Sequence record: OR192075.1
Direction: 5' to 3' (one strand)
Length of the DNA stretch: 64,000 nt
From: Escherichia phage MIZ6
The notes beneath the pieces are model-generated. The model saw nothing but the letters and a program-made list of their open reading frames with translations. It was not told where the DNA came from and did not search any database. Of this stretch, positions 1 through 64,000 are shown in pieces (within the stretch, counting starts at the first letter, position 1; each line of letters begins with the position of its first letter). The translations under genes were made by a program, and so were the position numbers.

Positions 1-1827
<1,827 letters not shown>

Positions 1828-1858
1828 CGATAATGCATAAAAAGATGAGGAAATTCTA

Positions 1859-3862
1859 ATGACTCTATTATCACCGGGTTTCGAAACGAAAGAAACTACT
1901 CTCTCCACTACCATTGTGCAATCTGCGACTGGTCGCGCTGCACTGGTAGGTAAATTCCAATGGGGTCCAGCTTTCCAGATTATTCAAGTAACTAATGAAG
2001 TTGAATTAGTTAATAAATTTGGTCAGCCGGATAATAACACCGCAGACTATTTCATGAGCGGGGCTAACTTCCTCCAGTATGGCAATGACCTGCGTGTTGT
2101 TCGTGTATTGAATAAAGAAAAAGCGAAAAACGCAACTGCCCTAGCTGGTAACATCGAGTTTGAAATCACAAACGAAGGTTCAAACTATGAAGTAGGCGAT
2201 ACCATCAAGATTAAACATAACCGTCAAGATATTGAAACGGCTGGTAAAGTAACTAAAGTTGATGGTGATGGTAAAGTTAAGGGTGTATTTATCCCAACTG
2301 GTAAAATTATCGCTCACGCTAAAGCAATCGGTGTATATCCAGAACTTGATGGCGGTTGGACGGCAGAGTTCACTTCTTCGTCAGGTAACGGTAGTGCGGC
2401 GCTGTCAGTAACTAAAATTGTTACTGATTCCGGTCTTCTGTTAACGGATCTGGAAACTTCCCGCGCCAATATCACAAATCAGACTTTCTTGACTAAACTC
2501 CAGAAGTATGATATGCCAGCGGTAAGCGCGATCTATGCTGGTGAGATTGGCAACTCGCTGGAAGTTGAAATTCTGGCACGTAGCGCGTTCAGTGGCGCGG
2601 TAGCACCTGAATTAACTATATATCCGTTCGGCGGAACTCGTGCCGCAGCACGCAACCTGATTCCATATGCACCGCAGAATGATAATCAATATGCATTTAT
2701 TGTTCGTCGCGATGGTGTTGTGGTAGAATCCTATGTACTGTCTACTCTGAAAGGGGATAAAGACGTATACGGCAATTCTATCTACATGGACGACTTCTTT
2801 GCTCGTGGTTCTAGCCAGTACATCTATGCAACCGCTCAAGGGTGGGTAGATGGTTTCAGTGGTATTATCTCTCTTGCTGGTGGTGTTTCTGCTAACGAAG
2901 CAACGACTGCTGGTGTTGGTGCTGATCCGTTCATCGGTGCGATGATGCAAGGTTGGGATCTGTTTGCTGAACGAGAATCTATTCATGTAAACCTGTTGAT
3001 CGCTGGTGCATGTGCTGGCGAAGGCGATGCGTTCTCTACCGTACAGAAACATGCTGTTTCCATCGGTGATGAGCGTCAGGATTGCTTAGTAATGGTTTCT
3101 CCGCCGCGTAGCACTGTTGTTAATATTCCGGTGACTACCGCAATTGATAACCTGATTGCATGGCGCGAAGGTTCAGGAAACTATAATGAAAACAACATGA
3201 ACATTAATACCACTTACGCGGTTATTGATGGTAACTACAAATATCAGTATGACAAATACAACGACGTAAACCGTTGGGTTCCGTTGGCTGCTGATATTGC
3301 TGGTTTGTGCGCTCGCACTGATGCTGTATCCCAGCCGTGGATGAGTCCGGCAGGTTATAACCGTGGTCAGATCATGAACGTGGTTAAACTGGCAATTGAG
3401 CCTCGCAAGGCGCACCGCGATCGTCTGTACCAGGCCGCAATTAACCCGGTAATCGGTGCTGGTGGTGAAGGGTTTATCCTGATGGGTGATAAAACCGCTA
3501 CGACTGTTCCTAGCCCGTTTGACCGCATTAACGTTCGTCGTCTGTTTAACATGCTGAAAAAGAATATCGGCGATTCAAGCAAATACAAACTGTTTGAAAA
3601 CAACGATAACTTTACTCGCGCTTCCTTCCGTATGGAGGTTTCGCAATATCTCAGCACGATTCGCTCTCTGGGTGGCATTTATGACTTCCGAGTACAATGC
3701 GACACCACGAATAACACGCCGGATGTAATTGATCGTAATGAATTTGTTGCTAGTATGTTCATCAAACCAGCAAAATCGATCAACTATATCATGCTCAATT
3801 TCACTGCTGTTGCAACTGGTGCTGATTTTGACGAAATTATCGGTCCAGCTAACCAGGCATAA
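1859..3862 (+). CDS. 18: Tail sheath protein gp18
   Basis: 667-aa ORF; N-terminus MTLLSPGFETKE and long conserved blocks match T4 gp18. Confidence 0.95.
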   Translation: MTLLSPGFETKETTLSTTIVQSATGRAALVGKFQWGPAFQIIQVTNEVELVNKFGQPDNNTADYFMSGANFLQYGNDLRVVRVLNKEKAKNATALAGNIEFEITNEGSNYEVGDTIKIKHNRQDIETAGKVTKVDGDGKVKGVFIPTGKIIAHAKAIGVYPELDGGWTAEFTSSSGNGSAALSVTKIVTDSGLLLTDLETSRANITNQTFLTKLQKYDMPAVSAIYAGEIGNSLEVEILARSAFSGAVAPELTIYPFGGTRAAARNLIPYAPQNDNQYAFIVRRDGVVVESYVLSTLKGDKDVYGNSIYMDDFFARGSSQYIYATAQGWVDGFSGIISLAGGVSANEATTAGVGADPFIGAMMQGWDLFAERESIHVNLLIAGACAGEGDAFSTVQKHAVSIGDERQDCLVMVSPPRSTVVNIPVTTAIDNLIAWREGSGNYNENNMNINTTYAVIDGNYKYQYDKYNDVNRWVPLAADIAGLCARTDAVSQPWMSPAGYNRGQIMNVVKLAIEPRKAHRDRLYQAAINPVIGAGGEGFILMGDKTATTVPSPFDRINVRRLFNMLKKNIGDSSKYKLFENNDNFTRASFRMEVSQYLSTIRSLGGIYDFRVQCDTTNNTPDVIDRNEFVASMFIKPAKSINYIMLNFTAVATGADFDEIIGPANQA

Positions 3863-3896
3863 TCAGTAAATTAGCATAGATTAAAAGTTAAATCAA

Positions 3897-3915
3897 GCGG
3901 GGAGAAGTTCCCCGC
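3897..3915 (+). other. GC-rich hairpin GCGGGG-AGAAGTT-CCCCGC between genes 18 and 19 (copy 1 of 2 identical)
   Basis: Perfect 6-bp stem, 7-nt loop; no T-run after it; identical 19-mer recurs at 4443..4461. Confidence 0.6.
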
Positions 3916-3935
3916 TCTATTAAGGAATATCAATT

Positions 3936-4430
3936 ATGGCACTCGATTTGAATGATATTACACGCGGTTTCGAGTCTGGCGATTTTGCTCGTCCTAACCT
4001 GTTTGAAGTTGAGATCCCGTATCTGGGGCAAAACTTTAAGCTGATGTGTAAGGCTGCGACTGTCCCGGCTGCTACCGTAGAAAAAATTGCTGTAGGCTAT
4101 CAAAACCGTAAAATTAACATCGCTGGCGACCGTGTATACGACGACTGGACCATCACTGTATTCAACGATGACGCACACAAGATCCGTGATGCTATCGTTG
4201 CATGGAGCGATCAGACACATGGCACAGGTTCGGCGATCACTGGTGCAACTCCTGCACAATATAAGAAACAAGCTATTGTTCGTCAACTTAACCGTAACAC
4301 CGAATCAACTAGCGAAAAAACATTGTACGGTATTTTCCCGACCAACGTTGGTGAAGTAACCCTCGATTGGGAACAAAACAACGAAGTTGAAACGTTTGAA
4401 GTTACTTTTGCTATCGATTGGGTAGAATAA
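3936..4430 (+). CDS. 19: Tail tube protein gp19
   Basis: 164-aa ORF directly after sheath gene; size and position as T4 gp19. Confidence 0.85.
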   Translation: MALDLNDITRGFESGDFARPNLFEVEIPYLGQNFKLMCKAATVPAATVEKIAVGYQNRKINIAGDRVYDDWTITVFNDDAHKIRDAIVAWSDQTHGTGSAITGATPAQYKKQAIVRQLNRNTESTSEKTLYGIFPTNVGEVTLDWEQNNEVETFEVTFAIDWVE

Positions 4431-4442
4431 ATATATTATCAT

Positions 4443-4461
4443 GCGGGGAGAAGTTCCCCGC
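4443..4461 (+). other. GC-rich hairpin GCGGGG-AGAAGTT-CCCCGC between genes 19 and 20 (copy 2)
   Basis: Identical 19-mer to 3897..3915; lies 27 nt before gene 20 ATG. Confidence 0.6.
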
Positions 4462-4488
4462 CTAATTTCTCCCAATTCGAGGTGAATA

Positions 4489-6054
4489 ATGTTTAGTAGA
4501 TTAAAAATGCTTGCGCGTTGGGCTGATTTTGACAACGACAAATACGAAGAACAAATTAAAGATAAAGCAGAGTCTATCGCCGCACCTAAAAACAATGATG
4601 GTGCTACGGAAGTAGAAATTAATGATAATTTACCTGCTAGCGCGTGGAACTCTCTTACCCAGCAATTTTACAGCACCGACCAGAAAATCAGCACAACTAA
4701 GCAATTAGTTAACACATATCGCGGTTTGATGAATAACCATGAAGTCGAAAACGCTGTACAAAATATCGTTAACGATGCGATTGTATTTGAAGAAGGTCAT
4801 GAAGTTGTTTCATTAAATCTTGAGGCGACTGGCTTTAGTGAATCTGTAAAAGAGCGCATTCATGAAGAATTTAAAGATCTTTTAAACACTATCCAGTTTG
4901 ATAGGCGCGGTCAGGATATGTTCCGTCGCTGGTATGTCGATTCGCGTATTTTCTTCCATAAAATCATCGGCAAAAATCCAAAAGATGGTATCGTAGAATT
5001 ACGCCAGCTTGACCCACGTAATCTTGAATACGTTCGAGAGATCATTACAGAAGACACACCGGAAGGTAAAATTTATAAAGCAACGAAAGAATATTTCATT
5101 TACACTGTAGGCAATAGCTCTTATTGCGCAGGTGGTCAAGTATTCTCTCCTAATAGTCGCGTTAAAATCCCGCGTAGTGCTATTACATACGCTCACAGCG
5201 GCTTGATGGATTGCGATGATAAATATATCATTGGTTATTTGCATCGGGCTGTTAAGCCAGCAAACCAGCTTAAATTGTTGGAAGACGCAATGGTCGTTTA
5301 TCGTATCACGCGTGCACCGGAACGCCGAGTGTTCTTTATTGATACCGGAAACATGAACAACCGCAAGGCTGCACAGCACATGAACTCAGTGGCACAGTCT
5401 TTTAAAAACCGCGTTGTTTATGATGCATCGACTGGTAAACTTAAAAACCAGCAAGCAAATCTATCAATGACAGAGGACTACTGGTTACAGCGTCGAGATG
5501 GTAAAGCAATCACCGACGTTACTACTTTACCCGGTGCATCCGGTATGAGTGATATCGATGATATTCGCTACTTTAACCGTAAATTGTATGAAGCGTTGCG
5601 TGTACCATTGTCACGCAGTAATCTCTCCGATGCTAATATGGTGATCGGTGGTGACGGTTCAGAAATTACTCGCGATGAGTTGGAATTTTCGAAATTCATT
5701 AGAACTCTGCAATCACAGTTTTCGGAAGTATTGCGCGATCCTCTGAAATATAATCTGATTCTCAAAAATGTAATTACGGAAGACGATTGGGATCGTGAAA
5801 TAAATAATATCAAGGTGGTTTTCCATCGGGACTCTTATTATACAGAAGTTAAAGACGCGGAAATTTTAGAACGTCGAATCGGTCTAATCGAACGTATTAC
5901 ACCTTACATTGGTAAATATTTCTCTAACCAGACAGTGATGCGTGACATTCTGAAATATACCGATGACCAGATGGACACCGAGAAGAAACAGATCGAAGAA
6001 GAAGCGAACGATCCGCGCTTTAAACAAACTCCCGATGAAATAGAGGATTTTTAA
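4489..6054 (+). CDS. 20: Portal vertex protein gp20
   Basis: 521-aa ORF; blocks such as IGYLHRAVKPANQLKLLEDA and TEDYWLQRRDGKA match T4 gp20. Confidence 0.95.
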   Translation: MFSRLKMLARWADFDNDKYEEQIKDKAESIAAPKNNDGATEVEINDNLPASAWNSLTQQFYSTDQKISTTKQLVNTYRGLMNNHEVENAVQNIVNDAIVFEEGHEVVSLNLEATGFSESVKERIHEEFKDLLNTIQFDRRGQDMFRRWYVDSRIFFHKIIGKNPKDGIVELRQLDPRNLEYVREIITEDTPEGKIYKATKEYFIYTVGNSSYCAGGQVFSPNSRVKIPRSAITYAHSGLMDCDDKYIIGYLHRAVKPANQLKLLEDAMVVYRITRAPERRVFFIDTGNMNNRKAAQHMNSVAQSFKNRVVYDASTGKLKNQQANLSMTEDYWLQRRDGKAITDVTTLPGASGMSDIDDIRYFNRKLYEALRVPLSRSNLSDANMVIGGDGSEITRDELEFSKFIRTLQSQFSEVLRDPLKYNLILKNVITEDDWDREINNIKVVFHRDSYYTEVKDAEILERRIGLIERITPYIGKYFSNQTVMRDILKYTDDQMDTEKKQIEEEANDPRFKQTPDEIEDF

Positions 6055-6297
6055 ATGAAACAATTTATCGAAGCAATTAAAACTCGCGATCTAACGCTGA
6101 TCGAAAAAGAATTTGATAAGATCATGGAGGCTAAAAAAGCCCAGATCATCGAATCCCAGCGTGTCGAAATCGCATCCAGTATCATGATCGAAGGTGAGGA
6201 AGAAAAAGACCGCGATGATGAAGAAGATATGGAAGATGAGGACGACGAAGACGAAGATCGCAAAGACGATAAAAAAGACAAAGAAGACGACGAATAA
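6055..6297 (+). CDS. 67: Prohead core protein gp67-like (acidic C-terminus)
   Basis: 80-aa ORF with Asp/Glu-rich tail, between genes 20 and 21 as in T4. Confidence 0.6.
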   Translation: MKQFIEAIKTRDLTLIEKEFDKIMEAKKAQIIESQRVEIASSIMIEGEEEKDRDDEEDMEDEDDEDEDRKDDKKDKEDDE

Positions 6298-6309
6298 TAG
6301 GAAGCCAAC

Positions 6310-6717
6310 ATGATTAAAGATTTTACTCCTAAAGCTGACTTAGAAACTTTTCTGCCGGAAGCACAGGAAAAATTGGACATGTTGGCTATGTTTGAGTCAG
6401 AAGAACTATTGAAAATCGTTGAAGGTATCTCCGAGGATGAGCCGGAACTGGCGGTAGCAATGCTGTCTATCATCGACGGAATTACTGTAAATGAAGCAAT
6501 GGTTAAACATGTAAACGCACGCGGGGAAGTTGCACGTAAGAAAGATCGCAAAACCCGTGAGCGCAATGCTTACATGACTACTGGCCTAAGCAAAGCTAAA
6601 CGCCGTCAAATTGCCCGTCGTGCTGCAAAAACCAAACGTGCAAATCCATCTATCGAACGTCATGCGGAACGTAAGCGCAAAAAAGCAATGCGTAAACGTA
6701 AGGCGTTAGGATTATAA
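6310..6717 (+). CDS. 68: Prohead core protein gp68-like
   Basis: 135-aa ORF with basic C-terminus; position between 67 and 21. Confidence 0.55.
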   Translation: MIKDFTPKADLETFLPEAQEKLDMLAMFESEELLKIVEGISEDEPELAVAMLSIIDGITVNEAMVKHVNARGEVARKKDRKTRERNAYMTTGLSKAKRRQIARRAAKTKRANPSIERHAERKRKKAMRKRKALGL

Positions 6718-6728
6718 CAGGAAACAAC

Positions 6729-7424
6729 ATGGAAAAGAACGAATTACTGATCGAACAATGGGGCGTTCCTTGTGCTCGCGGTAGTTCGTCATTGCTTGAA
6801 TCATTTGATGATAAGGCTACAGGAAATCTCTATATTCAAGGGATTTTCCTGCAAGCCGAAACGGTAAACCGCAATAAACGCTGGTATCCTCGCAGTGTTC
6901 TCGAAAATGCGGTTACTAAATACATACATGAACAAGTTGAGACACATCAAGCTCTAGGCGAACTTAATCACCCAGCAAGAGCAATGCCAGATCCATCTAA
7001 TGCTTGCATCATAATTGAAAAATTATGGTGGGAAGGTAATAACGTGATGGGTAAAGCCCGTGTTATTGAAGGGGATAAAGGCGCAGGTGATAAACTTGCT
7101 GCACTGATTCGCGCTGGCTGGATTCCTGGCGTTTCCTCCCGTGGGTTGGGTCGGTTGAAAGACTCTGGTCGCGGATACAATATTGTACAGGAAGGTTTTG
7201 TGTTGACGGTTGGTGTTGATGTTGTATGGGGTCCGAGCGCACCAGATGCGTGGGTAACTCCGGTGGTTGAGTCAACGGATAGCGATTCTAGCGCGTCAGA
7301 CGCACCAGAAATCGATAAAACCGAAAAAGTGACTAACCCTACAGCCTCGCAACAAAACATCGTAGAATCGAATAATAGCGCGTTTATGGCGCTCGCAGAA
7401 GCGTTATCTAAACGCTATAAATAA
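6729..7424 (+). CDS. 21: Prohead core protease gp21
   Basis: 231-aa ORF; ALGELNHP and AGWIPGVSSRGLG blocks match T4 gp21. Confidence 0.9.
   Translation: MEKNELLIEQWGVPCARGSSSLLESFDDKATGNLYIQGIFLQAETVNRNKRWYPRSVLENAVTKYIHEQVETHQALGELNHPARAMPDPSNACIIIEKLWWEGNNVMGKARVIEGDKGAGDKLAALIRAGWIPGVSSRGLGRLKDSGRGYNIVQEGFVLTVGVDVVWGPSAPDAWVTPVVESTDSDSSASDAPEIDKTEKVTNPTASQQNIVESNNSAFMALAEALSKRYK
7416..7423 (+). promoter_or_regulatory. Late promoter TATAAATA upstream of gene 22
   Basis: Exact TATAAATA overlapping gene 21 stop, 33 nt before gene 22 ATG. Confidence 0.7.
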
Positions 7425-7455
7425 TAACGTCGTTATCAACAAGAAGGTTATAACC

Positions 7456-8250
7456 ATGCTTAAAGAAATGCTGCTCGAAGAAGCAAAACAGATCACCGTA
7501 GACGTTGCTCTCGATGACCTGTTTGAATCCGTCGAACTGTCGCCGGAAGTAAAAGAAAATTTTGGTACTATCTACGCTCAGGCGGTAAAAGCTAATGCTG
7601 TTGCTCTGGCAGAAAGCCACATTGAAAAAATCGCCGCTAAAGCCGATGAACTGGTAGAATCAAAGGTCGAAGAAGCACGCACCGAGATTGAAACCAAACT
7701 GTACGAAGATGCAGATAAATTCCTGAATCACTTAGGCGCTAAATGGCTGGCAGAAAATAAAGAAGCCGTCACCCGTAATATTAAAGCGGATCTGTGCGAA
7801 TCCCTGATTGGTTCTCTGAAAGATGTTTTCGTTACTCACAATGTTGTAGTACCGGAAGAATCTGTAGACGTTGTTGCTGAACTTGACGAAGCACTCAAAG
7901 AAGAAAAAGAAAAAACCTCTGAACTCTTTGATGCCAAACTGCAACTTGAAAGCGAAATTCGTGGCATGAAGCGCGAACAAGCGATCAATGAAAGCACTCG
8001 TGATCTTTCCGATACTCAGAAAGAAAAAGTAACCGCGCTGATTGAAGGTCTGGAATATAGCGAAACTTTCGATAAGAAATTAACTGCAATTGTCGAAATG
8101 GTTGCTAAGAAAGAAGACAAACCAGCGAAGATTGAAGAATCACTAAATACTGATGCCGACAAGCTGAATGTTATTGCAGAAGCTGTCGAAGAATCAGAGA
8201 AAAAGGCAACTGTAGATTCCGGCGTATCCCGCTACCTGAATTTCATCTAA
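7456..8250 (+). CDS. 22: Prohead core scaffold protein gp22
   Basis: 264-aa acidic, helix-rich ORF between 21 and 23. Confidence 0.8.
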   Translation: MLKEMLLEEAKQITVDVALDDLFESVELSPEVKENFGTIYAQAVKANAVALAESHIEKIAAKADELVESKVEEARTEIETKLYEDADKFLNHLGAKWLAENKEAVTRNIKADLCESLIGSLKDVFVTHNVVVPEESVDVVAELDEALKEEKEKTSELFDAKLQLESEIRGMKREQAINESTRDLSDTQKEKVTALIEGLEYSETFDKKLTAIVEMVAKKEDKPAKIEESLNTDADKLNVIAEAVEESEKKATVDSGVSRYLNFI

Positions 8251-8268
8251 TGTAATTCAAATCTACTT

Positions 8269-8276
8269 TATAAATA
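8269..8276 (+). promoter_or_regulatory. Late promoter TATAAATA upstream of gene 23
   Basis: Exact TATAAATA 34 nt upstream of gene 23 ATG. Confidence 0.75.
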
Positions 8277-8309
8277 CTTTAGGTTAACAACAAACAAGGT
8301 TTAAAGAAC

Positions 8310-9908
8310 ATGAAAACTACCAAAGAACTGATGGAAAAATGGTCCCCGCTGCTGGAGAACGAAAAACTGCCGGAAATCGCAACTGCGTCTAAGCAGAAAC
8401 TGGTTGCTAAAATTCTGGAATCTCAGGAAGCGGATTTTGCTGTAGACCCGATCTATAAGGATGAAAAAGTTGTTGAAGCATTCGGTGGCTTTATCGCAGA
8501 AGCCGAAGTTGCTGGCGACCACGGTTATGACGCATCTCACATCGCGGCTGGTCAGACTACTGGTGCAATCACCAACGTAGGTCCGGCTGTTATCGGTATG
8601 GTTCGCCGTGCTATCCCTAACCTGATCGCATTTGATATTTGTGGTGTTCAGCCGATGAGCACTCCGACTAGCCAGATCTTTGCAATCCGTTCTGTATACG
8701 GTCCAGATCCGCTGGCAGGTGGCAATGCTCAGAATGTTCGTGAAGCATTCCATCCGATGTATGCACCTGATGCGTTCCATAGCTCTCTTGCTGCTAAAGG
8801 TGCAACTGTAGGTTCACCAACTGGTACTGCATTCGCTAAACTAACTCTCAGTACTCCGATTGATGCAGGTGATATTGTACATCACACCTTCGCAGAAACT
8901 GGCATTGCGTATCTGCAAAACGTTACCGCAGAACAAGTAACCCCGACCAAAGCTGGCAGCGAGTCCGAAGATGAAGTTGTCATGAAGCTGATGGAAGAAG
9001 GTAAACTGGCTGAAATCGCTTTCGGTATGGCGACTTCCATTGCCGAAATTCAGGAAGGCTTTAACGGTTCCAGCAATAACCCGTGGGCTGAAATGTCAAT
9101 GCGTATTGACAAACAGGTTGTTGAAGCGAAATCTCGCCAACTGAAAGCCCGTTACTCTATCGAAGTTGCGCAGGATCTGCGTGCTGTACACGGTATGGAT
9201 GCTGACGCTGAACTGAATGCTATCCTGGCTAACGAAGTTCTGCTTGAAATCAACCGTGAAATCGTTGACGTCATCAACTTTACCGCTCAGGTTGGTAAGA
9301 CTGGTATGACTCAGACCGTTGGTTCTAAAGCTGGTGTATTTGACCTGCAAGACCCGATCGATACTCGCGGTGCTCGTTGGGCTGGTGAATCCTTCAAATC
9401 TCTGATCTACCAGATCGACAAAGAAGCTGCTGAAATCGCTCGTCAGACTGGTCGCGGTGCTGGTAACTTTGTTATCGCTTCCCGTAACGTTGTAAACATT
9501 CTTGCTTCTGCTGATCAGGGTATCAGTCTTGCTATGCAGGGTGCTGCAAAAGGTCTGAATACCGACACCACTAAAGCTGTGTTCGCTGGTGTTCTGGCTG
9601 GTAAGTACAAAGTGTTCATCGACCAGTATGCTCGTCAAGACTACTTCACCGTAGGTTACAAAGGCGACAACGAAATGGATGCTGGTATCTACTATGCTCC
9701 GTATGTTGCTCTGACTCCGCTGCGTGCAACTGACCCGCAGTCTTTCCACCCGGTTCTGGGCTTCAAGACTCGCTATGGCATCGGCATTAACCCGTTTGCA
9801 GACAGCAAATCCCAGGCACCGTCCGCTCGCATCACCTCCGGTATGTTGAGCAAAGACAGCGTAGGTAAAAACGCATACTTCCGTCGTGTATGGGTTAAAG
9901 GTTGCTAA
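8310..9908 (+). CDS. 23: Major capsid protein gp23
   Basis: 532-aa ORF; typical T4 gp23 N-terminal propeptide region and conserved core blocks. Confidence 0.95.
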   Translation: MKTTKELMEKWSPLLENEKLPEIATASKQKLVAKILESQEADFAVDPIYKDEKVVEAFGGFIAEAEVAGDHGYDASHIAAGQTTGAITNVGPAVIGMVRRAIPNLIAFDICGVQPMSTPTSQIFAIRSVYGPDPLAGGNAQNVREAFHPMYAPDAFHSSLAAKGATVGSPTGTAFAKLTLSTPIDAGDIVHHTFAETGIAYLQNVTAEQVTPTKAGSESEDEVVMKLMEEGKLAEIAFGMATSIAEIQEGFNGSSNNPWAEMSMRIDKQVVEAKSRQLKARYSIEVAQDLRAVHGMDADAELNAILANEVLLEINREIVDVINFTAQVGKTGMTQTVGSKAGVFDLQDPIDTRGARWAGESFKSLIYQIDKEAAEIARQTGRGAGNFVIASRNVVNILASADQGISLAMQGAAKGLNTDTTKAVFAGVLAGKYKVFIDQYARQDYFTVGYKGDNEMDAGIYYAPYVALTPLRATDPQSFHPVLGFKTRYGIGINPFADSKSQAPSARITSGMLSKDSVGKNAYFRRVWVKGC

Positions 9909-9994
9909 TATAAGCCAATTCCTGAAAAACTCCGGTCGGGTGCAATACCCGACTTATCATAAACCTTATGACAGTGTAAAGTGTTAATTCCAAA

Positions 9995-10023
9995 GGGAAG
10001 ACTCGAAAGGGTCTTCCCTTTTT
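9995..10023 (+). terminator. Rho-independent terminator after gene 23
   Basis: Stem GGGAAGAC/GTCTTCCC, loop TCGAAAGG, followed by TTTTT. Confidence 0.75.
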
Positions 10024-10039
10024 GCGTATTATATCCCGT

Positions 10040-10047
10040 TATAAATA
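10040..10047 (+). promoter_or_regulatory. Late promoter TATAAATA downstream of gene 23 terminator
   Basis: Exact TATAAATA; precedes a ~340-nt leader and a small ORF. Confidence 0.5.
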
Positions 10048-10388
10048 AGGTTGCAAGCCTATATTCTACTGGGAGCGAAAATAGATACACACAACAAAGA
10101 CAGGAAGATGCAGAACATCGGTGGCTATGATATGTGTGATTGCTTTTGATGCTGGATTTATTAAAACACAACAAACAATTCCACCAATTTTCGTAGTAAC
10201 TGCATGGCAAAGGGACCAATGAATGAAATGAGCGTTCATGTTGATATTGGGTCGGATAGATTTGGTAGATATACAGATCTGGTGTATGCCGACCTTGTTA
10301 TGACATTCCAGCGTGACGCTAGCGGTAATTTTTGGTTTTGGTACGCTGTTCCCTGAATTAACCCAAAATTCTCCATAAGGAGGAATGC

Positions 10389-10541
10389 ATGAGTAAGAAA
10401 GAAAACAGCTATGTTATGACTCGTAAGGAATACAACGAATTGATGTTAGCATTAGCTTATGCAATTATTCGTTCTGATCATGCAATTAATCTGGTAAACA
10501 AAGTTAACCGTAGCGTTGATAATGTTTCTAGGAAGAAGTAA
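10389..10541 (+). CDS. Hypothetical small protein (50 aa)
   Basis: ATG preceded by AAGGAGG at 10377..10383; followed by terminator hairpin. Confidence 0.4.
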   Translation: MSKKENSYVMTRKEYNELMLALAYAIIRSDHAINLVNKVNRSVDNVSRKK

Positions 10542-10551
10542 GTTTATTTTT

Positions 10552-10580
10552 GGAATCCTTCGGATTCCTTTTTCTTTTTG
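10552..10580 (+). terminator. Rho-independent terminator
   Basis: Stem GGAATCC/GGATTCC, loop TTC, then T-run. Confidence 0.6.
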
Positions 10581-10588
10581 TATAAATA
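10581..10588 (+). promoter_or_regulatory. Late promoter TATAAATA upstream of gene 24
   Basis: Exact TATAAATA 38 nt upstream of ATG at 10626. Confidence 0.7.
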
Positions 10589-10625
10589 TGATATATCCAT
10601 TAAGGCAAATACAGGATTCATAAAC

Positions 10626-11867
10626 ATGACTCATATTTTTACTGAACTGTTGCGGGAATCTACTTCCTCAGTAGCTAACCAGACAGCGCGACCGCAACTA
10701 TTATCATTAACTCGCGCGGTAAACAACCTGATTTTCTCTGATCTGGTAGCAATCCAGCCAACGGATCAACCAGTATCTGCATTGTACGGCCTACGTTATC
10801 TTAATCATGATGGTCAGATGACTTTCCGAACTGCTGCAACCTACGGTGGCGCGGTTGGTGATCGCACAGAGATTGAAGAGTTTTCAAAAGAAAAATCTTA
10901 TGAAGAAGGCGCACTATTCAAATCAGGCGATGTTGTATACGAAGTTGTGACCGCTGGTACAGTCGGTGAAGATGCCGCAACTCCAGAAGCTGCGATCTTT
11001 AAAGGCGTAATGACAAACAAAATTCGTTTCTATAGCGATTGTGCATCGGTAGAATACTTTGAAGATAAAAACACCGAAATTGCGTCTACCTCTATGCAGT
11101 TTGACAAGTGGCAAGTTAATGTAGGTTCTCGTAAACTGAAAACCTCGTTCACCACTGAATTAATGCAGGATCTTGAGGCAAGCCAAATCAACTCTGAAAA
11201 CTCTGTAATTGATCTTCTGGCTACTGTTGCTTCCGAAGAGATCAACAAAGATATTATTCAGAAGTTGATCACTGTATCATCTCGCTATAAAATTAAAGGG
11301 ATCACCCCTGATGGCGTACTTTCTCTCGTTAGCGTTCAGGATGCACCAACACAAGCGCGTGAACTTTACCGCTATGCTTGCGAGATGAGCAATCAAATGT
11401 TGCGGACTTCCTCCTTTGCTGGTACATACGTTTTGGCGTCTTCTCGCGTGGTTGGCCTCCTGCAATCTTCCGGTTGGATGGAAGAAACCGACAATGCTCT
11501 AAGCGAAGGTCGTCTACGTTGCGGTCTGGAAGTGTACGCAGACACGACAACACCTTTCGATTATATGCTCGTTGGTTGTAAGCACATGATCGGTGATATG
11601 GAGAGTGTAGGTTCTCTGTTCTACTCCCCATATACAGAAGCCGACGGCGCTGGCGCGTATAAGAGTGTAATTGACCCTAATAGCTTCCAGCATCATGTAG
11701 CTATTATGAATCGTTATTCACTCTCTGTCAACCCATACACATCAAAAGTTGATCAGGAAGAACACCAGGTCATCAAGGGTGACGATTGGGGTAAAATGGC
11801 TGGACGTTCAGAAATGTCCTACATTTTAGGAATCGAACTGCCACCGCTTGAGATTGACAACGCTTAA
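10626..11867 (+). CDS. 24: Capsid vertex protein gp24
   Basis: Start moved to ATG 10626 (MTHIFTELLRES aligns with T4 gp24 N-terminus); track start 10578 is TTG inside the promoter box. Confidence 0.9.
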   Translation: MTHIFTELLRESTSSVANQTARPQLLSLTRAVNNLIFSDLVAIQPTDQPVSALYGLRYLNHDGQMTFRTAATYGGAVGDRTEIEEFSKEKSYEEGALFKSGDVVYEVVTAGTVGEDAATPEAAIFKGVMTNKIRFYSDCASVEYFEDKNTEIASTSMQFDKWQVNVGSRKLKTSFTTELMQDLEASQINSENSVIDLLATVASEEINKDIIQKLITVSSRYKIKGITPDGVLSLVSVQDAPTQARELYRYACEMSNQMLRTSSFAGTYVLASSRVVGLLQSSGWMEETDNALSEGRLRCGLEVYADTTTPFDYMLVGCKHMIGDMESVGSLFYSPYTEADGAGAYKSVIDPNSFQHHVAIMNRYSLSVNPYTSKVDQEEHQVIKGDDWGKMAGRSEMSYILGIELPPLEIDNA

Positions 11868-12455
11868 CTAAATATCTAACCAAGACAAGTCAGATCCGCC
11901 CAAGATTTTTTCGACGGCGGATCTATTTTCTTGATGATATAAGTTAAAACATGGTATCCCATGTCTACGGGCAACATAAACAGCAATTCTAGTTCCTCCA
12001 GAAACGATTCCATTAACTTCTTTCGCCCAGAATATCACACAATCTACAGGATCATCAAGTGTCTCACCTAAGACTTGAGCAACATTTCTAAAAAACAGAT
12101 TTTGCATGTATAACGGTATAGAACGAGGATTATCATAAACGTGTTCTAATTCATCCATCGCCAGATTTTTTTGTTCTAAGGTTTGCCATGCAATCACATC
12201 ATGACCGTTATGCTTGTGGTCATAAAACTTCCAATTTGGAATGAAAATTTTTCTATAATCTGGATCGTAATACCTCATGAAAGCATTGTCCATACCGTAA
12301 GCCCCTCCAGAATGCGCTACAACGCGATTTTCTGACAATACCCTCCCGATGGTACTAGCCATTATCAAAATGTCGCTAGGCGCTTTTCTAGAGCCTATTA
12401 AAGCACATCTACGAAGTGGTTTTACTCCAAATAGATCTTGTAACTGGTCAAACAT
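11868..12455 (-). CDS. SLOG-superfamily Rossmann protein (DprA/Smf-like)
   Basis: 195 aa; IGSRK ... SGGAYGMD ... RN ... SGGTRIA pattern resembles DprA/Smf nucleotide-binding fold. Confidence 0.45.
   Translation of the reverse strand: MFDQLQDLFGVKPLRRCALIGSRKAPSDILIMASTIGRVLSENRVVAHSGGAYGMDNAFMRYYDPDYRKIFIPNWKFYDHKHNGHDVIAWQTLEQKNLAMDELEHVYDNPRSIPLYMQNLFFRNVAQVLGETLDDPVDCVIFWAKEVNGIVSGGTRIAVYVARRHGIPCFNLYHQENRSAVEKILGGSDLSWLDI
11892..11932 (+). terminator. Possible terminator hairpin after gene 24 (long loop)
   Basis: AGATCCGCC ... GGCGGATCT inverted repeat followed by ATTTTCTT; overlaps 3' end of minus-strand ORF. Confidence 0.35.
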
Positions 12456-12607
12456 AATATTTCCTCCATAGAAAGCAATATCATACTACAAGTTAATAAC
12501 AAATACAAGTATCCGCGTAGCGGAAGCGAGCACAGCGAGCAATAAAACACTTCCAGTAATTGATTAATAAATGTTCGAAACAAATTTTTATTATTCTATA
12601 AGATAAG

Positions 12608-12633
12608 TCTTCGTTTTGATCATAATTTAATCA
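12608..12633. repeat. Direct repeat copy 1 (TCTTCGTTTTGATCATAATTTAATCA) in AT-rich noncoding region
   Basis: 26-nt exact match to 12758..12783, 150 bp apart. Confidence 0.7.
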
Positions 12634-12757
12634 TACATGTAAAAACTACACAAAAGGATATCGCTTCGCGAACTCCTACGGAGTATAACATTTGTGTTAC
12701 AATATGTAGTGATTAATAATTAACCAAAGATACATTTTTCTATGTTCTAAAGATCTT

Positions 12758-12783
12758 TCTTCGTTTTGATCATAATTTAATCA
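12758..12783. repeat. Direct repeat copy 2
   Basis: Exact 26-nt copy of 12608..12633. Confidence 0.7.
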
Positions 12784-12835
12784 AACAGTATTAATATTGT
12801 GCACATGTAAACTAAAATTATGTTAATAACAGATA

Positions 12836-12861
12836 CAAAAAAGCCGCCCCAAAGGACGGCT
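12836..12861 (-). terminator. Rho-independent terminator (minus strand)
   Basis: Hairpin AGCCG...CGGCT preceded on plus strand by A-run (T-run on minus). Confidence 0.55.
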
Positions 12862-12869
12862 AATGTTAA

Positions 12870-13307
12870 TTATTTGTTGATAACGATCTGATTTCGGCGA
12901 ATGGTAACATTACTCTTAGAGATGATCAGATCATCCGGCACTACGTTAGTTTTGTATGGCTGGAAGCGAACAAGCATCTGATTGCGTTTAGACCCTTCCT
13001 TAATCTTGATTTCCATCTGGATATTGTTGCCTACGTGAGCAACCGCAATTTCACCTTTATTCTCATAGACCCACTTGCTGGTAACGTCTCCCGCAAAAGC
13101 CTTAATAACTTGCAATGCTTCGTCGTATGCGGTAGAGCTGTGAACTTTCAGAAGGCCAGCCGTAGCAAGACGGGAGCAGGTGATCGCCGGAGATTGCCAA
13201 ACATCAACATTAATTTGCTCAATCAGAGTAACACCGCCCTGGTCAACTGCTTTGAATGCTTCGAACATTGCCTTTTTCATTGCTACGTGGTTTTTACGGA
13301 ATTTCAT
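12870..13307 (-). CDS. Hypothetical protein (145 aa)
   Basis: ORF with ATG start; no recognisable motif. Confidence 0.5.
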   Translation of the reverse strand: MKFRKNHVAMKKAMFEAFKAVDQGGVTLIEQINVDVWQSPAITCSRLATAGLLKVHSSTAYDEALQVIKAFAGDVTSKWVYENKGEIAVAHVGNNIQMEIKIKEGSKRNQMLVRFQPYKTNVVPDDLIISKSNVTIRRNQIVINK

Positions 13308-13353
13308 AATTAGTCACCTCTATTGATTAGTTATTCAGAATATTAATTACAAA

Positions 13354-13629
13354 TCAGGACATTGCCCGTTTGAATGCGTCCATTATAACAGTGTTATTTG
13401 GCTTGTCAACACGTTTTTGAACTTTATTTTTAAATTTTTTGTTGATGTGGTGTTTACGATAAACAACCTTTTCACGGTTGGCGTAAGCCTCGCGTGCGTC
13501 TTTTACCATCAACCATGCCTTAGCCGCATCTTGTCCGCTGATCCCGCCAATCTTCTTAGCAATATCAACAAAATTAAGACCGTGGTCTTCGCGTAGCATG
13601 TAAACCATTAACGCTGTTTTCTTGTCCAT
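13354..13629 (-). CDS. Hypothetical protein, possible helix-turn-helix (91 aa from internal ATG)
   Basis: ATG at 13629 overlaps upstream stop (ATGA coupling); track ORF extends to 13737 in frame. Confidence 0.4.
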   Translation of the reverse strand: MDKKTALMVYMLREDHGLNFVDIAKKIGGISGQDAAKAWLMVKDAREAYANREKVVYRKHHINKKFKNKVQKRVDKPNNTVIMDAFKRAMS

Positions 13630-13826
13630 CACTTCGCCCCATTGACGATTAACAGGATAGTGATCAGCACCGGAAACTGGATCATGATAGTGCCAATAAA
13701 CCGGATAAATGCATTTTCTGACTTCCACACATGACATGCGACTAGCTGATAGACCATTGTTGAAACCAGAACTAGGATATAAACCGAAAGCGGTGTAACT
13801 TCGATTAGTCGGGAAATCTCATTCAT
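13629..13826 (-). CDS. Small membrane protein (65 aa)
   Basis: Two hydrophobic stretches; SD GAGGTGA before ATG; consensus promoter upstream. Confidence 0.45.
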   Translation of the reverse strand: MNEISRLIEVTPLSVYILVLVSTMVYQLVACHVWKSENAFIRFIGTIMIQFPVLITILLIVNGAK

Positions 13827-13953
13827 ACTTCACCTCATACATTCATAAACACAACAACGAATAATACAGTAACAGTTATCAACGCCATTTTCAACCCCAT
13901 ATTCATAATATTTTCTTCGCCTCACTATGGACAATAGCATGTCGATGCGTGCC

Positions 13954-13981
13954 ATTATAGGCATCTAAATCGCTCTGTCAA
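13954..13981 (-). promoter_or_regulatory. Sigma70-type early promoter (TTGACA-16-TATAAT)
   Basis: Minus-strand TTGACA and TATAAT hexamers with 16-nt spacer upstream of 13629..13826. Confidence 0.6.
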
Positions 13982-13990
13982 GCACAAAAA

Positions 13991-14016
13991 CAAAAAAGCC
14001 ACCCCGAAGGATGGCT
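13991..14016 (-). terminator. Rho-independent terminator after hoc
   Basis: Hairpin AGCCA-CCCCGAAGGA-TGGCT with A-run on plus (T-run on minus). Confidence 0.6.
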
Positions 14017-14027
14017 GATAGATTTCA

Positions 14028-15242
14028 TTAAGCAGGATGCGTTTCACGAATGCGTAGAACTCGCTCTAACGTCTCTCGGTCCAGTTTATGTAACTCTTTG
14101 GAATGATACATGAAACCATTGCGAGATTCCATGCAAGTGCAATCACTATATTTTTCTTCCGCTGCCGCGATTGTCTCCAGATCTTTGGCGTACTTGCTGG
14201 TTGAATAAACTTCTCGATCACGCCACTCTAACCCAGCCTCATTGAATTTAACAATCTCGTCAAATACCCACCATCCAATGTAGATAAATGAAGTTTTGCG
14301 CCACGGGATCGGGTGTACGTAACGAAACATTTTAACAACTTCCATTGAACATTTTCGGCTTGTACTTGCTGCAACTTCTACTGTTTCATCTTCGATCTGT
14401 TGATATAGTTTAGCAACACACCAGAATTTGGCTGTGTCATCGTAAGTAGCACTCTCTTTGAACAGATGACCGTCTGGAGTGATAGAAAATCCTTCCAGTG
14501 CTTCGCCGACCTCACTACCGATCAGAGTCGGTGACATTTGCCCTTCGCGCTGCAAATACCAGTTATATTTGATCGTCAAATTAGGCATACCGCTAGAATC
14601 GCCTACAATGTTCTCTGACACAACATAATTAAGTAAGATCTCATTACCTAGTGCCACGGTCTTTGATTCCACCACATCCTGATCTACGTTCATTGTTGCC
14701 AGCATTATTTTAGTCGATGCGCTAGCGGCTGAATCTTCCGACTCACCCCACACTTTTACAGTATACACGCCGTTTTTATCTGCTGTAAATTCTTGGATCG
14801 TAATATCCTGTTTTGTTTCTATAACTTCTTCGCCCTTACTCCAACTATAATGTAGTTCATAGTTGTCTGCTGGAGTCTTCCCACCAGAAAAATTTACTGT
14901 TGCATGTAATTCTACGTCTGATTGTGATGATACGTAGAATTGCTGTGGTTCGGTGATATTTACGATTAATTCAGCTTCTTCCATGAGGAAAACTTCAGAT
15001 TCTACTGATTCCGTCGTATCGGTATCTTGTACCGTTACTTTATAGCTACCCGCATTTTCACTTGTTGCGTCTGCTACAGTTAGCGTAGCTGTGTTATTTT
15101 CATGCGGTTGGTCGTCTTTTGTCCATGTATATGTCAAATTGCTGGGTAATGGTTCGTCACCCGCTACAGTCGCCGTTAAGGTGAAACCATCTCCAGCAAG
15201 AAAACATCTTTTGTTAGATTGTATTGATACTGTGAAAGCCAT
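14028..15242 (-). CDS. hoc: Hoc-like outer capsid protein with Ig-like repeats
   Basis: 404 aa; three tandem Ig-like segments (LTYTWTKD...SYKVTV; YELHYSWSK...YTVKVWG) plus distinct C-terminal domain. Confidence 0.65.
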   Translation of the reverse strand: MAFTVSIQSNKRCFLAGDGFTLTATVAGDEPLPSNLTYTWTKDDQPHENNTATLTVADATSENAGSYKVTVQDTDTTESVESEVFLMEEAELIVNITEPQQFYVSSQSDVELHATVNFSGGKTPADNYELHYSWSKGEEVIETKQDITIQEFTADKNGVYTVKVWGESEDSAASASTKIMLATMNVDQDVVESKTVALGNEILLNYVVSENIVGDSSGMPNLTIKYNWYLQREGQMSPTLIGSEVGEALEGFSITPDGHLFKESATYDDTAKFWCVAKLYQQIEDETVEVAASTSRKCSMEVVKMFRYVHPIPWRKTSFIYIGWWVFDEIVKFNEAGLEWRDREVYSTSKYAKDLETIAAAEEKYSDCTCMESRNGFMYHSKELHKLDRETLERVLRIRETHPA

Positions 15243-15507
15243 ATAAAGCCACTCCCATCGAAAATCCGAATTTAATTAATTGAAATAGTTGATTGTCATC
15301 AACCAGATAACCATTGCGAGATTCCAATACATGAGTATTAGAATAGTGATGCAACGAGGCCGAAATAGTATCGATCTCGTCTGGGTATTTGTTCTATTTG
15401 ATGTAATACATTGATTTTGTTAGACATGTAGTATCCTCTTTTTAATTGCATAACGGAACTACAATTAAAATTATAACAAATATTTCACAACTTTTATCAC
15501 CCAAAAA

Positions 15508-16236
15508 TTACTTGAGTGTGTGGAATTGGCTATGTTTAGTCTCTCGCACCTTGACAGACCCATCGCGTTTGATATAATAGATCAGTGACTTGAGGGTGTC
15601 GTGTACATACGCGTGCGGGAAACGCTCTGGATACTTCTTCCAATCTGGAGTATTAACGATCCAGTCGAAAATCCACCACGGGCAGGAGTAGTAACCACGA
15701 CCGCCACCGATCAAACAAATGGTCGGACGGAAACCAGTAAGATCGCAAAATGAATCAGTGTCATGTGCAGGAGAACGATGCTCTGCTTCGTCAGAGAAAA
15801 TGTTGGCTACCGGAGATTCTACTTTAACTTCCGGTACAACCACAATTTCAACTGGTACTGTGTGTGGTTTGGCTTCTTCTACAACTGTAACTGTAACTGT
15901 AATTGGTTCTTCTTTTTGTTCTGGTTCTTTCATTGCTTCAACCAGAGACGGATCAACTTCGTCGAATACTACTTTATCATCTGCGGTATCTGCTGCCAGA
16001 ATAAGATCGTTAATACTGGTTCCTTCTGCCGGAGTTTCTTCTTCCATTTCGGAAGCCAGTTTAGTTAATTCGGTTTCTACGAACTCGATCATGTTCTCTA
16101 GTGATAACGTCTTTTTGACCTTAATATCAAATTGTTTCGCGTAGTCCGCTAATTCTGTTTTAGCGGTTTTCTGTGCTTCTTTGTCGTCGGACGCCGCAAT
16201 AGCGCGGAGTTCTTCGAAATATTCTTTATCAAACAT
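15508..16236 (-). CDS. Hypothetical protein (acidic N-half); T4 inh sits at this position
   Basis: 242 aa; SD GGAG before ATG; no confident motif. Confidence 0.5.
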   Translation of the reverse strand: MFDKEYFEELRAIAASDDKEAQKTAKTELADYAKQFDIKVKKTLSLENMIEFVETELTKLASEMEEETPAEGTSINDLILAADTADDKVVFDEVDPSLVEAMKEPEQKEEPITVTVTVVEEAKPHTVPVEIVVVPEVKVESPVANIFSDEAEHRSPAHDTDSFCDLTGFRPTICLIGGGRGYYSCPWWIFDWIVNTPDWKKYPERFPHAYVHDTLKSLIYYIKRDGSVKVRETKHSQFHTLK

Positions 16237-16262
16237 GTTATTCTCCTGATTGGGGGTGTTTG

Positions 16263-16270
16263 TATAAATA
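16263..16270 (+). promoter_or_regulatory. Late promoter TATAAATA upstream of uvsW
   Basis: Exact TATAAATA 37 nt upstream of ATG 16307. Confidence 0.65.
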
Positions 16271-16306
16271 TTTGTATACTGTATTTATTGAGTGAGGCTA
16301 TTCGCT

Positions 16307-17809
16307 ATGCAAGATATTAAAATTCACTTTCTGAACTACTCCCATGTTCAAATTGAATGTAGCGATTCAATTTTATTAGAAATGCGAGATTATTTTAGTT
16401 TTGAAGTCGAGGGAGCGCGGTTTCAAAAAAGATTTAAGTATGGTGGATGGGATGGGCGTATTCGTCTTTTAGATTACAACGGAAAGCTGCCAATCGGCCT
16501 AACTAAAACCGTGGGAATCTTCGCTAAAAATATGGGCTATAGCGTATGGGTAGATCCTCGCTTATTCGAAAAAGAACAAGTTACAGAAGAAGAAATTACA
16601 AAATGGTGTAATGACTTAGAATTATATTCCGGCGCTAACAGGATCACCCCGCATTGGTATCAATCAAAGGCCGTCTTTGAAGGTATTCATCATAAACGCC
16701 GTATGTTAGTTTTGCCTACGTCCGCTGGTAAATCTGCGATTGCTTGTATGTTGTCTCGTTGGTACTTAGAGAACTACGAAGGGAAAGTGTTGATCATCGT
16801 TCCTACCACGTCGCTAGTGCTGCAAATGCGTGATGACTTTGTTGATTATCGCCAGTTTCCTTATGAAGCAATTCATACTATCATGAGCGGTACTAGTAAA
16901 CACGTAGGTGATCGCCTGATCGTTGTTAGTACGTGGCAATCTGCATGTAAACAACCTCGTGAGTGGTTCCAACAATTCGGGATGGTTATTGTTGACGAAT
17001 GTCACAAGGCCACTGCTAAAAACCTGCTAAACATCGTTACTGATATGGAACATTGCCAGTTTAAGATCGGCATGACTGGTTCCCCTCGTGACGGGAAAGC
17101 TAACATGATGCAGTATGTCGGGCTTTTCGGTGATATTTCTAAGATCGTGAGTATTGACCGCCTGATGGAAGAAGGTCAAGTGACAAAACTGAAAATTAAC
17201 TGTCTTTTCCTTCGTTATACCGATGAGGAATGTAGCGCGGTTAAGGGGCGAGAATATGCGGAAGAGATCAAGTATATTACGTCTAATCCACGACGAAATA
17301 AGTTTGCTTGTAATTTGGCGCTAAAACTCGCTAAGAATGGCGAAAACGTATTCCTGATGTTCCGCAATACTAAGCACGGAAAACTTATGTATGACGCGTT
17401 ACAGAAGGTACACGACAAGGTTTATTATATTGACGGTGGAGTTAAGACAGAAGAACGTGATGAATTTAAGAAATTAGCGGAAGGGGAAACAGGGATCATT
17501 TGTGTTGCGTCTTATGGTGTGTTCTCTACTGGTGTTTCAATTAAGAATTTGCACCATGTTATTTTCGGTCATCCCGTGAAGGAATCAACTATCGTTCGTC
17601 AGAGTATCGGTCGTGCATTGCGTAAACATGGTTCGAAAGACATTGCAACGGTCTGGGATCTTATAGATCATTTGGCAGTGAAGACAAAGAGCAAGAATGC
17701 TAAAAAACAGTTTAGCCACCTTAATTATGCTCTTAAACATGCCCTTGAAAGAATAAAAATTTACAACACCGACCGATTCGAATATGTCACGAAAACCATC
17801 GAGATTTAA
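16307..17809 (+). CDS. uvsW: UvsW recombination/repair helicase
   Basis: Start moved to ATG 16307 (track start is GTG); PTSAGKS Walker A and DECH box; resembles T4 UvsW along whole length. Confidence 0.95.
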   Translation: MQDIKIHFLNYSHVQIECSDSILLEMRDYFSFEVEGARFQKRFKYGGWDGRIRLLDYNGKLPIGLTKTVGIFAKNMGYSVWVDPRLFEKEQVTEEEITKWCNDLELYSGANRITPHWYQSKAVFEGIHHKRRMLVLPTSAGKSAIACMLSRWYLENYEGKVLIIVPTTSLVLQMRDDFVDYRQFPYEAIHTIMSGTSKHVGDRLIVVSTWQSACKQPREWFQQFGMVIVDECHKATAKNLLNIVTDMEHCQFKIGMTGSPRDGKANMMQYVGLFGDISKIVSIDRLMEEGQVTKLKINCLFLRYTDEECSAVKGREYAEEIKYITSNPRRNKFACNLALKLAKNGENVFLMFRNTKHGKLMYDALQKVHDKVYYIDGGVKTEERDEFKKLAEGETGIICVASYGVFSTGVSIKNLHHVIFGHPVKESTIVRQSIGRALRKHGSKDIATVWDLIDHLAVKTKSKNAKKQFSHLNYALKHALERIKIYNTDRFEYVTKTIEI

Positions 17810-17815
17810 TAAATA

Positions 17816-17839
17816 GGGGCTTTAATGCCCCTTTATTCT
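17816..17839 (+). terminator. Terminator/attenuator hairpin after uvsW
   Basis: GGGGC-TTTAAT-GCCCC followed by TTTATTCT. Confidence 0.5.
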
Positions 17840-17852
17840 ACGGAGATTAAAA

Positions 17853-18089
17853 ATGATTAGCTTTAAACGTTTTTTGGTTGAGGCCGCTATTGACGGTTTC
17901 ATGCGTAAGATTTATTCTTGTAATACTATCGAGGGATTAAATGAACTTGAGGCATATTATGAGAAGCGCAAGAAAGAAACAGAATTGAAACCTGCTGATG
18001 ATATTTCGATCCGTGATGCCATCGCTGGACGCCGTAAGCAATTGGAAGCGGACAACGAGCCAGAAGAGGAGCCGGAAGAGGATTTTTAA
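17853..18089 (+). CDS. uvsW.1: UvsW.1-like small acidic protein
   Basis: 78-aa ORF directly after uvsW, as uvsW.1 in T4. Confidence 0.6.
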   Translation: MISFKRFLVEAAIDGFMRKIYSCNTIEGLNELEAYYEKRKKETELKPADDISIRDAIAGRRKQLEADNEPEEEPEEDF

Positions 18090-18094
18090 GATAT

Positions 18095-18119
18095 AAAAAA
18101 GCCCCATCAATGATGGGGC
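18095..18119 (-). terminator. Rho-independent terminator (minus strand)
   Basis: Hairpin GCCCCATC-AAT-GATGGGGC with T-run on minus strand. Confidence 0.6.
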
Positions 18120-18152
18120 AAAATAAACCAATTAAAATCGGTTATCAACAAA

Positions 18153-18329
18153 TTACATTAACAGCATTGTTTGCTCTACGAGTTGTTCTTGTTCTTCGCC
18201 GTTCGCATCTTCACTAATCGAACGTTCTGTTACTAGCTGTAAGCAGTAGCCAGTGTGAACAACGCCGTTTTCTGTCTGGACTGCTAACGCATCCTCGACA
18301 GGTTGTTTACAACAAATACAGATTTTCAT
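18153..18329 (-). CDS. Hypothetical Cys-rich small protein (58 aa)
   Basis: ORF below track cutoff; N-terminus MKICICCKQP; lies between uvsY and terminator. Confidence 0.3.
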   Translation of the reverse strand: MKICICCKQPVEDALAVQTENGVVHTGYCLQLVTERSISEDANGEEQEQLVEQTMLLM

Positions 18330-18350
18330 AAAAATTCCTCCTGCATGTAT

Positions 18351-18758
18351 TTAGCGACCAGATTCCAGCATACGCAATTCTATAGCATTCTTGATCGCAA
18401 ATCCACGAGATTTAACGATATCAAGTGCGCGACCAGCAAAATCCATTACCATCTGGTAATATGCAATTTTCGTATCAAGCGGTAAGATCTCGTCGTCTGC
18501 TGCCATGACAACTTTCAATTCTGATTTCTCATATTCAGCACGACACCAGTCATCACTACGGTTAGTGTAAAAGTCAAGACGATTTTTCATAGCCTTTTTC
18601 TTTTTAGCCTCAAGAGCAATCGTCTCTCTTTTCGCCTCGCTGTAAATCCTTAACCACTTTGAGTATACTACCGGATTATTCAGCGCCTCCCATTGCAACT
18701 TAGTCGCATCGATCTTCATGTCAGCTTCTAATTGTTCTTTCAAATCGTTTAGGTCCAT
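18351..18758 (-). CDS. uvsY: UvsY recombination mediator
   Basis: 135 aa; KSRGFAIK and YSKWL blocks match T4 UvsY. Confidence 0.9.
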   Translation of the reverse strand: MDLNDLKEQLEADMKIDATKLQWEALNNPVVYSKWLRIYSEAKRETIALEAKKKKAMKNRLDFYTNRSDDWCRAEYEKSELKVVMAADDEILPLDTKIAYYQMVMDFAGRALDIVKSRGFAIKNAIELRMLESGR

Positions 18759-18805
18759 AATATCCCCTTATTCACACTAAGACCTATATCATATCACACA
18801 CAAAA

Positions 18806-19192
18806 TCACTTTGCAAGTCTTATGCGTAGTTGTTCAAGATCATCTGGGTTATCTATTACTGAAAAGTAGATTGATACTATGATTGAGTTATCGTCGTACT
18901 GCGGGGTTACTTCTACTGTCAGGTTTCGGACCCGTGGTTCATAGTTTCGGATCGCCTCATTGATGTTTTTTGATAAGGTATCCACTGTCAGTGGGTTCAT
19001 GTTCTCAAACAGTGATTTATTGAGATCGCATCCAAACAGTGGATCAAATGGACGAGATCCCTTGCGAGTAGTCACGATCAGTAGAATAGAATCCTTAACC
19101 GCTTTAATCCCTATGTTCTTTTTAACGTCGTTATTCCACGATCTGGATATATTGAGATCCAAATCAGTATACATCTGATTAATAGTTGCCAT
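18806..19192 (-). CDS. 25: Baseplate wedge protein gp25
   Basis: TTRKGSRPFDP.FGCDL and FSVIDNPDD blocks match T4 gp25; start moved to ATG 19192. Confidence 0.9.
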   Translation of the reverse strand: MATINQMYTDLDLNISRSWNNDVKKNIGIKAVKDSILLIVTTRKGSRPFDPLFGCDLNKSLFENMNPLTVDTLSKNINEAIRNYEPRVRNLTVEVTPQYDDNSIIVSIYFSVIDNPDDLEQLRIRLAK

Positions 19193-19200
19193 GTTATACC

Positions 19201-19830
19201 TCAAAGAATTTTAAGGAAACTGGATAGACCTGATAATGAATATACACCAGATTCCCCGCATTCGCACTTGATCGGTACTGCCAGCGTGATTTGATTTCTT
19301 GTTAGCTCGTCGATCACTTCTTCCACTTTATCCGTGGTAAGCATATCCAGCACGCGGTCAAAGTCCTGTGCGTTCAGGTCGTCTATATTGAATTGCTGAT
19401 CGCCGATCACGATATATTCGATACATGCAATTACCATCTGCATAATATCAACATCTTCTGTAAACTTAGGTTGACGAAATTTTATTTTTACTTGCCCTAA
19501 GTCCAGAATATACGGTTCAACTTCTGGTATCTGTGTGCGTGAAACATCAAGAGAGTATACTTTCTCTTTATTGCATACACCACACACCCAAGTAGCATCA
19601 ATTTTCATCTTATTGAGGCTGTGACACCATAAGAGAAGAAAAATATATTCTGCTTCGCATTTCTCTAGCTCTAATGCATTGATCCCCGTACATTCATGTA
19701 TGATCTCTATAACAACCTCTGACAGCTTGCCAGTCTCTTTTGCTGCTACCAGTTTTTGAAATTCGCCGAAGGTGAAAGCACGGGCGTGTATCAACTTTTC
19801 GCCTAATTGGATCTTGAAAAAGTATTGCAT
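19201..19830 (-). CDS. 26: Baseplate hub protein gp26 (by synteny)
   Basis: 209-aa ORF upstream of gene 25, divergent from gene 51. Confidence 0.55.
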   Translation of the reverse strand: MQYFFKIQLGEKLIHARAFTFGEFQKLVAAKETGKLSEVVIEIIHECTGINALELEKCEAEYIFLLLWCHSLNKMKIDATWVCGVCNKEKVYSLDVSRTQIPEVEPYILDLGQVKIKFRQPKFTEDVDIMQMVIACIEYIVIGDQQFNIDDLNAQDFDRVLDMLTTDKVEEVIDELTRNQITLAVPIKCECGESGVYSLSGLSSFLKIL

Positions 19831-19872
19831 AATAAAACACCCTTTATAAACACATAGAATTATTTAGTATTT

Positions 19873-19880
19873 TATAAATA
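19873..19880 (+). promoter_or_regulatory. Late promoter TATAAATA upstream of gene 51
   Basis: Exact TATAAATA 21 nt upstream of ATG 19901. Confidence 0.65.
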
Positions 19881-19900
19881 CCCGAAAGGGGGATTATACC

Positions 19901-20671
19901 ATGAATATTATCAGAATAAAACTACCGGAAGGTGTGCAGAGATTTAAACCATTCACGGTAAAAGATTATAGAGATTTCCTTCTGGTGTCAACTGAAATTA
20001 AGATGAATCCAGAAGAAGAACAAACGATTCTTGATGAGCTATTAGAAGAAATATATCCAGACGTAGATCCGGCATTTCGTGAATATATTTTCCTGAATGT
20101 CTTTACTAGTTCAATTGGTAAAACTAAGATACCGCTTTGTTTTACTTGCCCGACTTGCAACAAAGAAAGAAAAATGTTGCTTAACTTACAGATTGAAGCA
20201 CTAAAACCAATCGTTCTAGAGGCCGCAGGGCTTAAAATAACTTTCCGGTATGTTAAACCATCAACCGACTATGCAAAAACGTTTCTGGATGCGATAGAGC
20301 GTGTATCTGACGGTATTAATGATTATCTATGGACTGAATTACCGGAAGAAGTTAGAGACCAGGTTATCGATTCAATCTCATTTGCTGAATTTGAAGAAGT
20401 TGTCAAGCAGATGCACACAATCAAGATCGAACAAAAGATATCTTGTTGTGAAAGTCATGACCTGAAATACATAGGTCTTCTTCCATTATTCAAATTGTTG
20501 TTGAATCCAGATGAGTTATTCATCTTTTATCGAATAAACCATCTATTGGCAAAATCAAATTATTCTATCAGTGATCTTATGGATATGTTACCGGTCGAGA
20601 GAAACATTGCACTGACACTGGTCGAGAAAGACGTAAAAGAGGCAAATAATGCAAAGAACGGGGTTTCCTAA
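19901..20671 (+). CDS. 51: Baseplate hub assembly protein gp51 (by synteny)
   Basis: 256-aa ORF heading the 51-27-28-29-48-54 block. Confidence 0.55.
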   Translation: MNIIRIKLPEGVQRFKPFTVKDYRDFLLVSTEIKMNPEEEQTILDELLEEIYPDVDPAFREYIFLNVFTSSIGKTKIPLCFTCPTCNKERKMLLNLQIEALKPIVLEAAGLKITFRYVKPSTDYAKTFLDAIERVSDGINDYLWTELPEEVRDQVIDSISFAEFEEVVKQMHTIKIEQKISCCESHDLKYIGLLPLFKLLLNPDELFIFYRINHLLAKSNYSISDLMDMLPVERNIALTLVEKDVKEANNAKNGVS

Positions 20672-21758
20672 TGTCTCAATAAAACTTTATCAGGATTATG
20701 AGGCATTTCTAAATCATCGCTTTATAGAATTGGGTGCTACCTTTGTTACAATGACTCTGCGTGATTCGATTCGTGGGGTGAACGAAGGATTGTTGCAATT
20801 CTATGATAATAAGGCGATGCATACAAAATTAAACGGGAGAGAGATCATTCAGATTTCGCTATCCACTGCTAATACAGATGAAGTGTTTAACCGAATCTAT
20901 GGGATCTCTCATAGCAATGTAACAATTGACCAAAAATCTGACAACATTTTAACATTCCAGTTAAAGAGCTATCACGAAACACTAAACCTTAAATTTTCTC
21001 GCTCATTGACAAATAACGCTGTTAATAACGTAACTAGCATGATTGATGCCATCTATAAGGAAGTTCCTTTATGGAAACCTACTATAAAGGGTGATAACGT
21101 TGTTATTCCTCGTTGTCCGTGGGTTAGTACCATAAATGACTATATGGATTTTGTGAGGGCATACGGGCAAAGCGTAGAAACAGAGTCTTTCGTGTATTGC
21201 TGGGAAGATTTTGATGGTATAACGATCGCTGGACACGATACAATATTAAAAAATGAGCCAATACCAGCTATAATCTGTGAGCCTAGACTCATGGGGCAAT
21301 TTATTGATATGTCGCCTAATCTGATGGTTTTTAATTTCGAGTGGCAGACTAAGAGCAATGCTAAAGTTAAAAATTCATTTAGCAATGTGACATACACAAC
21401 TATTGATTTTGTTACTAAGCAGTATAATAAAATTATTGTTGGTAATGGGGATAATATTGCACACTTTGCTCATGGTGGCGCTTATGGCGATTTAACTTAT
21501 AAGAATGCGTTTTTGGAAGGTTCTAAACTTGCCACAATAGAACAATATGATTCATATGCTACCGCCGTGTGTCACGGTAATTTTTCGTTGCGCCCCGGTA
21601 TGGTTATTCGATTCTTTGATGAGAAGCAACAAGCACGCAATGATTTTATTGTTGACGAAGTGGTGCATGAAATTAGCCGAGAGCAATCATTAACTCACCT
21701 GTATATGATCGGTAACAGCGAAGAATTACAGGAAGTCAAATTTGAAGGTAAGATATAA
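20649..21758 (+). CDS. 27: Baseplate hub subunit gp27
   Basis: 369-aa ORF; size and position as T4 gp27. Confidence 0.65.
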   Translation: MQRTGFPNVSIKLYQDYEAFLNHRFIELGATFVTMTLRDSIRGVNEGLLQFYDNKAMHTKLNGREIIQISLSTANTDEVFNRIYGISHSNVTIDQKSDNILTFQLKSYHETLNLKFSRSLTNNAVNNVTSMIDAIYKEVPLWKPTIKGDNVVIPRCPWVSTINDYMDFVRAYGQSVETESFVYCWEDFDGITIAGHDTILKNEPIPAIICEPRLMGQFIDMSPNLMVFNFEWQTKSNAKVKNSFSNVTYTTIDFVTKQYNKIIVGNGDNIAHFAHGGAYGDLTYKNAFLEGSKLATIEQYDSYATAVCHGNFSLRPGMVIRFFDEKQQARNDFIVDEVVHEISREQSLTHLYMIGNSEELQEVKFEGKI

Positions 21759-22276
21759 TGACAGAAACTAAACCTATGTTAAAATTTGTTGTTCCTGTAA
21801 AAAAATTAGAGATAAACGGGAAACATATCAAGATTCCAAAAATGGGGATTAAGCAACATCGATTATTAAAAGATGTTCGTAGCTGTGATGAAACATTAAA
21901 GATTCTTCTTGATTCAATCTGTCCTGGGTTAAACGCTGCCGAGTCTGAATTGGTTATGCTTAACCTTTGTGCGTTTAATGGTAAGTGTCTGGAAGAAAAA
22001 GATGGTCTTAAGCTGTCTGATGTGTATATTTGTACAGAGACTGAATTTACTTTAAATGGTAAAGTCTTTAAATTTAAAAATCCAATGTACACTTCTGACC
22101 CCATTATCGATGACGCTGATTTCTTGAGTCATCATTATCACGATCCTAGTGTAGACTTCCATGATTTCCCAGCTTTTATTATGGATTGGGCTACAGGATT
22201 AAGAAAAACTATTGCGCTGGATACACCGGAAGGTACTATCTATGGTGGAATTAACATATTGGATCGCCTATCATGA
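21758..22276 (+). CDS. 28: Baseplate hub distal subunit gp28
   Basis: 172-aa ORF; ATGA overlap with gene 27. Confidence 0.6.
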   Translation: MTETKPMLKFVVPVKKLEINGKHIKIPKMGIKQHRLLKDVRSCDETLKILLDSICPGLNAAESELVMLNLCAFNGKCLEEKDGLKLSDVYICTETEFTLNGKVFKFKNPMYTSDPIIDDADFLSHHYHDPSVDFHDFPAFIMDWATGLRKTIALDTPEGTIYGGINILDRLS

Positions 22277-24006
22277 ATGACGCATTAACATCATTTCGCG
22301 GGATGCGCAAGGAAGCGGAAGAAAACCCGATTGATAAACTTAACAAATTAGATAAACTTGATTCTATTGATAATTTGCAAGCCGCTACCGAATTGGTGGC
22401 AGAGACAGTAGAACAAAAATCTAATGAAGTTGTTGGTGCGGTAGAGGATAACACCGCAGCCAATGAATTGACGGCAGAAAATACACAATCTACCGCTGGC
22501 AATACCCAAAAAACTTATGAAGAATTGCAAAAACTCAATAATTTCTCTTCTCAGATGAATGAGAAATTACGTGGTTTTGGTGTTATGATGGAACGTAGAT
22601 TTGGTGTTGTCAGTAAAATGGCTAGCGGTATTGGTGCGATTGAAGAAGCACTGAAAAAACCGGAACAACCGCAAACAATGCCATCACCTCAGCCAGTTTT
22701 GCCTACTGTACCGGAACAGCCTAATAATGACAACTATCAAGGTCTTCCAAAGAAAAAACCGGATGTTGAGGAACGGAAGAAAAAGAACGCCGCAGATAAG
22801 CGCAATGCGGATTCTATGGAAAATCTTCTTAAAGTTGTTCGTGGAGGATTTAAAGAAACCATAGGTATCTCTAATAAGGTCTTAGGGATGTTATTTAAGA
22901 TCACCTTGACCGCTATGGCAGAAGCCGCAAAATGGGGCGCTATTTTGATGGGTATTGTTTTTGCCATTGATACCCTTATGATTCATTTCAGATATTGGAG
23001 TGATTTATTCGAAACAAAATTTGATGAATTTATGGATAAAGCCGGAGAATGGGCTGGACCAATTAGTGATATTCTAACAACTATTCGTCAAGTTCGAGAT
23101 TATTGGTCTAAAGGCGAATATGGAGAGTTAATTAAATCTCTTGTTATGGGTATTGGTGATGCATTCTATAAAACCTTTATCCAACTTGATCGAATTATCA
23201 CTACTGGTATTGCTAAAATTCTTCGCATGATCCCTGGTATGGGTGATTATGCCGATAAGTTAGAATACGGTGCTTTAAAGTCTGCTGTCGCTCAAGGCTA
23301 TACGCCAAATGAAAGAGAACTCGAATTAATGGATAAGGTCGAGTCTGAACATGAAGAAGACAAATATGGAGAGCGTACTGGTTGGACCGGAAAAGCCCGT
23401 GATATTGGCGAAGCTATTGGGGATTCTATTAAGGATAAAGTTAACGAAGGTCTTGTTAGTCTGGGCTGGCGAGATCAAAAGGATGTTGACGCAGAGAAAC
23501 GACAAGAAGAATTAAAACGCGGGGAATATAAGTCTGTTTCTGCTGAACAACGATCTGCTAGTCGTAAACTTAGAATTAAAAGCGAGGGCGCGATCAATAA
23601 TATTAATGAAGTTATGGAGAATTTGAGCGGTGACTATGACAAAGAAAGAATGGGAGAGTTGAAAAAGGATATTGATGTTTACCGTGAGCAAGTTCAAGAT
23701 CCTACATTAGTTGAAAGTGATCGTTCTCAGTTAGAGCGTCTTATTGAAAAATTTGATGAGATGTATGCTGATAAAACTAAGGGTGCGGTTCCAACTAATC
23801 CTGTTCCTGCAACTGAAACGGAAACAGCAAAACAAGCGGAACGTACTGAACAAATGCAGAAACAAGCTGCAATCCAGCAACAAACGACAAATCAGACCTC
23901 AAACGTAAATAATACACAAATTGTAACAAACAATAGAACTGTTAAACAGGGTGCACCAACAACTAGAATTGATGCCCCCGGTACAATTAATATGGGGAAC
24001 TTTTAA
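22273..24006 (+). CDS. 29: Baseplate hub subunit / tail length determinator gp29
   Basis: 577-aa ORF, helix-rich with Gln-rich C-terminus; position as T4 gp29. Confidence 0.65.
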   Translation: MNDALTSFRGMRKEAEENPIDKLNKLDKLDSIDNLQAATELVAETVEQKSNEVVGAVEDNTAANELTAENTQSTAGNTQKTYEELQKLNNFSSQMNEKLRGFGVMMERRFGVVSKMASGIGAIEEALKKPEQPQTMPSPQPVLPTVPEQPNNDNYQGLPKKKPDVEERKKKNAADKRNADSMENLLKVVRGGFKETIGISNKVLGMLFKITLTAMAEAAKWGAILMGIVFAIDTLMIHFRYWSDLFETKFDEFMDKAGEWAGPISDILTTIRQVRDYWSKGEYGELIKSLVMGIGDAFYKTFIQLDRIITTGIAKILRMIPGMGDYADKLEYGALKSAVAQGYTPNERELELMDKVESEHEEDKYGERTGWTGKARDIGEAIGDSIKDKVNEGLVSLGWRDQKDVDAEKRQEELKRGEYKSVSAEQRSASRKLRIKSEGAINNINEVMENLSGDYDKERMGELKKDIDVYREQVQDPTLVESDRSQLERLIEKFDEMYADKTKGAVPTNPVPATETETAKQAERTEQMQKQAAIQQQTTNQTSNVNNTQIVTNNRTVKQGAPTTRIDAPGTINMGNF

Positions 24007-25064
24007 TGAAAATTAGTGTTATCAATGATGCCGTTGATAGCTTTAAAGCGGGGGTTAAAACCTCCGCTGGTTTTACCTCAAAAAATAAAGGGAAAACATT
24101 AACCGCTCAATTCCCCGCTGAACGTGCTAGCGGTAATGATGCTAGCGGTTATTATATCAACGACTTATATAATAATGGTCTGTTATTCACTGCATACGAT
24201 TATACATCTCGTACTACTGGATCGTTGCGTGATTTCAGGAAAAAGAAAAATGTTGCTAGCGGTTTTGGCGGTAGCGTTAATATCGCTGGTTTTGATTTAA
24301 ATTTGGGAGGGAGAAATGCTGCATTTGACCGCGAGGCAATTGCTAATATTCTTCTTCCTCGTAGTCAATCTGACGTTGACGCTGCTAGCCATAAGTTTAA
24401 TGATGTTGGTGAATCTGTCATTTCTCGCGGCGGTGGTACTTTAGGCGGTGCTCTTTCTAATATGGCATCTACTGCCGTTTTTGGTGGTATCGAAAGTATT
24501 ACTGGTGGATACCTTGCCGATCACGGTGAACAGATTTATAATACTGCGCGAAGCATGTATGCTGGTGCTGACGCACGAACTAAAAACTACGTATGGCATT
24601 TAACCCCACGTAGTATTGAAGACCTTCGCAATATTCTGATCATATACGAAACGTTTTTAGAATTGTCTTATGGATCTAGTGGTATTTCCAGCACCGCAAA
24701 AGAATTAAAAGCGGAAGTTGATGCGTGGTATAAAAATACACTATTGAGAAAATCCACCCCAGAGGAAGCGAAGAGAAATGATACTCTGTTTGAAGGGATC
24801 ACCGATTTTCTATCAAACGCAATTACTGTATCTAACCCGACAATATGGATGATCTCTAACTTTGGTAAGCGTACATCGTTTGAAGGGCGTAGCGATGCAT
24901 TTGGTCCCGCTCAGATCTCAAGTGTACGTCTGGACAAGTCGCCTGATGGTAAGTTTAATGGCCTTGCTATTTCTCCTAACTTGCCTAGTACATTTGTTCT
25001 TGAAGTATCATTTAGAGAGATCTTGACACTTTCCCGTGGTACTATATTTGGGAGTGCGGTATAA
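24006..25064 (+). CDS. 48: Baseplate tail tube cap gp48
   Basis: 352-aa ORF; position and size as T4 gp48. Confidence 0.7.
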   Translation: MKISVINDAVDSFKAGVKTSAGFTSKNKGKTLTAQFPAERASGNDASGYYINDLYNNGLLFTAYDYTSRTTGSLRDFRKKKNVASGFGGSVNIAGFDLNLGGRNAAFDREAIANILLPRSQSDVDAASHKFNDVGESVISRGGGTLGGALSNMASTAVFGGIESITGGYLADHGEQIYNTARSMYAGADARTKNYVWHLTPRSIEDLRNILIIYETFLELSYGSSGISSTAKELKAEVDAWYKNTLLRKSTPEEAKRNDTLFEGITDFLSNAITVSNPTIWMISNFGKRTSFEGRSDAFGPAQISSVRLDKSPDGKFNGLAISPNLPSTFVLEVSFREILTLSRGTIFGSAV

Positions 25065-25996
25065 TGTTTGATTTAAATGACTTTAACGAACAAGCCGCTA
25101 ACCTTGACTTTCAGCGATCTAACTTATTCAGCGTGGCATTTGCCACCACTCCAAGTAATAAGACACAAGCGATCCTAGAAAGTATGGGCGGTGCGGTATA
25201 TGATATTATACCAAATGCATTAAATGACTATTTCGGGATTACTCGTGGTGATTATACTGACGCATTAACAAATCTTGCTGTACAGGGTGTTAGGCGTGCT
25301 GTTGATTCATCTGGTGTCAAAAAGTATCTTTTAGGTGCAATGTCATCCCGCGTAGTTCAATCTCTTCTGGGGCAATTTGATGTTGGTACGTATGCGCTTG
25401 ACTGGTTCAATATGGCATATAAGACAAGCGGTCTTCTGGTGTATGCTGTTAAGGTTCCAGAAAACAGATTGAATTATGAAATGGACCGTAACCACAATGC
25501 ACCAAACATTCGAATTACCGGACGTGATTTTGATCCGCTTGTGTTGAGCTTTAGAATGGACTCTAGCGCATCAAACTATAGAGCAATGCAAGATTGGGTT
25601 AACTCAGTAGAAGACCCCGTCACAGGGCTTCGTGCGCTTCCTGTTGACGTTGAAGCGGATATTCAGGTCAACTTACATAACCGAATGGGAGTCCCTCACA
25701 CGATCATGATGTTTAATGGTTGTGTTCCTGTTGGTGTGAGTGCACCGGAATTAACCTATGAAAACAACAACGAAATTACAACATTCGATGTTACTTTTGC
25801 GTATAGGACTATGCAAACTGGTGCTGTAGGAGAGCAAGCCGCGCGAGAATGGATTGAGGATAAGGCAATAAACGCAATAACAAACACTTTCGGCAATAAT
25901 TTACTTGATAGTGGGTTATCTGCTGCTGGTAATGCTTTATCGCGTCTAAATGGCGTTGGTGGGCGTGTGGTGAATACTGTCACTAACTGGTTCTGA
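25064..25996 (+). CDS. 54: Baseplate tail tube initiator gp54
   Basis: 310-aa ORF; N-terminus MFDLNDF; gp19-like fold signature; position as T4 gp54. Confidence 0.75.
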   Translation: MFDLNDFNEQAANLDFQRSNLFSVAFATTPSNKTQAILESMGGAVYDIIPNALNDYFGITRGDYTDALTNLAVQGVRRAVDSSGVKKYLLGAMSSRVVQSLLGQFDVGTYALDWFNMAYKTSGLLVYAVKVPENRLNYEMDRNHNAPNIRITGRDFDPLVLSFRMDSSASNYRAMQDWVNSVEDPVTGLRALPVDVEADIQVNLHNRMGVPHTIMMFNGCVPVGVSAPELTYENNNEITTFDVTFAYRTMQTGAVGEQAAREWIEDKAINAITNTFGNNLLDSGLSAAGNALSRLNGVGGRVVNTVTNWF

Positions 25997-26005
25997 TAAG
26001 CGAAA

Positions 26006-26034
26006 GGCGGGGATTATCCCCCGCCTTTTTATTT
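26006..26034 (+). terminator. Rho-independent terminator after gene 54
   Basis: GGCGGGG-ATTAT-CCCCCGCC followed by TTTTTATTTT. Confidence 0.75.
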
Positions 26035-26514
26035 TGCTAAATCATTGCAATATTTTAGTGCCTTAGTTTGAAATTCTGCGCTGTTAAGTTCTTCATAACG
26101 GTCATAATCACCGTTTAATGCTGTCTTTCTTGCTTCTTGCTCTATCTGCATGTCAGACATGATAATACAGCGATCCCGTGCTTTCATCTTCTCAAGTTGT
26201 ATAGACTCTTCTTTCTGCTTGCGCAATTCTTCTTGACGCTTCTTTTCTTCTTGTGCTTTCTCTTCCCGCGCTTCTTTGATTGCATCCTTGAACATCTGCG
26301 TTTGTGGTGCTAAACCAACTTTAACGCGATCCACGTCTCGACGTTCCATTTTAGAAATAAAGCATGATTCGATCTGATCATCACTTGCATATGCTGCTTT
26401 ACATTCACGAAGCAAGAAAACCGGATCTGATTTAGCATTCATCATAGCTTCCATGTTGGCACAACCAGTAAGCATGAATGCAGCCGCAAGACCAATCAGT
26501 TTAATCATTTTCAT
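26029..26514 (-). CDS. Predicted lipoprotein with coiled-coil region
   Basis: 161 aa; signal peptide with lipobox LTGC; charged Glu/Lys/Arg-rich helix. Confidence 0.6.
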   Translation of the reverse strand: MKMIKLIGLAAAFMLTGCANMEAMMNAKSDPVFLLRECKAAYASDDQIESCFISKMERRDVDRVKVGLAPQTQMFKDAIKEAREEKAQEEKKRQEELRKQKEESIQLEKMKARDRCIIMSDMQIEQEARKTALNGDYDRYEELNSAEFQTKALKYCNDLAK

Positions 26515-27335
26515 TTAGTCACCTCACCGAAAATTGTAAATTGTCTACGATTCTCATCGCCGAAAGATTCTACTACGTCGTTTACCTTGACGCAAGTCCC
26601 GCGCGGTAAAATTACTTCACATTCGCAAGGGTTCCATGCAATTGACCCAACAACAAAACCTTTATGGTCTTTTACGTCAATTACCCATGATACATTACAA
26701 GAATGTTGCATCTTTCCGGTCATGGATTCATATCGATTCTCACAATAAAGGCTAGTGCTATTTGAAAGCCAGCCTCCAAAGATGATCGGTGTCATGCTGG
26801 TCGATACAAAGTTTTTAAAGGTAAACTCCTTATCTTCAATAATACGCTCTATTGTCTGAATGTCAAGATGTTGACCGCGATAAAGAGTACCGTTTAACTT
26901 TTCGGTTTTATCCATGACACAATCCATCAAATCAACAATCTCTGATATCTCATCGGTCATGTCTTCTTCCCCTAAGAGAGCACCATTTACCCATTCGTAT
27001 TGTTCAGACACATAATCACAGATTGCATTATATTCTGCTGGGGTTATGTTGTTATGTTTGTAATGTTTGAATACATTATCTCCAAAGTCTTCGGAGTGTA
27101 CTTCATACATCACATTAATGATTTTCTTGACAAATCCATAATCTTGTGTCTCACGCTCAAGGAAGCGGATAACCTTCACATAATCATCAAAGTTAATCTG
27201 ATCGCTGATCATCTCAGTGATCATGTAACCATTAATCCCCTCAATGTCATATGTTTCGATGTAATTATCCATACGTTCCATCATTGATTCGCGTGATTCT
27301 TCTGAAAGACGAAAATCCTGTAATTTCTTGAACAT
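26511..27335 (-). CDS. ADP-ribosyltransferase (Alt/Mod-family paralog)
   Basis: 274 aa; R-S-E triad context LYRG ... FVSTS ... CECEVILPRG parallels Alt. Confidence 0.7.
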   Translation of the reverse strand: MFKKLQDFRLSEESRESMMERMDNYIETYDIEGINGYMITEMISDQINFDDYVKVIRFLERETQDYGFVKKIINVMYEVHSEDFGDNVFKHYKHNNITPAEYNAICDYVSEQYEWVNGALLGEEDMTDEISEIVDLMDCVMDKTEKLNGTLYRGQHLDIQTIERIIEDKEFTFKNFVSTSMTPIIFGGWLSNSTSLYCENRYESMTGKMQHSCNVSWVIDVKDHKGFVVGSIAWNPCECEVILPRGTCVKVNDVVESFGDENRRQFTIFGEVTK

Positions 27336-27354
27336 TTTAAACCTCCCATATAAC

Positions 27355-27386
27355 AGAAAACGGGGCTAGTATAAAACTAGTCCCCG
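27355..27386 (-). terminator. Terminator-like hairpin after alt
   Basis: CGGGGCTAGT ... ACTAGTCCCCG imperfect stem preceded by plus-strand A-run. Confidence 0.45.
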
Positions 27387-27413
27387 TTTGAGTCAACCAT
27401 TATTTCTTAAAAA

Positions 27414-29465
27414 TTACATTTTAAATTTATCTGGCATTGCGTCTACAGATACCAGATCAGCGATAAGCTGACGTAGAGTTGCCTTATCTGCTTTCTTACG
27501 TTCGGTTTTAGCTTCGCTAATGAAGCTGGAGAAAGACAGGTCAGAAGCAGGTTTAACAACACCTTCACGGATGAATGCATCACCGTCCGCGATCATCTCA
27601 CCAGATTCTTGTAATGCTGCCAGTTCACTTTTGTTCATAATATGTGCCTCAATGTAATAAGTTTCTTGTGAATCCGTCGATGCCGTAGCACGAGTTACCG
27701 TATCAAAGGATAACACAACACCGCGAGGAAGTAAAATCTCGCATTCTTTGTAAGCAAATGCTTTGTTACCTACTGGCAATACAGGGATGTTTTCCGCGCC
27801 AGCAATGGAGAAAGCAACATTAGCGCCACCTTCACCGCGAGAGCCAGCCATAGAATCAACACCAGCAATGGCACTAGCCACGTTTGCATTCCAGCCACCA
27901 AAAATGTTAGGTGCAAGGGAAGTGCTCACATAGTTTTTAAAGTAAAACGCTTTTTGCTTACGTGCAGTTTCCCACATTTGAGACCGGAAGTCCATACCAC
28001 GATACAGAATAGTACCCGGATCAAGTTTAACGCCATAGTTAGAGAAGGCATTATCCAGTGCATCGCACATCTTGACCAATTCTTCTGGATCTGCGATTCC
28101 CTCAAACTCTTCCAGCTTACGATCAGTTAGGAAGTTGTTCATATTGATGTATGCTGCATCGGCATATTCGCTCAACACAAAACCTTCCGCGCCCGGCAGA
28201 TCAAGATCAATATCTGCCATCATTTCACCCATGTTGCTAGCAATTGCTTCAAACATACCGGACGCAACATTACGAAGGGCATCGGTTTTAATCTGGGTGA
28301 TATGACTACGCAGCATTTCAGCTTTTACATCTGCTGGCATAGACTGGTCTACTCGATCCATTGCCAGGGCGGTGATCTTGTTTTCGAATACTTCCTCGCT
28401 CATGATTTCTTTTAAGCGTTTGATTGAGGCTGCGATAACTTCCGCAGACAACGGATCATATTGATCCTGAACTTTTACCAGTTCGCTTACTGCGTATTTT
28501 GCATCGGCTTCGCTTTCAAAAATAGTACGCATGAAACCATAGCGAGTGATAATATCACTTGTCCAGTCATTCAGAGAACGAGCGGTTGAACGTTCTAAGG
28601 CTTGACGATCAATCAGAGTATTAAACTGTTTCTTAGGTTCGGCTTCGGTGATATCTTCTTCCGGTTTAAGATTAATTTTTTCTGGATGATTCACATAGTC
28701 GCTGTTATAGGTCGCTTGAGTTTTCAGCATTTCTTCTTTAGTCAAACGAGATTTAGCCGCTACGCGTTGTTCTGCTTCCGCGTTTCGTTCTTCTTCTGAC
28801 ACAAGACTAGCCGCATACGCCTCATCTTTAGTCAGAGATTCACCAGTAGCCTTAGATACCCAGCGATCACCTAAATCACTTTCTACTTTAGTGAACAAGG
28901 ATTCATCAAGTTTAATCCCTTTAATCTTATCAATCGCCATCCCGCGACGCTTGACAACAACTAAAGCGATCTTTTTGCTGGTCATTACTTCCTGCTGGAA
29001 TACTTCAAACTTCGGTGTACGACGCACCAGACGCTCTATAACGCGCTTAACCAGTTCGGTCTTACCTTTCATGCGGGATACGTTAAAACGGAACATAACA
29101 GCGTCTAATTGCGCTTTACGGGCTGTTTCCATAACCACATCAAAAGCACTTGCCATAACTGCAATCGGGTTATCGCCTAGACCATTTTTAAGCTGTACAA
29201 TACGACCGCTTTTGTTCATTTCGCACAGTACAACATGTGCGGTCTTGTCACCCATACGAATGATTTTAGGTGTTTTGTTGGTGAAGTTACAAAGACGGAC
29301 AATCACATCTTTATCGCGTGTCTGTACTGCAAAAAGCTGTTTAGGATTCTGCTTAGGCTTTAAGCACTGTACCGGAGCAATACTGCCAAAGTTTTCTTCC
29401 TCTTCCGTCAACAGCCATTTCTCGAAAGATTCAATCATTAGATCGTCGATTTCTAAGTTAAACAT
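27414..29465 (-). CDS. alt: ADP-ribosyltransferase Alt
   Basis: 683 aa; LYRGMDF ... YVSTS ... YKECEILLPRG; size and position (after gene 54) as T4 Alt. Confidence 0.8.
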   Translation of the reverse strand: MFNLEIDDLMIESFEKWLLTEEEENFGSIAPVQCLKPKQNPKQLFAVQTRDKDVIVRLCNFTNKTPKIIRMGDKTAHVVLCEMNKSGRIVQLKNGLGDNPIAVMASAFDVVMETARKAQLDAVMFRFNVSRMKGKTELVKRVIERLVRRTPKFEVFQQEVMTSKKIALVVVKRRGMAIDKIKGIKLDESLFTKVESDLGDRWVSKATGESLTKDEAYAASLVSEEERNAEAEQRVAAKSRLTKEEMLKTQATYNSDYVNHPEKINLKPEEDITEAEPKKQFNTLIDRQALERSTARSLNDWTSDIITRYGFMRTIFESEADAKYAVSELVKVQDQYDPLSAEVIAASIKRLKEIMSEEVFENKITALAMDRVDQSMPADVKAEMLRSHITQIKTDALRNVASGMFEAIASNMGEMMADIDLDLPGAEGFVLSEYADAAYINMNNFLTDRKLEEFEGIADPEELVKMCDALDNAFSNYGVKLDPGTILYRGMDFRSQMWETARKQKAFYFKNYVSTSLAPNIFGGWNANVASAIAGVDSMAGSRGEGGANVAFSIAGAENIPVLPVGNKAFAYKECEILLPRGVVLSFDTVTRATASTDSQETYYIEAHIMNKSELAALQESGEMIADGDAFIREGVVKPASDLSFSSFISEAKTERKKADKATLRQLIADLVSVDAMPDKFKM

Positions 29466-29505
29466 TTTATATCCTCTAGTTGATAACCTATAAACCTATA
29501 TTTAT

Positions 29506-29534
29506 GAAAAAGGGGCTTAACGCCCCCTTTTATT
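29506..29534. terminator. Bidirectional terminator hairpin
   Basis: AAAAA-GGGGC-TTAAC-GCCCC-CTTTTATT. Confidence 0.6.
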
Positions 29535-29745
29535 ATAATGCACCATCGAGTAATTGCTCTAAGGTGTATCCTGAATAGTCTTTTTCAATAAGGGTATATT
29601 TTCCTACTCGTTTAATACAACCGCGCATTTCAACGTATTCTGCGTAGTTGATGGTACGAGTTGTTCCATCTTCCAGTAATGCAGTACCGATTTCGTTAAT
29701 GCGGTCATAAGTTACGTCGGTAATGATGATTTCGATGTTAGCCAT
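29533..29745 (-). CDS. Hypothetical early protein (70 aa)
   Basis: SD GGAGTATCAA before ATG; promoter cassette upstream. Confidence 0.5.
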   Translation of the reverse strand: MANIEIIITDVTYDRINEIGTALLEDGTTRTINYAEYVEMRGCIKRVGKYTLIEKDYSGYTLEQLLDGAL

Positions 29746-29781
29746 TTGATACTCCTTAGTAGTTCGTTTCGGTATGGGTGT

Positions 29782-29810
29782 ATTATGCTATACACCCTCT
29801 GTTATGTCAA
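29782..29810 (-). promoter_or_regulatory. Early promoter cassette (TTGACA-17-CATAAT) with inverted repeat over -10
   Basis: Minus-strand TTGACA; inverted repeat GGGTGTAT/ATACACCC 29776..29797; conserved leader + SD. Confidence 0.55.
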
Positions 29811-29816
29811 CAACTT

Positions 29817-29996
29817 TTAGAACATTTTTGAAATTAATTTTGCTTTGATTTCGCAGAGAACACCTAAAGATTTCTCGTCACCCGCTTTTGCTGCTTCTGA
29901 TTGCATTTTTGAAATGGCTTCAATGTCAGTGCAATTATAAGCCGCTTGAACTTTAGCGATTGCGATGATTGCCGATTCGATGGTTAAGTGTTTCAT
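29817..29996 (-). CDS. Hypothetical early protein (59 aa)
   Basis: ORF just below track cutoff; ATG preceded by GGAGAATCAAAC; promoter cassette upstream. Confidence 0.45.
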   Translation of the reverse strand: MKHLTIESAIIAIAKVQAAYNCTDIEAISKMQSEAAKAGDEKSLGVLCEIKAKLISKMF

Positions 29997-30028
29997 GTTT
30001 GATTCTCCTTTCGTTTCGGTATGTGTGC

Positions 30029-30058
30029 ATTATAGGGGGATCACCGATCCCCTGTCAA
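30029..30058 (-). promoter_or_regulatory. Early promoter cassette (TTGACA-18-TATAAT); spacer is GGGGATC-ACC-GATCCCC palindrome
   Basis: Consensus hexamers; spacer palindrome contains two GATC sites. Confidence 0.6.
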
Positions 30059-30065
30059 CAACTTT

Positions 30066-30584
30066 TTAGTTATTTTTTAATTGCTCATCTTGTAATAGGG
30101 CAATAACATGCTGTCGATGTTCTTCCGATTGAGGCACACCGAAAAAGTTTGTTTTGTAGAAATACTCTAATCGGTCTTCTCGTGTGCTCTCTTCCATCAT
30201 GATCGCGGGTAGTCCGAGATTTCGGAAACGTCGCTTTTCTGCTGGCGTAAAATCACTGTAATACAACATAGAATCATCATTACCAGCAATGCTAAACTCA
30301 TCATTCATAAAGGAGAATATTGCGTTTAAACGCTGTTTACCGTCCACGATTTCGATCTCATAGCGAGAGCCATCATCAATCTTAGCCATTGCGATAGCAC
30401 CAACCGGAAAATCATTAATCAGGTTTTCGATAAACATACGTTTGTTTTCGGTGTCCCATACCAAAGGACGCTGATAATCTGGGTTCATGTTGATATAGCC
30501 ATCTTCTAACCACGCCTCATAAACAGAGATGACAAAGTTTTTAGTATTGGTATAGTAACGGCGTTTAGGCGTTAAACGGTTCAT
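30066..30584 (-). CDS. DUF262 (ParB/Srx-like, GmrS N-domain-like) protein
   Basis: 172 aa from ATG 30584 (SD AGGAG upstream); motifs DYQRP and VDGKQR typical of DUF262. Confidence 0.55.
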   Translation of the reverse strand: MNRLTPKRRYYTNTKNFVISVYEAWLEDGYINMNPDYQRPLVWDTENKRMFIENLINDFPVGAIAMAKIDDGSRYEIEIVDGKQRLNAIFSFMNDEFSIAGNDDSMLYYSDFTPAEKRRFRNLGLPAIMMEESTREDRLEYFYKTNFFGVPQSEEHRQHVIALLQDEQLKNN

Positions 30585-30585
30585 G

Positions 30586-30918
30586 TTATAGTCTCCTGAA
30601 TGGATCATCACGTAAATCAATATCTTTTAAGAACTCATCCCATGAATGGCGGATATTGTTCTTAATTCTCCAGATAAGCGCAGGGATTGAACGCTCTCCC
30701 ATCTGGAAGTAGGGATCATATGATCCGTATGCCCAATATGCTACTACAATTCCACAATCAGCGCAATAGTATTCTATTTCACTTGCTGGCGACCAAATTC
30801 CATCAATATGATCGGTGATCCTGCTTTCGATGTTATGGCTATGGCAATCAGGGCAACGGATGCAATGACCTTGTTTATCGTAATTTGACGTTAGAGAATA
30901 CTTAAACAATCTCATCAT
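30586..30918 (-). CDS. Zn-ribbon protein, possible degenerate HNH-like His-Me finger
   Basis: 110 aa; CIRCPDCHSH ... DHID ... CADCG; stop abuts downstream ATG. Confidence 0.45.
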   Translation of the reverse strand: MMRLFKYSLTSNYDKQGHCIRCPDCHSHNIESRITDHIDGIWSPASEIEYYCADCGIVVAYWAYGSYDPYFQMGERSIPALIWRIKNNIRHSWDEFLKDIDLRDDPFRRL

Positions 30919-31631
30919 AGATCCTTATTGGCTTCAAATACTGCCTTTGCGAATCCTCGCGGGGTAAGTGACCTGATAGTCTTTGTTCTGGTTCCTTTCC
31001 CGCCTAGCTTAGAATGCTGTTTACTGTACCCTTTATTAATCTGCAACGGTTTCTTTTCTGGCATTATAAAGCCTTGTCCGGTCCATAAGCAAGTCTTTTT
31101 CGGGTACATATCACGGGCGGCAATATACTCAGGAAACGTAGGATGTTTATCATCTTCCGGCAAATAACCGCCATATTCCCACGGATGGAACATGTAATCA
31201 GGCTTACGCCACATACTAGAGATAACGCTTACAGGATTCTCTATCATGTAGGGAACTCCTATCCATTCACCCAAATAAGCGGTTATTTTAGCTGCCCGTA
31301 CATCATGAACTTGAATCAATGGTCCTTGTTCTCGTTTCTTTCGTTCAAAGTGCGCAGCGCCACTAACAGCTAAATTGGTGCACGGTGGGAATGCAAATAT
31401 AATATCCGGTTTCCCCCATTCAAGGTCCATTGCTCTTTCCAGCCAGTTCAAATCAATCCAGGTGTTTACATAGGTAATGTTTGGATGTTCAAATCTGGTA
31501 TTATACTTTTTGTATGTACCGTGGTCGGCGTCATCCGCATTAAAGCAGACTACCTTATGACCTGCTTTAGCCCATTCTAGCCCCATTATCCCCGATCCGT
31601 CAAAGTTGCAGAATATTAATTTTTGTTTCAT
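30915..31631 (-). CDS. Minimal C5-cytosine methyltransferase-fold protein
   Basis: 238 aa; FDGSG (motif I-like), FPPCT (motif IV PC-like), ENP (motif VI-like) at DNMT-like spacing; too short for a full TRD. Confidence 0.45.
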   Translation of the reverse strand: MKQKLIFCNFDGSGIMGLEWAKAGHKVVCFNADDADHGTYKKYNTRFEHPNITYVNTWIDLNWLERAMDLEWGKPDIIFAFPPCTNLAVSGAAHFERKKREQGPLIQVHDVRAAKITAYLGEWIGVPYMIENPVSVISSMWRKPDYMFHPWEYGGYLPEDDKHPTFPEYIAARDMYPKKTCLWTGQGFIMPEKKPLQINKGYSKQHSKLGGKGTRTKTIRSLTPRGFAKAVFEANKDL

Positions 31632-31873
31632 ATACGACCCTTTAACCCAGCACAGATTTTAGTCGGTTCTTTACCGTGCCACATTAAGTAAAGTCCGTTA
31701 ATGCGACCTTGTTTTGTGTGTGATTCTTTTCTGATCTTCTTATAGTGTCGTGCTTCCTCAACTGATTGTTTAGAATACCAATCATAAAGGAAGAGGCACA
31801 AAGGCCAACCATTAGCGGCCTTAATGCAGTTATTAAGAAATTCCTTATTGCGTTTAATTAATTTTCTTTTCAC
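31628..31873 (-). CDS. Hypothetical basic protein (81 aa)
   Basis: GTG start overlapping upstream stop (GTGA); GGGGG SD-like upstream. Confidence 0.4.
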   Translation of the reverse strand: MKRKLIKRNKEFLNNCIKAANGWPLCLFLYDWYSKQSVEEARHYKKIRKESHTKQGRINGLYLMWHGKEPTKICAGLKGRI

Positions 31874-32121
31874 GCTGCCCCCATTGGTTTGATAGTAACA
31901 GAATCTAAAAGACCTTTGTTAGCCAGTTCGCGGCAAGTTTTCAGATCCGCAACTTCCCAGCCAGCCGCAATCAGGTTATCAATGAGGCTGTTAGCAACTT
32001 CTTCGCTCATGAAAGAGCACTGTTTGCCTATGGTGTAGCGTACACGCTGTAATTTCAGTTTACGGAAGCCTTTAACGTTCAGGTCTTTAGCGATTTTCTT
32101 TGCGGTTTCGATGTTAGCCAT
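31870..32121 (-). CDS. Hypothetical protein (83 aa), first gene of operon
   Basis: ATG preceded by GGAGAATCAAAC leader. Confidence 0.5.
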   Translation of the reverse strand: MANIETAKKIAKDLNVKGFRKLKLQRVRYTIGKQCSFMSEEVANSLIDNLIAAGWEVADLKTCRELANKGLLDSVTIKPMGAA

Positions 32122-32161
32122 TGTTTGATTCTCCTAAGTGGTATCTCGTCTTGATGGTTGT

Positions 32162-32191
32162 ATTGTAGGGGATCTCCCGATCCCCTGTCAA
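32162..32191 (-). promoter_or_regulatory. Early promoter cassette (TTGACA-18-TACAAT), palindromic GATC spacer
   Basis: Spacer GGGGATC-GGGA-GATCCCC; heads the five-gene operon 30066..32121. Confidence 0.55.
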
Positions 32192-32205
32192 CACTTTTTA
32201 TAAAA

Positions 32206-32373
32206 TTATTTGTTAATTTCTGGTGCGTTGCTCGGATAGTAACCTTCTTTAACACCAAGATATTTTGCAACCATTCCTACAATCTTCTGTGCTACTACAA
32301 TGTCAAATTTCAGATAATCTTCGCCGTGGGTTTCAATGATATATGCTTCACATGCTGCTTTAGTCTCGAACAT
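32206..32373 (-). CDS. Hypothetical small protein (55 aa), paralog of 36524..36691
   Basis: 3' 72 nt identical to 36524..36595; SD GGAGAATCAAA before ATG. Confidence 0.5.
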   Translation of the reverse strand: MFETKAACEAYIIETHGEDYLKFDIVVAQKIVGMVAKYLGVKEGYYPSNAPEINK

Positions 32374-32407
32374 TTTGATTCTCCTATTTCGTTTCGTTAT
32401 GTGTGTA

Positions 32408-32436
32408 TTATAGGGGATCTCCCGATCCCCGTCAAC
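32408..32436 (-). promoter_or_regulatory. Early promoter cassette (TTGACG-17-TATAAT), palindromic GATC spacer
   Basis: Spacer GGGATCGGGAGATCCCC. Confidence 0.55.
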
Positions 32437-32448
32437 AACTTTTTAAAA

Positions 32449-32922
32449 TTATTTGCACCAAATTCGAATGATTTCGTCTCGTTCAAATTTTTGCCAGATT
32501 ACTCGGTCGCCCGCTGCCATAATACTGACAAATCCAGTTATATTTCCGGTGTACTTGCTTTTAGTTTCTGCATCATATTCAAAGAATGGAGCTTTAAGAT
32601 CGCTAAACTCATCTTTTCCCACAAACTTCATAACATGACGGTGTGCGTAATATTCGCTTCTTAGTGTTGTTGTGATAGTTCCGTCATCATTTGATTTCAG
32701 ATGCAATTCGGCATCTTCATAAAGACTTGCATCTCGTTGTTTACTTTCGATACCATCATTATATGTTGATTTGGTTGCACTCCAACATTGATATGTCTTA
32801 TCTACATTTTCGATCTTTTCCTGTGTCATGTCAAAAAGCGGCGCAACCTTTTTCTTAGCCGCGTGCGCAACGTTGGTCATAGACAGTGCCGCAACAACCG
32901 CAATAGCAATAATTTTCTTCAT
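32449..32922 (-). CDS. Predicted secreted/periplasmic protein
   Basis: 157 aa; N-terminal signal peptide MKKIIAIAVVAALSMTNVAHA followed by AKKK. Confidence 0.55.
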   Translation of the reverse strand: MKKIIAIAVVAALSMTNVAHAAKKKVAPLFDMTQEKIENVDKTYQCWSATKSTYNDGIESKQRDASLYEDAELHLKSNDDGTITTTLRSEYYAHRHVMKFVGKDEFSDLKAPFFEYDAETKSKYTGNITGFVSIMAAGDRVIWQKFERDEIIRIWCK

Positions 32923-32983
32923 AATATCATCTCCTTTGGTTTATATGGCGGGAGTATCTTAGCAATACTCCCTTAATACTATA

Positions 32984-33265
32984 TTATTCGTGATTAGTTT
33001 CGATGTTGTGCATTTTGCACCAGTTCAGCCAATCGCCCAGATCTTGATAGTTGATGCTTTTATCTGCTGCCATCGTTTTTGTCTTGATACCCATATGTGC
33101 GTTATGAGTAAGCATTTTTACAGTGAACTCAATTTTATCGCCTTTAGCTTTAACATCAACCAGTTTGGTCCACTGGCTACCAGCGCCGCGAATGTTCATG
33201 CCAACGATGTTTCCGATGTATGCTTCTTTGTTTTTCAGGATTTCGGTTGCTTTGATGAATTTCAT
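32984..33265 (-). CDS. Hypothetical early protein (93 aa)
   Basis: Conserved leader and promoter cassette upstream. Confidence 0.5.
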   Translation of the reverse strand: MKFIKATEILKNKEAYIGNIVGMNIRGAGSQWTKLVDVKAKGDKIEFTVKMLTHNAHMGIKTKTMAADKSINYQDLGDWLNWCKMHNIETNHE

Positions 33266-33298
33266 TTTTGATTCTCCAGTTCGTTTCGGTATGGGTGT

Positions 33299-33327
33299 AT
33301 TATGCTATGTTCTTACTTTGGTGTCAA
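33299..33327 (-). promoter_or_regulatory. Early promoter cassette (TTGACA-17-CATAAT)
   Basis: Minus-strand hexamers; A-tract upstream of -35. Confidence 0.55.
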
Positions 33328-33335
33328 CAACTTTT

Positions 33336-33605
33336 TTAGATATTTTCAGAAATAAATTTTAAAACTTGACGTAAATGTTTCTCATCTTTGATAGTCGCCG
33401 GAAGTTCTTCTTTTACTTCCTGTGCAAGATAGATATTTCCGTTCCAAGTGAAAGATCCGTCTTCGTTTACGCGATAGCTGAACATCCACTCGCAATCATT
33501 TTCGATTTCATATACACACAGAAGGGTGTAATCGTTAAAGCTATTGATTTCAAGGTCGAAGCCGTGACGTTTTGCAAAGTTGGTAGTGGTTTTAGTCAGT
33601 GCCAT
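33336..33605 (-). CDS. Hypothetical early protein (89 aa)
   Basis: Conserved leader GGAGAATCAAACA before ATG. Confidence 0.5.
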   Translation of the reverse strand: MALTKTTTNFAKRHGFDLEINSFNDYTLLCVYEIENDCEWMFSYRVNEDGSFTWNGNIYLAQEVKEELPATIKDEKHLRQVLKFISENI

Positions 33606-33645
33606 TGTTTGATTCTCCTAAGTGGTATCTCGTTTCGATGGGTGT

Positions 33646-33674
33646 ATTATGCTATACACAGGATCTGGTGTCAA
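33646..33674 (-). promoter_or_regulatory. Early promoter cassette (TTGACA-17-CATAAT)
   Basis: Minus-strand hexamers; partial inverted repeat over -10. Confidence 0.55.
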
Positions 33675-33696
33675 CAACTTTTTTAAAAAATAGGCA

Positions 33697-33722
33697 ATAA
33701 AAAAGCCGACACTATGGTCGGC
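33697..33722 (-). terminator. Rho-independent terminator
   Basis: GCCGAC-ACTATG-GTCGGC with A-run on plus strand. Confidence 0.65.
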
Positions 33723-33727
33723 ACATT

Positions 33728-33982
33728 TTAAAAATTCTTGCTATATATGCAAGCCTCATAATCTAGAGGATGACCGCCAATCCTACCAGGCTTAATATTC
33801 CAACCGCATCGATATTTGCTGACCATGCTAACCGTTTCGGTTCTTAGAGCATTTCTTTGCAAATCATACCCCCTAAATTCTTGTCTATAAGGACAGTCCG
33901 CTTTGCAAGTTGGCGGTTCTACGTCATTTAGCGGGTCAGAAGCAGTTGGCTTTATTATCAATTCTTTGTTTGCAATAATCAT
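33728..33982 (-). CDS. Hypothetical protein (start uncertain)
   Basis: Track ORF 33728..34045 overlaps upstream gene; internal ATG at 33982 chosen; Cys-containing. Confidence 0.3.
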   Translation of the reverse strand: MIIANKELIIKPTASDPLNDVEPPTCKADCPYRQEFRGYDLQRNALRTETVSMVSKYRCGWNIKPGRIGGHPLDYEACIYSKNF

Positions 33983-34115
33983 AAGCACATCCCATTGAAG
34001 GCAATTTAACATCTTCGCAATAAGTGTTGAATCCGTCAAATACAATCACTTCGTATTTGACTCCATCGGCGATAGCTTTTACTTTATACCATCCATGCTT
34101 GTATAAAATCTTCAT
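33936..34115 (-). CDS. Hypothetical small protein (59 aa)
   Basis: ATG at 34115 preceded by GAGGGAAATAAAG; track ORF extends with TTG start. Confidence 0.45.
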   Translation of the reverse strand: MKILYKHGWYKVKAIADGVKYEVIVFDGFNTYCEDVKLPSMGCAYDYCKQRIDNKANCF

Positions 34116-34148
34116 CTTTATTTCCCTCAATCTCGTTTCGATTGGTGT

Positions 34149-34177
34149 ATTATGCTATAGGCGTGAACTGGTGTCAA
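34149..34177 (-). promoter_or_regulatory. Early promoter cassette (TTGACA-17-CATAAT)
   Basis: Minus-strand hexamers. Confidence 0.55.
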
Positions 34178-34202
34178 TGCCTTTTTTTAAAATTTTATGC
34201 AA

Positions 34203-34227
34203 TAAAAAAGCCGACACTAAGGTCGGC
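34203..34227 (-). terminator. Rho-independent terminator
   Basis: GCCGAC-ACTAAG-GTCGGC with A-run on plus strand. Confidence 0.65.
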
Positions 34228-34235
34228 TAATAAAA

Positions 34236-34544
34236 TCATTTAGACAAATAATCATTCTGTGCAATCCGGTCGGCGTATGCTGGTGTTATGTCAATCGCCA
34301 GCACTTTAACGCGTGCTTTCTTGCGACCTGGGTTTTCTCGTAACCAGTGCTCATGACCGTGAACATTTTTATACTTTGATGCTGTTTCGAAAGTACGGAT
34401 CGGACCTGGGTAATCAGCGTAAAGGATCTCTAGATCTTCGGTGATGTAAAAATATACATCGTAATTGCTGTTCTCTAGCTTAAGCAGAGACTTTCGGAAC
34501 ATTGGGAGATTTTCGCGGGTAAATTCAAAGATATTATCTTTCAT
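34236..34544 (-). CDS. HxHW-motif small protein family, member 1
   Basis: 102 aa; YDVYFYITEDLEI ... HGHEHWL ... VKVLAIDI. Confidence 0.5.
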   Translation of the reverse strand: MKDNIFEFTRENLPMFRKSLLKLENSNYDVYFYITEDLEILYADYPGPIRTFETASKYKNVHGHEHWLRENPGRKKARVKVLAIDITPAYADRIAQNDYLSK

Positions 34545-34567
34545 AGTATTATCCTCAATAGTTGGAT

Positions 34568-34588
34568 GAAAAGGGGCGTTAACGCCCC
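34568..34588 (-). terminator. Terminator-like hairpin
   Basis: GGGGCG-TTAA-CGCCCC with flanking A/T runs. Confidence 0.5.
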
Positions 34589-34594
34589 CATATA

Positions 34595-34882
34595 TTAAAA
34601 CAGTCCTTCCTGTACACCGTAGTAGAGTTCGTCGCTGATAATTTCATTAATGCGACGGTGTGCATATTCCTGATTTGCGAAGTTGTCAGCAAGTTCTACT
34701 TTAGTTTCGCCGTCATGAGTCCATTTAGTGATAACTTTACCATCTGCAAATTTGAAGTTGAACTCTTTAGCTACTGCATCGCGTACCAGACGTGCAAACT
34801 TATTGTTGCGGATTGCATTGTCGGTTTCGTGTGCAGCGTGAGCAAATTTGTTAACTTTCAGAGTGATAGTGATGTATGCCAT
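34595..34882 (-). CDS. Hypothetical early protein (95 aa)
   Basis: Leader GGAGAATCAAATT before ATG. Confidence 0.5.
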   Translation of the reverse strand: MAYITITLKVNKFAHAAHETDNAIRNNKFARLVRDAVAKEFNFKFADGKVITKWTHDGETKVELADNFANQEYAHRRINEIISDELYYGVQEGLF

Positions 34883-34928
34883 AATTTGATTCTCCTAGTT
34901 AGAAAGTGTATCTCGTTTCGATGGGTGT

Positions 34929-34957
34929 ATTATGCTATACACCCGATCCGTTGTCAA
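34929..34957 (-). promoter_or_regulatory. Early promoter cassette (TTGACA-17-CATAAT) with inverted repeat GGGTGTAT/ATACACCC
   Basis: Perfect 8-bp inverted repeat 34923..34944 overlapping -10. Confidence 0.55.
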
Positions 34958-34963
34958 CACTTT

Positions 34964-35242
34964 TTATAAAATAATTTTTTGATATTTTTCTATGATGTTT
35001 GTGTAGGTCACATCAACCGCTAGCACCGTTGCTTCGAATCCACCGTTTAGCCAATGGCTATGGTCATGATCGTGAAAGAAACCAAGACCAGTACGAAGAC
35101 CTTCTTTATATTCGGCGCGTACATTTAGATCATCATCGATAAACAGATAAAACCATGAATTTTTACTAGGATTGATGATACAACCTTTCAGATTAGGGAG
35201 AATATCACGACTAAGAATAAACTTATCACCTACTTTTAGCAT
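34964..35242 (-). CDS. HxHW-motif family, member 2
   Basis: From ATG 35242 (SD GTGAGGAAA); FYLFIDDDLNV ... HDHDHSHWL ... VLAVDV. Confidence 0.5.
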   Translation of the reverse strand: MLKVGDKFILSRDILPNLKGCIINPSKNSWFYLFIDDDLNVRAEYKEGLRTGLGFFHDHDHSHWLNGGFEATVLAVDVTYTNIIEKYQKIIL

Positions 35243-35256
35243 AATATTTTCCTCAC

Positions 35257-35565
35257 TTATAAAGTTTGACCGTTGTTTTTCGCGTAATGCTGAATGCGTG
35301 CTTGATCTGCTTCCGCTGGTGATAGATTCCATGCGATCACTACAACTTCTGACGCATCATGATCATTATCACTTACCCAATGATTATGATTCATACAATT
35401 GTTTGCTATCGCGTGAGAAAATGATCTCATTACCGGAGACGTATAATCATAGTAACGGATTTTCAGATTTTCATCAACGTACAAGTAGATCGTATACGGC
35501 TTATATTCAGTAACCAGTAACAGACAGTTACGCAATTCTGGGAAAATCTTTTTAGTTAATTTCAT
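35257..35565 (-). CDS. HxHW-motif family, member 3
   Basis: From ATG 35565 (SD CGAGGATTA); IYLYVDENLKI ... NHNHW ... VVVIAW. Confidence 0.45.
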   Translation of the reverse strand: MKLTKKIFPELRNCLLLVTEYKPYTIYLYVDENLKIRYYDYTSPVMRSFSHAIANNCMNHNHWVSDNDHDASEVVVIAWNLSPAEADQARIQHYAKNNGQTL

Positions 35566-35566
35566 T

Positions 35567-35785
35567 TTATAATCCTCGGTCGCGGCTATAGTACACGGTA
35601 CGCCATACAATTTCATGTTTCGTGTCGCTCCAGCACACGATCTCATTTACTCTTAAATCTTTGTTATCAACAAAAGATGAACATTGTGACGCTTCTTTCA
35701 TCATTTTATCTGCTGTTTTCTCATCAAATACAGCACAGATTTCTTTATACACTCGATAATCTTTGAATTGACTCTGGATACCCAT
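35567..35785 (-). CDS. Hypothetical small protein, paralog of 35745..36002
   Basis: Shared FK.Y..Y ... KMM.EAS.C.SF motif with neighbour; 41-nt out-of-frame overlap. Confidence 0.4.
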   Translation of the reverse strand: MGIQSQFKDYRVYKEICAVFDEKTADKMMKEASQCSSFVDNKDLRVNEIVCWSDTKHEIVWRTVYYSRDRGL

Positions 35786-36002
35786 AATTAACACCATTCC
35801 AACCAATTGTTTTTGAGAAAACGTTTATCCACTGTTGAGTGTAGCATGTTTCTTTCCATGATACAATACGAGTAGAATAATGGTTTTTGTTTCCAGAAAA
35901 GGACGGGCATTTTGATGCATCTTCCATCATCTTTTCGGCGAACTCTGGTGCGTATACTCGCAGGATCTGTTGATATGCTTTGTATTCTTTAAATTTGCTC
36001 AT
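35745..36002 (-). CDS. Hypothetical small protein, paralog of 35567..35785
   Basis: MSKFKEYKAY ... EKMMEDASKCPSF. Confidence 0.4.
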   Translation of the reverse strand: MSKFKEYKAYQQILRVYAPEFAEKMMEDASKCPSFSGNKNHYSTRIVSWKETCYTQQWINVFSKTIGWNGVNYGYPESIQRLSSV

Positions 36003-36267
36003 AATCATTCACTACCTTATCAGCTTCTTTTGTTGTTTTTACATCAACTGCGATAACTCGTAAAGGTTCGTCATGGTTCCACCAGTGGTCATGAATATCA
36101 GCTTGTGATTTATCACCAAAGGAATCACGAATATCATTTTTACATTTATAGCTAATGTGACCTTCATAGTCAACATAAAGGTAATTATCGAAAATCGGCG
36201 TTTTTAAGATCATACCGAAAAATCTTTCTTTGTGTGTCTTATCCAGCGTTGCAGTAATTCGCATCAT
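35989..36267 (-). CDS. HxHW-motif family, member 4
   Basis: NYLYVDYEGHI ... IHDHWW ... VIAVDV; SD AGAGGAATA. Confidence 0.5.
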   Translation of the reverse strand: MMRITATLDKTHKERFFGMILKTPIFDNYLYVDYEGHISYKCKNDIRDSFGDKSQADIHDHWWNHDEPLRVIAVDVKTTKEADKVVNDYEQI

Positions 36268-36279
36268 AATATATTCCTC

Positions 36280-36459
36280 TTAGAAAGGGATGGTCATTTC
36301 TTGAGCTTGTACGTTCTCGTTAGGATTAAACTTCATCCAGCCGATATTGTCTACCAGCATATGCACATTTTTATCATATCCTACGTGGGTAGTCAATACT
36401 GTATGTGCTTTACCTTCAATGATGAGTTCCATGTACTTCTGAACTTCGATAGCTTTCAT
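36280..36459 (-). CDS. Hypothetical small protein (59 aa)
   Basis: ATG preceded by GGAGAATCAAA; promoter cassette upstream. Confidence 0.45.
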   Translation of the reverse strand: MKAIEVQKYMELIIEGKAHTVLTTHVGYDKNVHMLVDNIGWMKFNPNENVQAQEMTIPF

Positions 36460-36491
36460 TTTGATTCTCCGTTTGTTGTCTTGATGGGAGT

Positions 36492-36520
36492 ATCTTACTA
36501 CTCCCTTTAATCATTGTCAA
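36492..36520 (-). promoter_or_regulatory. Early promoter cassette (TTGACA-17-TAAGAT) with inverted repeat GGGAGTA/TACTCCC
   Basis: Minus-strand hexamers; heads the run 36459 down to 34964. Confidence 0.5.
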
Positions 36521-36523
36521 CTA

Positions 36524-36691
36524 TTATTTGTTAATTTCTGGTGCGTTGCTCGGATAGTAACCTTCTTTAACACCAAGATATTTTGCAACCATTCCGGTGA
36601 TCTTCTGTGCTACTACGATATCGAATTTCAGGTAGTCTTCACCGTGGTTTGCTACAATGTATGCTTCGCATTCTGCTTTAGTCTGGAACAT
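36524..36691 (-). CDS. Hypothetical small protein (55 aa), paralog of 32206..32373
   Basis: 3' 72 nt identical to 32206..32277. Confidence 0.5.
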   Translation of the reverse strand: MFQTKAECEAYIVANHGEDYLKFDIVVAQKITGMVAKYLGVKEGYYPSNAPEINK

Positions 36692-36723
36692 TTTTGATTC
36701 TCCTATCTCGTTGGTATGTGTGC

Positions 36724-36752
36724 ATTATAGGGGATCACCGATCCCCTGTCAA
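36724..36752 (-). promoter_or_regulatory. Early promoter cassette (TTGACA-17-TATAAT), palindromic GATC spacer
   Basis: Spacer GGGGATCACCGATCCCC. Confidence 0.6.
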
Positions 36753-36757
36753 CAACT

Positions 36758-37051
36758 TTATAATGCTTTATATGCGTATTTCATAAATTTGTCTGCCACT
36801 TCATTGGCATGTTCAGATTCTACGCCTGATTCGAGAACAATAGCTAGGTCGGTTTCGTCATTCCCGCCGTACCAATGATTTGATGTTCGATTTTTTTCAA
36901 TTGGAAATTGGTCACTTTTATCTGTGCGACAAAATACATCTAAATGCTCGTCGATGTAAAAGATCCAATCTTCATAAAGAATAACGGTATTAGCCAGATT
37001 TTTATTGCCTTCAACGAAAGGTTCGGCTACAAACAAATTAGTATGTTCCAT
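36758..37051 (-). CDS. HxHW-motif family, member 5 (divergent)
   Basis: From ATG 37051; ILYEDWIFYIDEHLDV ... SNHWYGG ... LAIVLESG. Confidence 0.4.
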   Translation of the reverse strand: MEHTNLFVAEPFVEGNKNLANTVILYEDWIFYIDEHLDVFCRTDKSDQFPIEKNRTSNHWYGGNDETDLAIVLESGVESEHANEVADKFMKYAYKAL

Positions 37052-37067
37052 AGTATTTTCCTCAAAA

Positions 37068-37259
37068 TTATACAGCTTCGTAAACTTCCCAATGTCCAAC
37101 ACCAGCACGCTTAACGAAAAGGTTTTCTTTTATGTTATTCATAAACGTCTGGATGGATTTAATGCGGTTTGAAGGTTTCCATTCTTCGTTGGTATTGCGT
37201 CGATACATCATAACATTACCAGTTCGCTTATATTCAGCAACCATTTTAAGACCACACAT
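37068..37259 (-). CDS. Hypothetical small protein (63 aa)
   Basis: SD TTGAGGATAA before ATG. Confidence 0.45.
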   Translation of the reverse strand: MCGLKMVAEYKRTGNVMMYRRNTNEEWKPSNRIKSIQTFMNNIKENLFVKRAGVGHWEVYEAV

Positions 37260-37315
37260 AATATTATCCTCAATTTGTGGGAGAGTATTACCCTCCCGAT
37301 TATTGTTATACTACA

Positions 37316-37618
37316 TTACGCAAAATGGCGTGTCAATGCTTCTTTTGCTGTTCCGCTAAGATTCTCGATCTCTCCTGGCATAACATCAACCGCAAGAACT
37401 TCTACAACATCCTCTGATCCTAACCAGTGAGTATGACCTTTGTAGAACTTGATATCCCATTTATCGCTATCGCTAGCCCACCACACATCACCGTCGATAA
37501 AGTTGATGTAAAGCACACTACGCCACATTGAATTAATTACTTTCAATACTGCGCCTTTCATCTCTTCCACGGTGTGGTCTTCCATTTTGAAGACCTCACC
37601 TACCTGAACTTTTGCCAT
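37316..37618 (-). CDS. HxHW-motif family, member 6
   Basis: LYINFIDGDVW ... GHTHWLG ... VLAVDV; SD AGAGGTGA. Confidence 0.5.
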   Translation of the reverse strand: MAKVQVGEVFKMEDHTVEEMKGAVLKVINSMWRSVLYINFIDGDVWWASDSDKWDIKFYKGHTHWLGSEDVVEVLAVDVMPGEIENLSGTAKEALTRHFA

Positions 37619-37635
37619 TTAGTCACCTCTCTTTA

Positions 37636-37815
37636 TTACATAACAATCACGCCAGCCGTTGAAAGTTGATGTTTCAACTGAGCATTTTCTGCTACCGTCA
37701 AATCAATGATTTCTTGTGACGCTGCAATCATATAGCCATTGGTGATATTGTTTTGCATCAGTTCAATGGTTTCTTCGTTGTAGCGGATTTTAGCGATGAT
37801 TTCGTTGAAGTTCAT
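37636..37815 (-). CDS. Hypothetical small protein (59 aa)
   Basis: ATG 37815 preceded by GGAGAATCAATT; track ORF extends with TTG start. Confidence 0.45.
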   Translation of the reverse strand: MNFNEIIAKIRYNEETIELMQNNITNGYMIAASQEIIDLTVAENAQLKHQLSTAGVIVM

Positions 37816-37849
37816 AATTGATTCTCCTAGTTCGTTTCGGTATGTGTGT

Positions 37850-37878
37850 AGTATAGGGGATCGGTGATCCCCTGTCAA
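37850..37878 (-). promoter_or_regulatory. Early promoter cassette (TTGACA-17-TATACT), palindromic GATC spacer
   Basis: Spacer GGGGATCACCGATCCCC on minus strand. Confidence 0.55.
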
Positions 37879-37886
37879 CAACTTTT

Positions 37887-38198
37887 TTAAAGTTTTTCCA
37901 TGATAACGGTCATAATTACATCTTCTGCGCGAGCGGTCAGATTATCAGCGTCAGCATGTGGGCGGCTGGTTGTTACAGAGATAACACCGTTGCGCACTGG
38001 TTTGATGTTGATATCAAGATGATCCGCGAAACGTTCGCCAGTTACAGAATGAATTTTGGTGTTAAATTCTTTTGCCAGTGCCTTGCGAACTTCACGAATC
38101 AGGGTAGCGTTTTTCAGTTGGTTCTCCGCGCTCATGGTCTTCTGGGTGTTCATGGTTCCGTCGAAGTCAATCATTGGCAGCGTTACGATGTATTTCAT
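37887..38198 (-). CDS. Hypothetical early protein (103 aa)
   Basis: ATG 38198 preceded by GGAGAATCAAAA. Confidence 0.5.
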   Translation of the reverse strand: MKYIVTLPMIDFDGTMNTQKTMSAENQLKNATLIREVRKALAKEFNTKIHSVTGERFADHLDINIKPVRNGVISVTTSRPHADADNLTARAEDVIMTVIMEKL

Positions 38199-38243
38199 TT
38201 TTGATTCTCCGTTTAAGAAAGTGTGTTTCGTTTTGATGTGTGT

Positions 38244-38272
38244 AGTATAGGGGATCACCGATCCCCTGTCAA
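38244..38272 (-). promoter_or_regulatory. Early promoter cassette (TTGACA-17-TATACT), palindromic GATC spacer
   Basis: Spacer GGGGATCGGTGATCCCC. Confidence 0.55.
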
Positions 38273-38284
38273 CAACTTTTTGAA

Positions 38285-38761
38285 TTATTTTTCTTGATGC
38301 TCGCGATCGTACTTTTCGAAATAAAATTCTACTGGCTGGTCGTGGATTGACAGCAAGCCAAAGCGTTTAGCCGCTCGCAATCCCATATTGCGCTGAATGT
38401 ACTTCTGGAAGTTCTCGCGTATACACTTACGCCAGTATTCTAAGCCCATACAGCTTTTATAAAGATTGCATTGCACACACGCCGGATTCATGTTATAAAG
38501 TATATCATGCTCCGGTTTATGCATTCCTACAACCTTATATTTCCATGATCCATCATCATTACGGGCAATTCGTCCATTTTCATCATAGACTACCTTTGAG
38601 CGTCGCAATACTGGTTTGATGTGGTCTGCGTGCCAGCGATCCCCTAGTTCCTCGCCACAATAGGCACAACGTCCACCATATTTCATTTTCAGGATCTGGC
38701 GTTGCTCTTTCTTTGACAATTTTTTAGGTTTAGGGGCTTTCGCCCCTTCATTATCACACAT
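38285..38761 (-). CDS. HNH endonuclease (free-standing, homing-endonuclease-like)
   Basis: CAYCG ... HADHIKP ... N ... CVQCN ... K motif; overlaps ligase stop by 8 nt. Confidence 0.7.
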   Translation of the reverse strand: MCDNEGAKAPKPKKLSKKEQRQILKMKYGGRCAYCGEELGDRWHADHIKPVLRRSKVVYDENGRIARNDDGSWKYKVVGMHKPEHDILYNMNPACVQCNLYKSCMGLEYWRKCIRENFQKYIQRNMGLRAAKRFGLLSIHDQPVEFYFEKYDREHQEK

Positions 38762-40250
38762 CGAATACCTCTTTTACTGTATTTGCAGTGGTCTTGTCGT
38801 AGCGAATACGTTTGATGATTGGGAGAAATAAAGAGAACTCCGGTTCATCTTCTTTACGTGATTTGCTGCGGATATACCCGTTGCATGTCATCTCAATAAC
38901 TTTTCCAATCAGGTTATGACGGTCAGCCCATAACATTTCTCGGTCGAGTTCATTTCGACGATCGAACGGAATTACACGTTCAGTACCATCATCACCTTTT
39001 TCGGTTGTAGTGTCGGTTAATCCCGATCCGGTGTTAGTCATCATTCGTCCGCACGCACTACGGACAGTAAAACCGCCTACCTTATTGGGGTCTTTACTAT
39101 GCGGATATACATCAACAATTTCCGCGTCGAAGTCAATCACTTCTTTAAATTTAACCTGATCTTTACTACGGCGATCTTCAAATACACCATGTAAATTTTT
39201 AAGGATAATACCTTCTAAGCCCATGTTGACATAACGATGATATACTTCGCGAGCTTCATCGATATTGTTAACTACAGTGTTTTCGATGATCTGAACACGA
39301 GGATCGTTAAGTTCTTCAACAATCTGTTTTAGTTCTTCGAATCGATCTTTATATTGCTTCGTTGCTTTCTCGTTTCCGTAATACACATCACGGTCGATAA
39401 CATCCCAGACAGTGTAAACAATACATTGGGCTTCTTCTTTTGGAATAGTTCCTTTAAGTGATTTGTTGAGGATACCATTTCCGGTCTGACGATCTGCAAC
39501 AACGGATTCTTTCACTGCTTCCGCTACTGGCGTTAATGGCATTTCCTCTTCTTCAAATATCCATGACAGAGTACCATCATAAACGCTTTCAACGAAGTTC
39601 TGCGCTGGTGTTTGCGAAAGGGTAGGCATATATACCAATTCGCCATCTAGAACAATTCCACGGCCTCGTAGACGCTCTAAAACCGCAAACAAATCATCAA
39701 GCCCTTGATAGGTATTACCTGAGCGGGTATAGATTGCTAATGTTTCCCCGTCAATATCAGCCATACCACGAGCGCCATCGCTTTTAAGTTGTGCATACGC
39801 CGGATACTTGATATTAGCAATAGTCTTATCAGAACATGACGATGCAAGGTGGCACGGCTGCTGGGGGATCAGTTTCTTCCATACCTTGTTTGCAGTAGTA
39901 GCGGAACAACCACATTCCAGATCACGATTCAGGACCATCATTGCAACTTTAGCATCATCTTCTGACAAGCAAGTCAGAGTATCGGTAACTAGCTGTAATG
40001 CTGCATTACCAGTTACTTGACGCGTGGCAAGTTTATTTTTAAAGACCTGTAATGCACCGGATAAAGACAATACAGACGAATAGCGAGACGGTTTATCGTA
40101 TTTCTTTACGCCAAACGTAACCTGTTTGCAATATGCCAGATAAAAGCATTCTTTCAGCGTTTCATTGCTCGCGGATTCTTTCAGAATCTTTTCTTTCAGC
40201 GATGTTTTGTCTGTTGCTGCAAGCTGATTAATGATATTAAGAATTGACAT
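38754..40250 (-). CDS. 30: ATP-dependent DNA ligase gp30
   Basis: Start moved to ATG 40250 (SD GAGGTG); catalytic lysine motif KSDGAR; resembles T4 DNA ligase along whole length. Confidence 0.95.
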   Translation of the reverse strand: MSILNIINQLAATDKTSLKEKILKESASNETLKECFYLAYCKQVTFGVKKYDKPSRYSSVLSLSGALQVFKNKLATRQVTGNAALQLVTDTLTCLSEDDAKVAMMVLNRDLECGCSATTANKVWKKLIPQQPCHLASSCSDKTIANIKYPAYAQLKSDGARGMADIDGETLAIYTRSGNTYQGLDDLFAVLERLRGRGIVLDGELVYMPTLSQTPAQNFVESVYDGTLSWIFEEEEMPLTPVAEAVKESVVADRQTGNGILNKSLKGTIPKEEAQCIVYTVWDVIDRDVYYGNEKATKQYKDRFEELKQIVEELNDPRVQIIENTVVNNIDEAREVYHRYVNMGLEGIILKNLHGVFEDRRSKDQVKFKEVIDFDAEIVDVYPHSKDPNKVGGFTVRSACGRMMTNTGSGLTDTTTEKGDDGTERVIPFDRRNELDREMLWADRHNLIGKVIEMTCNGYIRSKSRKEDEPEFSLFLPIIKRIRYDKTTANTVKEVFDV

Positions 40251-40716
40251 TTTCACCTCGTTTTGTTAAACGTTCACGAATATCATTGAGGATACTACAA
40301 AATTCCGATTCAGTCAATATAGTCTTTAACGGATCAGTTCCACCTATGCTATGACGTAATTTCTTATTTCCGGTAGAGAGTAATGCTTTACAAAATTCTG
40401 GGTTATTCCGTGCCATCGTAACAAATGCCAGATGTACCAGTCTGTAATAATGCTCACTCATTCGATGAATCGGGCGACCCTGAAAATATAACATGTGATT
40501 CTCAATCTTTTCAGTTCTTCCGGTTCTTTTTGCTTTGCCACCGTGCATCAAAAAGATTTCTCTTTGTCTCTGAGGGTTCTTAAATCTTAGCCCCTGTAAA
40601 AATCCTTCTGTGCTGTTAATATCGCAACCAAATAGACGGAATGGTCTTTTATTGAAATTACTCAATTCACCCGATGGATAAGGTCCACCCGCATAGATAT
40701 CAATTTCAGAAGTCAT
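40237..40716 (-). CDS. NADAR-like (YbiA/DUF1768-like) domain protein
   Basis: 159 aa; IDIYAGGPYPSGELSNF ... FRLFG ... STEGFLQGLRF resembles NADAR N-terminal signature. Confidence 0.5.
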   Translation of the reverse strand: MTSEIDIYAGGPYPSGELSNFNKRPFRLFGCDINSTEGFLQGLRFKNPQRQREIFLMHGGKAKRTGRTEKIENHMLYFQGRPIHRMSEHYYRLVHLAFVTMARNNPEFCKALLSTGNKKLRHSIGGTDPLKTILTESEFCSILNDIRERLTKRGENVNS

Positions 40717-40870
40717 TGAAACTAATCTCGCTAATCAGAGAGAACGGATCATAATCGTCATTAGGAATATCGATAGTAATCGAATGAGGGTTTACCCATA
40801 CACCAAACTGGTCTTCTTCGGTGAATACTTCGGTATGGATTTCGTGGATGTTTACATTCATAGTTTTCAT
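40706..40870 (-). CDS. Hypothetical small acidic protein (54 aa)
   Basis: ATG preceded by AAGGAA; overlaps next gene start by 11 nt. Confidence 0.3.
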   Translation of the reverse strand: MKTMNVNIHEIHTEVFTEEDQFGVWVNPHSITIDIPNDDYDPFSLISEISFNDF

Positions 40871-40914
40871 AATAAAATTTCCTTAATAATCAATAACTTA
40901 CAAAATCATATAGC

Positions 40915-40942
40915 CAAAATATAGGCGGGATTATTTCCCGCC
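40915..40942 (-). terminator. Rho-independent terminator after gene 31
   Basis: GGCGGGA-TTATT-TCCCGCC with T-run on minus strand. Confidence 0.6.
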
Positions 40943-40953
40943 GTTTAAAATCA

Positions 40954-41277
40954 TTAACCGTAAACTACCACAATATTCTGTTTGTGCGTTACAGTCCATT
41001 TCAGGTCGATCTCTTCTTCCTTCTTAACGCCGTTAATAACGTCTGGATGAGGAACTTTATTCATCTTGCCATGTGGCAGTAAAACAGTTTTACCCAGCAA
41101 TTCTTTATCTACCGTTTCACCGATATCAATAATCTTACCTACCAGCGGAATCTCGCCCATAGTGCGCTTTTGCTCAATAATGATCCCCATAGAGCTTTTT
41201 ACTTCTGTCCCTGCGCTTTCTGCTTTAGCTTCAATAATCACATAGTCACCAAGTGCTTTAGGAGTTTTAACGGTCAT
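40954..41277 (-). CDS. 31: Co-chaperonin gp31 (GroES-like)
   Basis: 107 aa; GDYVII ... VPHP pattern and position as T4 gp31. Confidence 0.65.
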   Translation of the reverse strand: MTVKTPKALGDYVIIEAKAESAGTEVKSSMGIIIEQKRTMGEIPLVGKIIDIGETVDKELLGKTVLLPHGKMNKVPHPDVINGVKKEEEIDLKWTVTHKQNIVVVYG

Positions 41278-41318
41278 AATTTTATTACCTCTTCAAATCA
41301 ATACAGTTTAATGATGAA

Positions 41319-41633
41319 TTATTTATAAATTTCGACGATCTGCGCTGGAGTCAGCCCGTCTACATTAATCAGACTATCAAGCCCAAAACTACGGAAACCT
41401 TCAACTGCAATTTCATATACTGGCAAAGATGTTTCTGATTCTTTACGCGGTTTTTCAACATTAGGAACTAACCACTTTTCGTATGTTTCGAAAGGCATCA
41501 GTGCCGGATCTCGCGTGGCGATCATCTCACGGACAGTACCATCTTTCTTAGTAAACTGCAAAGAGTGAGTACCGACCGAAAACATTTTCTTTAGTGCTTC
41601 ACGAAGTGCGATATTATCAACTTGTTCAGTCAT
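41319..41633 (-). CDS. Hypothetical protein (104 aa)
   Basis: ATG at 41633; overlaps cd stop. Confidence 0.45.
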   Translation of the reverse strand: MTEQVDNIALREALKKMFSVGTHSLQFTKKDGTVREMIATRDPALMPFETYEKWLVPNVEKPRKESETSLPVYEIAVEGFRSFGLDSLINVDGLTPAQIVEIYK

Positions 41634-42132
41634 TATCAATACCCTTCAAATCAGTCAATAATGCTTTTGGAATACGCGTGATCGTAATATCTGCATTATT
41701 CAGAATATCAGCCCAATCACGCCCACCATTTCGATCATATGTGTCGCAATAGTATAGATGTTTAATTCCACTGTTTGCAATTGCTTTAGCGCAATCTGGA
41801 CACGGTGAAGCAGTACACCACATACTAGCGCCTTCAATCGATACACCGCTACGTGCAGCAAACAAAATAGCATTTAATTCAGCGTGGATTTCGTTTTTCT
41901 GTGACCATGCGCTATGTTCTGGTCGTTTTTCTGGGATCATTTTGCCGTCATCATCCAGCCAACCGTTTTTATGTGCATGACAGCTACAATTTACTTGCCC
42001 TGCTGGAGTTCCGTTAAATCCAGTAGAAATGATTCGCCCGTCTTTTTCAATTAGTGCGCCTACCTTCCACGAAACGCATTTAGAGTTCTTTGCGATTAGA
42101 TAGGCGATCTGCATGTAAGTTTGTGACAACAT
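41626..42132 (-). CDS. cd: dCMP deaminase
   Basis: HAELNAI ... PCPDCAKAI zinc-binding deaminase motifs. Confidence 0.9.
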   Translation of the reverse strand: MLSQTYMQIAYLIAKNSKCVSWKVGALIEKDGRIISTGFNGTPAGQVNCSCHAHKNGWLDDDGKMIPEKRPEHSAWSQKNEIHAELNAILFAARSGVSIEGASMWCTASPCPDCAKAIANSGIKHLYYCDTYDRNGGRDWADILNNADITITRIPKALLTDLKGIDND

Positions 42133-42158
42133 AATATAATCCTCACATCACATATTAA

Positions 42159-42362
42159 TTAACCGTATACGCGAAAGTATTCTACTGATCCGTCGCTATA
42201 CTGTTTTACATTGAATGTATTCACACCATGATTATTTCTCATGATGACATATACACTGCGACGTTCATCGCTAAACGGCATAACTGGCGCTGGTTCAATA
42301 TCAACACTAAAACCACGTTTAGCAAGTGCTTCGCCTAATTGCTTGAGTTTATCGGTAAACAT
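42159..42362 (-). CDS. Hypothetical small protein (67 aa)
   Basis: ATG overlaps pseT stop (TAATG). Confidence 0.45.
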   Translation of the reverse strand: MFTDKLKQLGEALAKRGFSVDIEPAPVMPFSDERRSVYVIMRNNHGVNTFNVKQYSDGSVEYFRVYG

Positions 42363-43240
42363 TAAAAGTCTCCGTAGTTAACCTGAAAACATTCTACACC
42401 AATTGAGCGGTACATGTCAACCACTTGATCACGGTCATCTACTGCCAACACAACATGATAACGCGGTGCAATTTCAGAGAAGAAAATCTCTTTCTTCACT
42501 TCATGATCAGGACGACGATCATTAGTTTCACGTTGAAAATGATCGCTAGGTTCAATACCCTGTTCACGCAGCCATTGCAGAGTATCTTCTTCGCAAACAT
42601 CCTCACGCCCTGAGCATGTAATGATACGATAACCATTATCACGATACAGTTTAAGCATTTCGATCACTTGCGGACGCGGTTTATCTTCTTTGACCTTTGT
42701 CCAGTCAAACGGATGACGACCGCCCTTATCCGCTAATGTTCCATCAATATCAAAGATCACTGCCTTCGGCAGCATGGTATTCGGTTTGTATACTTCTTGA
42801 CCCATATATTCCTGCATCAGATAAAATTGGTTGCGCAAATTAGAAAGTGGAATTGCTTTCTCGCCGCGATAGAAATTACGTTTCTTTAGTGTCTCAAATG
42901 ATTCATTGAACACTTGTTCAGTATACACCGCGTTAAATTCTTTTGCAAGTTCTTTGTAGAATACACGATGTTTTTCTTTCAGGTTGGTATCGGAGATAAT
43001 GATACTCAATCCGCGTGATAGAGTCTCACGAGCAATCATTCTCTGAATAGACTCTACCAGCTTTTCTTTTTCCTTAGTATACTTGTATTTCAAATGTGAG
43101 TCAACACCAAACAACATAAGACGAAGATCATCACGATTCACATTACGATAATTACTAAACCGTTTACACGTTTCCATAGCCCATGTAGTTTTACCGGACC
43201 CAGAACAACCAACGGTTAAAATCACTTCACATTTCGGCAT
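42362..43240 (-). CDS. pseT: Polynucleotide kinase / 3'-phosphatase
   Basis: From ATG 43240; Walker A GCSGSGKTT and HAD phosphatase motif VIFDIDGTL. Confidence 0.9.
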   Translation of the reverse strand: MPKCEVILTVGCSGSGKTTWAMETCKRFSNYRNVNRDDLRLMLFGVDSHLKYKYTKEKEKLVESIQRMIARETLSRGLSIIISDTNLKEKHRVFYKELAKEFNAVYTEQVFNESFETLKKRNFYRGEKAIPLSNLRNQFYLMQEYMGQEVYKPNTMLPKAVIFDIDGTLADKGGRHPFDWTKVKEDKPRPQVIEMLKLYRDNGYRIITCSGREDVCEEDTLQWLREQGIEPSDHFQRETNDRRPDHEVKKEIFFSEIAPRYHVVLAVDDRDQVVDMYRSIGVECFQVNYGDF

Positions 43241-43692
43241 TATTTCTCCTTCGGTTTGCACCGTTCCTCATTAAGTTCTTTTCGATAATAACACATGATC
43301 AACTTACTTTCAAGTGTATATCTCTTAATATCCGCAAGCCAGACTCTGAATTTTTGGGAGTCCTCCCACGACATAGAAACTCTAGGTTTACCGTCTATTG
43401 TATCCACTTTCAGGTCAATGTCAACTTTTTCTATTGGTGCTGGTAGTTGAGGATGTAATTTCGGTTCCTGTGAATAATGGTCCATTGTACACGAAGAAAG
43501 AGCAAATACAATAGGTACAACGAAGACATGGATTATTGCGGTCTGAAAATTCTTATGTGCTTTCTTAAACATCCAGTGTATCACGAAAATTGAAAACACC
43601 ATCAGGATAATAATGCTTGCACATATCCCCAGATAATCAACCAGATTAAAATTGCTTATCTGCTCTTGCGTAGGCAATATTTCTATGCTCAT
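43240..43692 (-). CDS. Putative o-spanin-like lipoprotein (start uncertain)
   Basis: Lipobox-like FALSSC after hydrophobic segment; position equivalent to T4 pseT.2. Confidence 0.4.
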   Translation of the reverse strand: MSIEILPTQEQISNFNLVDYLGICASIIILMVFSIFVIHWMFKKAHKNFQTAIIHVFVVPIVFALSSCTMDHYSQEPKLHPQLPAPIEKVDIDLKVDTIDGKPRVSMSWEDSQKFRVWLADIKRYTLESKLIMCYYRKELNEERCKPKEK

Positions 43693-44012
43693 TTAGTAGC
43701 CTCCTTTAATTCTTCGGTAAACTCCTTAAATGAATCATTAAGCTGTTTCTCTACCAACTTGGGTTTTTGTGCTACTACATAGCCTCGTGTAGCGTCTTTC
43801 ATTGCTTTGTTTTGTTCTTCTGCAAACTTAGTTCTTATTCCGTACATATCCTTTTGTAGTGAGTCTACGACCTTCATCTTTTCATCTGTCTTTTTCTTAT
43901 ACTCTGTAAATTCCTGATTCAGTCGATCTACCTCCTTTTTATTTTCCCACCACATATTGCCACCTACCCCCAGCAACACAGATATGATAACAATGTATAT
44001 CAGCTTTGACAT
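43689..44012 (-). CDS. Putative i-spanin-like protein (N-terminal TM + coiled coil)
   Basis: From ATG 44012 (SD GGGGG); TM helix then charged helical region; position equivalent to T4 pseT.3. Confidence 0.45.
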   Translation of the reverse strand: MSKLIYIVIISVLLGVGGNMWWENKKEVDRLNQEFTEYKKKTDEKMKVVDSLQKDMYGIRTKFAEEQNKAMKDATRGYVVAQKPKLVEKQLNDSFKEFTEELKEATK

Positions 44013-44026
44013 ATTACCCCCAACGA

Positions 44027-44050
44027 CAAAAGGCGGGGAACTAGCCCCGC
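44027..44050 (-). terminator. Rho-independent terminator after rnlA
   Basis: GCGGGG-AACTAG-CCCCGC with A-run on plus strand. Confidence 0.55.
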
Positions 44051-44056
44051 TTATTA

Positions 44057-45226
44057 TTACCAATCAATCTTATCAGCCGGAATCAGTTTCTTATAATTCC
44101 GTAGATAGTAAGTTTTCATTGAATCCAGAATACGGTCATAATCAAGACCATCAAATGCAATCATCAGACACATGAAAATATATGCTTGTGCATCACCATG
44201 TTTACGTGATTCGATAGTCGCATTGGATGCATATGTCTTTCTGTCTTCTCCCGCGTGTGCGTTATAAAATTCTGTTGCTGTCGTGAAGGCATTGCGAAGA
44301 ATAGACCTGAATGCCTCCTCGAATAGCTCGATTCGTTCCAGTGCTTCCGGTTCGCCTTCATATGCAGCACGCAAATCATCGGTTTCGCTTTCTACGACAT
44401 AGTAGATCAGATTATTAGGAAACATCGATGTGTTTTTAATGTTATGCACACCAATATACCATTCACTCTTCACTTTGAACATTTGACCGTCTTTAGTGCG
44501 TGCAACAATTCCTTCGATACCTTCTGCGGTCCGAACTTCATCAAGAATATTGCTAAAACGCGCTGAATCAACCTGTAACGCATTTACCAGATGAGGACGT
44601 AGGATTGCGTCAGCAAATAGCATTTGATGCGGTACGTACTCTCCTGTGACGTTATGGCGTACATTCAGAAGTGTTAGCGACGGTTCAGAATATTCTACAA
44701 CAATTCGGTTGCTGGGTGCTGTATATTCAAAGTTGAAAGTATAATCAGACCCAATATCAGCAATCTTAGCGCGTAGATCCGCATACTTCTCTGAATACAG
44801 AAGACCGTTTGCTCTCTCTGCCTGGCTTGAGTACAAGGCCGCTTTAGACTTCAACTGAACATAGCCGTTATCAATGTAGGTGCTTACTAGACTACCGTCC
44901 ATTTTGTCCATGACCATTTCCACATCTTCCGGCTTAAAGCGAGCGCGATCATTCTCGCCTAAATTAAAAAACTTCTCCATAGGACGAGATGCAATGCGGA
45001 CCGGACGACCTTTATCGTCAATTTCAAACATGATCCCGCGACACTCTAACGCATCTGGTTTATTCCACATTTCCGGTTTGCTCAAGTACAGATAACTAAA
45101 AATGCGCATACGGGTTTGCATCGCCGTAATTTCATCTTTGTAATAGAACGTATCAGATCCGTCACATAGTGCCATCAGATTTTTGAACAATGCTAAAACT
45201 TTTTTGTTGTTTTCTTTTGTTGACAT
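44057..45226 (-). CDS. rnlA: RNA ligase 1
   Basis: PDALECRGIMFE and RIASRPMEKFFNL blocks match T4 Rnl1. Confidence 0.9.
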   Translation of the reverse strand: MSTKENNKKVLALFKNLMALCDGSDTFYYKDEITAMQTRMRIFSYLYLSKPEMWNKPDALECRGIMFEIDDKGRPVRIASRPMEKFFNLGENDRARFKPEDVEMVMDKMDGSLVSTYIDNGYVQLKSKAALYSSQAERANGLLYSEKYADLRAKIADIGSDYTFNFEYTAPSNRIVVEYSEPSLTLLNVRHNVTGEYVPHQMLFADAILRPHLVNALQVDSARFSNILDEVRTAEGIEGIVARTKDGQMFKVKSEWYIGVHNIKNTSMFPNNLIYYVVESETDDLRAAYEGEPEALERIELFEEAFRSILRNAFTTATEFYNAHAGEDRKTYASNATIESRKHGDAQAYIFMCLMIAFDGLDYDRILDSMKTYYLRNYKKLIPADKIDW

Positions 45227-45623
45227 AATTTGTGTTCCATTCTGGTTTAAATTTGGTGATCAAAACAGGTTCTTCGATATCGGCAGTGCTTATAATATCC
45301 TTACCCGTTGGATTCTCGATGTACAACTCAAAGCACTGTCGGTAATAGAATGTTACTGTCTTACCTTCCTCTAGCGCCTTATGAATATTCTTACTCTTGC
45401 GAGTATCCGCTGTTGGTGTTTGTCTGTTAATGCTAGTCCGGTAATAATTGATCCGCTTTCTGAGATTGACAGTCTGACCAATGTATACCAGTTCATCATC
45501 AACAACAATAGCGTAAAGAACATTTAAACGGTTCTTCTGAGGCGGCAGAATCACATCACCATCTTTACACTCTAAACATGAATATTTAACGAATCCATAG
45601 TTTTCTATTAGCTCATTAATCAT
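45162..45623 (-). CDS. denA: Endonuclease II (GIY-YIG)
   Basis: YAIVVDDELVYIGQTVNLRKRINYYRT matches T4 EndoII GIY-YIG core. Confidence 0.8.
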   Translation of the reverse strand: MINELIENYGFVKYSCLECKDGDVILPPQKNRLNVLYAIVVDDELVYIGQTVNLRKRINYYRTSINRQTPTADTRKSKNIHKALEEGKTVTFYYRQCFELYIENPTGKDIISTADIEEPVLITKFKPEWNTNYVNKRKQQKSFSIVQKSDGTM

Positions 45624-45640
45624 TATCCTTTCCTCACGTC

Positions 45641-45666
45641 ACAACAAAGGCGGGATTTCTCCCGCC
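45641..45666 (-). terminator. Terminator-like hairpin
   Basis: GGCGGGA-TTTC-TCCCGCC. Confidence 0.45.
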
Positions 45667-45673
45667 CACCTTA

Positions 45674-46072
45674 TTAACTTTCCAGAATATCGCGAGCTTC
45701 GTTACGCTCCTTGATGATTTTCAGGACAAATTCCAGTTTTTCTTTGTTCAGTGTTCCGTTTTCCATTGCTTCTTTGACGGTAAACACTCCGCCACCTTGC
45801 CCGTATACAGTGACAGTGATTTCACCTAACATCGTGGTATGAAAACCGCCAATTTTCGGTGATTCGAAAGAAACAATTACCTCGCGAACAGTATTACCGT
45901 CGTTGATTTCTGAGAGGGTAATGTCGTTTTTGTAGGCGGTTGCTTTAACCATACGGATCAGCATAGTCTGATCTGGGGAGATGGTCATTTTGTCCATTGC
46001 ATGTTGCAATGCAGCGTAACCGAAAACTTTAACGAAGTCCAGAACATCTTTGCGAGTTTGAAATTTAATCAT
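45674..46072 (-). CDS. Hypothetical protein (132 aa)
   Basis: SD AAGGAGTAC before ATG; promoter cassette upstream. Confidence 0.5.
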   Translation of the reverse strand: MIKFQTRKDVLDFVKVFGYAALQHAMDKMTISPDQTMLIRMVKATAYKNDITLSEINDGNTVREVIVSFESPKIGGFHTTMLGEITVTVYGQGGGVFTVKEAMENGTLNKEKLEFVLKIIKERNEARDILES

Positions 46073-46105
46073 CTTGGTACTCCTTAGTTGTTTTGGTGTG
46101 GGAGT

Positions 46106-46134
46106 ATCTTACTACTCCCGTGATATGCTGTCAA
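46106..46134 (-). promoter_or_regulatory. Early promoter cassette (TTGACA-17-TAAGAT), inverted repeat GGGAGTA/TACTCCC
   Basis: Minus-strand hexamers. Confidence 0.5.
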
Positions 46135-46142
46135 CTGCTTTT

Positions 46143-46292
46143 TTATGCAACCGCAAACATCAACATTTGAACATTCTTGGCTGTCTGGCTTTCAAAGTTC
46201 TGACATTCTTTGATAATGTCCTCTACTTTCTCGCCGGAGATCTCCGCGTAAGTTTCGATTGCCATTTTCAGTACCGCGTCAAAGTTGTTCAT
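46143..46292 (-). CDS. Hypothetical small protein (49 aa)
   Basis: ATG preceded by GGAGAATCAAA; intact after anchoring to flanking ORFs. Confidence 0.4.
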   Translation of the reverse strand: MNNFDAVLKMAIETYAEISGEKVEDIIKECQNFESQTAKNVQMLMFAVA

Positions 46293-46332
46293 TTGATTCT
46301 CCTTAAAGTGTATTTCGTTTCGATGGGGGGGT

Positions 46333-46361
46333 ATATTACTACCCCCGTTTCATGCTGTCAA
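46333..46361 (-). promoter_or_regulatory. Early promoter cassette (TTGACA-17-TAATAT)
   Basis: Inverted repeat GGGGGTA/TACCCCC over -10. Confidence 0.5.
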
Positions 46362-46580
46362 CTACTTTTTAATGACAAGTTCGAATTTTGCTACCTTGCG
46401 TCCTCGTTTATTGAAAGCAACCCACGGACGGTTTTCAATGTAGAACAATTCTTCACCAATAATGAATACTGGCTGATTGTAAAGGCGACCCATCAGGTCA
46501 CGCTGGCGAATGGTAGTAGATTCGTATACTTCGCCTACTACAAAGTGTTTGCTGATAGAGTCGGTGCAAGTAAATTTCAT
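46362..46580 (-). CDS. Hypothetical early protein (72 aa)
   Basis: Leader GGAGAATCAAA before ATG. Confidence 0.5.
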   Translation of the reverse strand: MKFTCTDSISKHFVVGEVYESTTIRQRDLMGRLYNQPVFIIGEELFYIENRPWVAFNKRGRKVAKFELVIKK

Positions 46581-46611
46581 TTTGATTCTCCTTTGTTTTC
46601 TTGATGGGAGT

Positions 46612-46641
46612 ATCTTACTACCCCCCGTTATTCAGTGTCAA
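46612..46641 (-). promoter_or_regulatory. Early promoter cassette (TTGACA-18-TAAGAT)
   Basis: Inverted repeat GGGAGTA/TACCCCC variant. Confidence 0.5.
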
Positions 46642-46648
46642 CTACTTT

Positions 46649-46867
46649 TTACTTGTTGTATTCATTCCACCACTGGGTGAGCTTATCAATTATTTTTGTG
46701 TTTCTATCCAACTTCTCCCACCGTTTTCTATGGTTTATCAACCGGAATAGGTAAGGTGTACTTGTTAAGTGAACTCGGTCAATGTAGTGATTGATGTACT
46801 GCTTTTCGATTCTAAGTTTCATCTTTTTACGATGAAAATATGCAATGACTTGTTCTTCTGTTTCCAT
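46649..46867 (-). CDS. Hypothetical early protein (72 aa)
   Basis: SD GGAGGAACAT before ATG. Confidence 0.5.
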   Translation of the reverse strand: METEEQVIAYFHRKKMKLRIEKQYINHYIDRVHLTSTPYLFRLINHRKRWEKLDRNTKIIDKLTQWWNEYNK

Positions 46868-46891
46868 ATGTTCCTCCGTTTCGATGGGTGC

Positions 46892-46920
46892 ATTATGCTA
46901 TACCCCGATCCGATTGTCAA
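46892..46920 (-). promoter_or_regulatory. Early promoter cassette (TTGACA-17-CATAAT)
   Basis: Minus-strand hexamers. Confidence 0.55.
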
Positions 46921-46931
46921 CACCCAATAAC

Positions 46932-46955
46932 AAAAAAGTCGCCACTATGGGCGAC
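46932..46955 (-). terminator. Rho-independent terminator
   Basis: GTCGCC-ACTATGG-GCGAC with A-run on plus strand. Confidence 0.6.
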
Positions 46956-46967
46956 TTTGAACAAACA

Positions 46968-47444
46968 TTAATCATGACCGTGATTTGCAATATCCGCTCG
47001 CGTCTTATCTTTGTGATTTCCTACGTCAAAGACACGATAACCATTTTCACGCAAAACTTTAATCACTTCTGGGTTATCCTCAAAGACTCCGACAACTTCA
47101 TCTTTATCAAAGGATTTAATTACCTCTAATTTGATGTGATAGTCTTTACGGGAATCGGTACGGCCTCTCATAAAGATTTTATCAAAACACACCCCGTTAG
47201 AAATTAACCAATCAATTGTTTCCATGTAAGCATGTGAACTTCGTCCGGTGAGGATGTAAATCAAATGCCCGTTGTCGGAAAGAGCATTAATAACACGAAT
47301 TACATCGTAAATGGGGGAATCTCCCCCACATGCCTTGTTATATTCGATCCATGACTCGACTTTATCAAGATTTTCGGTTGGCATCTTTGCTAGTCGATGC
47401 GTTGGATCTGTGATCGTAAAATCTAAATCGACAAAATATATCAT
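46968..47444 (-). CDS. HAD-like phosphatase/nucleotidase
   Basis: FVDLDFTI (DxDxT-like motif I), ILTGR, C-terminal FEDNP. Confidence 0.45.
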   Translation of the reverse strand: MIYFVDLDFTITDPTHRLAKMPTENLDKVESWIEYNKACGGDSPIYDVIRVINALSDNGHLIYILTGRSSHAYMETIDWLISNGVCFDKIFMRGRTDSRKDYHIKLEVIKSFDKDEVVGVFEDNPEVIKVLRENGYRVFDVGNHKDKTRADIANHGHD

Positions 47445-48604
47445 AGATATTTCCCGAATCGGTTGTAGTCGTCGTCTGTTAAATCGGTATTAACCTGAGA
47501 TACCAGATACATGATCTCTACTTCCTGCGCTGCATTCTGTACTTCGTCAGAGTTCAACCATTTACGCATCCACGGTAACGGATGACGACGAACACTAAAC
47601 GGGCTTTTCAGTCCGGCAGCACGCATACGGGAATCTGCCAGGTATTCTATATAGGTTTTCAGAATTTCCGGTGACAGGTTAGGAATTGCCCCCATTGCGA
47701 ATAGGTGGTCTACCCATTCTTTTTCTTGCTCGACAACATCCAGAAAGATTTTCGTTGCTTCGCCTTCAAGTTCTTCCGCAATCTGTTTCCACTCATCACC
47801 ATCAACCCCCGTTTGCCATTGACGAATAATGTATTGTGTGCCTTTTAAGTGAAGTTGTTCATCACGCGCAATAAATTTCATGATCTTCGCGTTACCTTCC
47901 AGTAAACCACGTTCGGCAAAGCTGAAAGTACATGCAAAGGACACATAAAAACGGATTGCCTCCAGTGCATTAACGCAATGCATACACAGATAGAGTGATT
48001 CCATCAGATTGCGTTTAGTTTCTTCCACGTACGAAATGCTATCAGAATATGCATCAAGGTCAAATTCATTTTCAGAAGAACGACTAAAACTTTCTTTAGC
48101 GTCCTCGTATTCACGGATTTTCACCAGAACATCATCATAATATTTCCCGATAGATTCCGCTCGCTTCATGATAGCAGGGTTATCGATGATCTGGTCGAAC
48201 TCACTAGCCGGATCAATGAAACAGTTACGCATAATGTGTGTATAGCTTCGGCTATGAATCGTTTCGCTGAATGTCCATGTTTGCAACCATGTATCGAGAG
48301 TTGGATCAGATACAATTGGACCAAATGCTGCGGACGGTGCGCGACCTTGAATAGAATCAAGTAATGTCTGATACTTCAAGTTTTCAGTAAAGAAACGCTT
48401 TTCAACGTCACCCATATTAAGATATTGAATGCGGTCGGTTGCAAGTGAAATTTCTTCTGGACGCCAGAAAAATGACAATTGCTTTTCGATCAGTTCTTCA
48501 AATACTTGATGACGCTGAATATCATAGCGAGCTATACCCAACCCACTACCCAGAAACATCGGTTCGTTCATAATATCAACATGTTCGCGGTTAAATACGC
48601 TCAT
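47441..48604 (-). CDS. nrdB: Ribonucleotide reductase small subunit
   Basis: Di-iron ligand motifs (ETIHSRSY, ERGLLEG context); 387 aa. Confidence 0.95.
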   Translation of the reverse strand: MSVFNREHVDIMNEPMFLGSGLGIARYDIQRHQVFEELIEKQLSFFWRPEEISLATDRIQYLNMGDVEKRFFTENLKYQTLLDSIQGRAPSAAFGPIVSDPTLDTWLQTWTFSETIHSRSYTHIMRNCFIDPASEFDQIIDNPAIMKRAESIGKYYDDVLVKIREYEDAKESFSRSSENEFDLDAYSDSISYVEETKRNLMESLYLCMHCVNALEAIRFYVSFACTFSFAERGLLEGNAKIMKFIARDEQLHLKGTQYIIRQWQTGVDGDEWKQIAEELEGEATKIFLDVVEQEKEWVDHLFAMGAIPNLSPEILKTYIEYLADSRMRAAGLKSPFSVRRHPLPWMRKWLNSDEVQNAAQEVEIMYLVSQVNTDLTDDDYNRFGKYL

Positions 48605-48619
48605 TAATTCACCTCACTA

Positions 48620-48787
48620 TCACTTTTTAACACAAAAGAACTTAGTATTTCTGTTTATTTCGCTATCCTGCTGCAATTCCTGCACAGCTTCAAAACAATT
48701 TTGATATGATGAAAACTCTACGCTGGTAACAGTTCCTTTATTATATACGCCTACGCTAACGGAAAGCAATAACCATAATGTAGTCAT
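48620..48787 (-). CDS. Small membrane/secreted protein, tandem paralog 1 (55 aa)
   Basis: MTTLWLLLSVSVGVYN hydrophobic N-terminus; start overlaps upstream stop (TAATG). Confidence 0.4.
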   Translation of the reverse strand: MTTLWLLLSVSVGVYNKGTVTSVEFSSYQNCFEAVQELQQDSEINRNTKFFCVKK

Positions 48788-48960
48788 TAGTTCACCTTTT
48801 GTTTTTCAACGCAATATAGATTCATAAAGCGTTTATTGTCTTCGCTGATAATCTCGCGAGCTTTAACGCAATCCTGCTTTGTTGCAAACTCAATGCTTGA
48901 CATATTTCCGTAATTATACATTGAATTGCTTATTGCAATCAATAACCATACAGTAGCCAT
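48787..48960 (-). CDS. Small membrane/secreted protein, tandem paralog 2 (57 aa)
   Basis: MATVWLLIAISNSMYN; shares SS.EF and C.K.E motifs with paralog 1. Confidence 0.4.
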   Translation of the reverse strand: MATVWLLIAISNSMYNYGNMSSIEFATKQDCVKAREIISEDNKRFMNLYCVEKQKVN

Positions 48961-49127
48961 TATCCGACAACCTCAAAACATTTATCATCAGGAAGAATCG
49001 CCCATTCTACACCGTATTCATCCTCGACGTAGTAGCAAGTCCCATCATGTCGAGCATCATATTCATCACCAACAACAAAGCTATCAGCTAGTTCAAAATC
49101 TACAGCAACACATTTTAATTTGGTCAT
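48960..49127 (-). CDS. Hypothetical small protein (55 aa from ATG 49127)
   Basis: SD GTGAGGATTT before ATG; track ORF extends to GTG at 49190. Confidence 0.4.
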   Translation of the reverse strand: MTKLKCVAVDFELADSFVVGDEYDARHDGTCYYVEDEYGVEWAILPDDKCFEVVG

Positions 49128-49158
49128 AATAAAATCCTCACTTGTTTTTGATGGTTGT

Positions 49159-49187
49159 ATTATAGCGGGGATTTCTCCCCGCGTCAA
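49159..49187 (-). promoter_or_regulatory. Early promoter cassette (TTGACG-17-TATAAT), spacer palindrome CGGGGA-TTTC-TCCCCG
   Basis: Sits 9 nt below nrdA stop. Confidence 0.5.
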
Positions 49188-49195
49188 CACTTATT

Positions 49196-51439
49196 TTACA
49201 GCTTGCAAGATGAGCACTCGCTAGAGTCTTCCGTACCATCTGCACCGTCGCGAACGTTCGCATAATACAGGGTTTTCAGACCGTAATATTGAGCAAACAA
49301 CATATCATCTAAAACATCAGCAATATCGACTTTACCCGTCTTATAAGTGCTTGGATCGTAGGATGTGTTGGAACTAATCGCCTGATCTACAAACTTCTGC
49401 ATGATCGCTGCCAGTGTCAGATAAGGCTTGTTACCTTTCTTGATCAGTGTCCAAAGCAGGTCAATAACATCAGCATTATTCTCTACGTTCGGAATAACCT
49501 GATTAAATTGCCCTTCTTTCGATCCTTTAACCGATACAATACCGCGAGGCGGTTCAATACCGTTTGTGCTGTTAGATACCTGAGAAGACGACTCACAAGG
49601 CATCAGAGCCGAAAGCGTACTGTTACGAATGCCATATTTTTTCAGGTCTTCGCGCAGTTCTTCCCAATCCATCTCATATACCGGATCAACCAGTTCATCT
49701 ACTGTCTTTTTGTACCAGTCGATAGGCAGTTCACCGCGACCATAACGTGTTTCGTGCATCAGTTCGCAAGCACCCTTCTCTTTAGCCAGTTGCACACTAG
49801 CCTTAATCAGAGCATATTGCAAGCGTTCAAACGTTTTATGCGTAAACTCGTTAGCGTCTTCATATGTGAAGAAATTATCCGCGAGATACGATGCAAAGTT
49901 AGTCACCCCAACACCCAGAGAGCGACGTTTTTTGGCTGTCAGAGCTTGCTCTACAGGATAATCCTGGTAATCTAACAGGTTGTCAAGTGCACGCACCATA
50001 ACCATAGCAATGCGTTCTACTTCTTCCATATTTTCGATATCAAAGTTTCCTAAAACATATGCTGCCAAAGTACATAGGCTGATCTCTGAATCATCACGAC
50101 CCATCGGTTTTGTAGGCAGAGCAATTTCACAACACAGGTTGGATTGTTTAATCGGTGCTACATTACGAATAAACGCCCCGTGATTGTTCATGTTGTCTGT
50201 GAACGTTGGGTAGATTCGACCAGTGTTAAAACGTTCAATTGCCACCGCTAAAAACAGGTCTTCGGCTTTAACACGAGTTTTACGAACACTCGGATCTTTT
50301 TCCAGTTTTTCGTAAAGCTGGCGGAAACCTTCCTCATCTCGGAAGTATAGATCCCACAACAAGCCACCTGCAACATCTGGACTAAACAGAGTAATGTAAT
50401 CCCGTTTAAGGAATCGCTCTACCATCAGGTTATTAATCTGTACGCCGTAATCAAGATGACGAATGCGGTTATCTTCCACCCCCTTATTGTTCTTTAACAC
50501 AATCAGACTTTCAAACTCTAAATGCCACATTGGGTAATAGAGAGTCGCCGCCCCGCCACGAATACCGCCTTGTGAGCATGACTTAACGGCAGTCTGAAAA
50601 TGTTTCCAGAATGGGATAACGCCAGTATGACGAACTTCACCATGCCCGATCTTAGATCCTTCCGCGCGAATCATGCCAGCGTTGATACCGATACCAGCAC
50701 GCTTGCTAATATACTTGATGATTGCATTTGCTGTTTCGTTGATGCCCTGCAATGAGTCATCACTTTCAATCACCACACACGAACTAAATTGGCGTGTTGG
50801 GGTACGCACACCTGCCATAATCGGAGTAGGCAGAGAGATTTGCTTATTCGCAACAGCATTATAAAAATCAATCACATGTTCAAGTCGATTTTCGGTCTCT
50901 TCTTGATGCAAGCACATACCGATCAGCATATACGCAAATTGCGGTGTTTCGATGATTTTCTTAGTGCTGCGATCCTGAACAAGATATTTCTCTTTTAACT
51001 GCATCGCACCAGCATAGGTCATTTTAAAATCAAGTTTATGGTCGATGAATTTCTCCAGATATTCCACTTCTTCACGGGAATACTTTTGCAGAATTTCGCG
51101 ATCATATTTTCCGATTGCAATATTACGCTCAATATGGCTATAAAAATCAATAGGTTGGAATTGACCGTATACTGATTTACGAAGCGCGAACATTGCAAGG
51201 TTACTTGCTACATATTGATAATCGGGTGTTTCTACCGTGATGTTATCTGCGGCGACCTTAATCAATACTTTCTGGATATCATTGGTAGACATACCTTCTG
51301 TCAGAAGTGGTTCAACCATATCAAACAATTCATATGGATCAACGTTATGACCTTCGGCTGCCGCTTCCAGAATTTTCATTACTTTTTCTTTTTCAAACGG
51401 AACAGTCAGACCGGAAGACTTAACAACATTTTTAATCAT
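49196..51439 (-). CDS. nrdA: Ribonucleotide reductase large subunit
   Basis: 747 aa; N-terminal ATP-cone and catalytic Cys/Asn/Glu blocks. Confidence 0.95.
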   Translation of the reverse strand: MIKNVVKSSGLTVPFEKEKVMKILEAAAEGHNVDPYELFDMVEPLLTEGMSTNDIQKVLIKVAADNITVETPDYQYVASNLAMFALRKSVYGQFQPIDFYSHIERNIAIGKYDREILQKYSREEVEYLEKFIDHKLDFKMTYAGAMQLKEKYLVQDRSTKKIIETPQFAYMLIGMCLHQEETENRLEHVIDFYNAVANKQISLPTPIMAGVRTPTRQFSSCVVIESDDSLQGINETANAIIKYISKRAGIGINAGMIRAEGSKIGHGEVRHTGVIPFWKHFQTAVKSCSQGGIRGGAATLYYPMWHLEFESLIVLKNNKGVEDNRIRHLDYGVQINNLMVERFLKRDYITLFSPDVAGGLLWDLYFRDEEGFRQLYEKLEKDPSVRKTRVKAEDLFLAVAIERFNTGRIYPTFTDNMNNHGAFIRNVAPIKQSNLCCEIALPTKPMGRDDSEISLCTLAAYVLGNFDIENMEEVERIAMVMVRALDNLLDYQDYPVEQALTAKKRRSLGVGVTNFASYLADNFFTYEDANEFTHKTFERLQYALIKASVQLAKEKGACELMHETRYGRGELPIDWYKKTVDELVDPVYEMDWEELREDLKKYGIRNSTLSALMPCESSSQVSNSTNGIEPPRGIVSVKGSKEGQFNQVIPNVENNADVIDLLWTLIKKGNKPYLTLAAIMQKFVDQAISSNTSYDPSTYKTGKVDIADVLDDMLFAQYYGLKTLYYANVRDGADGTEDSSECSSCKL

Positions 51440-51486
51440 ATTACCTCACTTCATATTTTAGCAGGAACAAGTTTATCCTCCATATT

Positions 51487-51502
51487 GGGGGCTTTCGCCC
51501 CC
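51487..51502. other. GC-rich hairpin GGGGGC-TTTC-GCCCCC between td and nrdA
   Basis: T-rich tail is on the plus strand, opposite to both flanking genes. Confidence 0.5.
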
Positions 51503-51507
51503 TTTGT

Positions 51508-52740
51508 TTATACTGCCATTTGAGCGGTGATCGCTGGATGGCTTTGATAGTTGTGAATTTTAAAGTCTTTCGGAGTCTTTGTCAATACCTCATCTAAAGA
51601 TTTAAATTCCGGCAACTCAATTGTTGGTTTATCAAACGGAACACGGCTTAACTGTTCCATAACTTGATCAAAGTGGTTTTTGTAAATGTGAGTATCTCCA
51701 CCAGAGAAAATCAGTTCTCCTACCTCAAGATCACACATTTTCGCTATGATGTGAGTTAACAGCGCATAGCTGGCAACATTAAAGGGCAAGCCCAAAAAGC
51801 TGTCTACGCTTCGCTGAAACCACATACAAGACAGTTTACCTTCATTGACGTAGAATTGCACGAAAGGATGACATACACCCAATACAGCATTATGTGTTCC
51901 TTGTACGTTCCATGAGTCAATGATGATACGTCGATCCGTTGGATTGTTTTTAATTTGTTCAATCACGTTTTGTAACTGGTCTTCCCAAATCTTCGGGCGA
52001 TAGACATATTCTTCATCGTCTTTAGTGCTCGATGTGTCTACGTCCATACTAGCAAAGATCGTGGTATCTGGTGCTAAAATATCCCCACCCAGATAATCAC
52101 TATCAAGTAGATAACCGAAATAACCATCATCTACCCATTCCTGGAATCCCCACAAGCAATATGCATCATTAACAAAATTAGATTGAGTCTTCCAGTGATC
52201 TGCTACTAAGAATTGATTATATTCAGAATCAAACTCTTCATAACGCATACCACGCCAGATAGCACATAAACGGTCTTCTGTGTCGTTGGTTGGCGTAAAG
52301 TCTTCTACCCACGGGTGTTTAAATGTATGTGTATATTTGCTCTTAACGCGCTTAATTTTGATTTCACCGTGTGGATGAATCGGTTTGCGTCGCCATGCCA
52401 TACCATACATATTGCCGACATTATAACCATTGAATCGCAAAGGATTCTTTTCTTTCATATCAAGACAGTTGCCGCGCCAAATGTCGAAGGCTTCTTCGTC
52501 AAACTTTCCGCGTGTAATTTCCTGTAAGCGACGGCGGTCAAGTGATCCCTCCATAAACCATAGCAATTCGCCAATTACAGAGGCTGTAGCCATCTTTTTA
52601 GTGGTCAGTAACGGAAACCCCTTGCTTAAGTCAATTCGCATCTCTGCGCCGAATTTAGAGAGCGTACCTACCCCCGTTCGGTCTTCACGAGGCCAACCGT
52701 TATCAAGAACATCACGCAATAGTTTCAAATATTCTTTCAT
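51508..52740 (-). CDS. td: Thymidylate synthase with ~135-aa in-frame insertion
   Basis: NPTDRRIIIDSWN, VCHPFVQFYV, GGDTHIYKNH (Asn retained); 410 aa versus ~265-290 typical. Confidence 0.85.
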   Translation of the reverse strand: MKEYLKLLRDVLDNGWPREDRTGVGTLSKFGAEMRIDLSKGFPLLTTKKMATASVIGELLWFMEGSLDRRRLQEITRGKFDEEAFDIWRGNCLDMKEKNPLRFNGYNVGNMYGMAWRRKPIHPHGEIKIKRVKSKYTHTFKHPWVEDFTPTNDTEDRLCAIWRGMRYEEFDSEYNQFLVADHWKTQSNFVNDAYCLWGFQEWVDDGYFGYLLDSDYLGGDILAPDTTIFASMDVDTSSTKDDEEYVYRPKIWEDQLQNVIEQIKNNPTDRRIIIDSWNVQGTHNAVLGVCHPFVQFYVNEGKLSCMWFQRSVDSFLGLPFNVASYALLTHIIAKMCDLEVGELIFSGGDTHIYKNHFDQVMEQLSRVPFDKPTIELPEFKSLDEVLTKTPKDFKIHNYQSHPAITAQMAV

Positions 52741-52981
52741 CCCACATCACCTTTTTCTTGTTGATTGCTTTCTTACGCAGTTTTGCTACTGTCTCGTCAA
52801 TATCGATAAAGACAACGCCACGGTCGAATACAGTAGCAGGTCTTGAGATATCGCTATTTTCTTGCACAGGAAGCCATGATGCGCTCGCTTCATCATAGAG
52901 ATATTGTAAACCGTAATAATCTACGGCTACTGCGTAGTTTTCACTGGTAGCCGTCCATAATTGAATAATACCGACTTTCAT
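52712..52981 (-). CDS. Hypothetical protein (90 aa from ATG 52981)
   Basis: ATG overlaps upstream stop (TAATG). Confidence 0.4.
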   Translation of the reverse strand: MKVGIIQLWTATSENYAVAVDYYGLQYLYDEASASWLPVQENSDISRPATVFDRGVVFIDIDETVAKLRKKAINKKKVMWDERIFETIA

Positions 52982-53073
52982 TATTGTTCCCGTCCGCAAT
53001 GTAAGCACCGACTACCAGCAAACATTAAAGATTCACCACAATGTTTGCACTCATAATCTGTCAGAATTTTCAT
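52981..53073 (-). CDS. Tiny Zn-ribbon protein (30 aa)
   Basis: MKILTDYECKHCG ... CLHCG, two CxxC pairs. Confidence 0.3.
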   Translation of the reverse strand: MKILTDYECKHCGESLMFAGSRCLHCGREQ

Positions 53074-53074
53074 G

Positions 53075-53644
53075 TTACGCCTTCTTACGTTCTAAAATTT
53101 GTTCGCTGATCAGGTAATTATCAAGGAAGTAATTATGTTCTTCTTTGGTTACAAAGTCAAAATATAATTCCTGAATCATTTCCTTAGAGATACCAACATC
53201 ATATTCAAATGGATCGTTGATCCCTGAACGTTGAACATACGTTAACACAATACGGTCCGCAAAGTCAACCGCTTTTTCAATCAGGGAAGGTCCGCCGATA
53301 ACACTTACCAAACCTTGCGTTTTCTCTAGGGCTTTTAACAGATCCTTCAATTCAATTCCAGTATACACATCAGGTTGGTCGCCATTTTTAGCTTTCGGTT
53401 CTGGCTTGCTGGTATCGGTGCTAATAACCACATTCAAACGTCCCCAAAGTGCTTTAGGCAGACTTTCAAAGGTATTACGTCCCATTACTACCGCAGCAAA
53501 ATCAACCTCGCCAATAGTGCGGATTTTAAAGTTTTCCATATCTTTTTTGATTGGACGCCCCCACGGTAAACCGCCTTTAAAACCAAAAGCCCAATTTTCA
53601 TCCGACATTTTAGTGTCACCAATCGCAAATACACATTGAATCAT
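53075..53644 (-). CDS. frd: Dihydrofolate reductase
   Basis: 189 aa; GLPWGRP and NVVIS motifs. Confidence 0.85.
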   Translation of the reverse strand: MIQCVFAIGDTKMSDENWAFGFKGGLPWGRPIKKDMENFKIRTIGEVDFAAVVMGRNTFESLPKALWGRLNVVISTDTSKPEPKAKNGDQPDVYTGIELKDLLKALEKTQGLVSVIGGPSLIEKAVDFADRIVLTYVQRSGINDPFEYDVGISKEMIQELYFDFVTKEEHNYFLDNYLISEQILERKKA

Positions 53645-53659
53645 AATATAAATCTCCTA

Positions 53660-53989
53660 TCAAATCAGTTTAAAGAAGTTTTCGTTTACATTTTCTTCTG
53701 TGATTGCTGTCTTAAATTCTTGACCGTTATCCGGTGTGATGAAATAACGGTCAGAATAATCACGAAAACGTTTTAAGTGAGATACCCCAACATTAACACC
53801 ATTTTCCCAAAAACGAAAGGTAATCATTTTTGGTTCATATCGATAGTCGCTGGTTAACACAGTACCATCACCGCGACGGGCTTCATAAACCGTAATACAT
53901 TCACGATTAGCGGCTTTAAGGCATTCTTCAATAGTGCCGCACGAGATAATACTTACTTTTTCATCTACGATTTGTTCTACAGTCCACAT
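53660..53989 (-). CDS. Hypothetical protein (109 aa)
   Basis: SD AGAGGATTAT before ATG; promoter cassette upstream. Confidence 0.5.
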   Translation of the reverse strand: MWTVEQIVDEKVSIISCGTIEECLKAANRECITVYEARRGDGTVLTSDYRYEPKMITFRFWENGVNVGVSHLKRFRDYSDRYFITPDNGQEFKTAITEENVNENFFKLI

Positions 53990-54020
53990 AATATAATCCT
54001 CTCTTTGTTTTGATGTTTGT

Positions 54021-54048
54021 ATTATACACTATTGCGTTGCGCTGTCAA
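54021..54048 (-). promoter_or_regulatory. Early promoter cassette (TTGACA-16-TATAAT)
   Basis: -35 overlaps stop of upstream gene. Confidence 0.5.
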
Positions 54049-54374
54049 CCTTTTTGTTCCATGAAAAGCGGTGCTGTTTCTTCTTTCAGTTTAATAACTA
54101 GCGCGGAAACTTCATCAAGAAAATCTTTTTCCATATGAGCAAGCATTGATTTAGAATCTTTGATGACTTTCAAAGAATATTCACTTAGATTTCCTTGTCC
54201 TAACAATAATGCAGGATACACACTATGTGGGATCTCGATTTCATGATATTCGCTCATATTATAATATTTGTGAATTTTTAAATCTATATTTCTTCGTTGT
54301 ACGTCCACATCAGCAATGACATACAGAAGTTCGATTTTATCACTTTTCTGGGAAAGGGTAGCATTCAAAAACAT
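54045..54374 (-). CDS. Hypothetical protein (109 aa)
   Basis: SD CGGAGGATTAA before ATG. Confidence 0.5.
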   Translation of the reverse strand: MFLNATLSQKSDKIELLYVIADVDVQRRNIDLKIHKYYNMSEYHEIEIPHSVYPALLLGQGNLSEYSLKVIKDSKSMLAHMEKDFLDEVSALVIKLKEETAPLFMEQKG

Positions 54375-54403
54375 TGTTAATCCTCCGTTGTTTCGATGAG
54401 TTC

Positions 54404-54431
54404 ATTATACATTACCTCGCCAACATGTCAA
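54404..54431 (-). promoter_or_regulatory. Early promoter cassette (TTGACA-16-TATAAT)
   Basis: Minus-strand hexamers. Confidence 0.5.
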
Positions 54432-54454
54432 TACATTTTCATAAAATTTTAGGC

Positions 54455-54483
54455 AATAAAAAAGCCTCCCCGAAGGAAGGCTT
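54455..54483 (-). terminator. Rho-independent terminator after gene 32
   Basis: AAGCCT-CCCCGAAGGA-AGGCTT with A-run on plus strand. Confidence 0.6.
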
Positions 54484-54492
54484 TAAAATTCA

Positions 54493-55461
54493 TTACATCC
54501 CTAACAGAGCGTCAAGATCATCCAGATCAGAAGCGGAGGAAGTACCGCCACCCAGGTCCAGAGATGCCATCAGGTCATCAGCGGAAGAATCTAACGCCGT
54601 GCTAGCTGCGTTAATACCAACTACAGTGCTAGCTGCGGTAGTACCAGCGTCGAATGCATTCATCTGTGCGTCAAAATCATCAAGCTGGCTGTTAATCGCT
54701 GCCGCAGCACTGGAAGCCGCAGCACCAGCTACCATAGAAACGCCCATAGTTTTCTTAAATTTGGTTTCCAGTTCATCGAACGGTTTAAACTGGCTAGGCG
54801 CTACAATCTCACTCAGATCAACCATGTTTTCCATCAGATATTTCTGATATGCTTCGTCTTCAATTTTCGGAAGCTGTGATTGCTGCATGAAACGAGAATC
54901 ATCATAGTTCTGGTGTTTATCAACCTTCTTAGCTTTCAGGAGGAAGTTAGCACCGGAGAACACACAAGTTACATCTACCGGAACTTCGCCCATGTCGGTA
55001 TTCACGTTCACCATTGCAACGATCTTATCATAAATTTTCTGACCGAAGCGGAATTTGAATACCTTACCTTCATTTTCTGGTGCTTGAGGATCTTTCAGTA
55101 CCAGAATGTTTGCGTAGTAAGACGCTTTACGCTTAATCAGTTGCCATTCGGTTTTATCGGTATTGTATAGGTCTTTTTCGTTAATATATTTGCACACAGG
55201 GCAAGAATCAAAATCACCGTGGGTGCTGGAGCAGTTTTCCCAATACCATTTACCATTAACTTTGAAGGAATGGTTTACCAGTTTCACAATCGGCAGACCG
55301 TCTTCTGTCTTAGACGGCAGGAAGCGAATCAGGGCTTCACCGTTACCTGCTGCATCAGTCTTAATCTTCCACTCTTTCGGATCTTCTTTGGAGAAACCGT
55401 TGCCACCTTTCAGTGCGGCCAGTTGAGCTTGCAGTTTGGAAGAATCTTGGCGTTTAAACAT
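54493..55461 (-). CDS. 32: Single-stranded DNA-binding protein gp32
   Basis: From ATG 55461; [13 protein letters not shown], zinc ligands H-C-C-C, acidic C-terminus. Confidence 0.95.
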
Positions 55462-55521
55462 ATTCACTATTCCTTCTTTTGATTAATTTACTAGACTATT
55501 ATACAGATTTAAATTTACTTG

Positions 55522-56202
55522 TCAACTATTTGTTTCGGCTTTTAATTGAGATATTTCTTTACACTCTTTAACTACTTTAACAAATAATGCTCTTGCTTTT
55601 GCGGCGTCAATAACAAGTAGTTTCTTGTACGCCTTCATTTTAACACTATAAGTTTGCCAAATCAAGTCTTTGGCTACCTTGTCGTGTTCGTCGATTATAT
55701 TTAGAAAGCTATCTAACAACATAAAAGACTCAAACGATATAATCCGATTTTGCAGTAGTTTAAAGATACCGCTAGTTTCGGTTGCGGGATTGTATGTGAT
55801 TAGCTCTTTAAGAGTAACCCCGCGTTTCTCGGAGAAGTATACCAGACTTTTAATGTCATCGTCAAATCGTGTTGCTGCATCGGTTATCTTTCCTATGTAT
55901 TCCATATAAAAGCCGTATGCGTCAACATCAGTGATTTCACCTACCCATGCATCGGTATTGGCTACCAGATTGCTTAGGAATAGGAAGTATAGTTCTCTTA
56001 GATTGTACTTTTCCGCTAATTTTGCGAAATAATACTTATCTCTGCGTTTATTGAATGCGGCATCAGACAACCGCATCCTCCAATTGTATTTTACACAATC
56101 ATAACGCCCGTTCATATGAGCTTTCATCATGCAATATAACATATACACAGATTTAGCATTAATTCGCATATCTGGATCTGGAGGAAGACGGTTTCTGATC
56201 AT
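55522..56202 (-). CDS. 59: Helicase loader gp59
   Basis: KSVYMLYCMMKAHMNGRYD and YFAKLAEKY blocks match T4 gp59. Confidence 0.9.
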   Translation of the reverse strand: MIRNRLPPDPDMRINAKSVYMLYCMMKAHMNGRYDCVKYNWRMRLSDAAFNKRRDKYYFAKLAEKYNLRELYFLFLSNLVANTDAWVGEITDVDAYGFYMEYIGKITDAATRFDDDIKSLVYFSEKRGVTLKELITYNPATETSGIFKLLQNRIISFESFMLLDSFLNIIDEHDKVAKDLIWQTYSVKMKAYKKLLVIDAAKARALFVKVVKECKEISQLKAETNS

Positions 56203-56211
56203 ACATACCCC

Positions 56212-56481
56212 TTAAATATCGAGAGTGTTGGTCGGTTCGTCGATCACTCCCTTCCTGAGCGTTCTATTTACTATACATTCTTGTGTGATCTTGTCAATAA
56301 TGGACACCGGAATATACTTCTGATAGTGACCATATTCGATAGAGTTTTCCTCTACAAACTGCGTTGTCGCTTCAAGATAAGTCAACCCCTCTTCAACAAC
56401 CAGTTTTTCGATTGCAAGACCGTTTGCTGTTTTATTCGCGGCTTTTACCGCATGTTCATTAAGCATTGAACACCCGATCAT
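56212..56481 (-). CDS. Possible late transcription co-activator gp33 (by synteny only)
   Basis: 89-aa ORF between gene 59 and dsbA, where gene 33 lies in T4; alternative ATG at 56466. Confidence 0.35.
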   Translation of the reverse strand: MIGCSMLNEHAVKAANKTANGLAIEKLVVEEGLTYLEATTQFVEENSIEYGHYQKYIPVSIIDKITQECIVNRTLRKGVIDEPTNTLDI

Positions 56482-56734
56482 AGAGTTCTACTGCTTCATC
56501 GCGTTCTGCTTCGAAGGTTTCGCGCTGTTGTTGGTGATACAGTTTAAACAGAATGCCCCACATTTTACCATCTACGCCTAATTCTTCTTTAGCACGCTGC
56601 TTGATCTCTTTGATCTTATCGCCGTATGCTTCTTGAATGGTTTTCTGATCGCTGGCTTCTTTAATCAGTTGTGCCAGGGTATTTCCGTGCACTGCTTCGT
56701 CAAATACTACTTTTTCTTTTTTCTGTTCAGTCAT
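56459..56734 (-). CDS. dsbA: dsDNA-binding protein DsbA
   Basis: VFDEAVHG ... LGVDGKM ... VELYD blocks match T4 DsbA. Confidence 0.75.
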   Translation of the reverse strand: MTEQKKEKVVFDEAVHGNTLAQLIKEASDQKTIQEAYGDKIKEIKQRAKEELGVDGKMWGILFKLYHQQQRETFEAERDEAVELYDRVFNA

Positions 56735-56738
56735 AATA

Positions 56739-57335
56739 TTAACCCTCTTTCGTCATTAATTGAAAACCACGTTCAGCTTTTGAGATTTCGCTAGGACTTA
56801 AATCGTCACCAACATATTCTAGCATCATTTCTCGGATAATGTCAAGTGCTTTTTCATCACCTGATTTTAACTCGAACTCAAGTTCATAGTGAGCATCTCC
56901 AATTCCTTCGCCTAAACGTCGATAATAGAAAGTGTCTTTGCACATTTCCACTATACCACAACCCATATCTAGAGTCAATGACTTGCGATGTGTCATTATT
57001 TGCATTAGAGGAATGACATGTTCTGAGTTCACCCCTAGACTATCAACAAAATGGGCGAACTCATCCCATTTTGAAAACGTCATTTCCTCACGGTTGAACA
57101 GTCCAGATTCACCATCGACAATTTTGACCATGACTAATGTTCTATAAACGTCAAGTCGTGCATAAATTCCTTTTCGACGTAGTGCATGGTCTTCGGTATC
57201 ATAATAAAATTCGTGTTTTAATATGTTATCTCGGTCGACGAGATTGTACCCGTCATACATTGCCACCCACACATCACAGATTGTTTCCACGCCTTCATGT
57301 GAATGAGCATAGTATTTTAATTCAAGCTCTCTCAT
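56739..57335 (-). CDS. CYTH-like (triphosphate tunnel metalloenzyme) domain protein
   Basis: 198 aa; N-terminal ELELKY (ExExK), central YDTEDHALRRKGIYARLDVY, C-terminal HYELEFELK. Confidence 0.5.
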   Translation of the reverse strand: MRELELKYYAHSHEGVETICDVWVAMYDGYNLVDRDNILKHEFYYDTEDHALRRKGIYARLDVYRTLVMVKIVDGESGLFNREEMTFSKWDEFAHFVDSLGVNSEHVIPLMQIMTHRKSLTLDMGCGIVEMCKDTFYYRRLGEGIGDAHYELEFELKSGDEKALDIIREMMLEYVGDDLSPSEISKAERGFQLMTKEG

Positions 57336-57345
57336 ATGTCAACCC

Positions 57346-58293
57346 TTAGAACTCACCAATTTTCTGCAACATTTTAACTAACGCATTTGTTACAAAATAG
57401 TTATAAATTTTACCGCGTGGTGCTGGTTTAGATTTTTCCCATGCTAACAAAATTTCATATTCGATGTTATCGGGAATAAATTCAAAATCAATAAGTTCGC
57501 GGTTTTCGTCAAAGCGTCGTGCTTCTTCCTCTGTCATCAAAGACTTTGGATCTTCGGCATCGAAAATTTGCTCTAACCATTTGGTTGCAATTGGTTTAGC
57601 TCGTTCCCCTTCCAGTCGTGAGATAATGAAATCGCTACGGCACTTGATAGAAGCTACACCGTCTTTTGCGTCACCCTTAACACATTTTACCATAAGGTCT
57701 TTGTAAGGGCTACCGTATTTGCATTTCTTCCATGCTTTCTGTACTGGTGCCCACTGTTTCACGTTTTTGTATTTGTGCAACTGTGTGTAGTCACCATCGC
57801 CGGAGTTGATTAGCACCTGGCGACCTTCTACAGAAAACTTTTTAGTTAATACAGCGATTATATCATCCGCTTCAACTTTGTCAACCTTAATAACGTGATA
57901 AGGCATGTTCTCTTTAAACTCTTCGGTGATCTTATTGATCGCAGCAAAGATCATCTCCCAATCACGCGGATCTGCGTCTCGTTTTTCCTTACGGTTGCGT
58001 TTATAGTAAGGGGCGATATCACGTCGCCAGTAACCTTTACTTGAATCAAAGGCAAGTACCGTAATTGGGTATTGCTCTTTGAATTTTGTCATATTATAAC
58101 GCATGGTGTCAAGGATAAGATGACGGATCATGCCTTCATTAATAGGATCTTCCGGTTTAAAGGTATGCGAGATAGTAGCAATCATAAGCTGCGACATATC
58201 AATCAAATGCACACCTTCCGGCAGTTTATCTTCTGGATCATCGAAGAAATCATTAAGTGTAGCGGTAGTTTTTGTAAACGGGTTATACGTCAT
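57346..58293 (-). CDS. rnh: RNase H (5'-3' exonuclease / flap endonuclease)
   Basis: EADDIIAVL and SGDGDYTQL acidic motifs; resembles T4 RNase H. Confidence 0.9.
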   Translation of the reverse strand: MTYNPFTKTTATLNDFFDDPEDKLPEGVHLIDMSQLMIATISHTFKPEDPINEGMIRHLILDTMRYNMTKFKEQYPITVLAFDSSKGYWRRDIAPYYKRNRKEKRDADPRDWEMIFAAINKITEEFKENMPYHVIKVDKVEADDIIAVLTKKFSVEGRQVLINSGDGDYTQLHKYKNVKQWAPVQKAWKKCKYGSPYKDLMVKCVKGDAKDGVASIKCRSDFIISRLEGERAKPIATKWLEQIFDAEDPKSLMTEEEARRFDENRELIDFEFIPDNIEYEILLAWEKSKPAPRGKIYNYFVTNALVKMLQKIGEF

Positions 58294-58295
58294 AA

Positions 58296-58481
58296 TTAAG
58301 TTCTCTCCACTCTCACAACAACATATTCACCAAACGAGTTAGATACTTCACGGTCATACCCGTACTTTTCCATAACTCGCAGAATTGCATTGTTTAATTC
58401 GGCACGGAAATAATTATAATCCTTATCAGGGATTCTGTCAACTACCCATTTTGCACCTTCTGACAAATCAACTTTAACCAT
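58296..58481 (-). CDS. Hypothetical small protein (61 aa)
   Basis: ORF abutting rnh. Confidence 0.4.
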   Translation of the reverse strand: MVKVDLSEGAKWVVDRIPDKDYNYFRAELNNAILRVMEKYGYDREVSNSFGEYVVVRVERT

Positions 58482-58519
58482 AATATATCATCCTCTTTTG
58501 TTTCTATCAAGCCTTATTT

Positions 58520-58527
58520 TATAAATA
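58520..58527 (+). promoter_or_regulatory. Late promoter TATAAATA upstream of gene 34
   Basis: Exact TATAAATA; SD AAAGGAGA; ATG 58556. Confidence 0.7.
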
Positions 58528-58555
58528 TGAACATACTATAAAAGGAGACCCAATA

Positions 58556-61500
58556 ATGGCAGATTTTTCTCAACATTTCAAGGCCACATTTGGCTTTGAC
58601 GCTGGTAATGAAAAGGTCGTCAATGTAGCATACGCAGATAAAAACACATCAACGGATGCGGTCAACGTTGAATTTTTCAATTACCATAATGGTATTACTC
58701 AGTATGACACAACTCGCGGTTATGATCAATACGGAACTACAATCTATCAAAACCGTCCGTATTATGCAAAAGAAGATATCACAAAGCCAGCAGGTGATTT
58801 TGACCCGACTAAATGGCAAGCACTGCGCACCGATCCACGTTGGGATTATATTGCAGCAACTTCCGGTGATACTCCTTTAAAGTCTGGTGATTATATCGCA
58901 GCAGATGGTCAATTTGCAAACTTGACTTTCTCTATGCCAACTAAACCAGCAGAGGGAGACACTATAACAGTAAAAGATATCGGTGGCAAGTGTGGTGTTA
59001 ACGAATTATCGTTCTTGAGTTCAGGACATGAGTTTTACCATAACGGTAATGTGTATAACCGAAAATGGTATTGCACTACCCCGTATGCAATGAACTATTT
59101 CATCTTTGTTCGGAATCGTTGGCATGTTTATCAGACGGGAACAGAGCCGCGCGGTGTGTACGCACAGCCAGCGATTGATGCTATTCAAATGCAGAATGGT
59201 GACCAGGTATTTCGTCGTAGTTCGTTGGGTAATATTACCTTAGTGCTTCCTAAGTTTGCCAACAATGGCGACATGATCCAGACTACAGACCTTGACGGAT
59301 TAACCGCAACCAACCACGTTACGGTTAAAGTTCATGAGCACGCAGAAGAACAATCAATTGGCACGTCCGGTCTAAAAGAGATTATCGGTAAGCGTAGCGG
59401 TCATGGTGTATTCATCTTTGACAAGACGGAAAACTTATGGCGTTTGTGGGATGGTGATCAGTCTGTTCGTCTTAAACCGATCATCGATGACACTCGCTTG
59501 CAACCTAATAGCTATGTTGCTGTATTTGGTGATCGTGATGTTACTCTGACGCTGCCGACCAATGTCGAGCCGGGTGATCGTATTCAAGTTTCTATGCAGT
59601 ATATGCACGGAAACCAGAATTGCCGTATTATCACCCCCACAGAGGATACAAAAATCCTTATGCAGAAAAACATGGTTCAGTTTCCTAAGCGTAGCGAGTA
59701 CCCATTCAACGGGACCGACACATGGAAGGAAGTGTCTGAATTGTCGTTCAATGCGGCTAGTGATTATGTACCTTATCTGGAGTTCTCTTATTCAGAAGGT
59801 GATGATGGTAAGAAACATTGGCTGGTAGCACACTCTCATCCGATCGTCGAACGAGTAGACCCTACTCGTAAAGAGCGTGTTGGTGTAATTGCACTGGCTA
59901 CCCAGGATGAAACAAACAAAAACCATGAAGATAATCCTAGCGACGAAGTTGCGGTGACTCCAAAGGTTCTGGCTAATAAAACAGCCAACGAAACTCGACG
60001 CGGTATTGCTCGCATTGCAACTCAAGCGGAAACGCATCAAGATACTGGTTCCAACTTCCTGGATGATGTTATCGTTACGCCTAAAAAGTTAAATGACTGT
60101 GTTGCTACCGAAGCCCGTCGTGGTGTGATGGAAATTGCAACCCAGCACGAAACCAATGAAGGTTTAGACGATACCCGCGCTATTACTCCTAAGAAATTAG
60201 AAGAACGTCGCGCTTCCGAAGATCTCGCTGGTATTGCTGAAATTGTTCAGGTTGGCGGTAGTGCTGCCGCTCGACGTGGCGAAGCTGGTACAGGGATCTA
60301 TAACATCAACGACCATGCTAAAATTGTTACGCCAAAAAACATCAACGAGGTCAAGGCGACCGAAACTTCCCGTGGTGTTGGCTATCTGGCAACTGACGCG
60401 GAAGTGCAAGGGGCTACAGAATCAACCCCGCAAGATGCTTTACTAATCACGACTCGCACGCTAACGAAACGTACTGCTACCGAATCGCGCACTGGTATCG
60501 CTGAAATTGCAACTCAGGAAGAAACAAACTTAGGTCAAAGTGATAACCATATCATCACGCCTAAAAAGCTGCATACTCGCCGCGCAACGGAAACTTTACA
60601 TGGTTTAGCAGAAATTGCAACTCAGCCGGAATTTGACGCAGGTCTTGACGATGCTCGCATTTCTACTCCATTGAAGATTAAAACCTTCTTTGAGAATGCA
60701 CAGCGTTTGAAAGTAGATCCGACTCAGGGGCTTAACCTTACTGGTGATTTGTGGCAAGGTATCATGATCAGCGGTCTGGATGCAACCGAAGACACAAAAG
60801 GTGTCGCTAAAGTTGCTACTACTCAGCTTACGGATGCTGGTCAAGATGATACTACAATCATCACGCCTAAAAAGCTGCAAGGCAAAAAAGCCACCGAAGG
60901 TAAAGAAGGTATTATCCGCGTTGGTACTCAAGCCGAAACCGTGGCTGGTACACTGGCTAATGTAGCAATTTCTCCGAAGAACTTCAAATATGTTGTTCAG
61001 ACAGAGGATACATGGAAAGCAACCGAAGCTCGTCGTGGTTTCTTGAAAGTTGCTACTCAGGAAAACTGTTTTGTTGGTGACAATCTGCAAGGTTCTACTC
61101 AAGAACTAGGAAACTACCAGCATGACGGAATTGCTGTTACTCCGAAAGGATTAAACTACGCACTTGCTAATTTCTTACCTAAGATGGCAACCGCTCAGAA
61201 TAGTTTGAAATTGGGTAACGTAGAGGCCGCTAAATGGGCGCGTAGAGACATTGACCAGACCATAGAGAGCAATTACACGTTTAATAAAAACGTTAACGTG
61301 AAGGGCGATTTAGGGTGCTTAAAATCTGGTTCCTTTGAAACTCTTTCTGTGACTAAGAACTCTACTGATGTTCCGAGTAATGGTCATCTGGTGTTGGGTA
61401 AGCGTGGAGTTGACGGTCACACCGGAATTACTCTGCATGGTACAACCGCATCGGAAGGCATGAAAAACTCGTGGTCTATTATCGTTGGTGGTACTGGAAC

Positions 61501-62296
61501 AGCGCAAGTTGTTGATAGTGATGCTATCGCTTTCGGTCAAATCAATGATGGTGGAGTCGTCGAGCATTACGCCTTTGCTGTGGAACACAATGGCGACGCG
61601 ACAGCATATAGAGACTTTATTGCAGGTCGTAACCTGTATGCGAAACAAGGCGGTTTATACATTGTTGACCAGTCTAATCCGGCAATGACTCGTTCCCCAG
61701 ATGGTATGCTGAATATCGGTCACGGTGGAAGTGTTAACATCAAGGCAGGTCATCAAACGTTAACTACCGAGATCGCCGGACAGAAATATCAGATCGTACA
61801 CGCAGGAAACGCTGACGAAGTTCTTAACCGTCAGTTTGTTAAGAATGCTGGCGATACAATGGTCGGCAAGCTGACTATGGATAATGCGCCTATTGTTTCT
61901 GTTAAGCATGAAGCTAGCGCGGCAACCGCTCCGGCAATCGGCAACATCGGTTTCTGGAATATGCGAGTTACTACCCAGAACATCAAAGAAACTTATCCAG
62001 AGAAGAAAAACGGTACTCTGATGCAATGGGGTACTGACGCGGACGGGCTTACCCAGCTTTGGTCCCCTGATGGTACTCATAAACATTATATCCGTTCCGG
62101 TACTGGTGGTCAATGGACCGCATGGGGTGAAATTTACACCAAACAGAATAAGCCTACCGCTCAGGAAATCGGGGCAGTAGTTGCAGAAGGTGGTTTAATG
62201 AACTCTATGACGGTTCGTGATTGGATCAAAGTTGGTAATGTTAAAATCATCGCCAATAATCTGACTCGTACCGTAGACTTTATCTGGGAAGACTAA
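58556..62296 (+). CDS. 34: Long tail fibre proximal subunit gp34
   Basis: 1246 aa; repeated ITPKKL / GIAEIATQ fibre motifs. Confidence 0.85.
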   Translation: MADFSQHFKATFGFDAGNEKVVNVAYADKNTSTDAVNVEFFNYHNGITQYDTTRGYDQYGTTIYQNRPYYAKEDITKPAGDFDPTKWQALRTDPRWDYIAATSGDTPLKSGDYIAADGQFANLTFSMPTKPAEGDTITVKDIGGKCGVNELSFLSSGHEFYHNGNVYNRKWYCTTPYAMNYFIFVRNRWHVYQTGTEPRGVYAQPAIDAIQMQNGDQVFRRSSLGNITLVLPKFANNGDMIQTTDLDGLTATNHVTVKVHEHAEEQSIGTSGLKEIIGKRSGHGVFIFDKTENLWRLWDGDQSVRLKPIIDDTRLQPNSYVAVFGDRDVTLTLPTNVEPGDRIQVSMQYMHGNQNCRIITPTEDTKILMQKNMVQFPKRSEYPFNGTDTWKEVSELSFNAASDYVPYLEFSYSEGDDGKKHWLVAHSHPIVERVDPTRKERVGVIALATQDETNKNHEDNPSDEVAVTPKVLANKTANETRRGIARIATQAETHQDTGSNFLDDVIVTPKKLNDCVATEARRGVMEIATQHETNEGLDDTRAITPKKLEERRASEDLAGIAEIVQVGGSAAARRGEAGTGIYNINDHAKIVTPKNINEVKATETSRGVGYLATDAEVQGATESTPQDALLITTRTLTKRTATESRTGIAEIATQEETNLGQSDNHIITPKKLHTRRATETLHGLAEIATQPEFDAGLDDARISTPLKIKTFFENAQRLKVDPTQGLNLTGDLWQGIMISGLDATEDTKGVAKVATTQLTDAGQDDTTIITPKKLQGKKATEGKEGIIRVGTQAETVAGTLANVAISPKNFKYVVQTEDTWKATEARRGFLKVATQENCFVGDNLQGSTQELGNYQHDGIAVTPKGLNYALANFLPKMATAQNSLKLGNVEAAKWARRDIDQTIESNYTFNKNVNVKGDLGCLKSGSFETLSVTKNSTDVPSNGHLVLGKRGVDGHTGITLHGTTASEGMKNSWSIIVGGTGTAQVVDSDAIAFGQINDGGVVEHYAFAVEHNGDATAYRDFIAGRNLYAKQGGLYIVDQSNPAMTRSPDGMLNIGHGGSVNIKAGHQTLTTEIAGQKYQIVHAGNADEVLNRQFVKNAGDTMVGKLTMDNAPIVSVKHEASAATAPAIGNIGFWNMRVTTQNIKETYPEKKNGTLMQWGTDADGLTQLWSPDGTHKHYIRSGTGGQWTAWGEIYTKQNKPTAQEIGAVVAEGGLMNSMTVRDWIKVGNVKIIANNLTRTVDFIWED

Positions 62297-62301
62297 TTAA
62301 A

Positions 62302-62317
62302 GGGGGCGAAAGCCCCC
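62302..62317 (+). other. Hairpin GGGGGC-GAAA-GCCCCC between genes 34 and 35
   Basis: GNRA-type tetraloop; no T-run after it. Confidence 0.5.
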
Positions 62318-62329
62318 TATGGGGTTATT

Positions 62330-63469
62330 ATGACACAAGATATAGAATTACGCAACACTGGAATTAGGTTTGCGCATTTCGACGAAGACTCTGCGACATT
62401 TACCAGCATTTCAGAAAATAACTCTGTGATGTATAAGCTGGAAGTGCGCGGATCTAATGCGGATTCTACCAAACCAGCAAGAATTAGATTTAATGGAGTG
62501 GAGATCGTTGGCACTGGCTATGAAAATGGCCTAAATTTTAAAGTTCTTACTCCAACTGGACAACTACACGAAGAAAAGGTATTCTATGGTCGCGGTGCTG
62601 TTTTGGCAATGCGTGATTATCTTTCTTTGCTGAAAGGTGACTATATCATTGCGATGGCAACGCATGGAGAATTGTTTGCAGATCCGATAAGTGATGTTGT
62701 ATTTTCTAAGATGGGATCTGTATCATTCCCGAATCACATTTTGCTACAGCAAATGCCTCGCGTATCCTATGCAGCAATTTATTCTACTAAAATGGGTAAA
62801 ATTGTGTGCGAAGGGATGCAAGCGACCCACGGGGAAGGACAAGATTCATCTATACAAATTGAGAAGGTTTATGATACTATAGATGATCTTGCTATAACAG
62901 GAACACCACAACGATTTTTAGATTATCCGGTTGAGTATGTTAGCGAAGATGCCGAACATTTCGAGCTAATACAATGGCCTCGTGATGAGACCAGCGCACC
63001 ACTTGAGGATTTTAACATAAAGGCAGGTGACAAACTATCAATATCCTTTGAATTGTTCCGTGATAGTGCCGCAGCCGCAGCCAACGTAACAGCGCGTTTC
63101 TATCACAACTACTTCACCGATGGACAATATCAAACTGGTGTTCGATACAATGCCAGCAAAAAAGACCAATGGGAAAAGTTTGAAGCCGTCTATACCGTAC
63201 CGGAAGGTGTCGATAGTGTAGTAACTGGTTGTATCAGATATCCAACCAACTCCAATGAAGGTATTGTTAAAATTAGAAACATACTAATAACGCCGATCAG
63301 TGGAGTGGTCAAAACTACTGGTCCTACTTCATTTGGTGTTAATGGTGTTAGAACAACTCATATTCAGGATAACGGTGATTTTACTAACCCTGTAATGAGT
63401 CTTCTTAAGCTGCCTAGAGACAATAAACATATCACATCCAACAACTTTAAAGAGTTCGATGTTGATTAA
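62330..63469 (+). CDS. 35: Long tail fibre hinge protein gp35
   Basis: 379-aa ORF between genes 34 and 36. Confidence 0.65.
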   Translation: MTQDIELRNTGIRFAHFDEDSATFTSISENNSVMYKLEVRGSNADSTKPARIRFNGVEIVGTGYENGLNFKVLTPTGQLHEEKVFYGRGAVLAMRDYLSLLKGDYIIAMATHGELFADPISDVVFSKMGSVSFPNHILLQQMPRVSYAAIYSTKMGKIVCEGMQATHGEGQDSSIQIEKVYDTIDDLAITGTPQRFLDYPVEYVSEDAEHFELIQWPRDETSAPLEDFNIKAGDKLSISFELFRDSAAAAANVTARFYHNYFTDGQYQTGVRYNASKKDQWEKFEAVYTVPEGVDSVVTGCIRYPTNSNEGIVKIRNILITPISGVVKTTGPTSFGVNGVRTTHIQDNGDFTNPVMSLLKLPRDNKHITSNNFKEFDVD

Positions 63470-63481
63470 CATTTTTAACAA

Positions 63482-63509
63482 GCCGATCCATGTGGTCGGC
63501 TTTATTTTT
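63482..63509 (+). terminator. Rho-independent terminator after gene 35
   Basis: GCCGATC-CATGTG-GTCGGC followed by TTTATTTTT. Confidence 0.65.
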
Positions 63510-63631
63510 ATACAGTTGGTTAAAATGTAACCAAAACGAAGAAAGATCTTTAGAATAATAGAAAATTTGTTTCGGTTAAAAATTAGTCAGTGCCTCCGGC
63601 ACGTCGCGAAGCGATATTTTTGTTAACATTC

Positions 63632-63639
63632 TATAAATA
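63632..63639 (+). promoter_or_regulatory. Late promoter TATAAATA upstream of gene 36
   Basis: Exact TATAAATA 33 nt upstream of ATG 63673. Confidence 0.7.
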
Positions 63640-63672
63640 CTCGGAACTATAACTAATTTTTGAGGTTACTTT

Positions 63673-64000
63673 ATGGCAGATTTGAAATATGGATCTACTG
63701 TAGGTGGATCTCCCATTTGGACGCAAGGAAACTTGACGATCCAGCCAGCGGGGGATCAGCTTTTCTACAAAGGTCATAAAATCTATACCGCTTTTGATAG
63801 ACCTTCGGCTACCGATTTTGATGCTGTTAGTGCATCCGAAGGTGGCACATTTCAAAAGCAAGTTCATTTCGAGGAAGGTTTAAGCGTAGGTAGCGCATCG
63901 GCTGGAGAAACCAAAAAGAATGGTATCTTTAAAGGTCAGAGTGACGCTGCTAATTTTGACGGCGTAAGCTGGGGTTTGCATTCATGGAAGTCAATCGGCT
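63673..64000 (+). CDS. 36: Long tail fibre protein gp36 (3'-truncated by window end)
   Basis: N-terminus MADLKYGSTVGGSPIWTQGN aligns with T4 gp36 N-terminus. Confidence 0.8.
   Translation, partial: MADLKYGSTVGGSPIWTQGNLTIQPAGDQLFYKGHKIYTAFDRPSATDFDAVSASEGGTFQKQVHFEEGLSVGSASAGETKKNGIFKGQSDAANFDGVSWGLHSWKSIG

Follow-up and report, generated by a model that had tools for sequence, protein, structure and literature searches.

Hairpins on either side of the tail tube gene of a Krischvirus phage and their counterparts in other T4-like phages

The malE-malF REP elements are intercistronic hairpins of bacterial operons that act as 3' stabilisers, and C(UUCG)G hairpins were reportedly described by Tuerk et al. 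in 1988. In phage T4, the weak mobE terminator, which has a short U-tract, stops approximately 30% of transcripts and has been proposed to balance NrdA and NrdB (PMC2988022). Among the PeSL stem-loops, PeSL211/210 (AGGGGATCACGTATCCCCT) consists of a 7-bp stem and a 5-nt loop that is not followed by a T-run, and in a plasmid reporter it cut lacZ expression about as much as rrnB T1 did (Arbiol et al. 2010, PMC2839356). For phage RB49, TransTerm predicted a terminator named '19-->20' on the + strand at 89423-89441, with a 7-bp stem and a confidence of 100, as given in the supplement of Nolan et al. 2006.

We analyzed two copies of a hairpin that lie on either side of gene 19, which encodes the tail tube protein, in Escherichia phage MIZ6 (OR192075.1). 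The whole stretch of DNA analyzed, 64,000 nucleotides in length, is called the window. The region is 100% identical to OR167178 (Escherichia phage MIZ2) with unchanged coordinates, and gene names were taken from that record. With RB49, Phi1, GEC-3S and further phages of the genus Krischvirus it shares approximately 99% identity.

The repeat and its setting

The hairpin sequence GCGGGGAGAAGTTCCCCGC has only two matches in the window when up to three mismatches are allowed, both of them exact and on the + strand (Table 1). There were no matches in 100 dinucleotide-preserving shuffles, and none is expected by chance. Copy 1 is found in the 73-nt spacer between genes 18 and 19, starting 34 nt after the gene 18 stop codon, and copy 2 in the 58-nt spacer between genes 19 and 20, starting 12 nt after the gene 19 stop codon. 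A repeat search extended the direct repeat from 19 to 39 nt with 82% identity, so that each unit also takes in a promoter-like box and a spacer. The earlier note, made from the sequence alone, had described two identical 19-nt GC hairpins around the tail tube gene, and both the exact matches and the placement of gene 19 were confirmed. The repeat pair is real and non-random, yet it is an ordinary feature of a well-known kind that has been annotated before.

Table 1. Positions in the window of the genes, hairpins, promoter-like boxes and related elements
Feature	Position	Strand	Source
Late promoter TATAAATA ahead of gene 18	1820..1827	+	same as the predicted RB49 late promoter at 86777
Gene 18, tail sheath	1859-3862	+	ORF list, OR167178 annotation
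Extended repeat unit, copy 1: degenerate promoter-like box ATTAAAAG, spacer and hairpin	3877..3915	+	repeat search
Hairpin copy 1, 18/19 spacer: stem GCGGGGA/TCCCCGC of 7 bp, loop GAAGT; 8 bp over 3896-3916	3897..3915	+	exact match, folding
Gene 19 Shine-Dalgarno AAGGA, unpaired, beginning 6 nt past copy 1	3922..3926	+	sequence, folding
Gene 19, tail tube protein, between both hairpins	3936..4430	+	ORF list, OR167178 annotation
Extended repeat unit, copy 2: AATAAATA box, 9-nt spacer and hairpin	4423..4461	+	repeat search
Candidate gene 20 promoter AATAAATA, one mismatch from the T4 late promoter TATAAATA; overlaps the stop codon of gene 19	4426..4433	+	motif search
Hairpin copy 2, 19/20 spacer: the same 19 nt as in copy 1	4443..4461	+	exact match; same as the RB49 '19-->20' terminator
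AATTTCTCCC, potential alternative-helix partner of GGGAGAAGTT (copy 2 5' arm and loop)	4464..4473	+	inverted repeat
Gene 20 Shine-Dalgarno GAGGTG	4479..4484	+	sequence
Gene 20, portal	4489-6054	+	ORF list, OR167178 annotation
PeSL stem-loop GCGGGGAGAAATCCCCGC, closest sibling, between TTGAC (-35) and TATAAT (-10) of an early promoter	49165..49182	-	hairpin scan

Each copy is predicted to fold into a 7-bp stem with a 5-nt loop (-12.9 kcal/mol), and copy 1 gains an additional A-U pair for a total of 8 bp (-14.5 kcal/mol). The stems are those of a terminator, being GC-rich (six GC pairs in 7-8 bp), within the range of 5-12 bp with a loop of 3-8 nt, downstream of a stop codon and on the sense strand. 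The U-tract of an intrinsic terminator is lacking. Tail scores of the d'Aubenton-Carafa type are 1.1-1.9 after the two stems, whereas three canonical terminators of the window (9992-10021, 10552-10568 and 26003-28) score 3.95-5.17. The remark that neither hairpin is followed by a T-run was essentially correct, although copy 2 just passes a lenient test that counts five T in eight bases. Both downstream genes have a Shine-Dalgarno sequence of their own that the hairpins leave free, and nothing here points to translational coupling. A permissive Rfam covariance-model scan of positions 3700-4700 returned only chance-level matches (E-values 0.61 and 8.8), far under the gathering scores.

Variation among genera and within Krischvirus

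The 18/19 and 19/20 spacers were compared across 17 phages in 15 genera, drawn from GenBank phage records. The panel includes Krischvirus, Tequatrovirus (T4), Slopekvirus, Pseudotevenvirus, Biquartavirus, Dhakavirus, Jiaodavirus, Kanagawavirus, Gaprivervirus, Gelderlandvirus, Mosigvirus, a KVP40-like Vibrio phage, Lazarusvirus, Ceceduovirus and a cyanophage. A scan of IMG/VR with gp19 had given only seven loci. All spacers of the panel contain a hairpin of -10 to -18 kcal/mol with the exception of two, the 19/20 spacer of Syn19 and the 18/19 spacer of Lazarusvirus, in which another ORF adjoins gene 19. When the two spacers of 14 genera were compared with composition-matched shuffles, 27 of the 28 folded better, with z-scores of -1.8 to -5.6.

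The 19/20 hairpin is AUGGGGA-GAAA-UCCCCAU (AUGGGGAGAAAUCCCCAU) in T4, GGGGA-GAAA-UCCCC (GGGGAGAAAUCCCC) in Mosigvirus, GGGGUA-GCAA-UACCCC in Slopekvirus and Pseudotevenvirus, and GGGGUA-GAAA-UACCCC in Ceceduovirus. The pairs outside and inside the G4/C4 core vary by genus and complementarity is kept. The stems were judged by direct inspection; when 13 hairpins of various genera were aligned with MAFFT, they did not fall into structural register. Both hairpins of the window are the Krischvirus versions of stem-loops that are found on either side of gene 19 in nearly all T4-like phages.

In a manual count with one phage per genus, UUCG or GNRA loops occur on the + strand in 16 of 28 hairpins, while the reverse complement of such a loop occurs in none (0/28). 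Because UUCG and GNRA loops stabilise RNA, this asymmetry between strands points to selection on the sense-strand late transcript rather than on an antisense RNA or on the DNA. The loops in the window are GAAGU pentaloops and fall outside the UUCG/GNRA tetraloop class, to which the GAAA of the copy-1 allele in G2248 belongs. At copy 1 the loop need not keep one identity on the sense strand, given the inverted loop of JSE (see below).

Within Krischvirus, an 80-nt query over the 18/19 spacer matched 58 records. The copy-1 spacer is exact in only four of these (MIZ2, MIZ3, Whisky and JK32), and most of the others are two bases off. Across seven aligned Krischvirus sequences, the copy-1 stem GCGGGGA/TCCCCGC is invariant and its flanks nearly so. 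Over these and the other loci read, all with that stem, the loop takes five forms: GAAGT (MIZ2, pEJ01 and the metagenome locus L004), GAAAA (RB49, Makalu_001, Brandy, phiS and the IMG/VR locus L003), TAAAA (UPWr_E1), GAAA (G2248) and TTTTC (JSE). Copy 1 of JSE, at approximately 737-755 of its locus and corresponding to window positions 3897-3915, reads GCGGGGATTTTCTCCCCGC, which is the RB49 allele exactly reverse-complemented; its loop is inverted and its flanks are unaltered. The 80 nt around copy 2 are identical in 45 of 57 records, and the remaining 12 have one base different. Four of the five such variants read carry a C to T change just past the stem (window position 4462), and the fifth, pEJ01, a T to C change just before it. 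The copy-2 hairpin itself is unchanged in every Krischvirus locus read. Since Krischvirus genomes are 95-99% identical at this locus, conservation within the genus is of little weight.

Only a minority allele has two exactly identical copies, and this state is derived and not conserved. A copy-1 loop that was ancestrally GAAAA would have been overwritten by the copy-2 loop GAAGT in one sublineage, and the change of AA to GT is a two-base change that produces exactly the copy-2 sequence. Judged by the distribution of alleles, this looks like a copy-correction event, although the conversion is not an observed one, and the identity, present in a few strains, is recent by this reading and probably neutral. 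The earlier note had taken the exact duplication as a sign of a paired function for gene 19. That view did not survive the comparison, in which the copy-1 spacer was exact in 4/58 records, RB49 and other typical genomes had the GAAAA loop, and the loop of JSE was inverted. Exact repeats flanking a phage gene can reflect recent copy-correction rather than a designed pair.

A further rearrangement is found in UPWr_E1 (PP418985), where approximately 757-1110 of the locus contains a 273-bp tandem duplication that takes in the 3' end of gene 18, the hairpin spacer and ~37 nt at the beginning of gene 19. A short additional 'tail sheath protein' ORF results, and the duplication could be either genuine or an assembly artefact.

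The 5' arm and loop of copy 2 (GGGAGAAGUU, 4446-4455) can also pair with AAUUUCUCCC (4464-4473). The resulting alternative helix has a predicted energy of -13.2 kcal/mol compared with -13.7 kcal/mol for the hairpin, and copy 1 has no comparable pairing partner. This alternative helix might be the reason why the copy-2 loop is invariant. As a remote possibility, copy 2 could be a two-state RNA switch, alternating between the hairpin and the AAUUUCUCCC helix, that sets translation of the portal gene. Separately, several genera have a short UCCCA-like motif ~3-8 nt 5' of the gene 20 Shine-Dalgarno sequence (window positions 4470-4484; 19/20 spacers of T4 and of the loci L017, L020 and L021). Weak pairing of this motif with the Shine-Dalgarno sequence could damp portal translation.

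Promoters, read-through and the proposed role

A late promoter box, [T/A]ATAAATA, is present in most spacers of the panel, and its order relative to the hairpin varies. The usual arrangement in 18/19 spacers is a hairpin whose 3' arm is directly adjoined by the promoter (T4, Slopekvirus, Biquartavirus, Mosigvirus). For 19/20 spacers there are three arrangements, in which the promoter may come after the hairpin (T4, Mosigvirus, Jiaodavirus, Gelderlandvirus, Ceceduovirus), abut it (Slopekvirus, Pseudotevenvirus, Biquartavirus) or lie ~9 nt upstream of the core hairpin (Dhakavirus, Kanagawavirus, Gaprivervirus). Elsewhere in the window, at 17808-17832 on the + strand, a second AATAAATA box abuts the GGGG/CCCC hairpin AGGGGCTTTAATGCCCCT, with a Shine-Dalgarno sequence and a start codon next in line. 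This layout of late promoter and stem-loop is that of the Slopekvirus and Pseudotevenvirus 19/20 spacers.

The promoter TATAAATA at 1820 is the sole consensus late promoter upstream of gene 19 in the window. Between it and 4426, the lone late-promoter-like site with at most one mismatch is TACAAATA at 3236, within gene 18. Gene 19 therefore has no late promoter of its own, and its transcription must pass through copy 1. The candidate gene 20 promoter AATAAATA is likewise upstream of a hairpin, with the box 9 nt before copy 2 and a predicted start at ~4439, 4 nt ahead of it. Thus transcripts of genes 20 to 21 pass copy 2 whether they originate at 1820 or at ~4439. Such obligatory read-through at both hairpins argues that neither is an efficient terminator in late infection.

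We consider the chances about even (a probability of roughly 0.5) that the hairpins, as sense-strand stem-loops of the late mRNA, serve as leaky terminators or 3' stability barriers, and that the identity of the two copies is non-functional. Structure, positional conservation, sense-strand orientation, the weak U-tract, the promoter layout and the distribution of alleles were computed here, and from these we infer the effects on termination and mRNA stability. Both hairpins would be transcribed within a late message that starts at TATAAATA ahead of gene 18. Given a GC-rich stem of 7-8 bp and a poor U-tract, most polymerases would probably not be stopped, and the hairpins would act as leaky terminators or would block 3'-to-5' exonucleases. 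Copy 2 would mark the end of an abundant sheath-tube message ahead of the low-copy portal gene. Copy 1 would shield the gene 18 segment while still allowing read-through into the promoterless gene 19. Literature searches on transcript maps, both for the late genes of T4 and for RB49-like phages, gave nothing usable.

The portal protein gp20 is dodecameric, with 12 copies, and the T4 virion contains 138 copies each of gp18 and gp19. The resulting proportions of 138 gp18 to 138 gp19 to 12 gp20 are consistent with a step-down after gene 19. The earlier note had suggested an element for RNA processing, stability or translational coupling. The weak U-tracts, the read-through and the sense-strand loops of other genera support its core, most plausibly a feature of the late (+ strand) message that acts at the RNA level and not a classical strong terminator, whereas translational coupling is not indicated and RNase III is unlikely. 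The finding has little significance beyond annotation quality. Modules of a hairpin and a late promoter are found beside gene 19 across T4-like genera, and the sites would potentially be a simple natural example of how a phage sets sheath, tube and portal at 138:138:12 from one late transcription unit.

Both hairpins were known before this analysis, being annotated as putative terminators in the public record. An alternative that follows from these annotations is that they are efficient rho-independent terminators that delimit separate transcripts of genes 18, 19 and 20. The RB49 terminator at 89423-89441, to which TransTerm gives its confidence of 100, coincides exactly with copy 2, and MK327932 (G2248) marks both hairpins as + strand putative terminators (91604-91621 and 92149-92167, with values of -14.2 and -13.7). 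The public records conflict, however, over strand and over which hairpins are annotated. The RB49 record itself has no terminator feature at these hairpins, and MN894885 (Ec_Makalu_001) marks copy 1 alone, at 89293-89313, as a - strand terminator. Copy 2 does pass the lenient T-count test. Moreover, PeSL211/210 is a similar stem-loop without a T-run, and its block of lacZ, approximately like that of rrnB T1, means that the tail score may underestimate the effect of such hairpins. We nevertheless regard efficient termination as unlikely. The tail scores of 1.1-1.9 are far from the 4-5 of true terminators in the same genome. Gene 19 is needed at the level of gene 18, yet there is no late promoter past copy 1, and an efficient terminator at copy 2 would silence the essential genes 20 to 21, whose sole candidate promoter is upstream of it.

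That same candidate promoter raises the question of whether copy 2 is chiefly a stabilising hairpin at the 5' end of a gene 20 transcript, which would start from AATAAATA 4 nt upstream. The box is 9 nt ahead of the hairpin, Dhakavirus, Kanagawavirus and Gaprivervirus have a similar distance (~9 nt) between box and core hairpin in their 19/20 spacers, and an A at -13 is common among RB49 late promoters (Nolan 2006). However, the RB49 late promoters given by Nolan 2006 do not include the AATAAATA site, and the other genera do not share the arrangement. The hairpin precedes the promoter in T4, Mosigvirus, Jiaodavirus, Gelderlandvirus and Ceceduovirus, and in Slopekvirus and Pseudotevenvirus the promoter abuts the stem, which would place the transcript start inside it. 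At copy 1 the box is merely degenerate. We consider a chiefly 5'-terminal role improbable and retain the leaky terminator or 3' stability barrier as the preferred reading.

PeSL relatives, recombination and likeness to known systems

The window contains many perfect GC-rich hairpins, as a scan of its full length revealed. The early (- strand) hairpins are the PeSL cassettes of Arbiol et al. 2010, in which a stem-loop lies between TTGAC and TATAAT. Elements on the - strand at 30036-38267 and 49165-49182 match those described in that study. The stem of GCGGGGAGAAATCCCCGC at 49165-49182 is identical to that of the gene 19 hairpins, and its loop is GAAA. Like the PeSLs, the gene 19 hairpins consist of a GGGG...CCCC stem-loop in an intergenic spacer that is followed by a Shine-Dalgarno sequence and a start codon. 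However, they have no strong sigma-70-like promoter. Copy 1 is without boxes, copy 2 has a 9/12 match (TTGCTA-18-TATATT), and sigma-70-like matches occur at chance frequency (26 found, 26.1 expected). They are also on the late strand among the core genes 18, 19 and 20 rather than at an early-strand site before ORFans in hyperplastic regions. The gene 19 hairpins are relatives of the PeSL stem-loop and not PeSLs.

An ORF of ~200 aa is inserted in the 18/19 spacer of Krischvirus phiS (PP449093, 816-1415), between GGGGGAGGTCAACTCCCCC and hairpin copy 1, both GGGG/CCCC hairpins. A homologue is found at the equivalent site of an unrelated T4-like locus, L006 (606-1232; 38% identity, E 2e-39). The two share PHROG 5104, with weak HNH and endonuclease VII matches, and against Pfam the phiS protein has weak zinc-ribbon matches only. 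The inserted ORF resembles a free-standing homing endonuclease with the sheath/tube junction as its target.

The kinship with PeSLs invites a reading at the level of DNA, in which the hairpins are recombination modules of the PeSL family, linkers through which cassettes are exchanged, and folding of the RNA is incidental. The stem shared with the true PeSL GCGGGGAGAAATCCCCGC is consistent with this, and there are traces of exchange at the locus itself, where one allele of the copy-1 loop is a templated conversion of two bases and another an exact inversion, and where the HNH-like gene of phiS adjoins copy 1 between two such hairpins. In addition, one recombination event has been mapped inside the loop of a stem-loop (Arbiol et al. 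2010, PMC2839356). The traces are more simply explained, however, as by-products of short repeats in a highly recombinogenic phage. There is no good sigma-70 promoter beside either copy, the best being the 9/12 match ahead of copy 2. Recombination between repeats with an essential gene between them, in a conserved virion core, would be lethal, and the sense-strand UUCG/GNRA bias in other genera favors selection at the RNA level. We consider a DNA-level function improbable.

Slighter still is the chance that the GGGG...CCCC stem-loops on both strands of Krischvirus form one concertedly evolving family, recognized by a phage structure-specific protein that drives exchange between copies. Were this so, it would account for the loop conversion, the loop inversion and the hairpin-flanked HNH cassette, and the direct repeats would make the tail tube gene an exchangeable cassette.

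It is very improbable that copy 1 is a terminator of antisense (- strand) transcription, as the Ec_Makalu_001 record has it. The tail on the - strand is somewhat richer in T, with a score of 2.56, and a sigma-70-like - strand match at 4286-4258 is directed toward copy 1, but promoter-like matches are at chance frequency (see above), the long ORFs of the first 10 kb are all on the + strand, and loop orientation in other genera favors the sense strand.

Least to be expected is that the hairpins are cut by a particular ribonuclease, be it RegB at GGAG or RNase III. RNase III is unlikely to act here, since it needs a stem longer than 7 bp. A GGAG does occur at the stem/loop junction, but RegB requires the single-stranded 11-nt GGAGRAYARAA, 16 structured GGAG sites of T4 are resistant to it (PMC1702504), and it is without effect on late mRNA. 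By the criteria of the same work, the hairpin was rejected as a RegB target, as its GGAG is held in the stem and the downstream AAGUUCC is off consensus (PMC1702504).

As sense-strand stem-loops of the late message, the gene 19 hairpins can be set beside several known elements. Like the malE-malF REP elements, they are hairpins without a U-tract that come after a high-copy gene and before a lower-copy one; there is no relation in sequence, and the stabilising role is putative here. The internal terminator of T4 mobE, with its efficiency of ~30% (PMC2988022), resembles the putatively leaky hairpins in its GC-rich stem and short or poor U-tract inside a transcription unit whose downstream genes are expressed. 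The PeSL stem-loops of RB49 and phi1 (PMC2839356) come from the same genus and share the GGGG...CCCC design and traces of recombination, with GCGGGGAGAAATCCCCGC in the window matching the stem exactly. They differ in having a strong sigma-70 early promoter and in their place on the early strand before ORFans in hyperplastic regions, whereas the gene 19 hairpins are on the late strand in a conserved virion module without such a promoter. The intercistronic hairpins of T4-type late operons, for example AUGGGGAGAAAUCCCCAU between T4 genes 19 and 20, have the same position after genes 18 and 19, the same strand and weak U-tracts, and they are similar in their GGGG/CCCC core, size and energy. In contrast to these, the hairpins of the window have GAAGU pentaloops instead of UUCG or GNRA tetraloops, and the late promoter found after the 18/19 hairpin in most other genera has been lost in Krischvirus.

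Follow-up and report, generated by a model that had tools for sequence, protein, structure and literature searches.

A predicted lipoprotein of RB49-like phages with apparently exchanged alleles is a candidate for superinfection exclusion

What might an exported lipoprotein do for an RB49-like phage when it is encoded between gene 54 and a pair of ADP-ribosyltransferase (ART) genes? The question is raised by a stretch of 64,000 nucleotides of Escherichia phage MIZ6 (OR192075.1), called the window below. A preliminary description of this DNA had read a 161-aa ORF as a lipoprotein gene and had pointed to superinfection exclusion or receptor masking as its possible function. The window does not differ from the same coordinates of Escherichia phage MIZ2, and the genome of MIZ2, a Krischvirus of the RB49-like T4-type group, was used for whole-genome comparisons. 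The gene itself is already known, and existing annotations list its product as hypothetical or as a putative lipoprotein; the definition of its family, its architecture and its cassette polymorphism are new here. Our best guess, to which we assign a probability of about 0.35, is that the lipoprotein may mediate superinfection exclusion at a periplasmic step.

We found the ORF at exactly the position first described and verified its ATG start (Table 1). As had been claimed, it has gp54 on one side and a 274-aa ART followed by Alt on the other. The proposed lipoprotein signal with the lipobox LTGC was examined with the PROSITE PS51257 rule, which asks for K or R among residues 1-7, a hydrophobic core free of charges, [LVI][ASTVI][GAS]C and a Cys at position 15-35. 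The N-terminus MKMIKLIGLAAAFMLTGC, with K2 and K5, a hydrophobic core, L-T-G-C and Cys18, satisfies this rule. As a chance control we coded the rule and applied it to the 1537 candidate starts of window ORFs of at least 40 aa. Only two annotated window genes passed, the lipoprotein ORF and an Rz1-like o-spanin (43240..43572), and the remaining matches were in unannotated frames or deep within the DNA ligase gene. The orthologue in the phage W115 record is named "putative lipoprotein", the W115 paper having used LipoP, and the UniProt name of the KFS-EC orthologue is "Lipoprotein". Against an 82%-identical homologue from a 170-kb gut-metagenome contig the gene has a dN/dS of 0.11. Because of this ratio and the conservation of the gene in homologues, a chance ORF was ruled out; by these measures we are dealing with a real gene under purifying selection. 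That its 161-aa product is a lipoprotein we regard as highly probable.

Table 1. Features at and around the lipoprotein locus (window positions unless a genome is named;., no single strand given)
Feature	Position	Strand	Basis or remark
gp54 gene	25064..25996	+	convergent with the lipoprotein gene
Gene 54 terminator, hairpin GAAAGGCGGGG-ATTATC-CCCCGCCTTTT plus T-run	26002..26035	.	scan: + strand, hairpin 26002..26029
Lipoprotein TAA stop	26029..26031	-	inside T-run of gene 54 terminator
Lipoprotein ORF	26029..26514	-	ATG start, 161 aa
C-terminal helical domain, residues 116-161, invariant C116, G135, C156	26032..26169	-	alignment and AlphaFold2 (AF2)
Charged ER/K-like helical spacer, residues 73-115 (QMFKDAIKEAREEKAQEEKKRQEELRKQKEESIQLEKMKARDR)	26170..26298	-	composition and AF2 helix 72-133
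N-terminal helical domain, residues 19-72, invariant C38, C51, D60, G67	26299..26460	-	alignment and AF2 helices 31-41, 45-65
Lipoprotein signal peptide, residues 1-18 (MKMIKLIGLAAAFMLTGC)	26461..26514	-	PS51257-type rule; ends at Cys18 codon (predicted acylated)
274-aa ADP-ribosyltransferase, paralogue of the Alt catalytic part, first gene of the unit	26511..27335	-	Pfam ADPrib_exo_Tox E 4e-16; PHROG 15144 and 802
Shine-Dalgarno GAGGTG	26520..26525	-	5 nt upstream of lipoprotein ATG, within the end of the ART gene
Bulged hairpin CGGGGACTAG-TTTTATA-CTAGCCCCG, then TTTT	27361..27386	-	read by eye; just past alt stop
Early-type sigma-70 promoter (predicted) of the ART-lipoprotein unit	27368..27397	-	GTTGAC 27397-27392, spacer, TATACT 27373-27368
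Alt gene	27414..29465	-	upstream of the 274-aa ART
gp37 gene	65234-67921 of genome		~39 kb from lipoprotein gene
Exported DUF1311-like protein	MIZ2 71241-72041		C-terminus swapped relative to 011D4
gp38 gene	123323-124108 of genome		~97 kb from lipoprotein gene

We then asked how widely the lipoprotein is distributed. A word-indexed search returned about 40 lipoprotein clusters, every one from a phage or a metagenome, and an exhaustive HMMER search of 1.84 billion representatives gave 12 matches, 10 of them full- or near-full-length relatives from T4-like phages. The family is tiny and confined to T4-like phages (about 10 clusters in 1.84 billion representatives). It corresponds to an unnamed PHROG family, 16112, whose 161-position profile is matched over residues 1-161 (E 2.6e-109). 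Searches of Pfam, NCBIfam and PADLOC gave sub-threshold matches alone, mostly to signal peptides, and a profile search of PDB sequences gave a single match, to the signal peptide of TraV. PHROG 1119 (Cor) was the sole exclusion family matched, at E 0.0073 and over residues 1-45 alone, mostly signal peptide. Across the Pfam, NCBIfam, PADLOC, PHROG, PDB and BFVD searches we found no likeness in sequence or fold to Llp, Cor, Spackle, Imm, Ltp or TraT, and in the literature searched we found no specific description of a Krischvirus or RB49 lipoprotein or exclusion function.

An alignment of 13 diverse members, down to 23% identity, showed M1, G17, C18, C38, C51, D60, G67, C116, G135 and C156 to be invariant. 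The spacing of C116 and C156 is exactly 40 residues in 12 of the 13, and the residue at +2 is Ala in 12 and Ser in one, never Asp. Since the lipobox G-C and the cysteines are invariant and +2 is never Asp, the mature part is probably sorted to the outer membrane, faces an oxidising periplasm and carries two probable disulfides. The helix layout suggests C38-C51 and C116-C156 as the probable pairs. Residues 1-18 are unchanged in homologues of 30% identity, and a second type of signal peptide carries the atypical lipobox LNGC.

The preliminary description had also noted a highly charged helical region, and this holds: residues 73-115 are 16% hydrophobic, contain 8 i/i+4 salt-bridge pairs and lie inside a predicted helix. 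Rich in i/i+4 Glu-Lys/Arg pairs, this stretch resembles an ER/K single helix, and its length differs among homologues. AlphaFold2 modelled the allele found in the window (allele A) as six helices, 11-27, 31-41, 45-65, 72-133, 137-143 and 146-159 (mean pLDDT 87.6, pTM 0.56), the first of which takes in the signal peptide. The fourth helix spans 62 residues and has a pLDDT above 90. Allele B was predicted with the same six-helix topology and a long helix at 80-142 (pLDDT 84.9). The pTM values of 0.55-0.56 leave the relative placement of the domains in these models uncertain. A Foldseek search of the model against the PDB gave nothing below E 0.9, and the BFVD search returned the lipoprotein family itself and no other relative.

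To which transcript does the gene belong? The TGA stop of the ART gene overlaps the lipoprotein ATG as ATGA. RB49ORF183c has been described as an alt duplication (PMC1524935). A promoter scan of the interval between alt and the ART gene returned TTGACT-17-TATACT with 10 of 12 matches. In the GEC-3S record a promoter is annotated at the same place as the GTTGAC/TATACT element, and GTTGAC matches the RB49 early -35 consensus of PMC1524935. In RB49, Nolan et al. 2006 found no motA and no middle promoters (PMC1524935). When the window was scanned for the T4-type late promoter TATAAATA, none was found on the lipoprotein strand nearer than 41320. With an early-type promoter present and no late promoter near, we infer from these elements that the ART-lipoprotein unit is expressed early and that its transcript ends at the hairpin it shares with gene 54. 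The bulged hairpin just past the alt stop was missed by the terminator scan, probably owing to its bulge; it overlaps the -10 element of the promoter and may be the terminator of the alt transcript.

At the other end of the unit, the stop codon had been placed inside the T-run of the gene 54 terminator. This is what the DNA reads: TAA is the reverse complement of 26029-26031 and lies within ...CCCCGCC-TTTTTATTTT, right after the hairpin. The minus-strand tail of this terminator, TTTCGCTT, is weaker and was not called by the scan; GEC-3S annotates the hairpin as bidirectional. The gene 54 hairpin probably also terminates the minus-strand ART-lipoprotein transcript.

The order Alt, short ART (271-282 aa), lipoprotein, convergent gp54, gp48 and gp29 is kept wherever the contig is long enough. 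Shorter contigs show part of the Alt-ART-lipoprotein-gp54 order, and two with a truncated upstream ORF were left out of the ART scan. At the corresponding locus T4 has alt.-3, alt.-2 and alt.-1, and according to the T4 record alt.-1 and alt.-2 are what is left of a duplicated alt. The one of the three that we translated, alt.-3, has no signal peptide and was rejected as a counterpart. The Karamvirus CkP1 has a 95-aa ORF at the alt.-3 position. These small ORFs of T4 and CkP1 are apparently unrelated to the lipoprotein.

We next compared the gene among close relatives. By tblastn it was found in 56 E. coli Krischvirus records, 50 with allele A (95-100% identity), the allele of MIZ2 and RB49, and 6 with alleles that are about 29% identical and occupy the same locus. 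JK32, which tblastn missed, has a B-type mature part with the second signal-peptide type. As aligned, at least three alleles with a mutual identity of about 30% are present among about 58 near-identical E. coli Krischvirus genomes. The divergence is sharply bounded. Phage 011D4 is 92-100% identical to the window on either side, and identity falls to 17-55% only between about 26045 and about 26500. The return to 92-100% from about 26044 leftwards marks the right boundary of the cassette at the gene 54 hairpin. The DNA of Whisky, a phage with allele B, is identical to the window through the Cys18 codon and unalignable directly after it, which marks the left boundary. This pattern indicates that alleles are swapped as a cassette between the signal-peptide coding region and the terminator.

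In 011D4 the flanking genes have protein identities of 99-100% and a dS of 0.04-0.07, and the lipoprotein gene has a dN of 0.74 and a dS of 1.85. Rapid positive selection in place was ruled out, as the dS between alleles is saturated too (1.6-1.85, versus about 0.05 in the flanking genes). The saturated dS of the alleles against the low flanking dS argues that the alleles are ancient and were brought in by recombination rather than evolving fast in place. The exchange also seems to reach below the level of the whole mature part. Alleles B and C are 71-90% identical in the C-domain and just 28-35% in the N-domain, and the two signal-peptide types pair with different mature types. By these alignments the N- and C-domains are reshuffled among alleles.

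To see how unusual such replacement is we compared whole genomes. Over 157 of 164 kb, MIZ2 and 011D4 share 96.7% identity. No more than 11 gaps of 120 bp or longer separate them; as a gap we counted any region for which megablast gave no match at 85% identity or higher. Like-for-like replacements account for 5 of the 11: the mature domain of the lipoprotein, the gp37 fibre tip, the C-terminus of an exported DUF1311-like protein and two hypothetical proteins. Such extreme replacement of an exported part, in genomes 97-100% identical nearby, suggests competition or an arms race at the envelope. Superinfection exclusion may be one form of this competition, and the allele polymorphism could equally reflect a variable host target. 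Taken with the exported location, the likely early expression and the disulfides, the modular exchange of alleles would be explained best by an envelope factor that carries specificity in conflicts between phages or between phage and host.

For superinfection exclusion the T4-type phages serve as the reference system, and we looked in MIZ2 for the T4 exclusion proteins. When the complete MIZ2 genome was searched by tblastn with T4 Sp and Imm, the best match had an E of 0.049 and lay inside the helicase gene, while the gp40 control gave 8e-8. No feature of the MIZ2 record is named exclusion or immunity protein. With no detectable Imm or Sp in MIZ2, it is plausible, as an argument from absence, that Krischvirus has an alternative exclusion system as a functional substitute for Sp and Imm.

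The reading we prefer can be laid out as follows. The RB49-type early promoter would drive a two-gene transcript for the short Alt-like ART and then the lipoprotein, whose translation would be coupled to that of the ART by the ATGA overlap and the GAGGTG Shine-Dalgarno sequence; the transcript would stop at the hairpin shared with gene 54. The mature 143-residue part would face the periplasm as a pair of small helical domains, with a disulfide probably locking each of them, and the long charged helix that joins them could keep the C-terminal domain at a depth of several nanometres beneath the outer membrane. Allele-specific binding of an envelope partner would then interfere with competing T-even-type phages. 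The step hit would be periplasmic, such as tail-tip penetration or DNA transit, rather than the masking of a receptor matched to the phage's own adhesin. Exchange of whole mature-domain alleles and of sub-domains among phages would shift specificity. We favour periplasmic exclusion because of the like-for-like allele swaps with domain reshuffling, the missing Imm and Spackle, and the precedent of Llp. It speaks against this reading that, if the target were a tail-tip protein of close relatives, some matching variation might be expected, and the phage's own entry proteins show none.

This lack of covariation bears on the other explanations as well. If the protein worked like T5 Llp or Cor, it would attach from the periplasmic side to the outer-membrane protein used as receptor, OmpA in the case of RB49, and switch this receptor off, which would block superinfection and spare released progeny from loss on cell debris. 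The RB49 gp38 has been reported to target OmpA (bioRxiv 10.64898/2026.04.02.716166). TraT, another outer-membrane lipoprotein, protects against OmpA-specific phages. Llp, too, is a lipoprotein of the outer membrane; it is made early, contains disulfide bonding and keeps out superinfecting phage (bioRxiv 10.64898/2026.03.26.714494), and the protein studied here is predicted to be early, outer-membrane sorted and provided with conserved disulfide cysteines. However, llp adjoins the gene for its own receptor-binding protein, pb5, and the pair co-segregates (bioRxiv 10.64898/2026.03.26.714494), whereas our gene lies far from both adhesin genes (Table 1). One gp38 type (97-98.5% identical) is common to allele A (ELT4, Sf20, GEC-3S, Makalu and others), allele B (E26, PHB13) and allele C (011D4), and allele A is paired with at least 3 gp38 types. 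Variants of the variable part of gp37 are interspersed among the lipoprotein alleles with no covariation. The protein is moreover all-helical in the model and larger, by a factor of about 2.3, than Llp, which is beta-rich and has 7 kDa, and the match to the Cor PHROG is limited to the signal peptide. Since a mask of the Llp type would predict linkage to or covariation with the adhesin and neither was found, we consider it unlikely. The interpretation offered in the preliminary description is thus partly borne out: the lipoprotein stands on the lipobox rule and the invariant G-C, and receptor masking is weakened. The other entry proteins gave the same result. We found no covariation with gp5, whose identity is 98.8% or higher in each of the 59 records that matched, nor with gp54 and gp48, both 99% identical in 011D4 despite its different allele. 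Such independence from every phage entry protein tested would suit a counter-defence factor or modulator of the host envelope, which would neutralise a variable envelope factor encoded by the host or a prophage, for example a protease, a defence located in the periplasm or outer membrane, or an exclusion protein of a prophage. Alleles would then follow host diversity and not phage-phage competition. Consistent with this, very divergent, ancient alleles are kept and exchanged within one phage species, expression is apparently early, and a second exported protein, the DUF1311-like one, likewise differs by a swapped C-terminus between these two genomes, MIZ2 and 011D4. But the lipoprotein has no similarity to any known anti-defence protein (the PADLOC matches are insignificant), and we rate this reading as somewhat more probable than receptor masking and less so than periplasmic exclusion.

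An accessory role in lysis or envelope mechanics is less probable again. A helical rod anchored in the outer membrane would here act with peptidoglycan, Lpp or spanins on the timing of lysis or on outer-membrane disruption. A helix of about 9 nm could reach the peptidoglycan, somewhat as Lpp and spanin complexes do, and allele B weakly matches the NCBIfam Lpp/OprI alanine-zipper lipoproteins (E 0.017, below the cutoff). The window nevertheless holds a complete Rz/Rz1-type spanin pair elsewhere (43240..43955), the gene is distant from holin (68305), endolysin (132682) and rI, and its promoter is of the early and not the late type. Alleles of 30% identity in one species would also be unexpected for housekeeping lysis genes. 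An o-spanin identity was rejected outright, as the separate pair matches spanin PHROGs 812 and 739 and the lipoprotein ORF does not. The lipoprotein could finally be a partner of the short ART, for instance its immunity or targeting factor, and this would account for the strict adjacency and the translational coupling. In every lineage with a readable upstream gene, even where the lipoprotein identity is as low as 23%, an ART of 271-282 aa does lie directly upstream, and in most cases the two genes abut or overlap. Yet the ART has no signal peptide and should be cytoplasmic while the lipoprotein is exported, the ART protein is 100% identical between phages whose lipoproteins are 31-33% identical, without any matching to the alleles, and T4-like genomes are broadly syntenic anyway (PMC1524935). 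With no signal peptide on the ART, and the ART unchanged while the allele changes, we think a direct partnership very improbable.

Periplasmic exclusion also has a bolder form, which we hold to be about as doubtful as receptor masking. The protein would represent a new class of envelope effector, a "ruler" lipoprotein anchored in the outer membrane whose charged single helix sets the depth of the disulfide-locked C-domain in the periplasm, where it would intercept the incoming tail tip or DNA conduit. The interchangeable alleles of the N- and C-domains would define mutual exclusion groups of Krischviruses that circulate together, and the protein would replace Imm and Spackle.

Gut and sewage commonly contain Krischviruses, and therapeutic cocktails make use of them. 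An exported lipoprotein that is probably early and is among the five like-for-like replaced segments in genomes 97% identical is an obvious candidate for envelope competition in RB49-like phages. If periplasmic exclusion is true, exclusion groups among Krischviruses would affect the design of cocktails and the outcome of co-infections. Three natural alleles together with domain chimeras form a ready-made specificity panel, and the question is cheap to test. Should exclusion tests be negative, the gene would stay an ordinary orphan phage lipoprotein.

We compared the lipoprotein with known systems. Like the Rz1-type o-spanins, it is a phage outer-membrane lipoprotein, as predicted, with periplasmic cysteines. 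Unlike them, it is three times larger, is not proline-rich, has an early-type promoter and is neither nested in nor beside an i-spanin gene, its neighbours being the ART gene and gp54. TraT of the F plasmid, a surface-exposed and oligomeric lipoprotein of the outer membrane, confers surface exclusion and acts as a block to OmpA-specific phages. The two would have in common that an outer-membrane lipoprotein of a mobile element limits the entry of competitors, OmpA being the reported RB49 receptor, but the MIZ2 lipoprotein has no known homology to TraT. T4 Spackle (Sp, gene 61.3) is an exclusion protein of the periplasm and an inhibitor of the gp5 tail lysozyme. Both are exported proteins of T4-type phages whose cysteines should become oxidised in the periplasm; no homologue of Spackle is detectable in MIZ2, however, and the alleles show no Spackle-like match with gp5.

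Closer in kind are Llp, the lytic conversion lipoprotein of T5, and the Cor proteins of T1/phi80-type phages. With these the MIZ2 protein shares a lipobox, a predicted place in the inner leaflet of the outer membrane, an early-type promoter, conserved cysteines that fit essential disulfides, and a virulent phage as its carrier. It differs in that it has no homology to either (the Cor PHROG match, E 0.007, covers the signal peptide only) and in that its gene neither adjoins nor covaries with a receptor-binding protein gene. Its mature part is 143 aa and all-helical in the model, versus about 61 aa and beta-rich in Llp.

Ltp of the Streptococcus phage TP-J34 is an exclusion factor and itself a lipoprotein; it acts by blocking the tape-measure step. 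It belongs to a temperate phage of a Gram-positive host and is anchored in the cytoplasmic membrane, and judged by the absence of PDB matches it has no homology to the MIZ2 lipoprotein. Ltp is nonetheless lipid-anchored, helical and modular and excludes after adsorption, which is the kind of mechanism that we propose for the lipoprotein of MIZ2.

We found that wherever the upstream gene could be read, the lipoprotein was paired with ART, an ADP-ribosyltransferase paralogous to Alt's catalytic region. RB49ORF183c had earlier been noted as a duplication of alt (Nolan et al. 2006, PMC1524935). ART is far more conserved than its partner, with protein identities of 97-100% for ART versus 31-82% for the lipoprotein. 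The Alt/ART block is conserved (dS 0.2-0.3) and the block comprising the lipoprotein, gp54, gp48 and gp29 is divergent (dS 0.8-1.3), and the boundary of recombination between them lies near the ART-lipoprotein junction. Within the divergent block the tape measure protein gp29 is 71% identical at the protein level to that of the gut-metagenome relative (L018), while its neighbours are 90-99% identical; the gp29 dN/dS in this comparison was 0.18. In phage Whisky the annotation differs in the region past gp48.

The alt-ART intergenic region contains a bulged GC-rich hairpin followed by TTTT. The -10 element (TATACT) of a predicted early promoter lies within the loop and 3' arm of this hairpin, therefore the putative alt terminator and the predicted promoter of the ART-lipoprotein unit seem to overlap.

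Features described in this part (window coordinates unless stated otherwise)
Feature	Position	Strand	Remarks
gp29 tape measure	22273-24006	+	
274-aa ADP-ribosyltransferase (ART)	26511-27335	-	
Bulged hairpin, TTTT and predicted early promoter	27361-27397	-	alt-ART intergenic; arms CGGGGACTAG / CTAGCCCCG
172-aa "hypothetical protein", GmrSD_N (DUF262)	30066-30584	-	Pfam E 4e-20
Spanin pair	43240-43955	-	
Long tail fibre genes 34-36	58556-64000 and beyond	+	begin within window
266-aa exported protein	MIZ2 genome 71241-72041, outside window	-	read via MIZ2 genome stretch L007
Second lipoprotein signal-peptide type	L003 3501-4016; L017 1260-1772		MKMIKLIGLAAALVAMLNGC or MKIIKLIGLAALVAMLNGC

A second type of lipoprotein signal peptide, found in two comparison loci (L003 and L017), carries Asn at lipobox position -2. 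This residue falls outside both the usual lipobox consensus and the PROSITE rule, and putative processing of this type by signal peptidase II is in question for that reason.

Module swapping is also seen in a second periplasmic protein besides the lipoprotein, the 266-aa product. Its signal peptide ends ANA-AS, its N-terminus is DUF1311/LprI-like as judged by eye, and its C-terminal half is exchanged between MIZ2 and the related phage 011D4. A possible counterpart is RB49ORF260c, listed with DUF1311 at E 0.2 (Nolan et al. 2006, PMC1524935). The 266-aa protein is a candidate for covariation with the lipoprotein.

Two further genes in the window drew our attention. The o-spanin is annotated at 43240..43692 (150 aa); a start at 43572 that bears a lipobox (MFKKAHKNF...FALSSC) gives 110 aa, and the annotation probably places the beginning of the gene too far upstream. 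Type IV restriction enzymes, which cleave modified DNA, have GmrSD_N as their N-terminal domain; it is odd cargo for a phage whose cytosine is unmodified.

Among Krischviruses the tip of the tail fibre protein gp37 is a continuous mosaic, with 36-86% identity. The adhesin gp38 is encoded at genome positions 123323-124108, about 55 kb from gp37. In T2-type phages gp38 adjoins gp37, whereas in MIZ2 the two are far apart.

Follow-up and report, generated by a model that had tools for sequence, protein, structure and literature searches.

What part could a second, shorter ADP-ribosyltransferase (ART) gene play in a phage that already carries a full-length alt gene? The three ARTs of T4 are the textbook case of host reprogramming via protein modification, and interest in them is said to have revived since the reported discovery that ModB links RNA chains to proteins of the host. 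The question is raised by Escherichia phage MIZ6, an RB49-like Krischvirus, of which a stretch of 64,000 nucleotides (record OR192075.1; “the window”) was analysed. In this stretch, alt is followed on the minus strand by a short stand-alone ART gene and a lipoprotein gene (Table 1). With a rough probability of 0.6, we favour the reading that the two ART genes are differently timed—a late, packaged and injected Alt, and an early, intracellular short ART with a distinct target set.

The gene pair as such is already known: a 2006 paper (PMC1524935) includes RB49ORF183c among the paralogues of alt, and the short ART is annotated in RefSeq and PHROGs; as a sequence finding, the pair adds nothing beyond the databases and the 2006 paper. 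Duplications and splits of alt are likewise documented, namely in T2, T4 (as remnants), 44RR, JS98 and ZZ1. This earlier record of the paralogy, together with the probable division of the locus into a late and an early transcription unit, is what goes beyond the preliminary description of this DNA.

Architecture of the locus

The block is delimited by two hairpins. One closes the upstream early open reading frame (ORF) just ahead of the late promoter of alt, and its position is conserved in the related loci L007, L017 and L019; the other, with an 11-bp stem including 7 G-C pairs and a T-run in the terminator-like scan, counts as a terminator for both strands in the GEC-3S annotation, and metagenome loci possess a comparable hairpin 3' of the lipoprotein gene. 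The T4 block is similarly built, with gene 54 convergent just downstream and alt in the same position, of full length and with the same terminator-plus-late-promoter lead-in. Tandem alt duplicates between alt and gene 54, as found here, are also present in T2 (Alt2, 685 aa), T4 (alt.-1/alt.-2), 44RR (ORF187c/188c), JS98, Ac42 and Bp7 (PMC1524935; PMC4177764). However, most second copies elsewhere are either full-length and abut alt without a regulatory spacer—in T2, the second gene starts 3 nt after alt and has no promoter—or are N-terminal remnants, as in T4, whereas the Krischvirus copy is a catalytic half with its own promoter. A GmrSD_N-domain protein and DNA methyltransferases are encoded in the neighbourhood of the locus.

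Table 1. Features of the alt–short ART–lipoprotein block (positions in the window; “.”, no strand assigned).
Feature	Position	Strand	Description
alt	27414..29465	-	ORF; full-length Alt-type ADP-ribosyltransferase, 683 aa
alt product, parts			N-terminal Alt domain; ART domain, residues ~422-611; conserved C-terminal tail
Short stand-alone Alt-type ART gene	26511..27335	-	ORF, 274 aa; RB49ORF183c homologue
Short ART, parts			Residues 1-145, helical N-terminal region; ~146-274, ART core
Lipoprotein gene	26029..26514	-	ORF, 161 aa; start overlaps short ART stop (ATGA)
Late-promoter-like core CATAAATA	29499..29506	-	Upstream of alt; T4 consensus TATAAATA
G+C-rich hairpin GGGGCGTTAAGCCCC plus T-run	29512..29526	.	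Terminator-like scan and sequence
PeSL (promoter-early stem-loop)	27355..27396	-	Between alt and the short ART gene
Bidirectional terminator hairpin	26002..26029	.	Separates the lipoprotein gene from gene 54 (tail-tube initiator; convergent)

The claimed translational coupling of the short ART gene to the lipoprotein gene is borne out by the ATGA overlap of the TGA stop with the ATG start, with GAGG seven bases upstream, and by the lipobox of the downstream product. The latter has a signal peptide, the lipobox L-T-G-C18 and four further cysteines that are invariant in the alignment, and belongs to phrog_16112, a PHROGs family without assigned function; its predicted model is all-helical (pLDDT 87.6), with no fold match in the PDB. 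A lipoprotein-like gene is located 3' of the short ART gene in L007, L012, L013, L015, L016, L017 and L019, a count that excludes L014, the contig of which stops ahead of this position. In phage Whisky, only the mature part of the lipoprotein is replaced.

Two Alt-type ART proteins

That the 683-aa product is a full-length Alt, as had been stated, agrees with its match to the Alt-like family phrog_802 over profile positions 2-674 of 674 (E 3e-180) and with a BLASTP alignment of residues 31-681 to residues 15-679 of T4 Alt (27% identity over ~650 residues, E 7e-61). The Pfam domain PF03496 (ADPrib_exo_Tox) is matched at residues 425-610 with 37.5 bits (E 2e-9; gathering score 23.4 bits), and the catalytic residues are R489, S514-T-S516 and E574-x-E576. 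The N-terminal domain PF26846 (Tevenvirinae_ADPRT) is indicated by the alignment with T4 Alt from residue 15, a 99% identical homologue in L017 carries it, and the conserved C-terminal tail (DGD...ETG...F..F...MPxKF) is present as well. The gene is assigned as the orthologue of T4 alt.

The short ART yields a stronger PF03496 match (59.3 bits, E 4.3e-16) and represents its own PHROGs family of ADP-ribosyltransferases, phrog_15144 (E 3e-198), with a second match to positions 330-602 of the Alt profile phrog_802. Its 37% identity to window Alt over 109 residues (E 1e-16) indicates a similarity far beyond chance. R153 (in LYRG), S178-T179-S180 and E238-C-E240 are in register with the corresponding residues of window Alt, T4 Alt and both T2 Alt proteins, supporting the earlier claim of a paralogue with the same Arg/Ser-Thr-Ser/Glu-x-Glu context; across 85 Alt-type sequences, R153, S178, E238 and E240 are invariant, and T179 and S180 nearly so. 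The suggested alignment with T4 Alt, ModA and ModB also found the catalytic residues conserved, the comparison with ModA and ModB referring to the ExE motif alone, which is in register in both. Within this ART clade, ExE rather than QxE is the arginine-type form of the motif. E240 aligns with E165 of T4 ModA and with the second glutamate of the T4 Alt ExE motif, mutation of either of which abolishes ADP-ribosylation (PMC11404850). In addition, the short-ART family has its own invariant ARTT-loop motif, W-N-x-x-E-x-E.

The AlphaFold2 model of the short ART (pLDDT 90.8, pTM 0.87) predicts an ART fold that, like those of C3 and VIP2, includes helices at the N-terminus. In a Foldseek search of the PDB, it matched Vis, C3bot, Certhrax, CDTa and iota Ia (E 4e-11 to ~1e-8; probability 1.00 for Vis, C3bot2, Certhrax, CDTa and iota Ia), the best solved fold matches being arginine- or asparagine-specific C3/Vis/iota-type ARTs; in BFVD, it matched the C-terminal half of the Alt protein of phage SP18 (query TM-score 0.80). 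According to Foldseek and profile matches, the short ART has its predicted fold and its catalytic motifs in common with C3-like and binary-toxin ARTs of bacteria (Vis, C3bot, Certhrax, CDTa, iota Ia, VIP2); these, however, are only 14-20% identical to it, are secreted and have eukaryotic targets, and are not phage takeover enzymes. Taken together, both genes of the locus look to encode active R-S-E mono-ADP-ribosyltransferases of the Alt/VIP2 family, with a probable specificity for arginine.

Of T4 Alt, the short ART retains the half with the catalytic R/STS/ExE residues but not the N-terminal ~330 or the last ~70 residues. Only Alt-profile positions 330-602 align and precomputed tables give PF03496 alone, so that PF26846 is missing; in the alignment, the family ends with ...FTIFxEV directly after the ART core, at the point where the conserved tail of Alt (DGD...MPxKF) starts. 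An ART half as a separate polypeptide is also known from split alt genes (Acinetobacter phage ZZ1 CDS210 and CDS211, PMC4177764; metagenome loci L009 and L011), but there an ORF just upstream still encodes the N-terminal half, and the C-terminal tail is retained on the ART half, whereas the short ART has neither. T4 ModA and ModB, too, are small stand-alone R-S-E ARTs, non-packaged and expressed early, the latter being presumed of the short ART as well, but no significant sequence similarity to them was found by BLASTP (best E 7.6, to ModA). The true Mod homologue of this genome is a separate gene located elsewhere, adjoining srd, which encodes a Mod-like ART of 167 aa that is closer to ModB (E 1e-9).

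The preliminary description had named a pseudogenised duplicate as the objection to a functional short gene, and T4 offers a precedent for an inactive, decaying partial copy of alt: its alt.-1 and alt.-2, which match the start of the second T2 Alt at 95-96% identity, are only remnants, and Nolan in 2006 placed RB49ORF183c beside them among the paralogous alt duplications (PMC1524935). In contrast, the short ART is intact in 58/58 Krischvirus records, with 97-100% protein identity, and a dN/dS of 0.093 (versus an 83%-identical homologue) places it under purifying selection. Among the seven members of the family, down to about 41-46% identity, 59 residues are invariant, including the whole R/STS/ExE triad. 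Moreover, the protein is modelled completely and with confidence, a promoter and a Shine-Dalgarno sequence of the gene's own are conserved, and the gene keeps the catalytic half, while the T4 remnants keep the N-terminal one. The decaying-duplicate reading is, thus, largely refuted, and we regard it as highly improbable.

Phylogenetically, the short-ART family is monophyletic (100% bootstrap), set apart by a long branch from all full-length Alt proteins and outside the Krischvirus Alt clade, and the tree gives it no specific kinship to T2 Alt2. An exhaustive HMMER search retrieved only three representative clusters above 390 bits, the next scoring at most 127 bits. In these searches, the family is small and old, and it is confined to Krischvirus-like phages. 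In all its loci, alt comes first, the short ART gene second and the lipoprotein gene third. The parts diverge to different degrees; contig L015 is 98% identical to the window in alt, 83% in the short ART and 32% in the lipoprotein. The short ART gene is best read as an old paralogue of alt that was reduced to the C-terminal half, with a helical lead-in before the ART core.

Two probable transcription units

The short gene had been described as lying immediately downstream of alt; it does lie downstream, but across a 78-nt intergenic region in which a promoter and a hairpin resembling a terminator are located. From 26000 to 30000, the minus strand contains a single copy of the late-promoter core ATAAATA, upstream of alt, and the motif scan found none upstream of the short ART gene. 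A terminator followed by (A/C/T)ATAAATA precedes alt also in L007, L017, L019, T2 and T4; in most T4-like phages studied by Nolan in 2006, as earlier in RB49, the first T of the late promoter is poorly conserved (PMC1524935).

In front of the short ART gene, an AT-rich lead (AAATAATGG) is followed by TTGACT, 17 nt, TATACT, GGGAGG and the ATG. The -35 box (27396-27391; GTTGAC with the preceding G) and the -10 box (27373-27368) give 10/12 matches with a 17-nt spacer in a sigma-70 scan, and the site is annotated as a promoter in GEC-3S; GTTGAC fits the preference of the RB49 early -35 consensus for G at -33 (PMC1524935). The boxes are interlaced with a 12-bp bulged stem at 27388-27359 (GGGG/CCCC), followed by TTTTCT, with a predicted RNA folding energy of -20.9 kcal/mol (z = -2.84 vs shuffles); the stem has a one-base bulge and was not called by the terminator scan. 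Across seven loci, with protein identities down to 41-47%, TTGAC and TATACT with their 17-nt gap are invariant; pairing in the hairpin amounts to 98.6%, and 2/12 pairs show compensatory changes.

The same arrangement—AT-rich lead, sigma-70 boxes, a stem-loop of the GGGG...CCCC type that overlaps the -10 box, Shine-Dalgarno sequence and ATG—is that of the PeSLs of RB49 and phi1 described by Arbiol et al. in 2010, which number ~50 per genome, and the spacer element can be placed in this class by its sequence. Published PeSLs mostly precede ORFans in hyperplastic regions, whereas the present one, unlike most, stands before a recognisable enzyme gene at the edge of a virion module and is conserved down to 41-47% protein identity. 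Reporter assays on other, representative elements (PeSL206/205 and PeSL211/210) showed strong promoter activity as well as terminator activity (all PMC2839356). The hairpin should terminate late transcripts arriving from alt; since the -10 box lies in the loop and 3' arm, transcripts initiated at the PeSL are expected to be without the 5' arm and should, therefore, read through into the short ART and lipoprotein genes. On the best reading, alt and the short ART gene form separate transcription units, late and early, respectively.

Timing, packaging and targets

Based on homology with T4, alt would be transcribed from its late promoter, and its product would enter the head by means of its non-catalytic parts and, on injection together with the DNA, act on host proteins at time zero. 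The short ART, in contrast, with an early instead of a late promoter, would be made in the first minutes in the newly infected cell by unmodified host RNA polymerase and would probably not be packaged; like T4 ModA and ModB, it would use NAD+ to ADP-ribosylate arginines of host or phage proteins. A target set different from that of Alt, as already suggested in the preliminary description, is plausible because the short ART is without the N-terminal domain and the tail, has its own ARTT-loop motif and is apparently expressed at another time.

The N-terminus of the short ART invites a different interpretation, namely that of a second internal protein packaged in the virion, which would be produced late as transcription continues from alt, go to the prohead core, be cut after E12 by the prohead protease and be co-injected with Alt. 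T4 gp21 cleaves according to the rule L/I-x-E. The first 12 residues of the short ART (MFKKLQDFRLSE) loosely resemble the N-terminus of window Alt (MFNLEIDDLMIE) and end in an L-x-E motif (residues 10-12, L-S-E) that fits this rule and could hint at packaging or processing; yet this N-terminus is unconserved in divergent family members and has the lowest confidence within the model, and a loose motif search of this genome for N-termini resembling capsid-targeting sequences gave no coherent family. The sequence that targets IPII and IPIII to the capsid shows no conservation in the other core proteins (PMC9958956). Gene context speaks for packaging insofar as the gene is directly downstream of alt in a block adjoining baseplate and tail-tube genes, a context that Iyer et al. 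treat as indicative of packaging into the head (PMC9503650, PMC5512222), and as the second Alt of T2 is co-transcribed with alt; however, a conserved, covarying hairpin with a T-run stands between the two genes here, the late-promoter core is absent and an invariant early promoter is in front, and both non-catalytic parts of Alt are missing from the protein. We, therefore, consider a dedicated virion protein unlikely, although an early-made short ART could persist and still be packaged.

Somewhat less unlikely, but still doubtful, is that the short ART, while active and made early, serves as an anti-defence or toxin-neutralising effector instead of a transcription or translation takeover enzyme, possibly paired with the co-translated lipoprotein in a host-interaction cassette. 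Phage ARTs can inactivate defence proteins, as in the case of AcrIF11 (PMC12421852), and PeSL cassettes have been described as mobile accessory modules (PMC2839356). The graded divergence in L015 and the lipoprotein swap in Whisky make the cassette mosaic, as is typical of arms-race loci, and the GmrSD_N-domain protein and methyltransferases nearby would fit such a setting. The short ART itself, however, unlike the lipoprotein, is highly conserved in the 58 cultured Krischvirus genomes, its sequence allows no target inference and, being exported, the lipoprotein cannot share a cytoplasmic substrate with it.

Against the favoured reading of a late, injected Alt and an early, intracellular short ART stands the Mod-like ART beside srd, with which an early ART role in this genome is not vacant. 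Tentatively, the short ART may constitute a functional class of its own, a catalytic core derived from Alt and converted into an early intracellular enzyme, in a three-enzyme Krischvirus programme (injected Alt, early short ART, one Mod) wired unlike that of T4 (Alt, ModA, ModB), where it would fill the missing second Mod role or modify something new, for instance a defence or stress protein of the host.

The RB49-type pair offers a natural comparison of the same catalytic module with packaging domains and a late promoter versus bare and with an early promoter. It could help to define the parts of Alt that direct packaging and, if the proposed timing is true, could separate the action of an injected from that of a cell-made Alt-type enzyme. 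Whereas the DNA modifications of T4 hinder Cas cleavage (PMC11404850), RB49-type phages have unmodified cytosine DNA and should, therefore, be easier to engineer.

The gene block and its catalytic core

Over the 3.8 kb around the locus, identity to Escherichia phage MIZ2 (OR167178.1) is 100% with unchanged coordinates, and it is 98.6-99.3% to phi1, GEC-3S, RB49 and the remaining Krischvirus genomes listed; accordingly, the window corresponds to positions 1-64000 in the genome of a T4-type coliphage of the RB49-like group. Its minus strand carries alt, a short ADP-ribosyltransferase (ART) gene and a lipoprotein gene at the positions assigned to them in the preliminary description, and the observation of two ARTs in tandem is confirmed. 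While the PHROGs profile is Alt-like across the whole of the longer protein, the short ART falls into a PHROGs ADP-ribosyltransferase family of its own (phrog_15144) and matches the Alt profile secondarily, over positions 330-602. Both proteins score above the threshold of Pfam PF03496 and share 37% identity across the catalytic core (E 1e-16). The proposed coupling to the lipoprotein gene also holds; the TGA stop of the short ART and the lipoprotein ATG share ATGA, with GAGG located 7 bases upstream. At its N-terminus, the lipoprotein has a signal peptide with the lipobox LTGC. In every recovered locus, the order is alt, short ART, a lipoprotein-like ORF (159-174 aa, -8 to +2 nt from the short ART) and convergent gene 54, with one contig (L014) stopping before the lipoprotein position.

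Coordinates of the alt/short-ART/lipoprotein block and of promoter-early stem-loop (PeSL)-like motifs
Feature	Position	Strand	Basis
alt	27414-29465	minus	ORF, 683 aa
short ART	26511-27335	minus	ORF, 274 aa
lipoprotein gene	26029-26514	minus	ORF, 161 aa
PeSL-like motif ahead of short ART	27355-27396	minus	pattern search; stem changes compensatory across loci with proteins only 41-47% identical
other PeSL-like motifs	starts 58441, 38272, 37878, 36752, 32191, 30058	minus	pattern search

The short ART was aligned with the Alt of the window, T4 Alt, both T2 Alt proteins, T4 ModA and T4 ModB. R153 and S178-T-S180 are in register with the residues of the Alt proteins, and E238-x-E240 with the ExE of all six; R153, S178, E238 and E240 are invariant in 85 Alt-type sequences, so the shared catalytic context that had been claimed is borne out. 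The counterparts of E240 in the alignment are ModA E165 and the second Glu of the T4 Alt ExE, and alanine at either position abolishes ADP-ribosylation (PMC11404850; E577A of that paper is E576 in the translation of NC_000866, an offset of one, and ModA E165 agrees exactly). The AlphaFold2 model of the short ART (pLDDT 90.8, pTM 0.87) has Vis, C3, Certhrax, CDTa and iota Ia as its closest solved structures, and the closest viral structures are the C-terminal halves of Alt proteins (query TM-score 0.80 to Shigella phage SP18 Alt). Both the Alt N-terminal domain (PF26846 in the Pfam precomputed tables) and the conserved C-terminal tail are absent. It is added here that the short ART is the catalytic half of Alt only.

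Regulatory layout

alt is preceded by a G+C hairpin with a T-run and then by CATAAATA, the sole late-promoter core on the minus strand within 26000-30000; this terminator-then-late-promoter layout is common to T4, T2 and divergent Krischvirus-like loci. The spacer between alt and the short ART comprises 78 nt of the form AAATAATGG-TTGACT-(17 nt)-TATACT; a 12-bp hairpin with a bulge (ACGGGG...CAGT / ACTG...CCCCGT) lies within it, and TTTTCT, GGGAGG and ATG come next. TTGAC and TATACT are invariant in seven loci with proteins down to 41-47% identity, across which the hairpin is 98.6% paired, including compensatory changes at two pairs (C-G/A-U/U-A at one, C-G/U-A at the other); the spacer RNA folds with -20.9 kcal/mol (z = -2.84). 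Together with the preceding G, the -35 box reads GTTGAC, in agreement with the preference of RB49 for G at -33 (PMC1524935), and the annotators of GEC-3S have independently marked a promoter at this spacer.

PeSLs, a class known from RB49 and phi1, consist of strong sigma-70 promoters joined to effectively terminating stem-loops, occur about 50 times per genome, and have been validated for representative members by reporter fusions (PMC2839356). On the basis of its sequence, the spacer is a predicted member of this class. Since the -10 box occupies the hairpin loop and 3' arm, the hairpin should be formable by transcripts coming from alt, but not by those initiated at the spacer promoter. Our second addition is that the short ART and the lipoprotein gene probably share a conserved early PeSL cassette. 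A simple pattern search (TTGAC(A/T), 16-18 nt, TAnAnT, with a GGG...CCC inverted repeat close by) returned seven PeSL-like motifs in the window, all of which lie on the minus strand.

According to the mechanism we propose, Alt would be synthesized late, packaged and injected, as in T4, while the short ART and the lipoprotein would be produced from an early operon of their own, shielded from late transcription, with the short ART acting as an arginine-type mono-ADP-ribosyltransferase in the host cytoplasm soon after infection. This regulatory layout speaks against packaging of the short ART as a second internal protein, as do the missing non-catalytic Alt domains, whose absence appears compatible with a loss of packaging; the part of Alt that directs packaging was not found to be established in the literature. 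What recommends the packaging reading is a loose parallel between the N-termini of the short ART (MFKKLQDFRLSE, residues 1-12, 27300-27335, minus) and Alt (MFNLEIDDLMIE, residues 1-12, 29430-29465, minus), both of which begin with MF, end with Glu-12 and have a hydrophobic residue at position 10; the short ART has L-S-E at residues 10-12, and the T4 prohead protease cleaves at L/I-x-E. However, conservation of the motif does not extend to divergent short-family members, and the parallel may, hence, be a remnant of the Alt N-terminus or chance. The short-ART N-terminus resembles the T4 capsid-targeting sequence MKTYQEFIAE, but it lacks conservation within the family, and a loose scan for the capsid-targeting motif over all ORFs of the 163.7-kb genome gave four unrelated matches; a capsid-targeting sequence is retained as part of the packaging reading alone, which is regarded as improbable.

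Conservation, origin and mosaicism

The short ART is intact in all 58 Krischvirus records (97-100% protein identity). Public metagenomes contain seven 90%-identity clusters of 271-288 residues, the most divergent being about 41-46% identical to the window protein. The family has 59 invariant positions, which include the whole catalytic set and the family-specific motifs GGW, N-x-T-S...C-E and W-N-x-x-E-x-E, and comparison with an 83%-identical homologue gives a dN/dS of 0.093 at a dS of 1.2. Intactness, invariant residues, dN/dS and the confident structural model together effectively exclude the pseudogenised duplicate that the preliminary description had named as a counter-reading; a decaying duplicate, contradicted by the selection and conservation data, is extremely unlikely.

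A neighbour-joining tree with a midpoint root, built from 47 ART domains (195 columns, 200 bootstraps), gives no deeper branching order but unites the short ARTs in one clade with 100% bootstrap support. This clade sits on a long branch, apart from the T2 second Alt and from the pair of Krischvirus-type full-length Alts, which is supported equally well. BLASTP places the short ART nearer to T4 Alt (E 6e-23) than to the neighbouring Alt (E 2e-15), and a recent duplication of the Krischvirus alt in place is ruled out by both results. Searched exhaustively with HMMER, 1.84 billion representatives yielded only three clusters (50% identity) above 390 bits, the next scoring at most 127 bits. Because of the separate long-branch clade and this score gap, the short ART is an old, narrow, lineage-specific paralogue rather than a recent copy; its age and the strong purifying selection acting on it are likewise added here. 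Alt identity bands of 90-95% in most Krischvirus records are an artefact of joining the Alt match with the short-ART cross-match, direct comparison giving 99.6%.

The 3.6-kb metagenome contig L015 (SRR24907467_737586), compared with window 26029-29465, is a mosaic: protein identity is 98% for Alt (dS 0.29), 83% for the short ART (dS 1.2) and 32% for the lipoprotein. By implication, there are probable recombination breakpoints at the PeSL or close to it, and where the short ART meets the lipoprotein gene, in agreement with PeSL-mediated cassette shuffling. Alt and the short ART of phage Whisky are each 99.6% identical to those of the window, but the lipoprotein only 33%; here, solely the mature lipoprotein part is replaced, with the break directly after the invariant signal peptide/lipobox (MKMIKLIGLAAAFMLTGCA), and nucleotide identity falls from at least 0.96 to 0.41-0.59 near window position 26452, just past MKMIKLIGLAAAFMLTGCA. 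Lipoprotein alleles are, thus, replaced among otherwise near-identical Krischvirus genomes (window allele compared with L019:3822-4331 and L015:2712-3224, from two of the compared loci), a pattern suggestive of a protein that faces the envelope and evolves fast. Four additional invariant Cys are shared by all alleles, and the AlphaFold2 model is all-helical, with no fold match in the PDB. A Cor-like exclusion protein was rejected, the phrog_1119 match (E 0.007) spanning only residues 1-45, signal peptide included. Occurrence of the lipoprotein without an ART was also discarded; the 170-kb contigs with the lipoprotein carry the same alt/short ART/lipoprotein block.

Likely role and relation to other phages

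That the short gene exists, and to which family it belongs, is already known, as it was listed as RB49ORF183c, together with 44RRORF188c and T4 alt.-1/alt.-2, among paralogous duplicates of the alt next to it, 44RRORF187c being given as a full-length alt duplicate (Nolan et al. 2006, PMC1524935), and its RefSeq label in Krischvirus is "ADP-ribosyltransferase". Further examples are a split Alt in ZZ1 and alt duplications in Ac42, JS98 and Bp7 (PMC4177764). T2 has two full-length Alts, 3 bases apart; the start of the second is 95-96% identical to T4 alt.-1 and alt.-2, for which an old duplication is annotated. Unlike co-transcribed, full-length duplicates in T-even phages, the Krischvirus short ART is a catalytic half, old, under strong purifying selection, and placed in a predicted early PeSL cassette with a lipoprotein. 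The finding is, hence, real, correctly read and biologically sensible, and a recorded variation on a well-known theme.

Based on the invariant ARTT-loop motif of its own and the different expected expression time, a target set distinct from that of Alt is plausible for the short ART. The furthest-reaching interpretation, with a probability of roughly 0.3, is that of a repurposed early Alt-type enzyme in a Mod-like or anti-defence role. An anti-defence role taken by itself, with which the mosaic behaviour of the cassette agrees, bears on the target rather than the mechanism and is considered doubtful. Neither a Krischvirus transcriptome or virion proteome nor experimental work on the short ART was found in the literature.

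Outside the window, the MIZ2 record contains a Mod-like ART of 167 aa next to srd (87620-88123, minus; L005:23620-24123). R44, S70 and E132-x-E134 are intact; its similarity to ModB (E 1e-9) exceeds that to ModA (E 3e-5), and it has no match in the Pfam copy searched. Whereas T4 has modA and modB at srd, the Krischvirus genome has a single Mod-like gene there; with this intact gene besides Alt and the short ART, the phage has three ARTs, the same number as T4 in a different mix.

In two T-even-like metagenome phages, the second Alt is apparently split (L009:5183-7248, L011:2366-4386) into an N-terminal ORF (273 or 356 aa) and an ART ORF (415 or 316 aa) with a few-base overlap, resembling the split described in Acinetobacter phage ZZ1. 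Ahead of alt, the early accessory block encodes a 172-aa protein (30066-30584, minus), also present in 170-kb metagenome relatives (L017, L018), which consists of the GmrSD N-terminal (DUF262/ParB-like) domain only (PF03235, E 4e-20), the C-terminal nuclease domain being absent.
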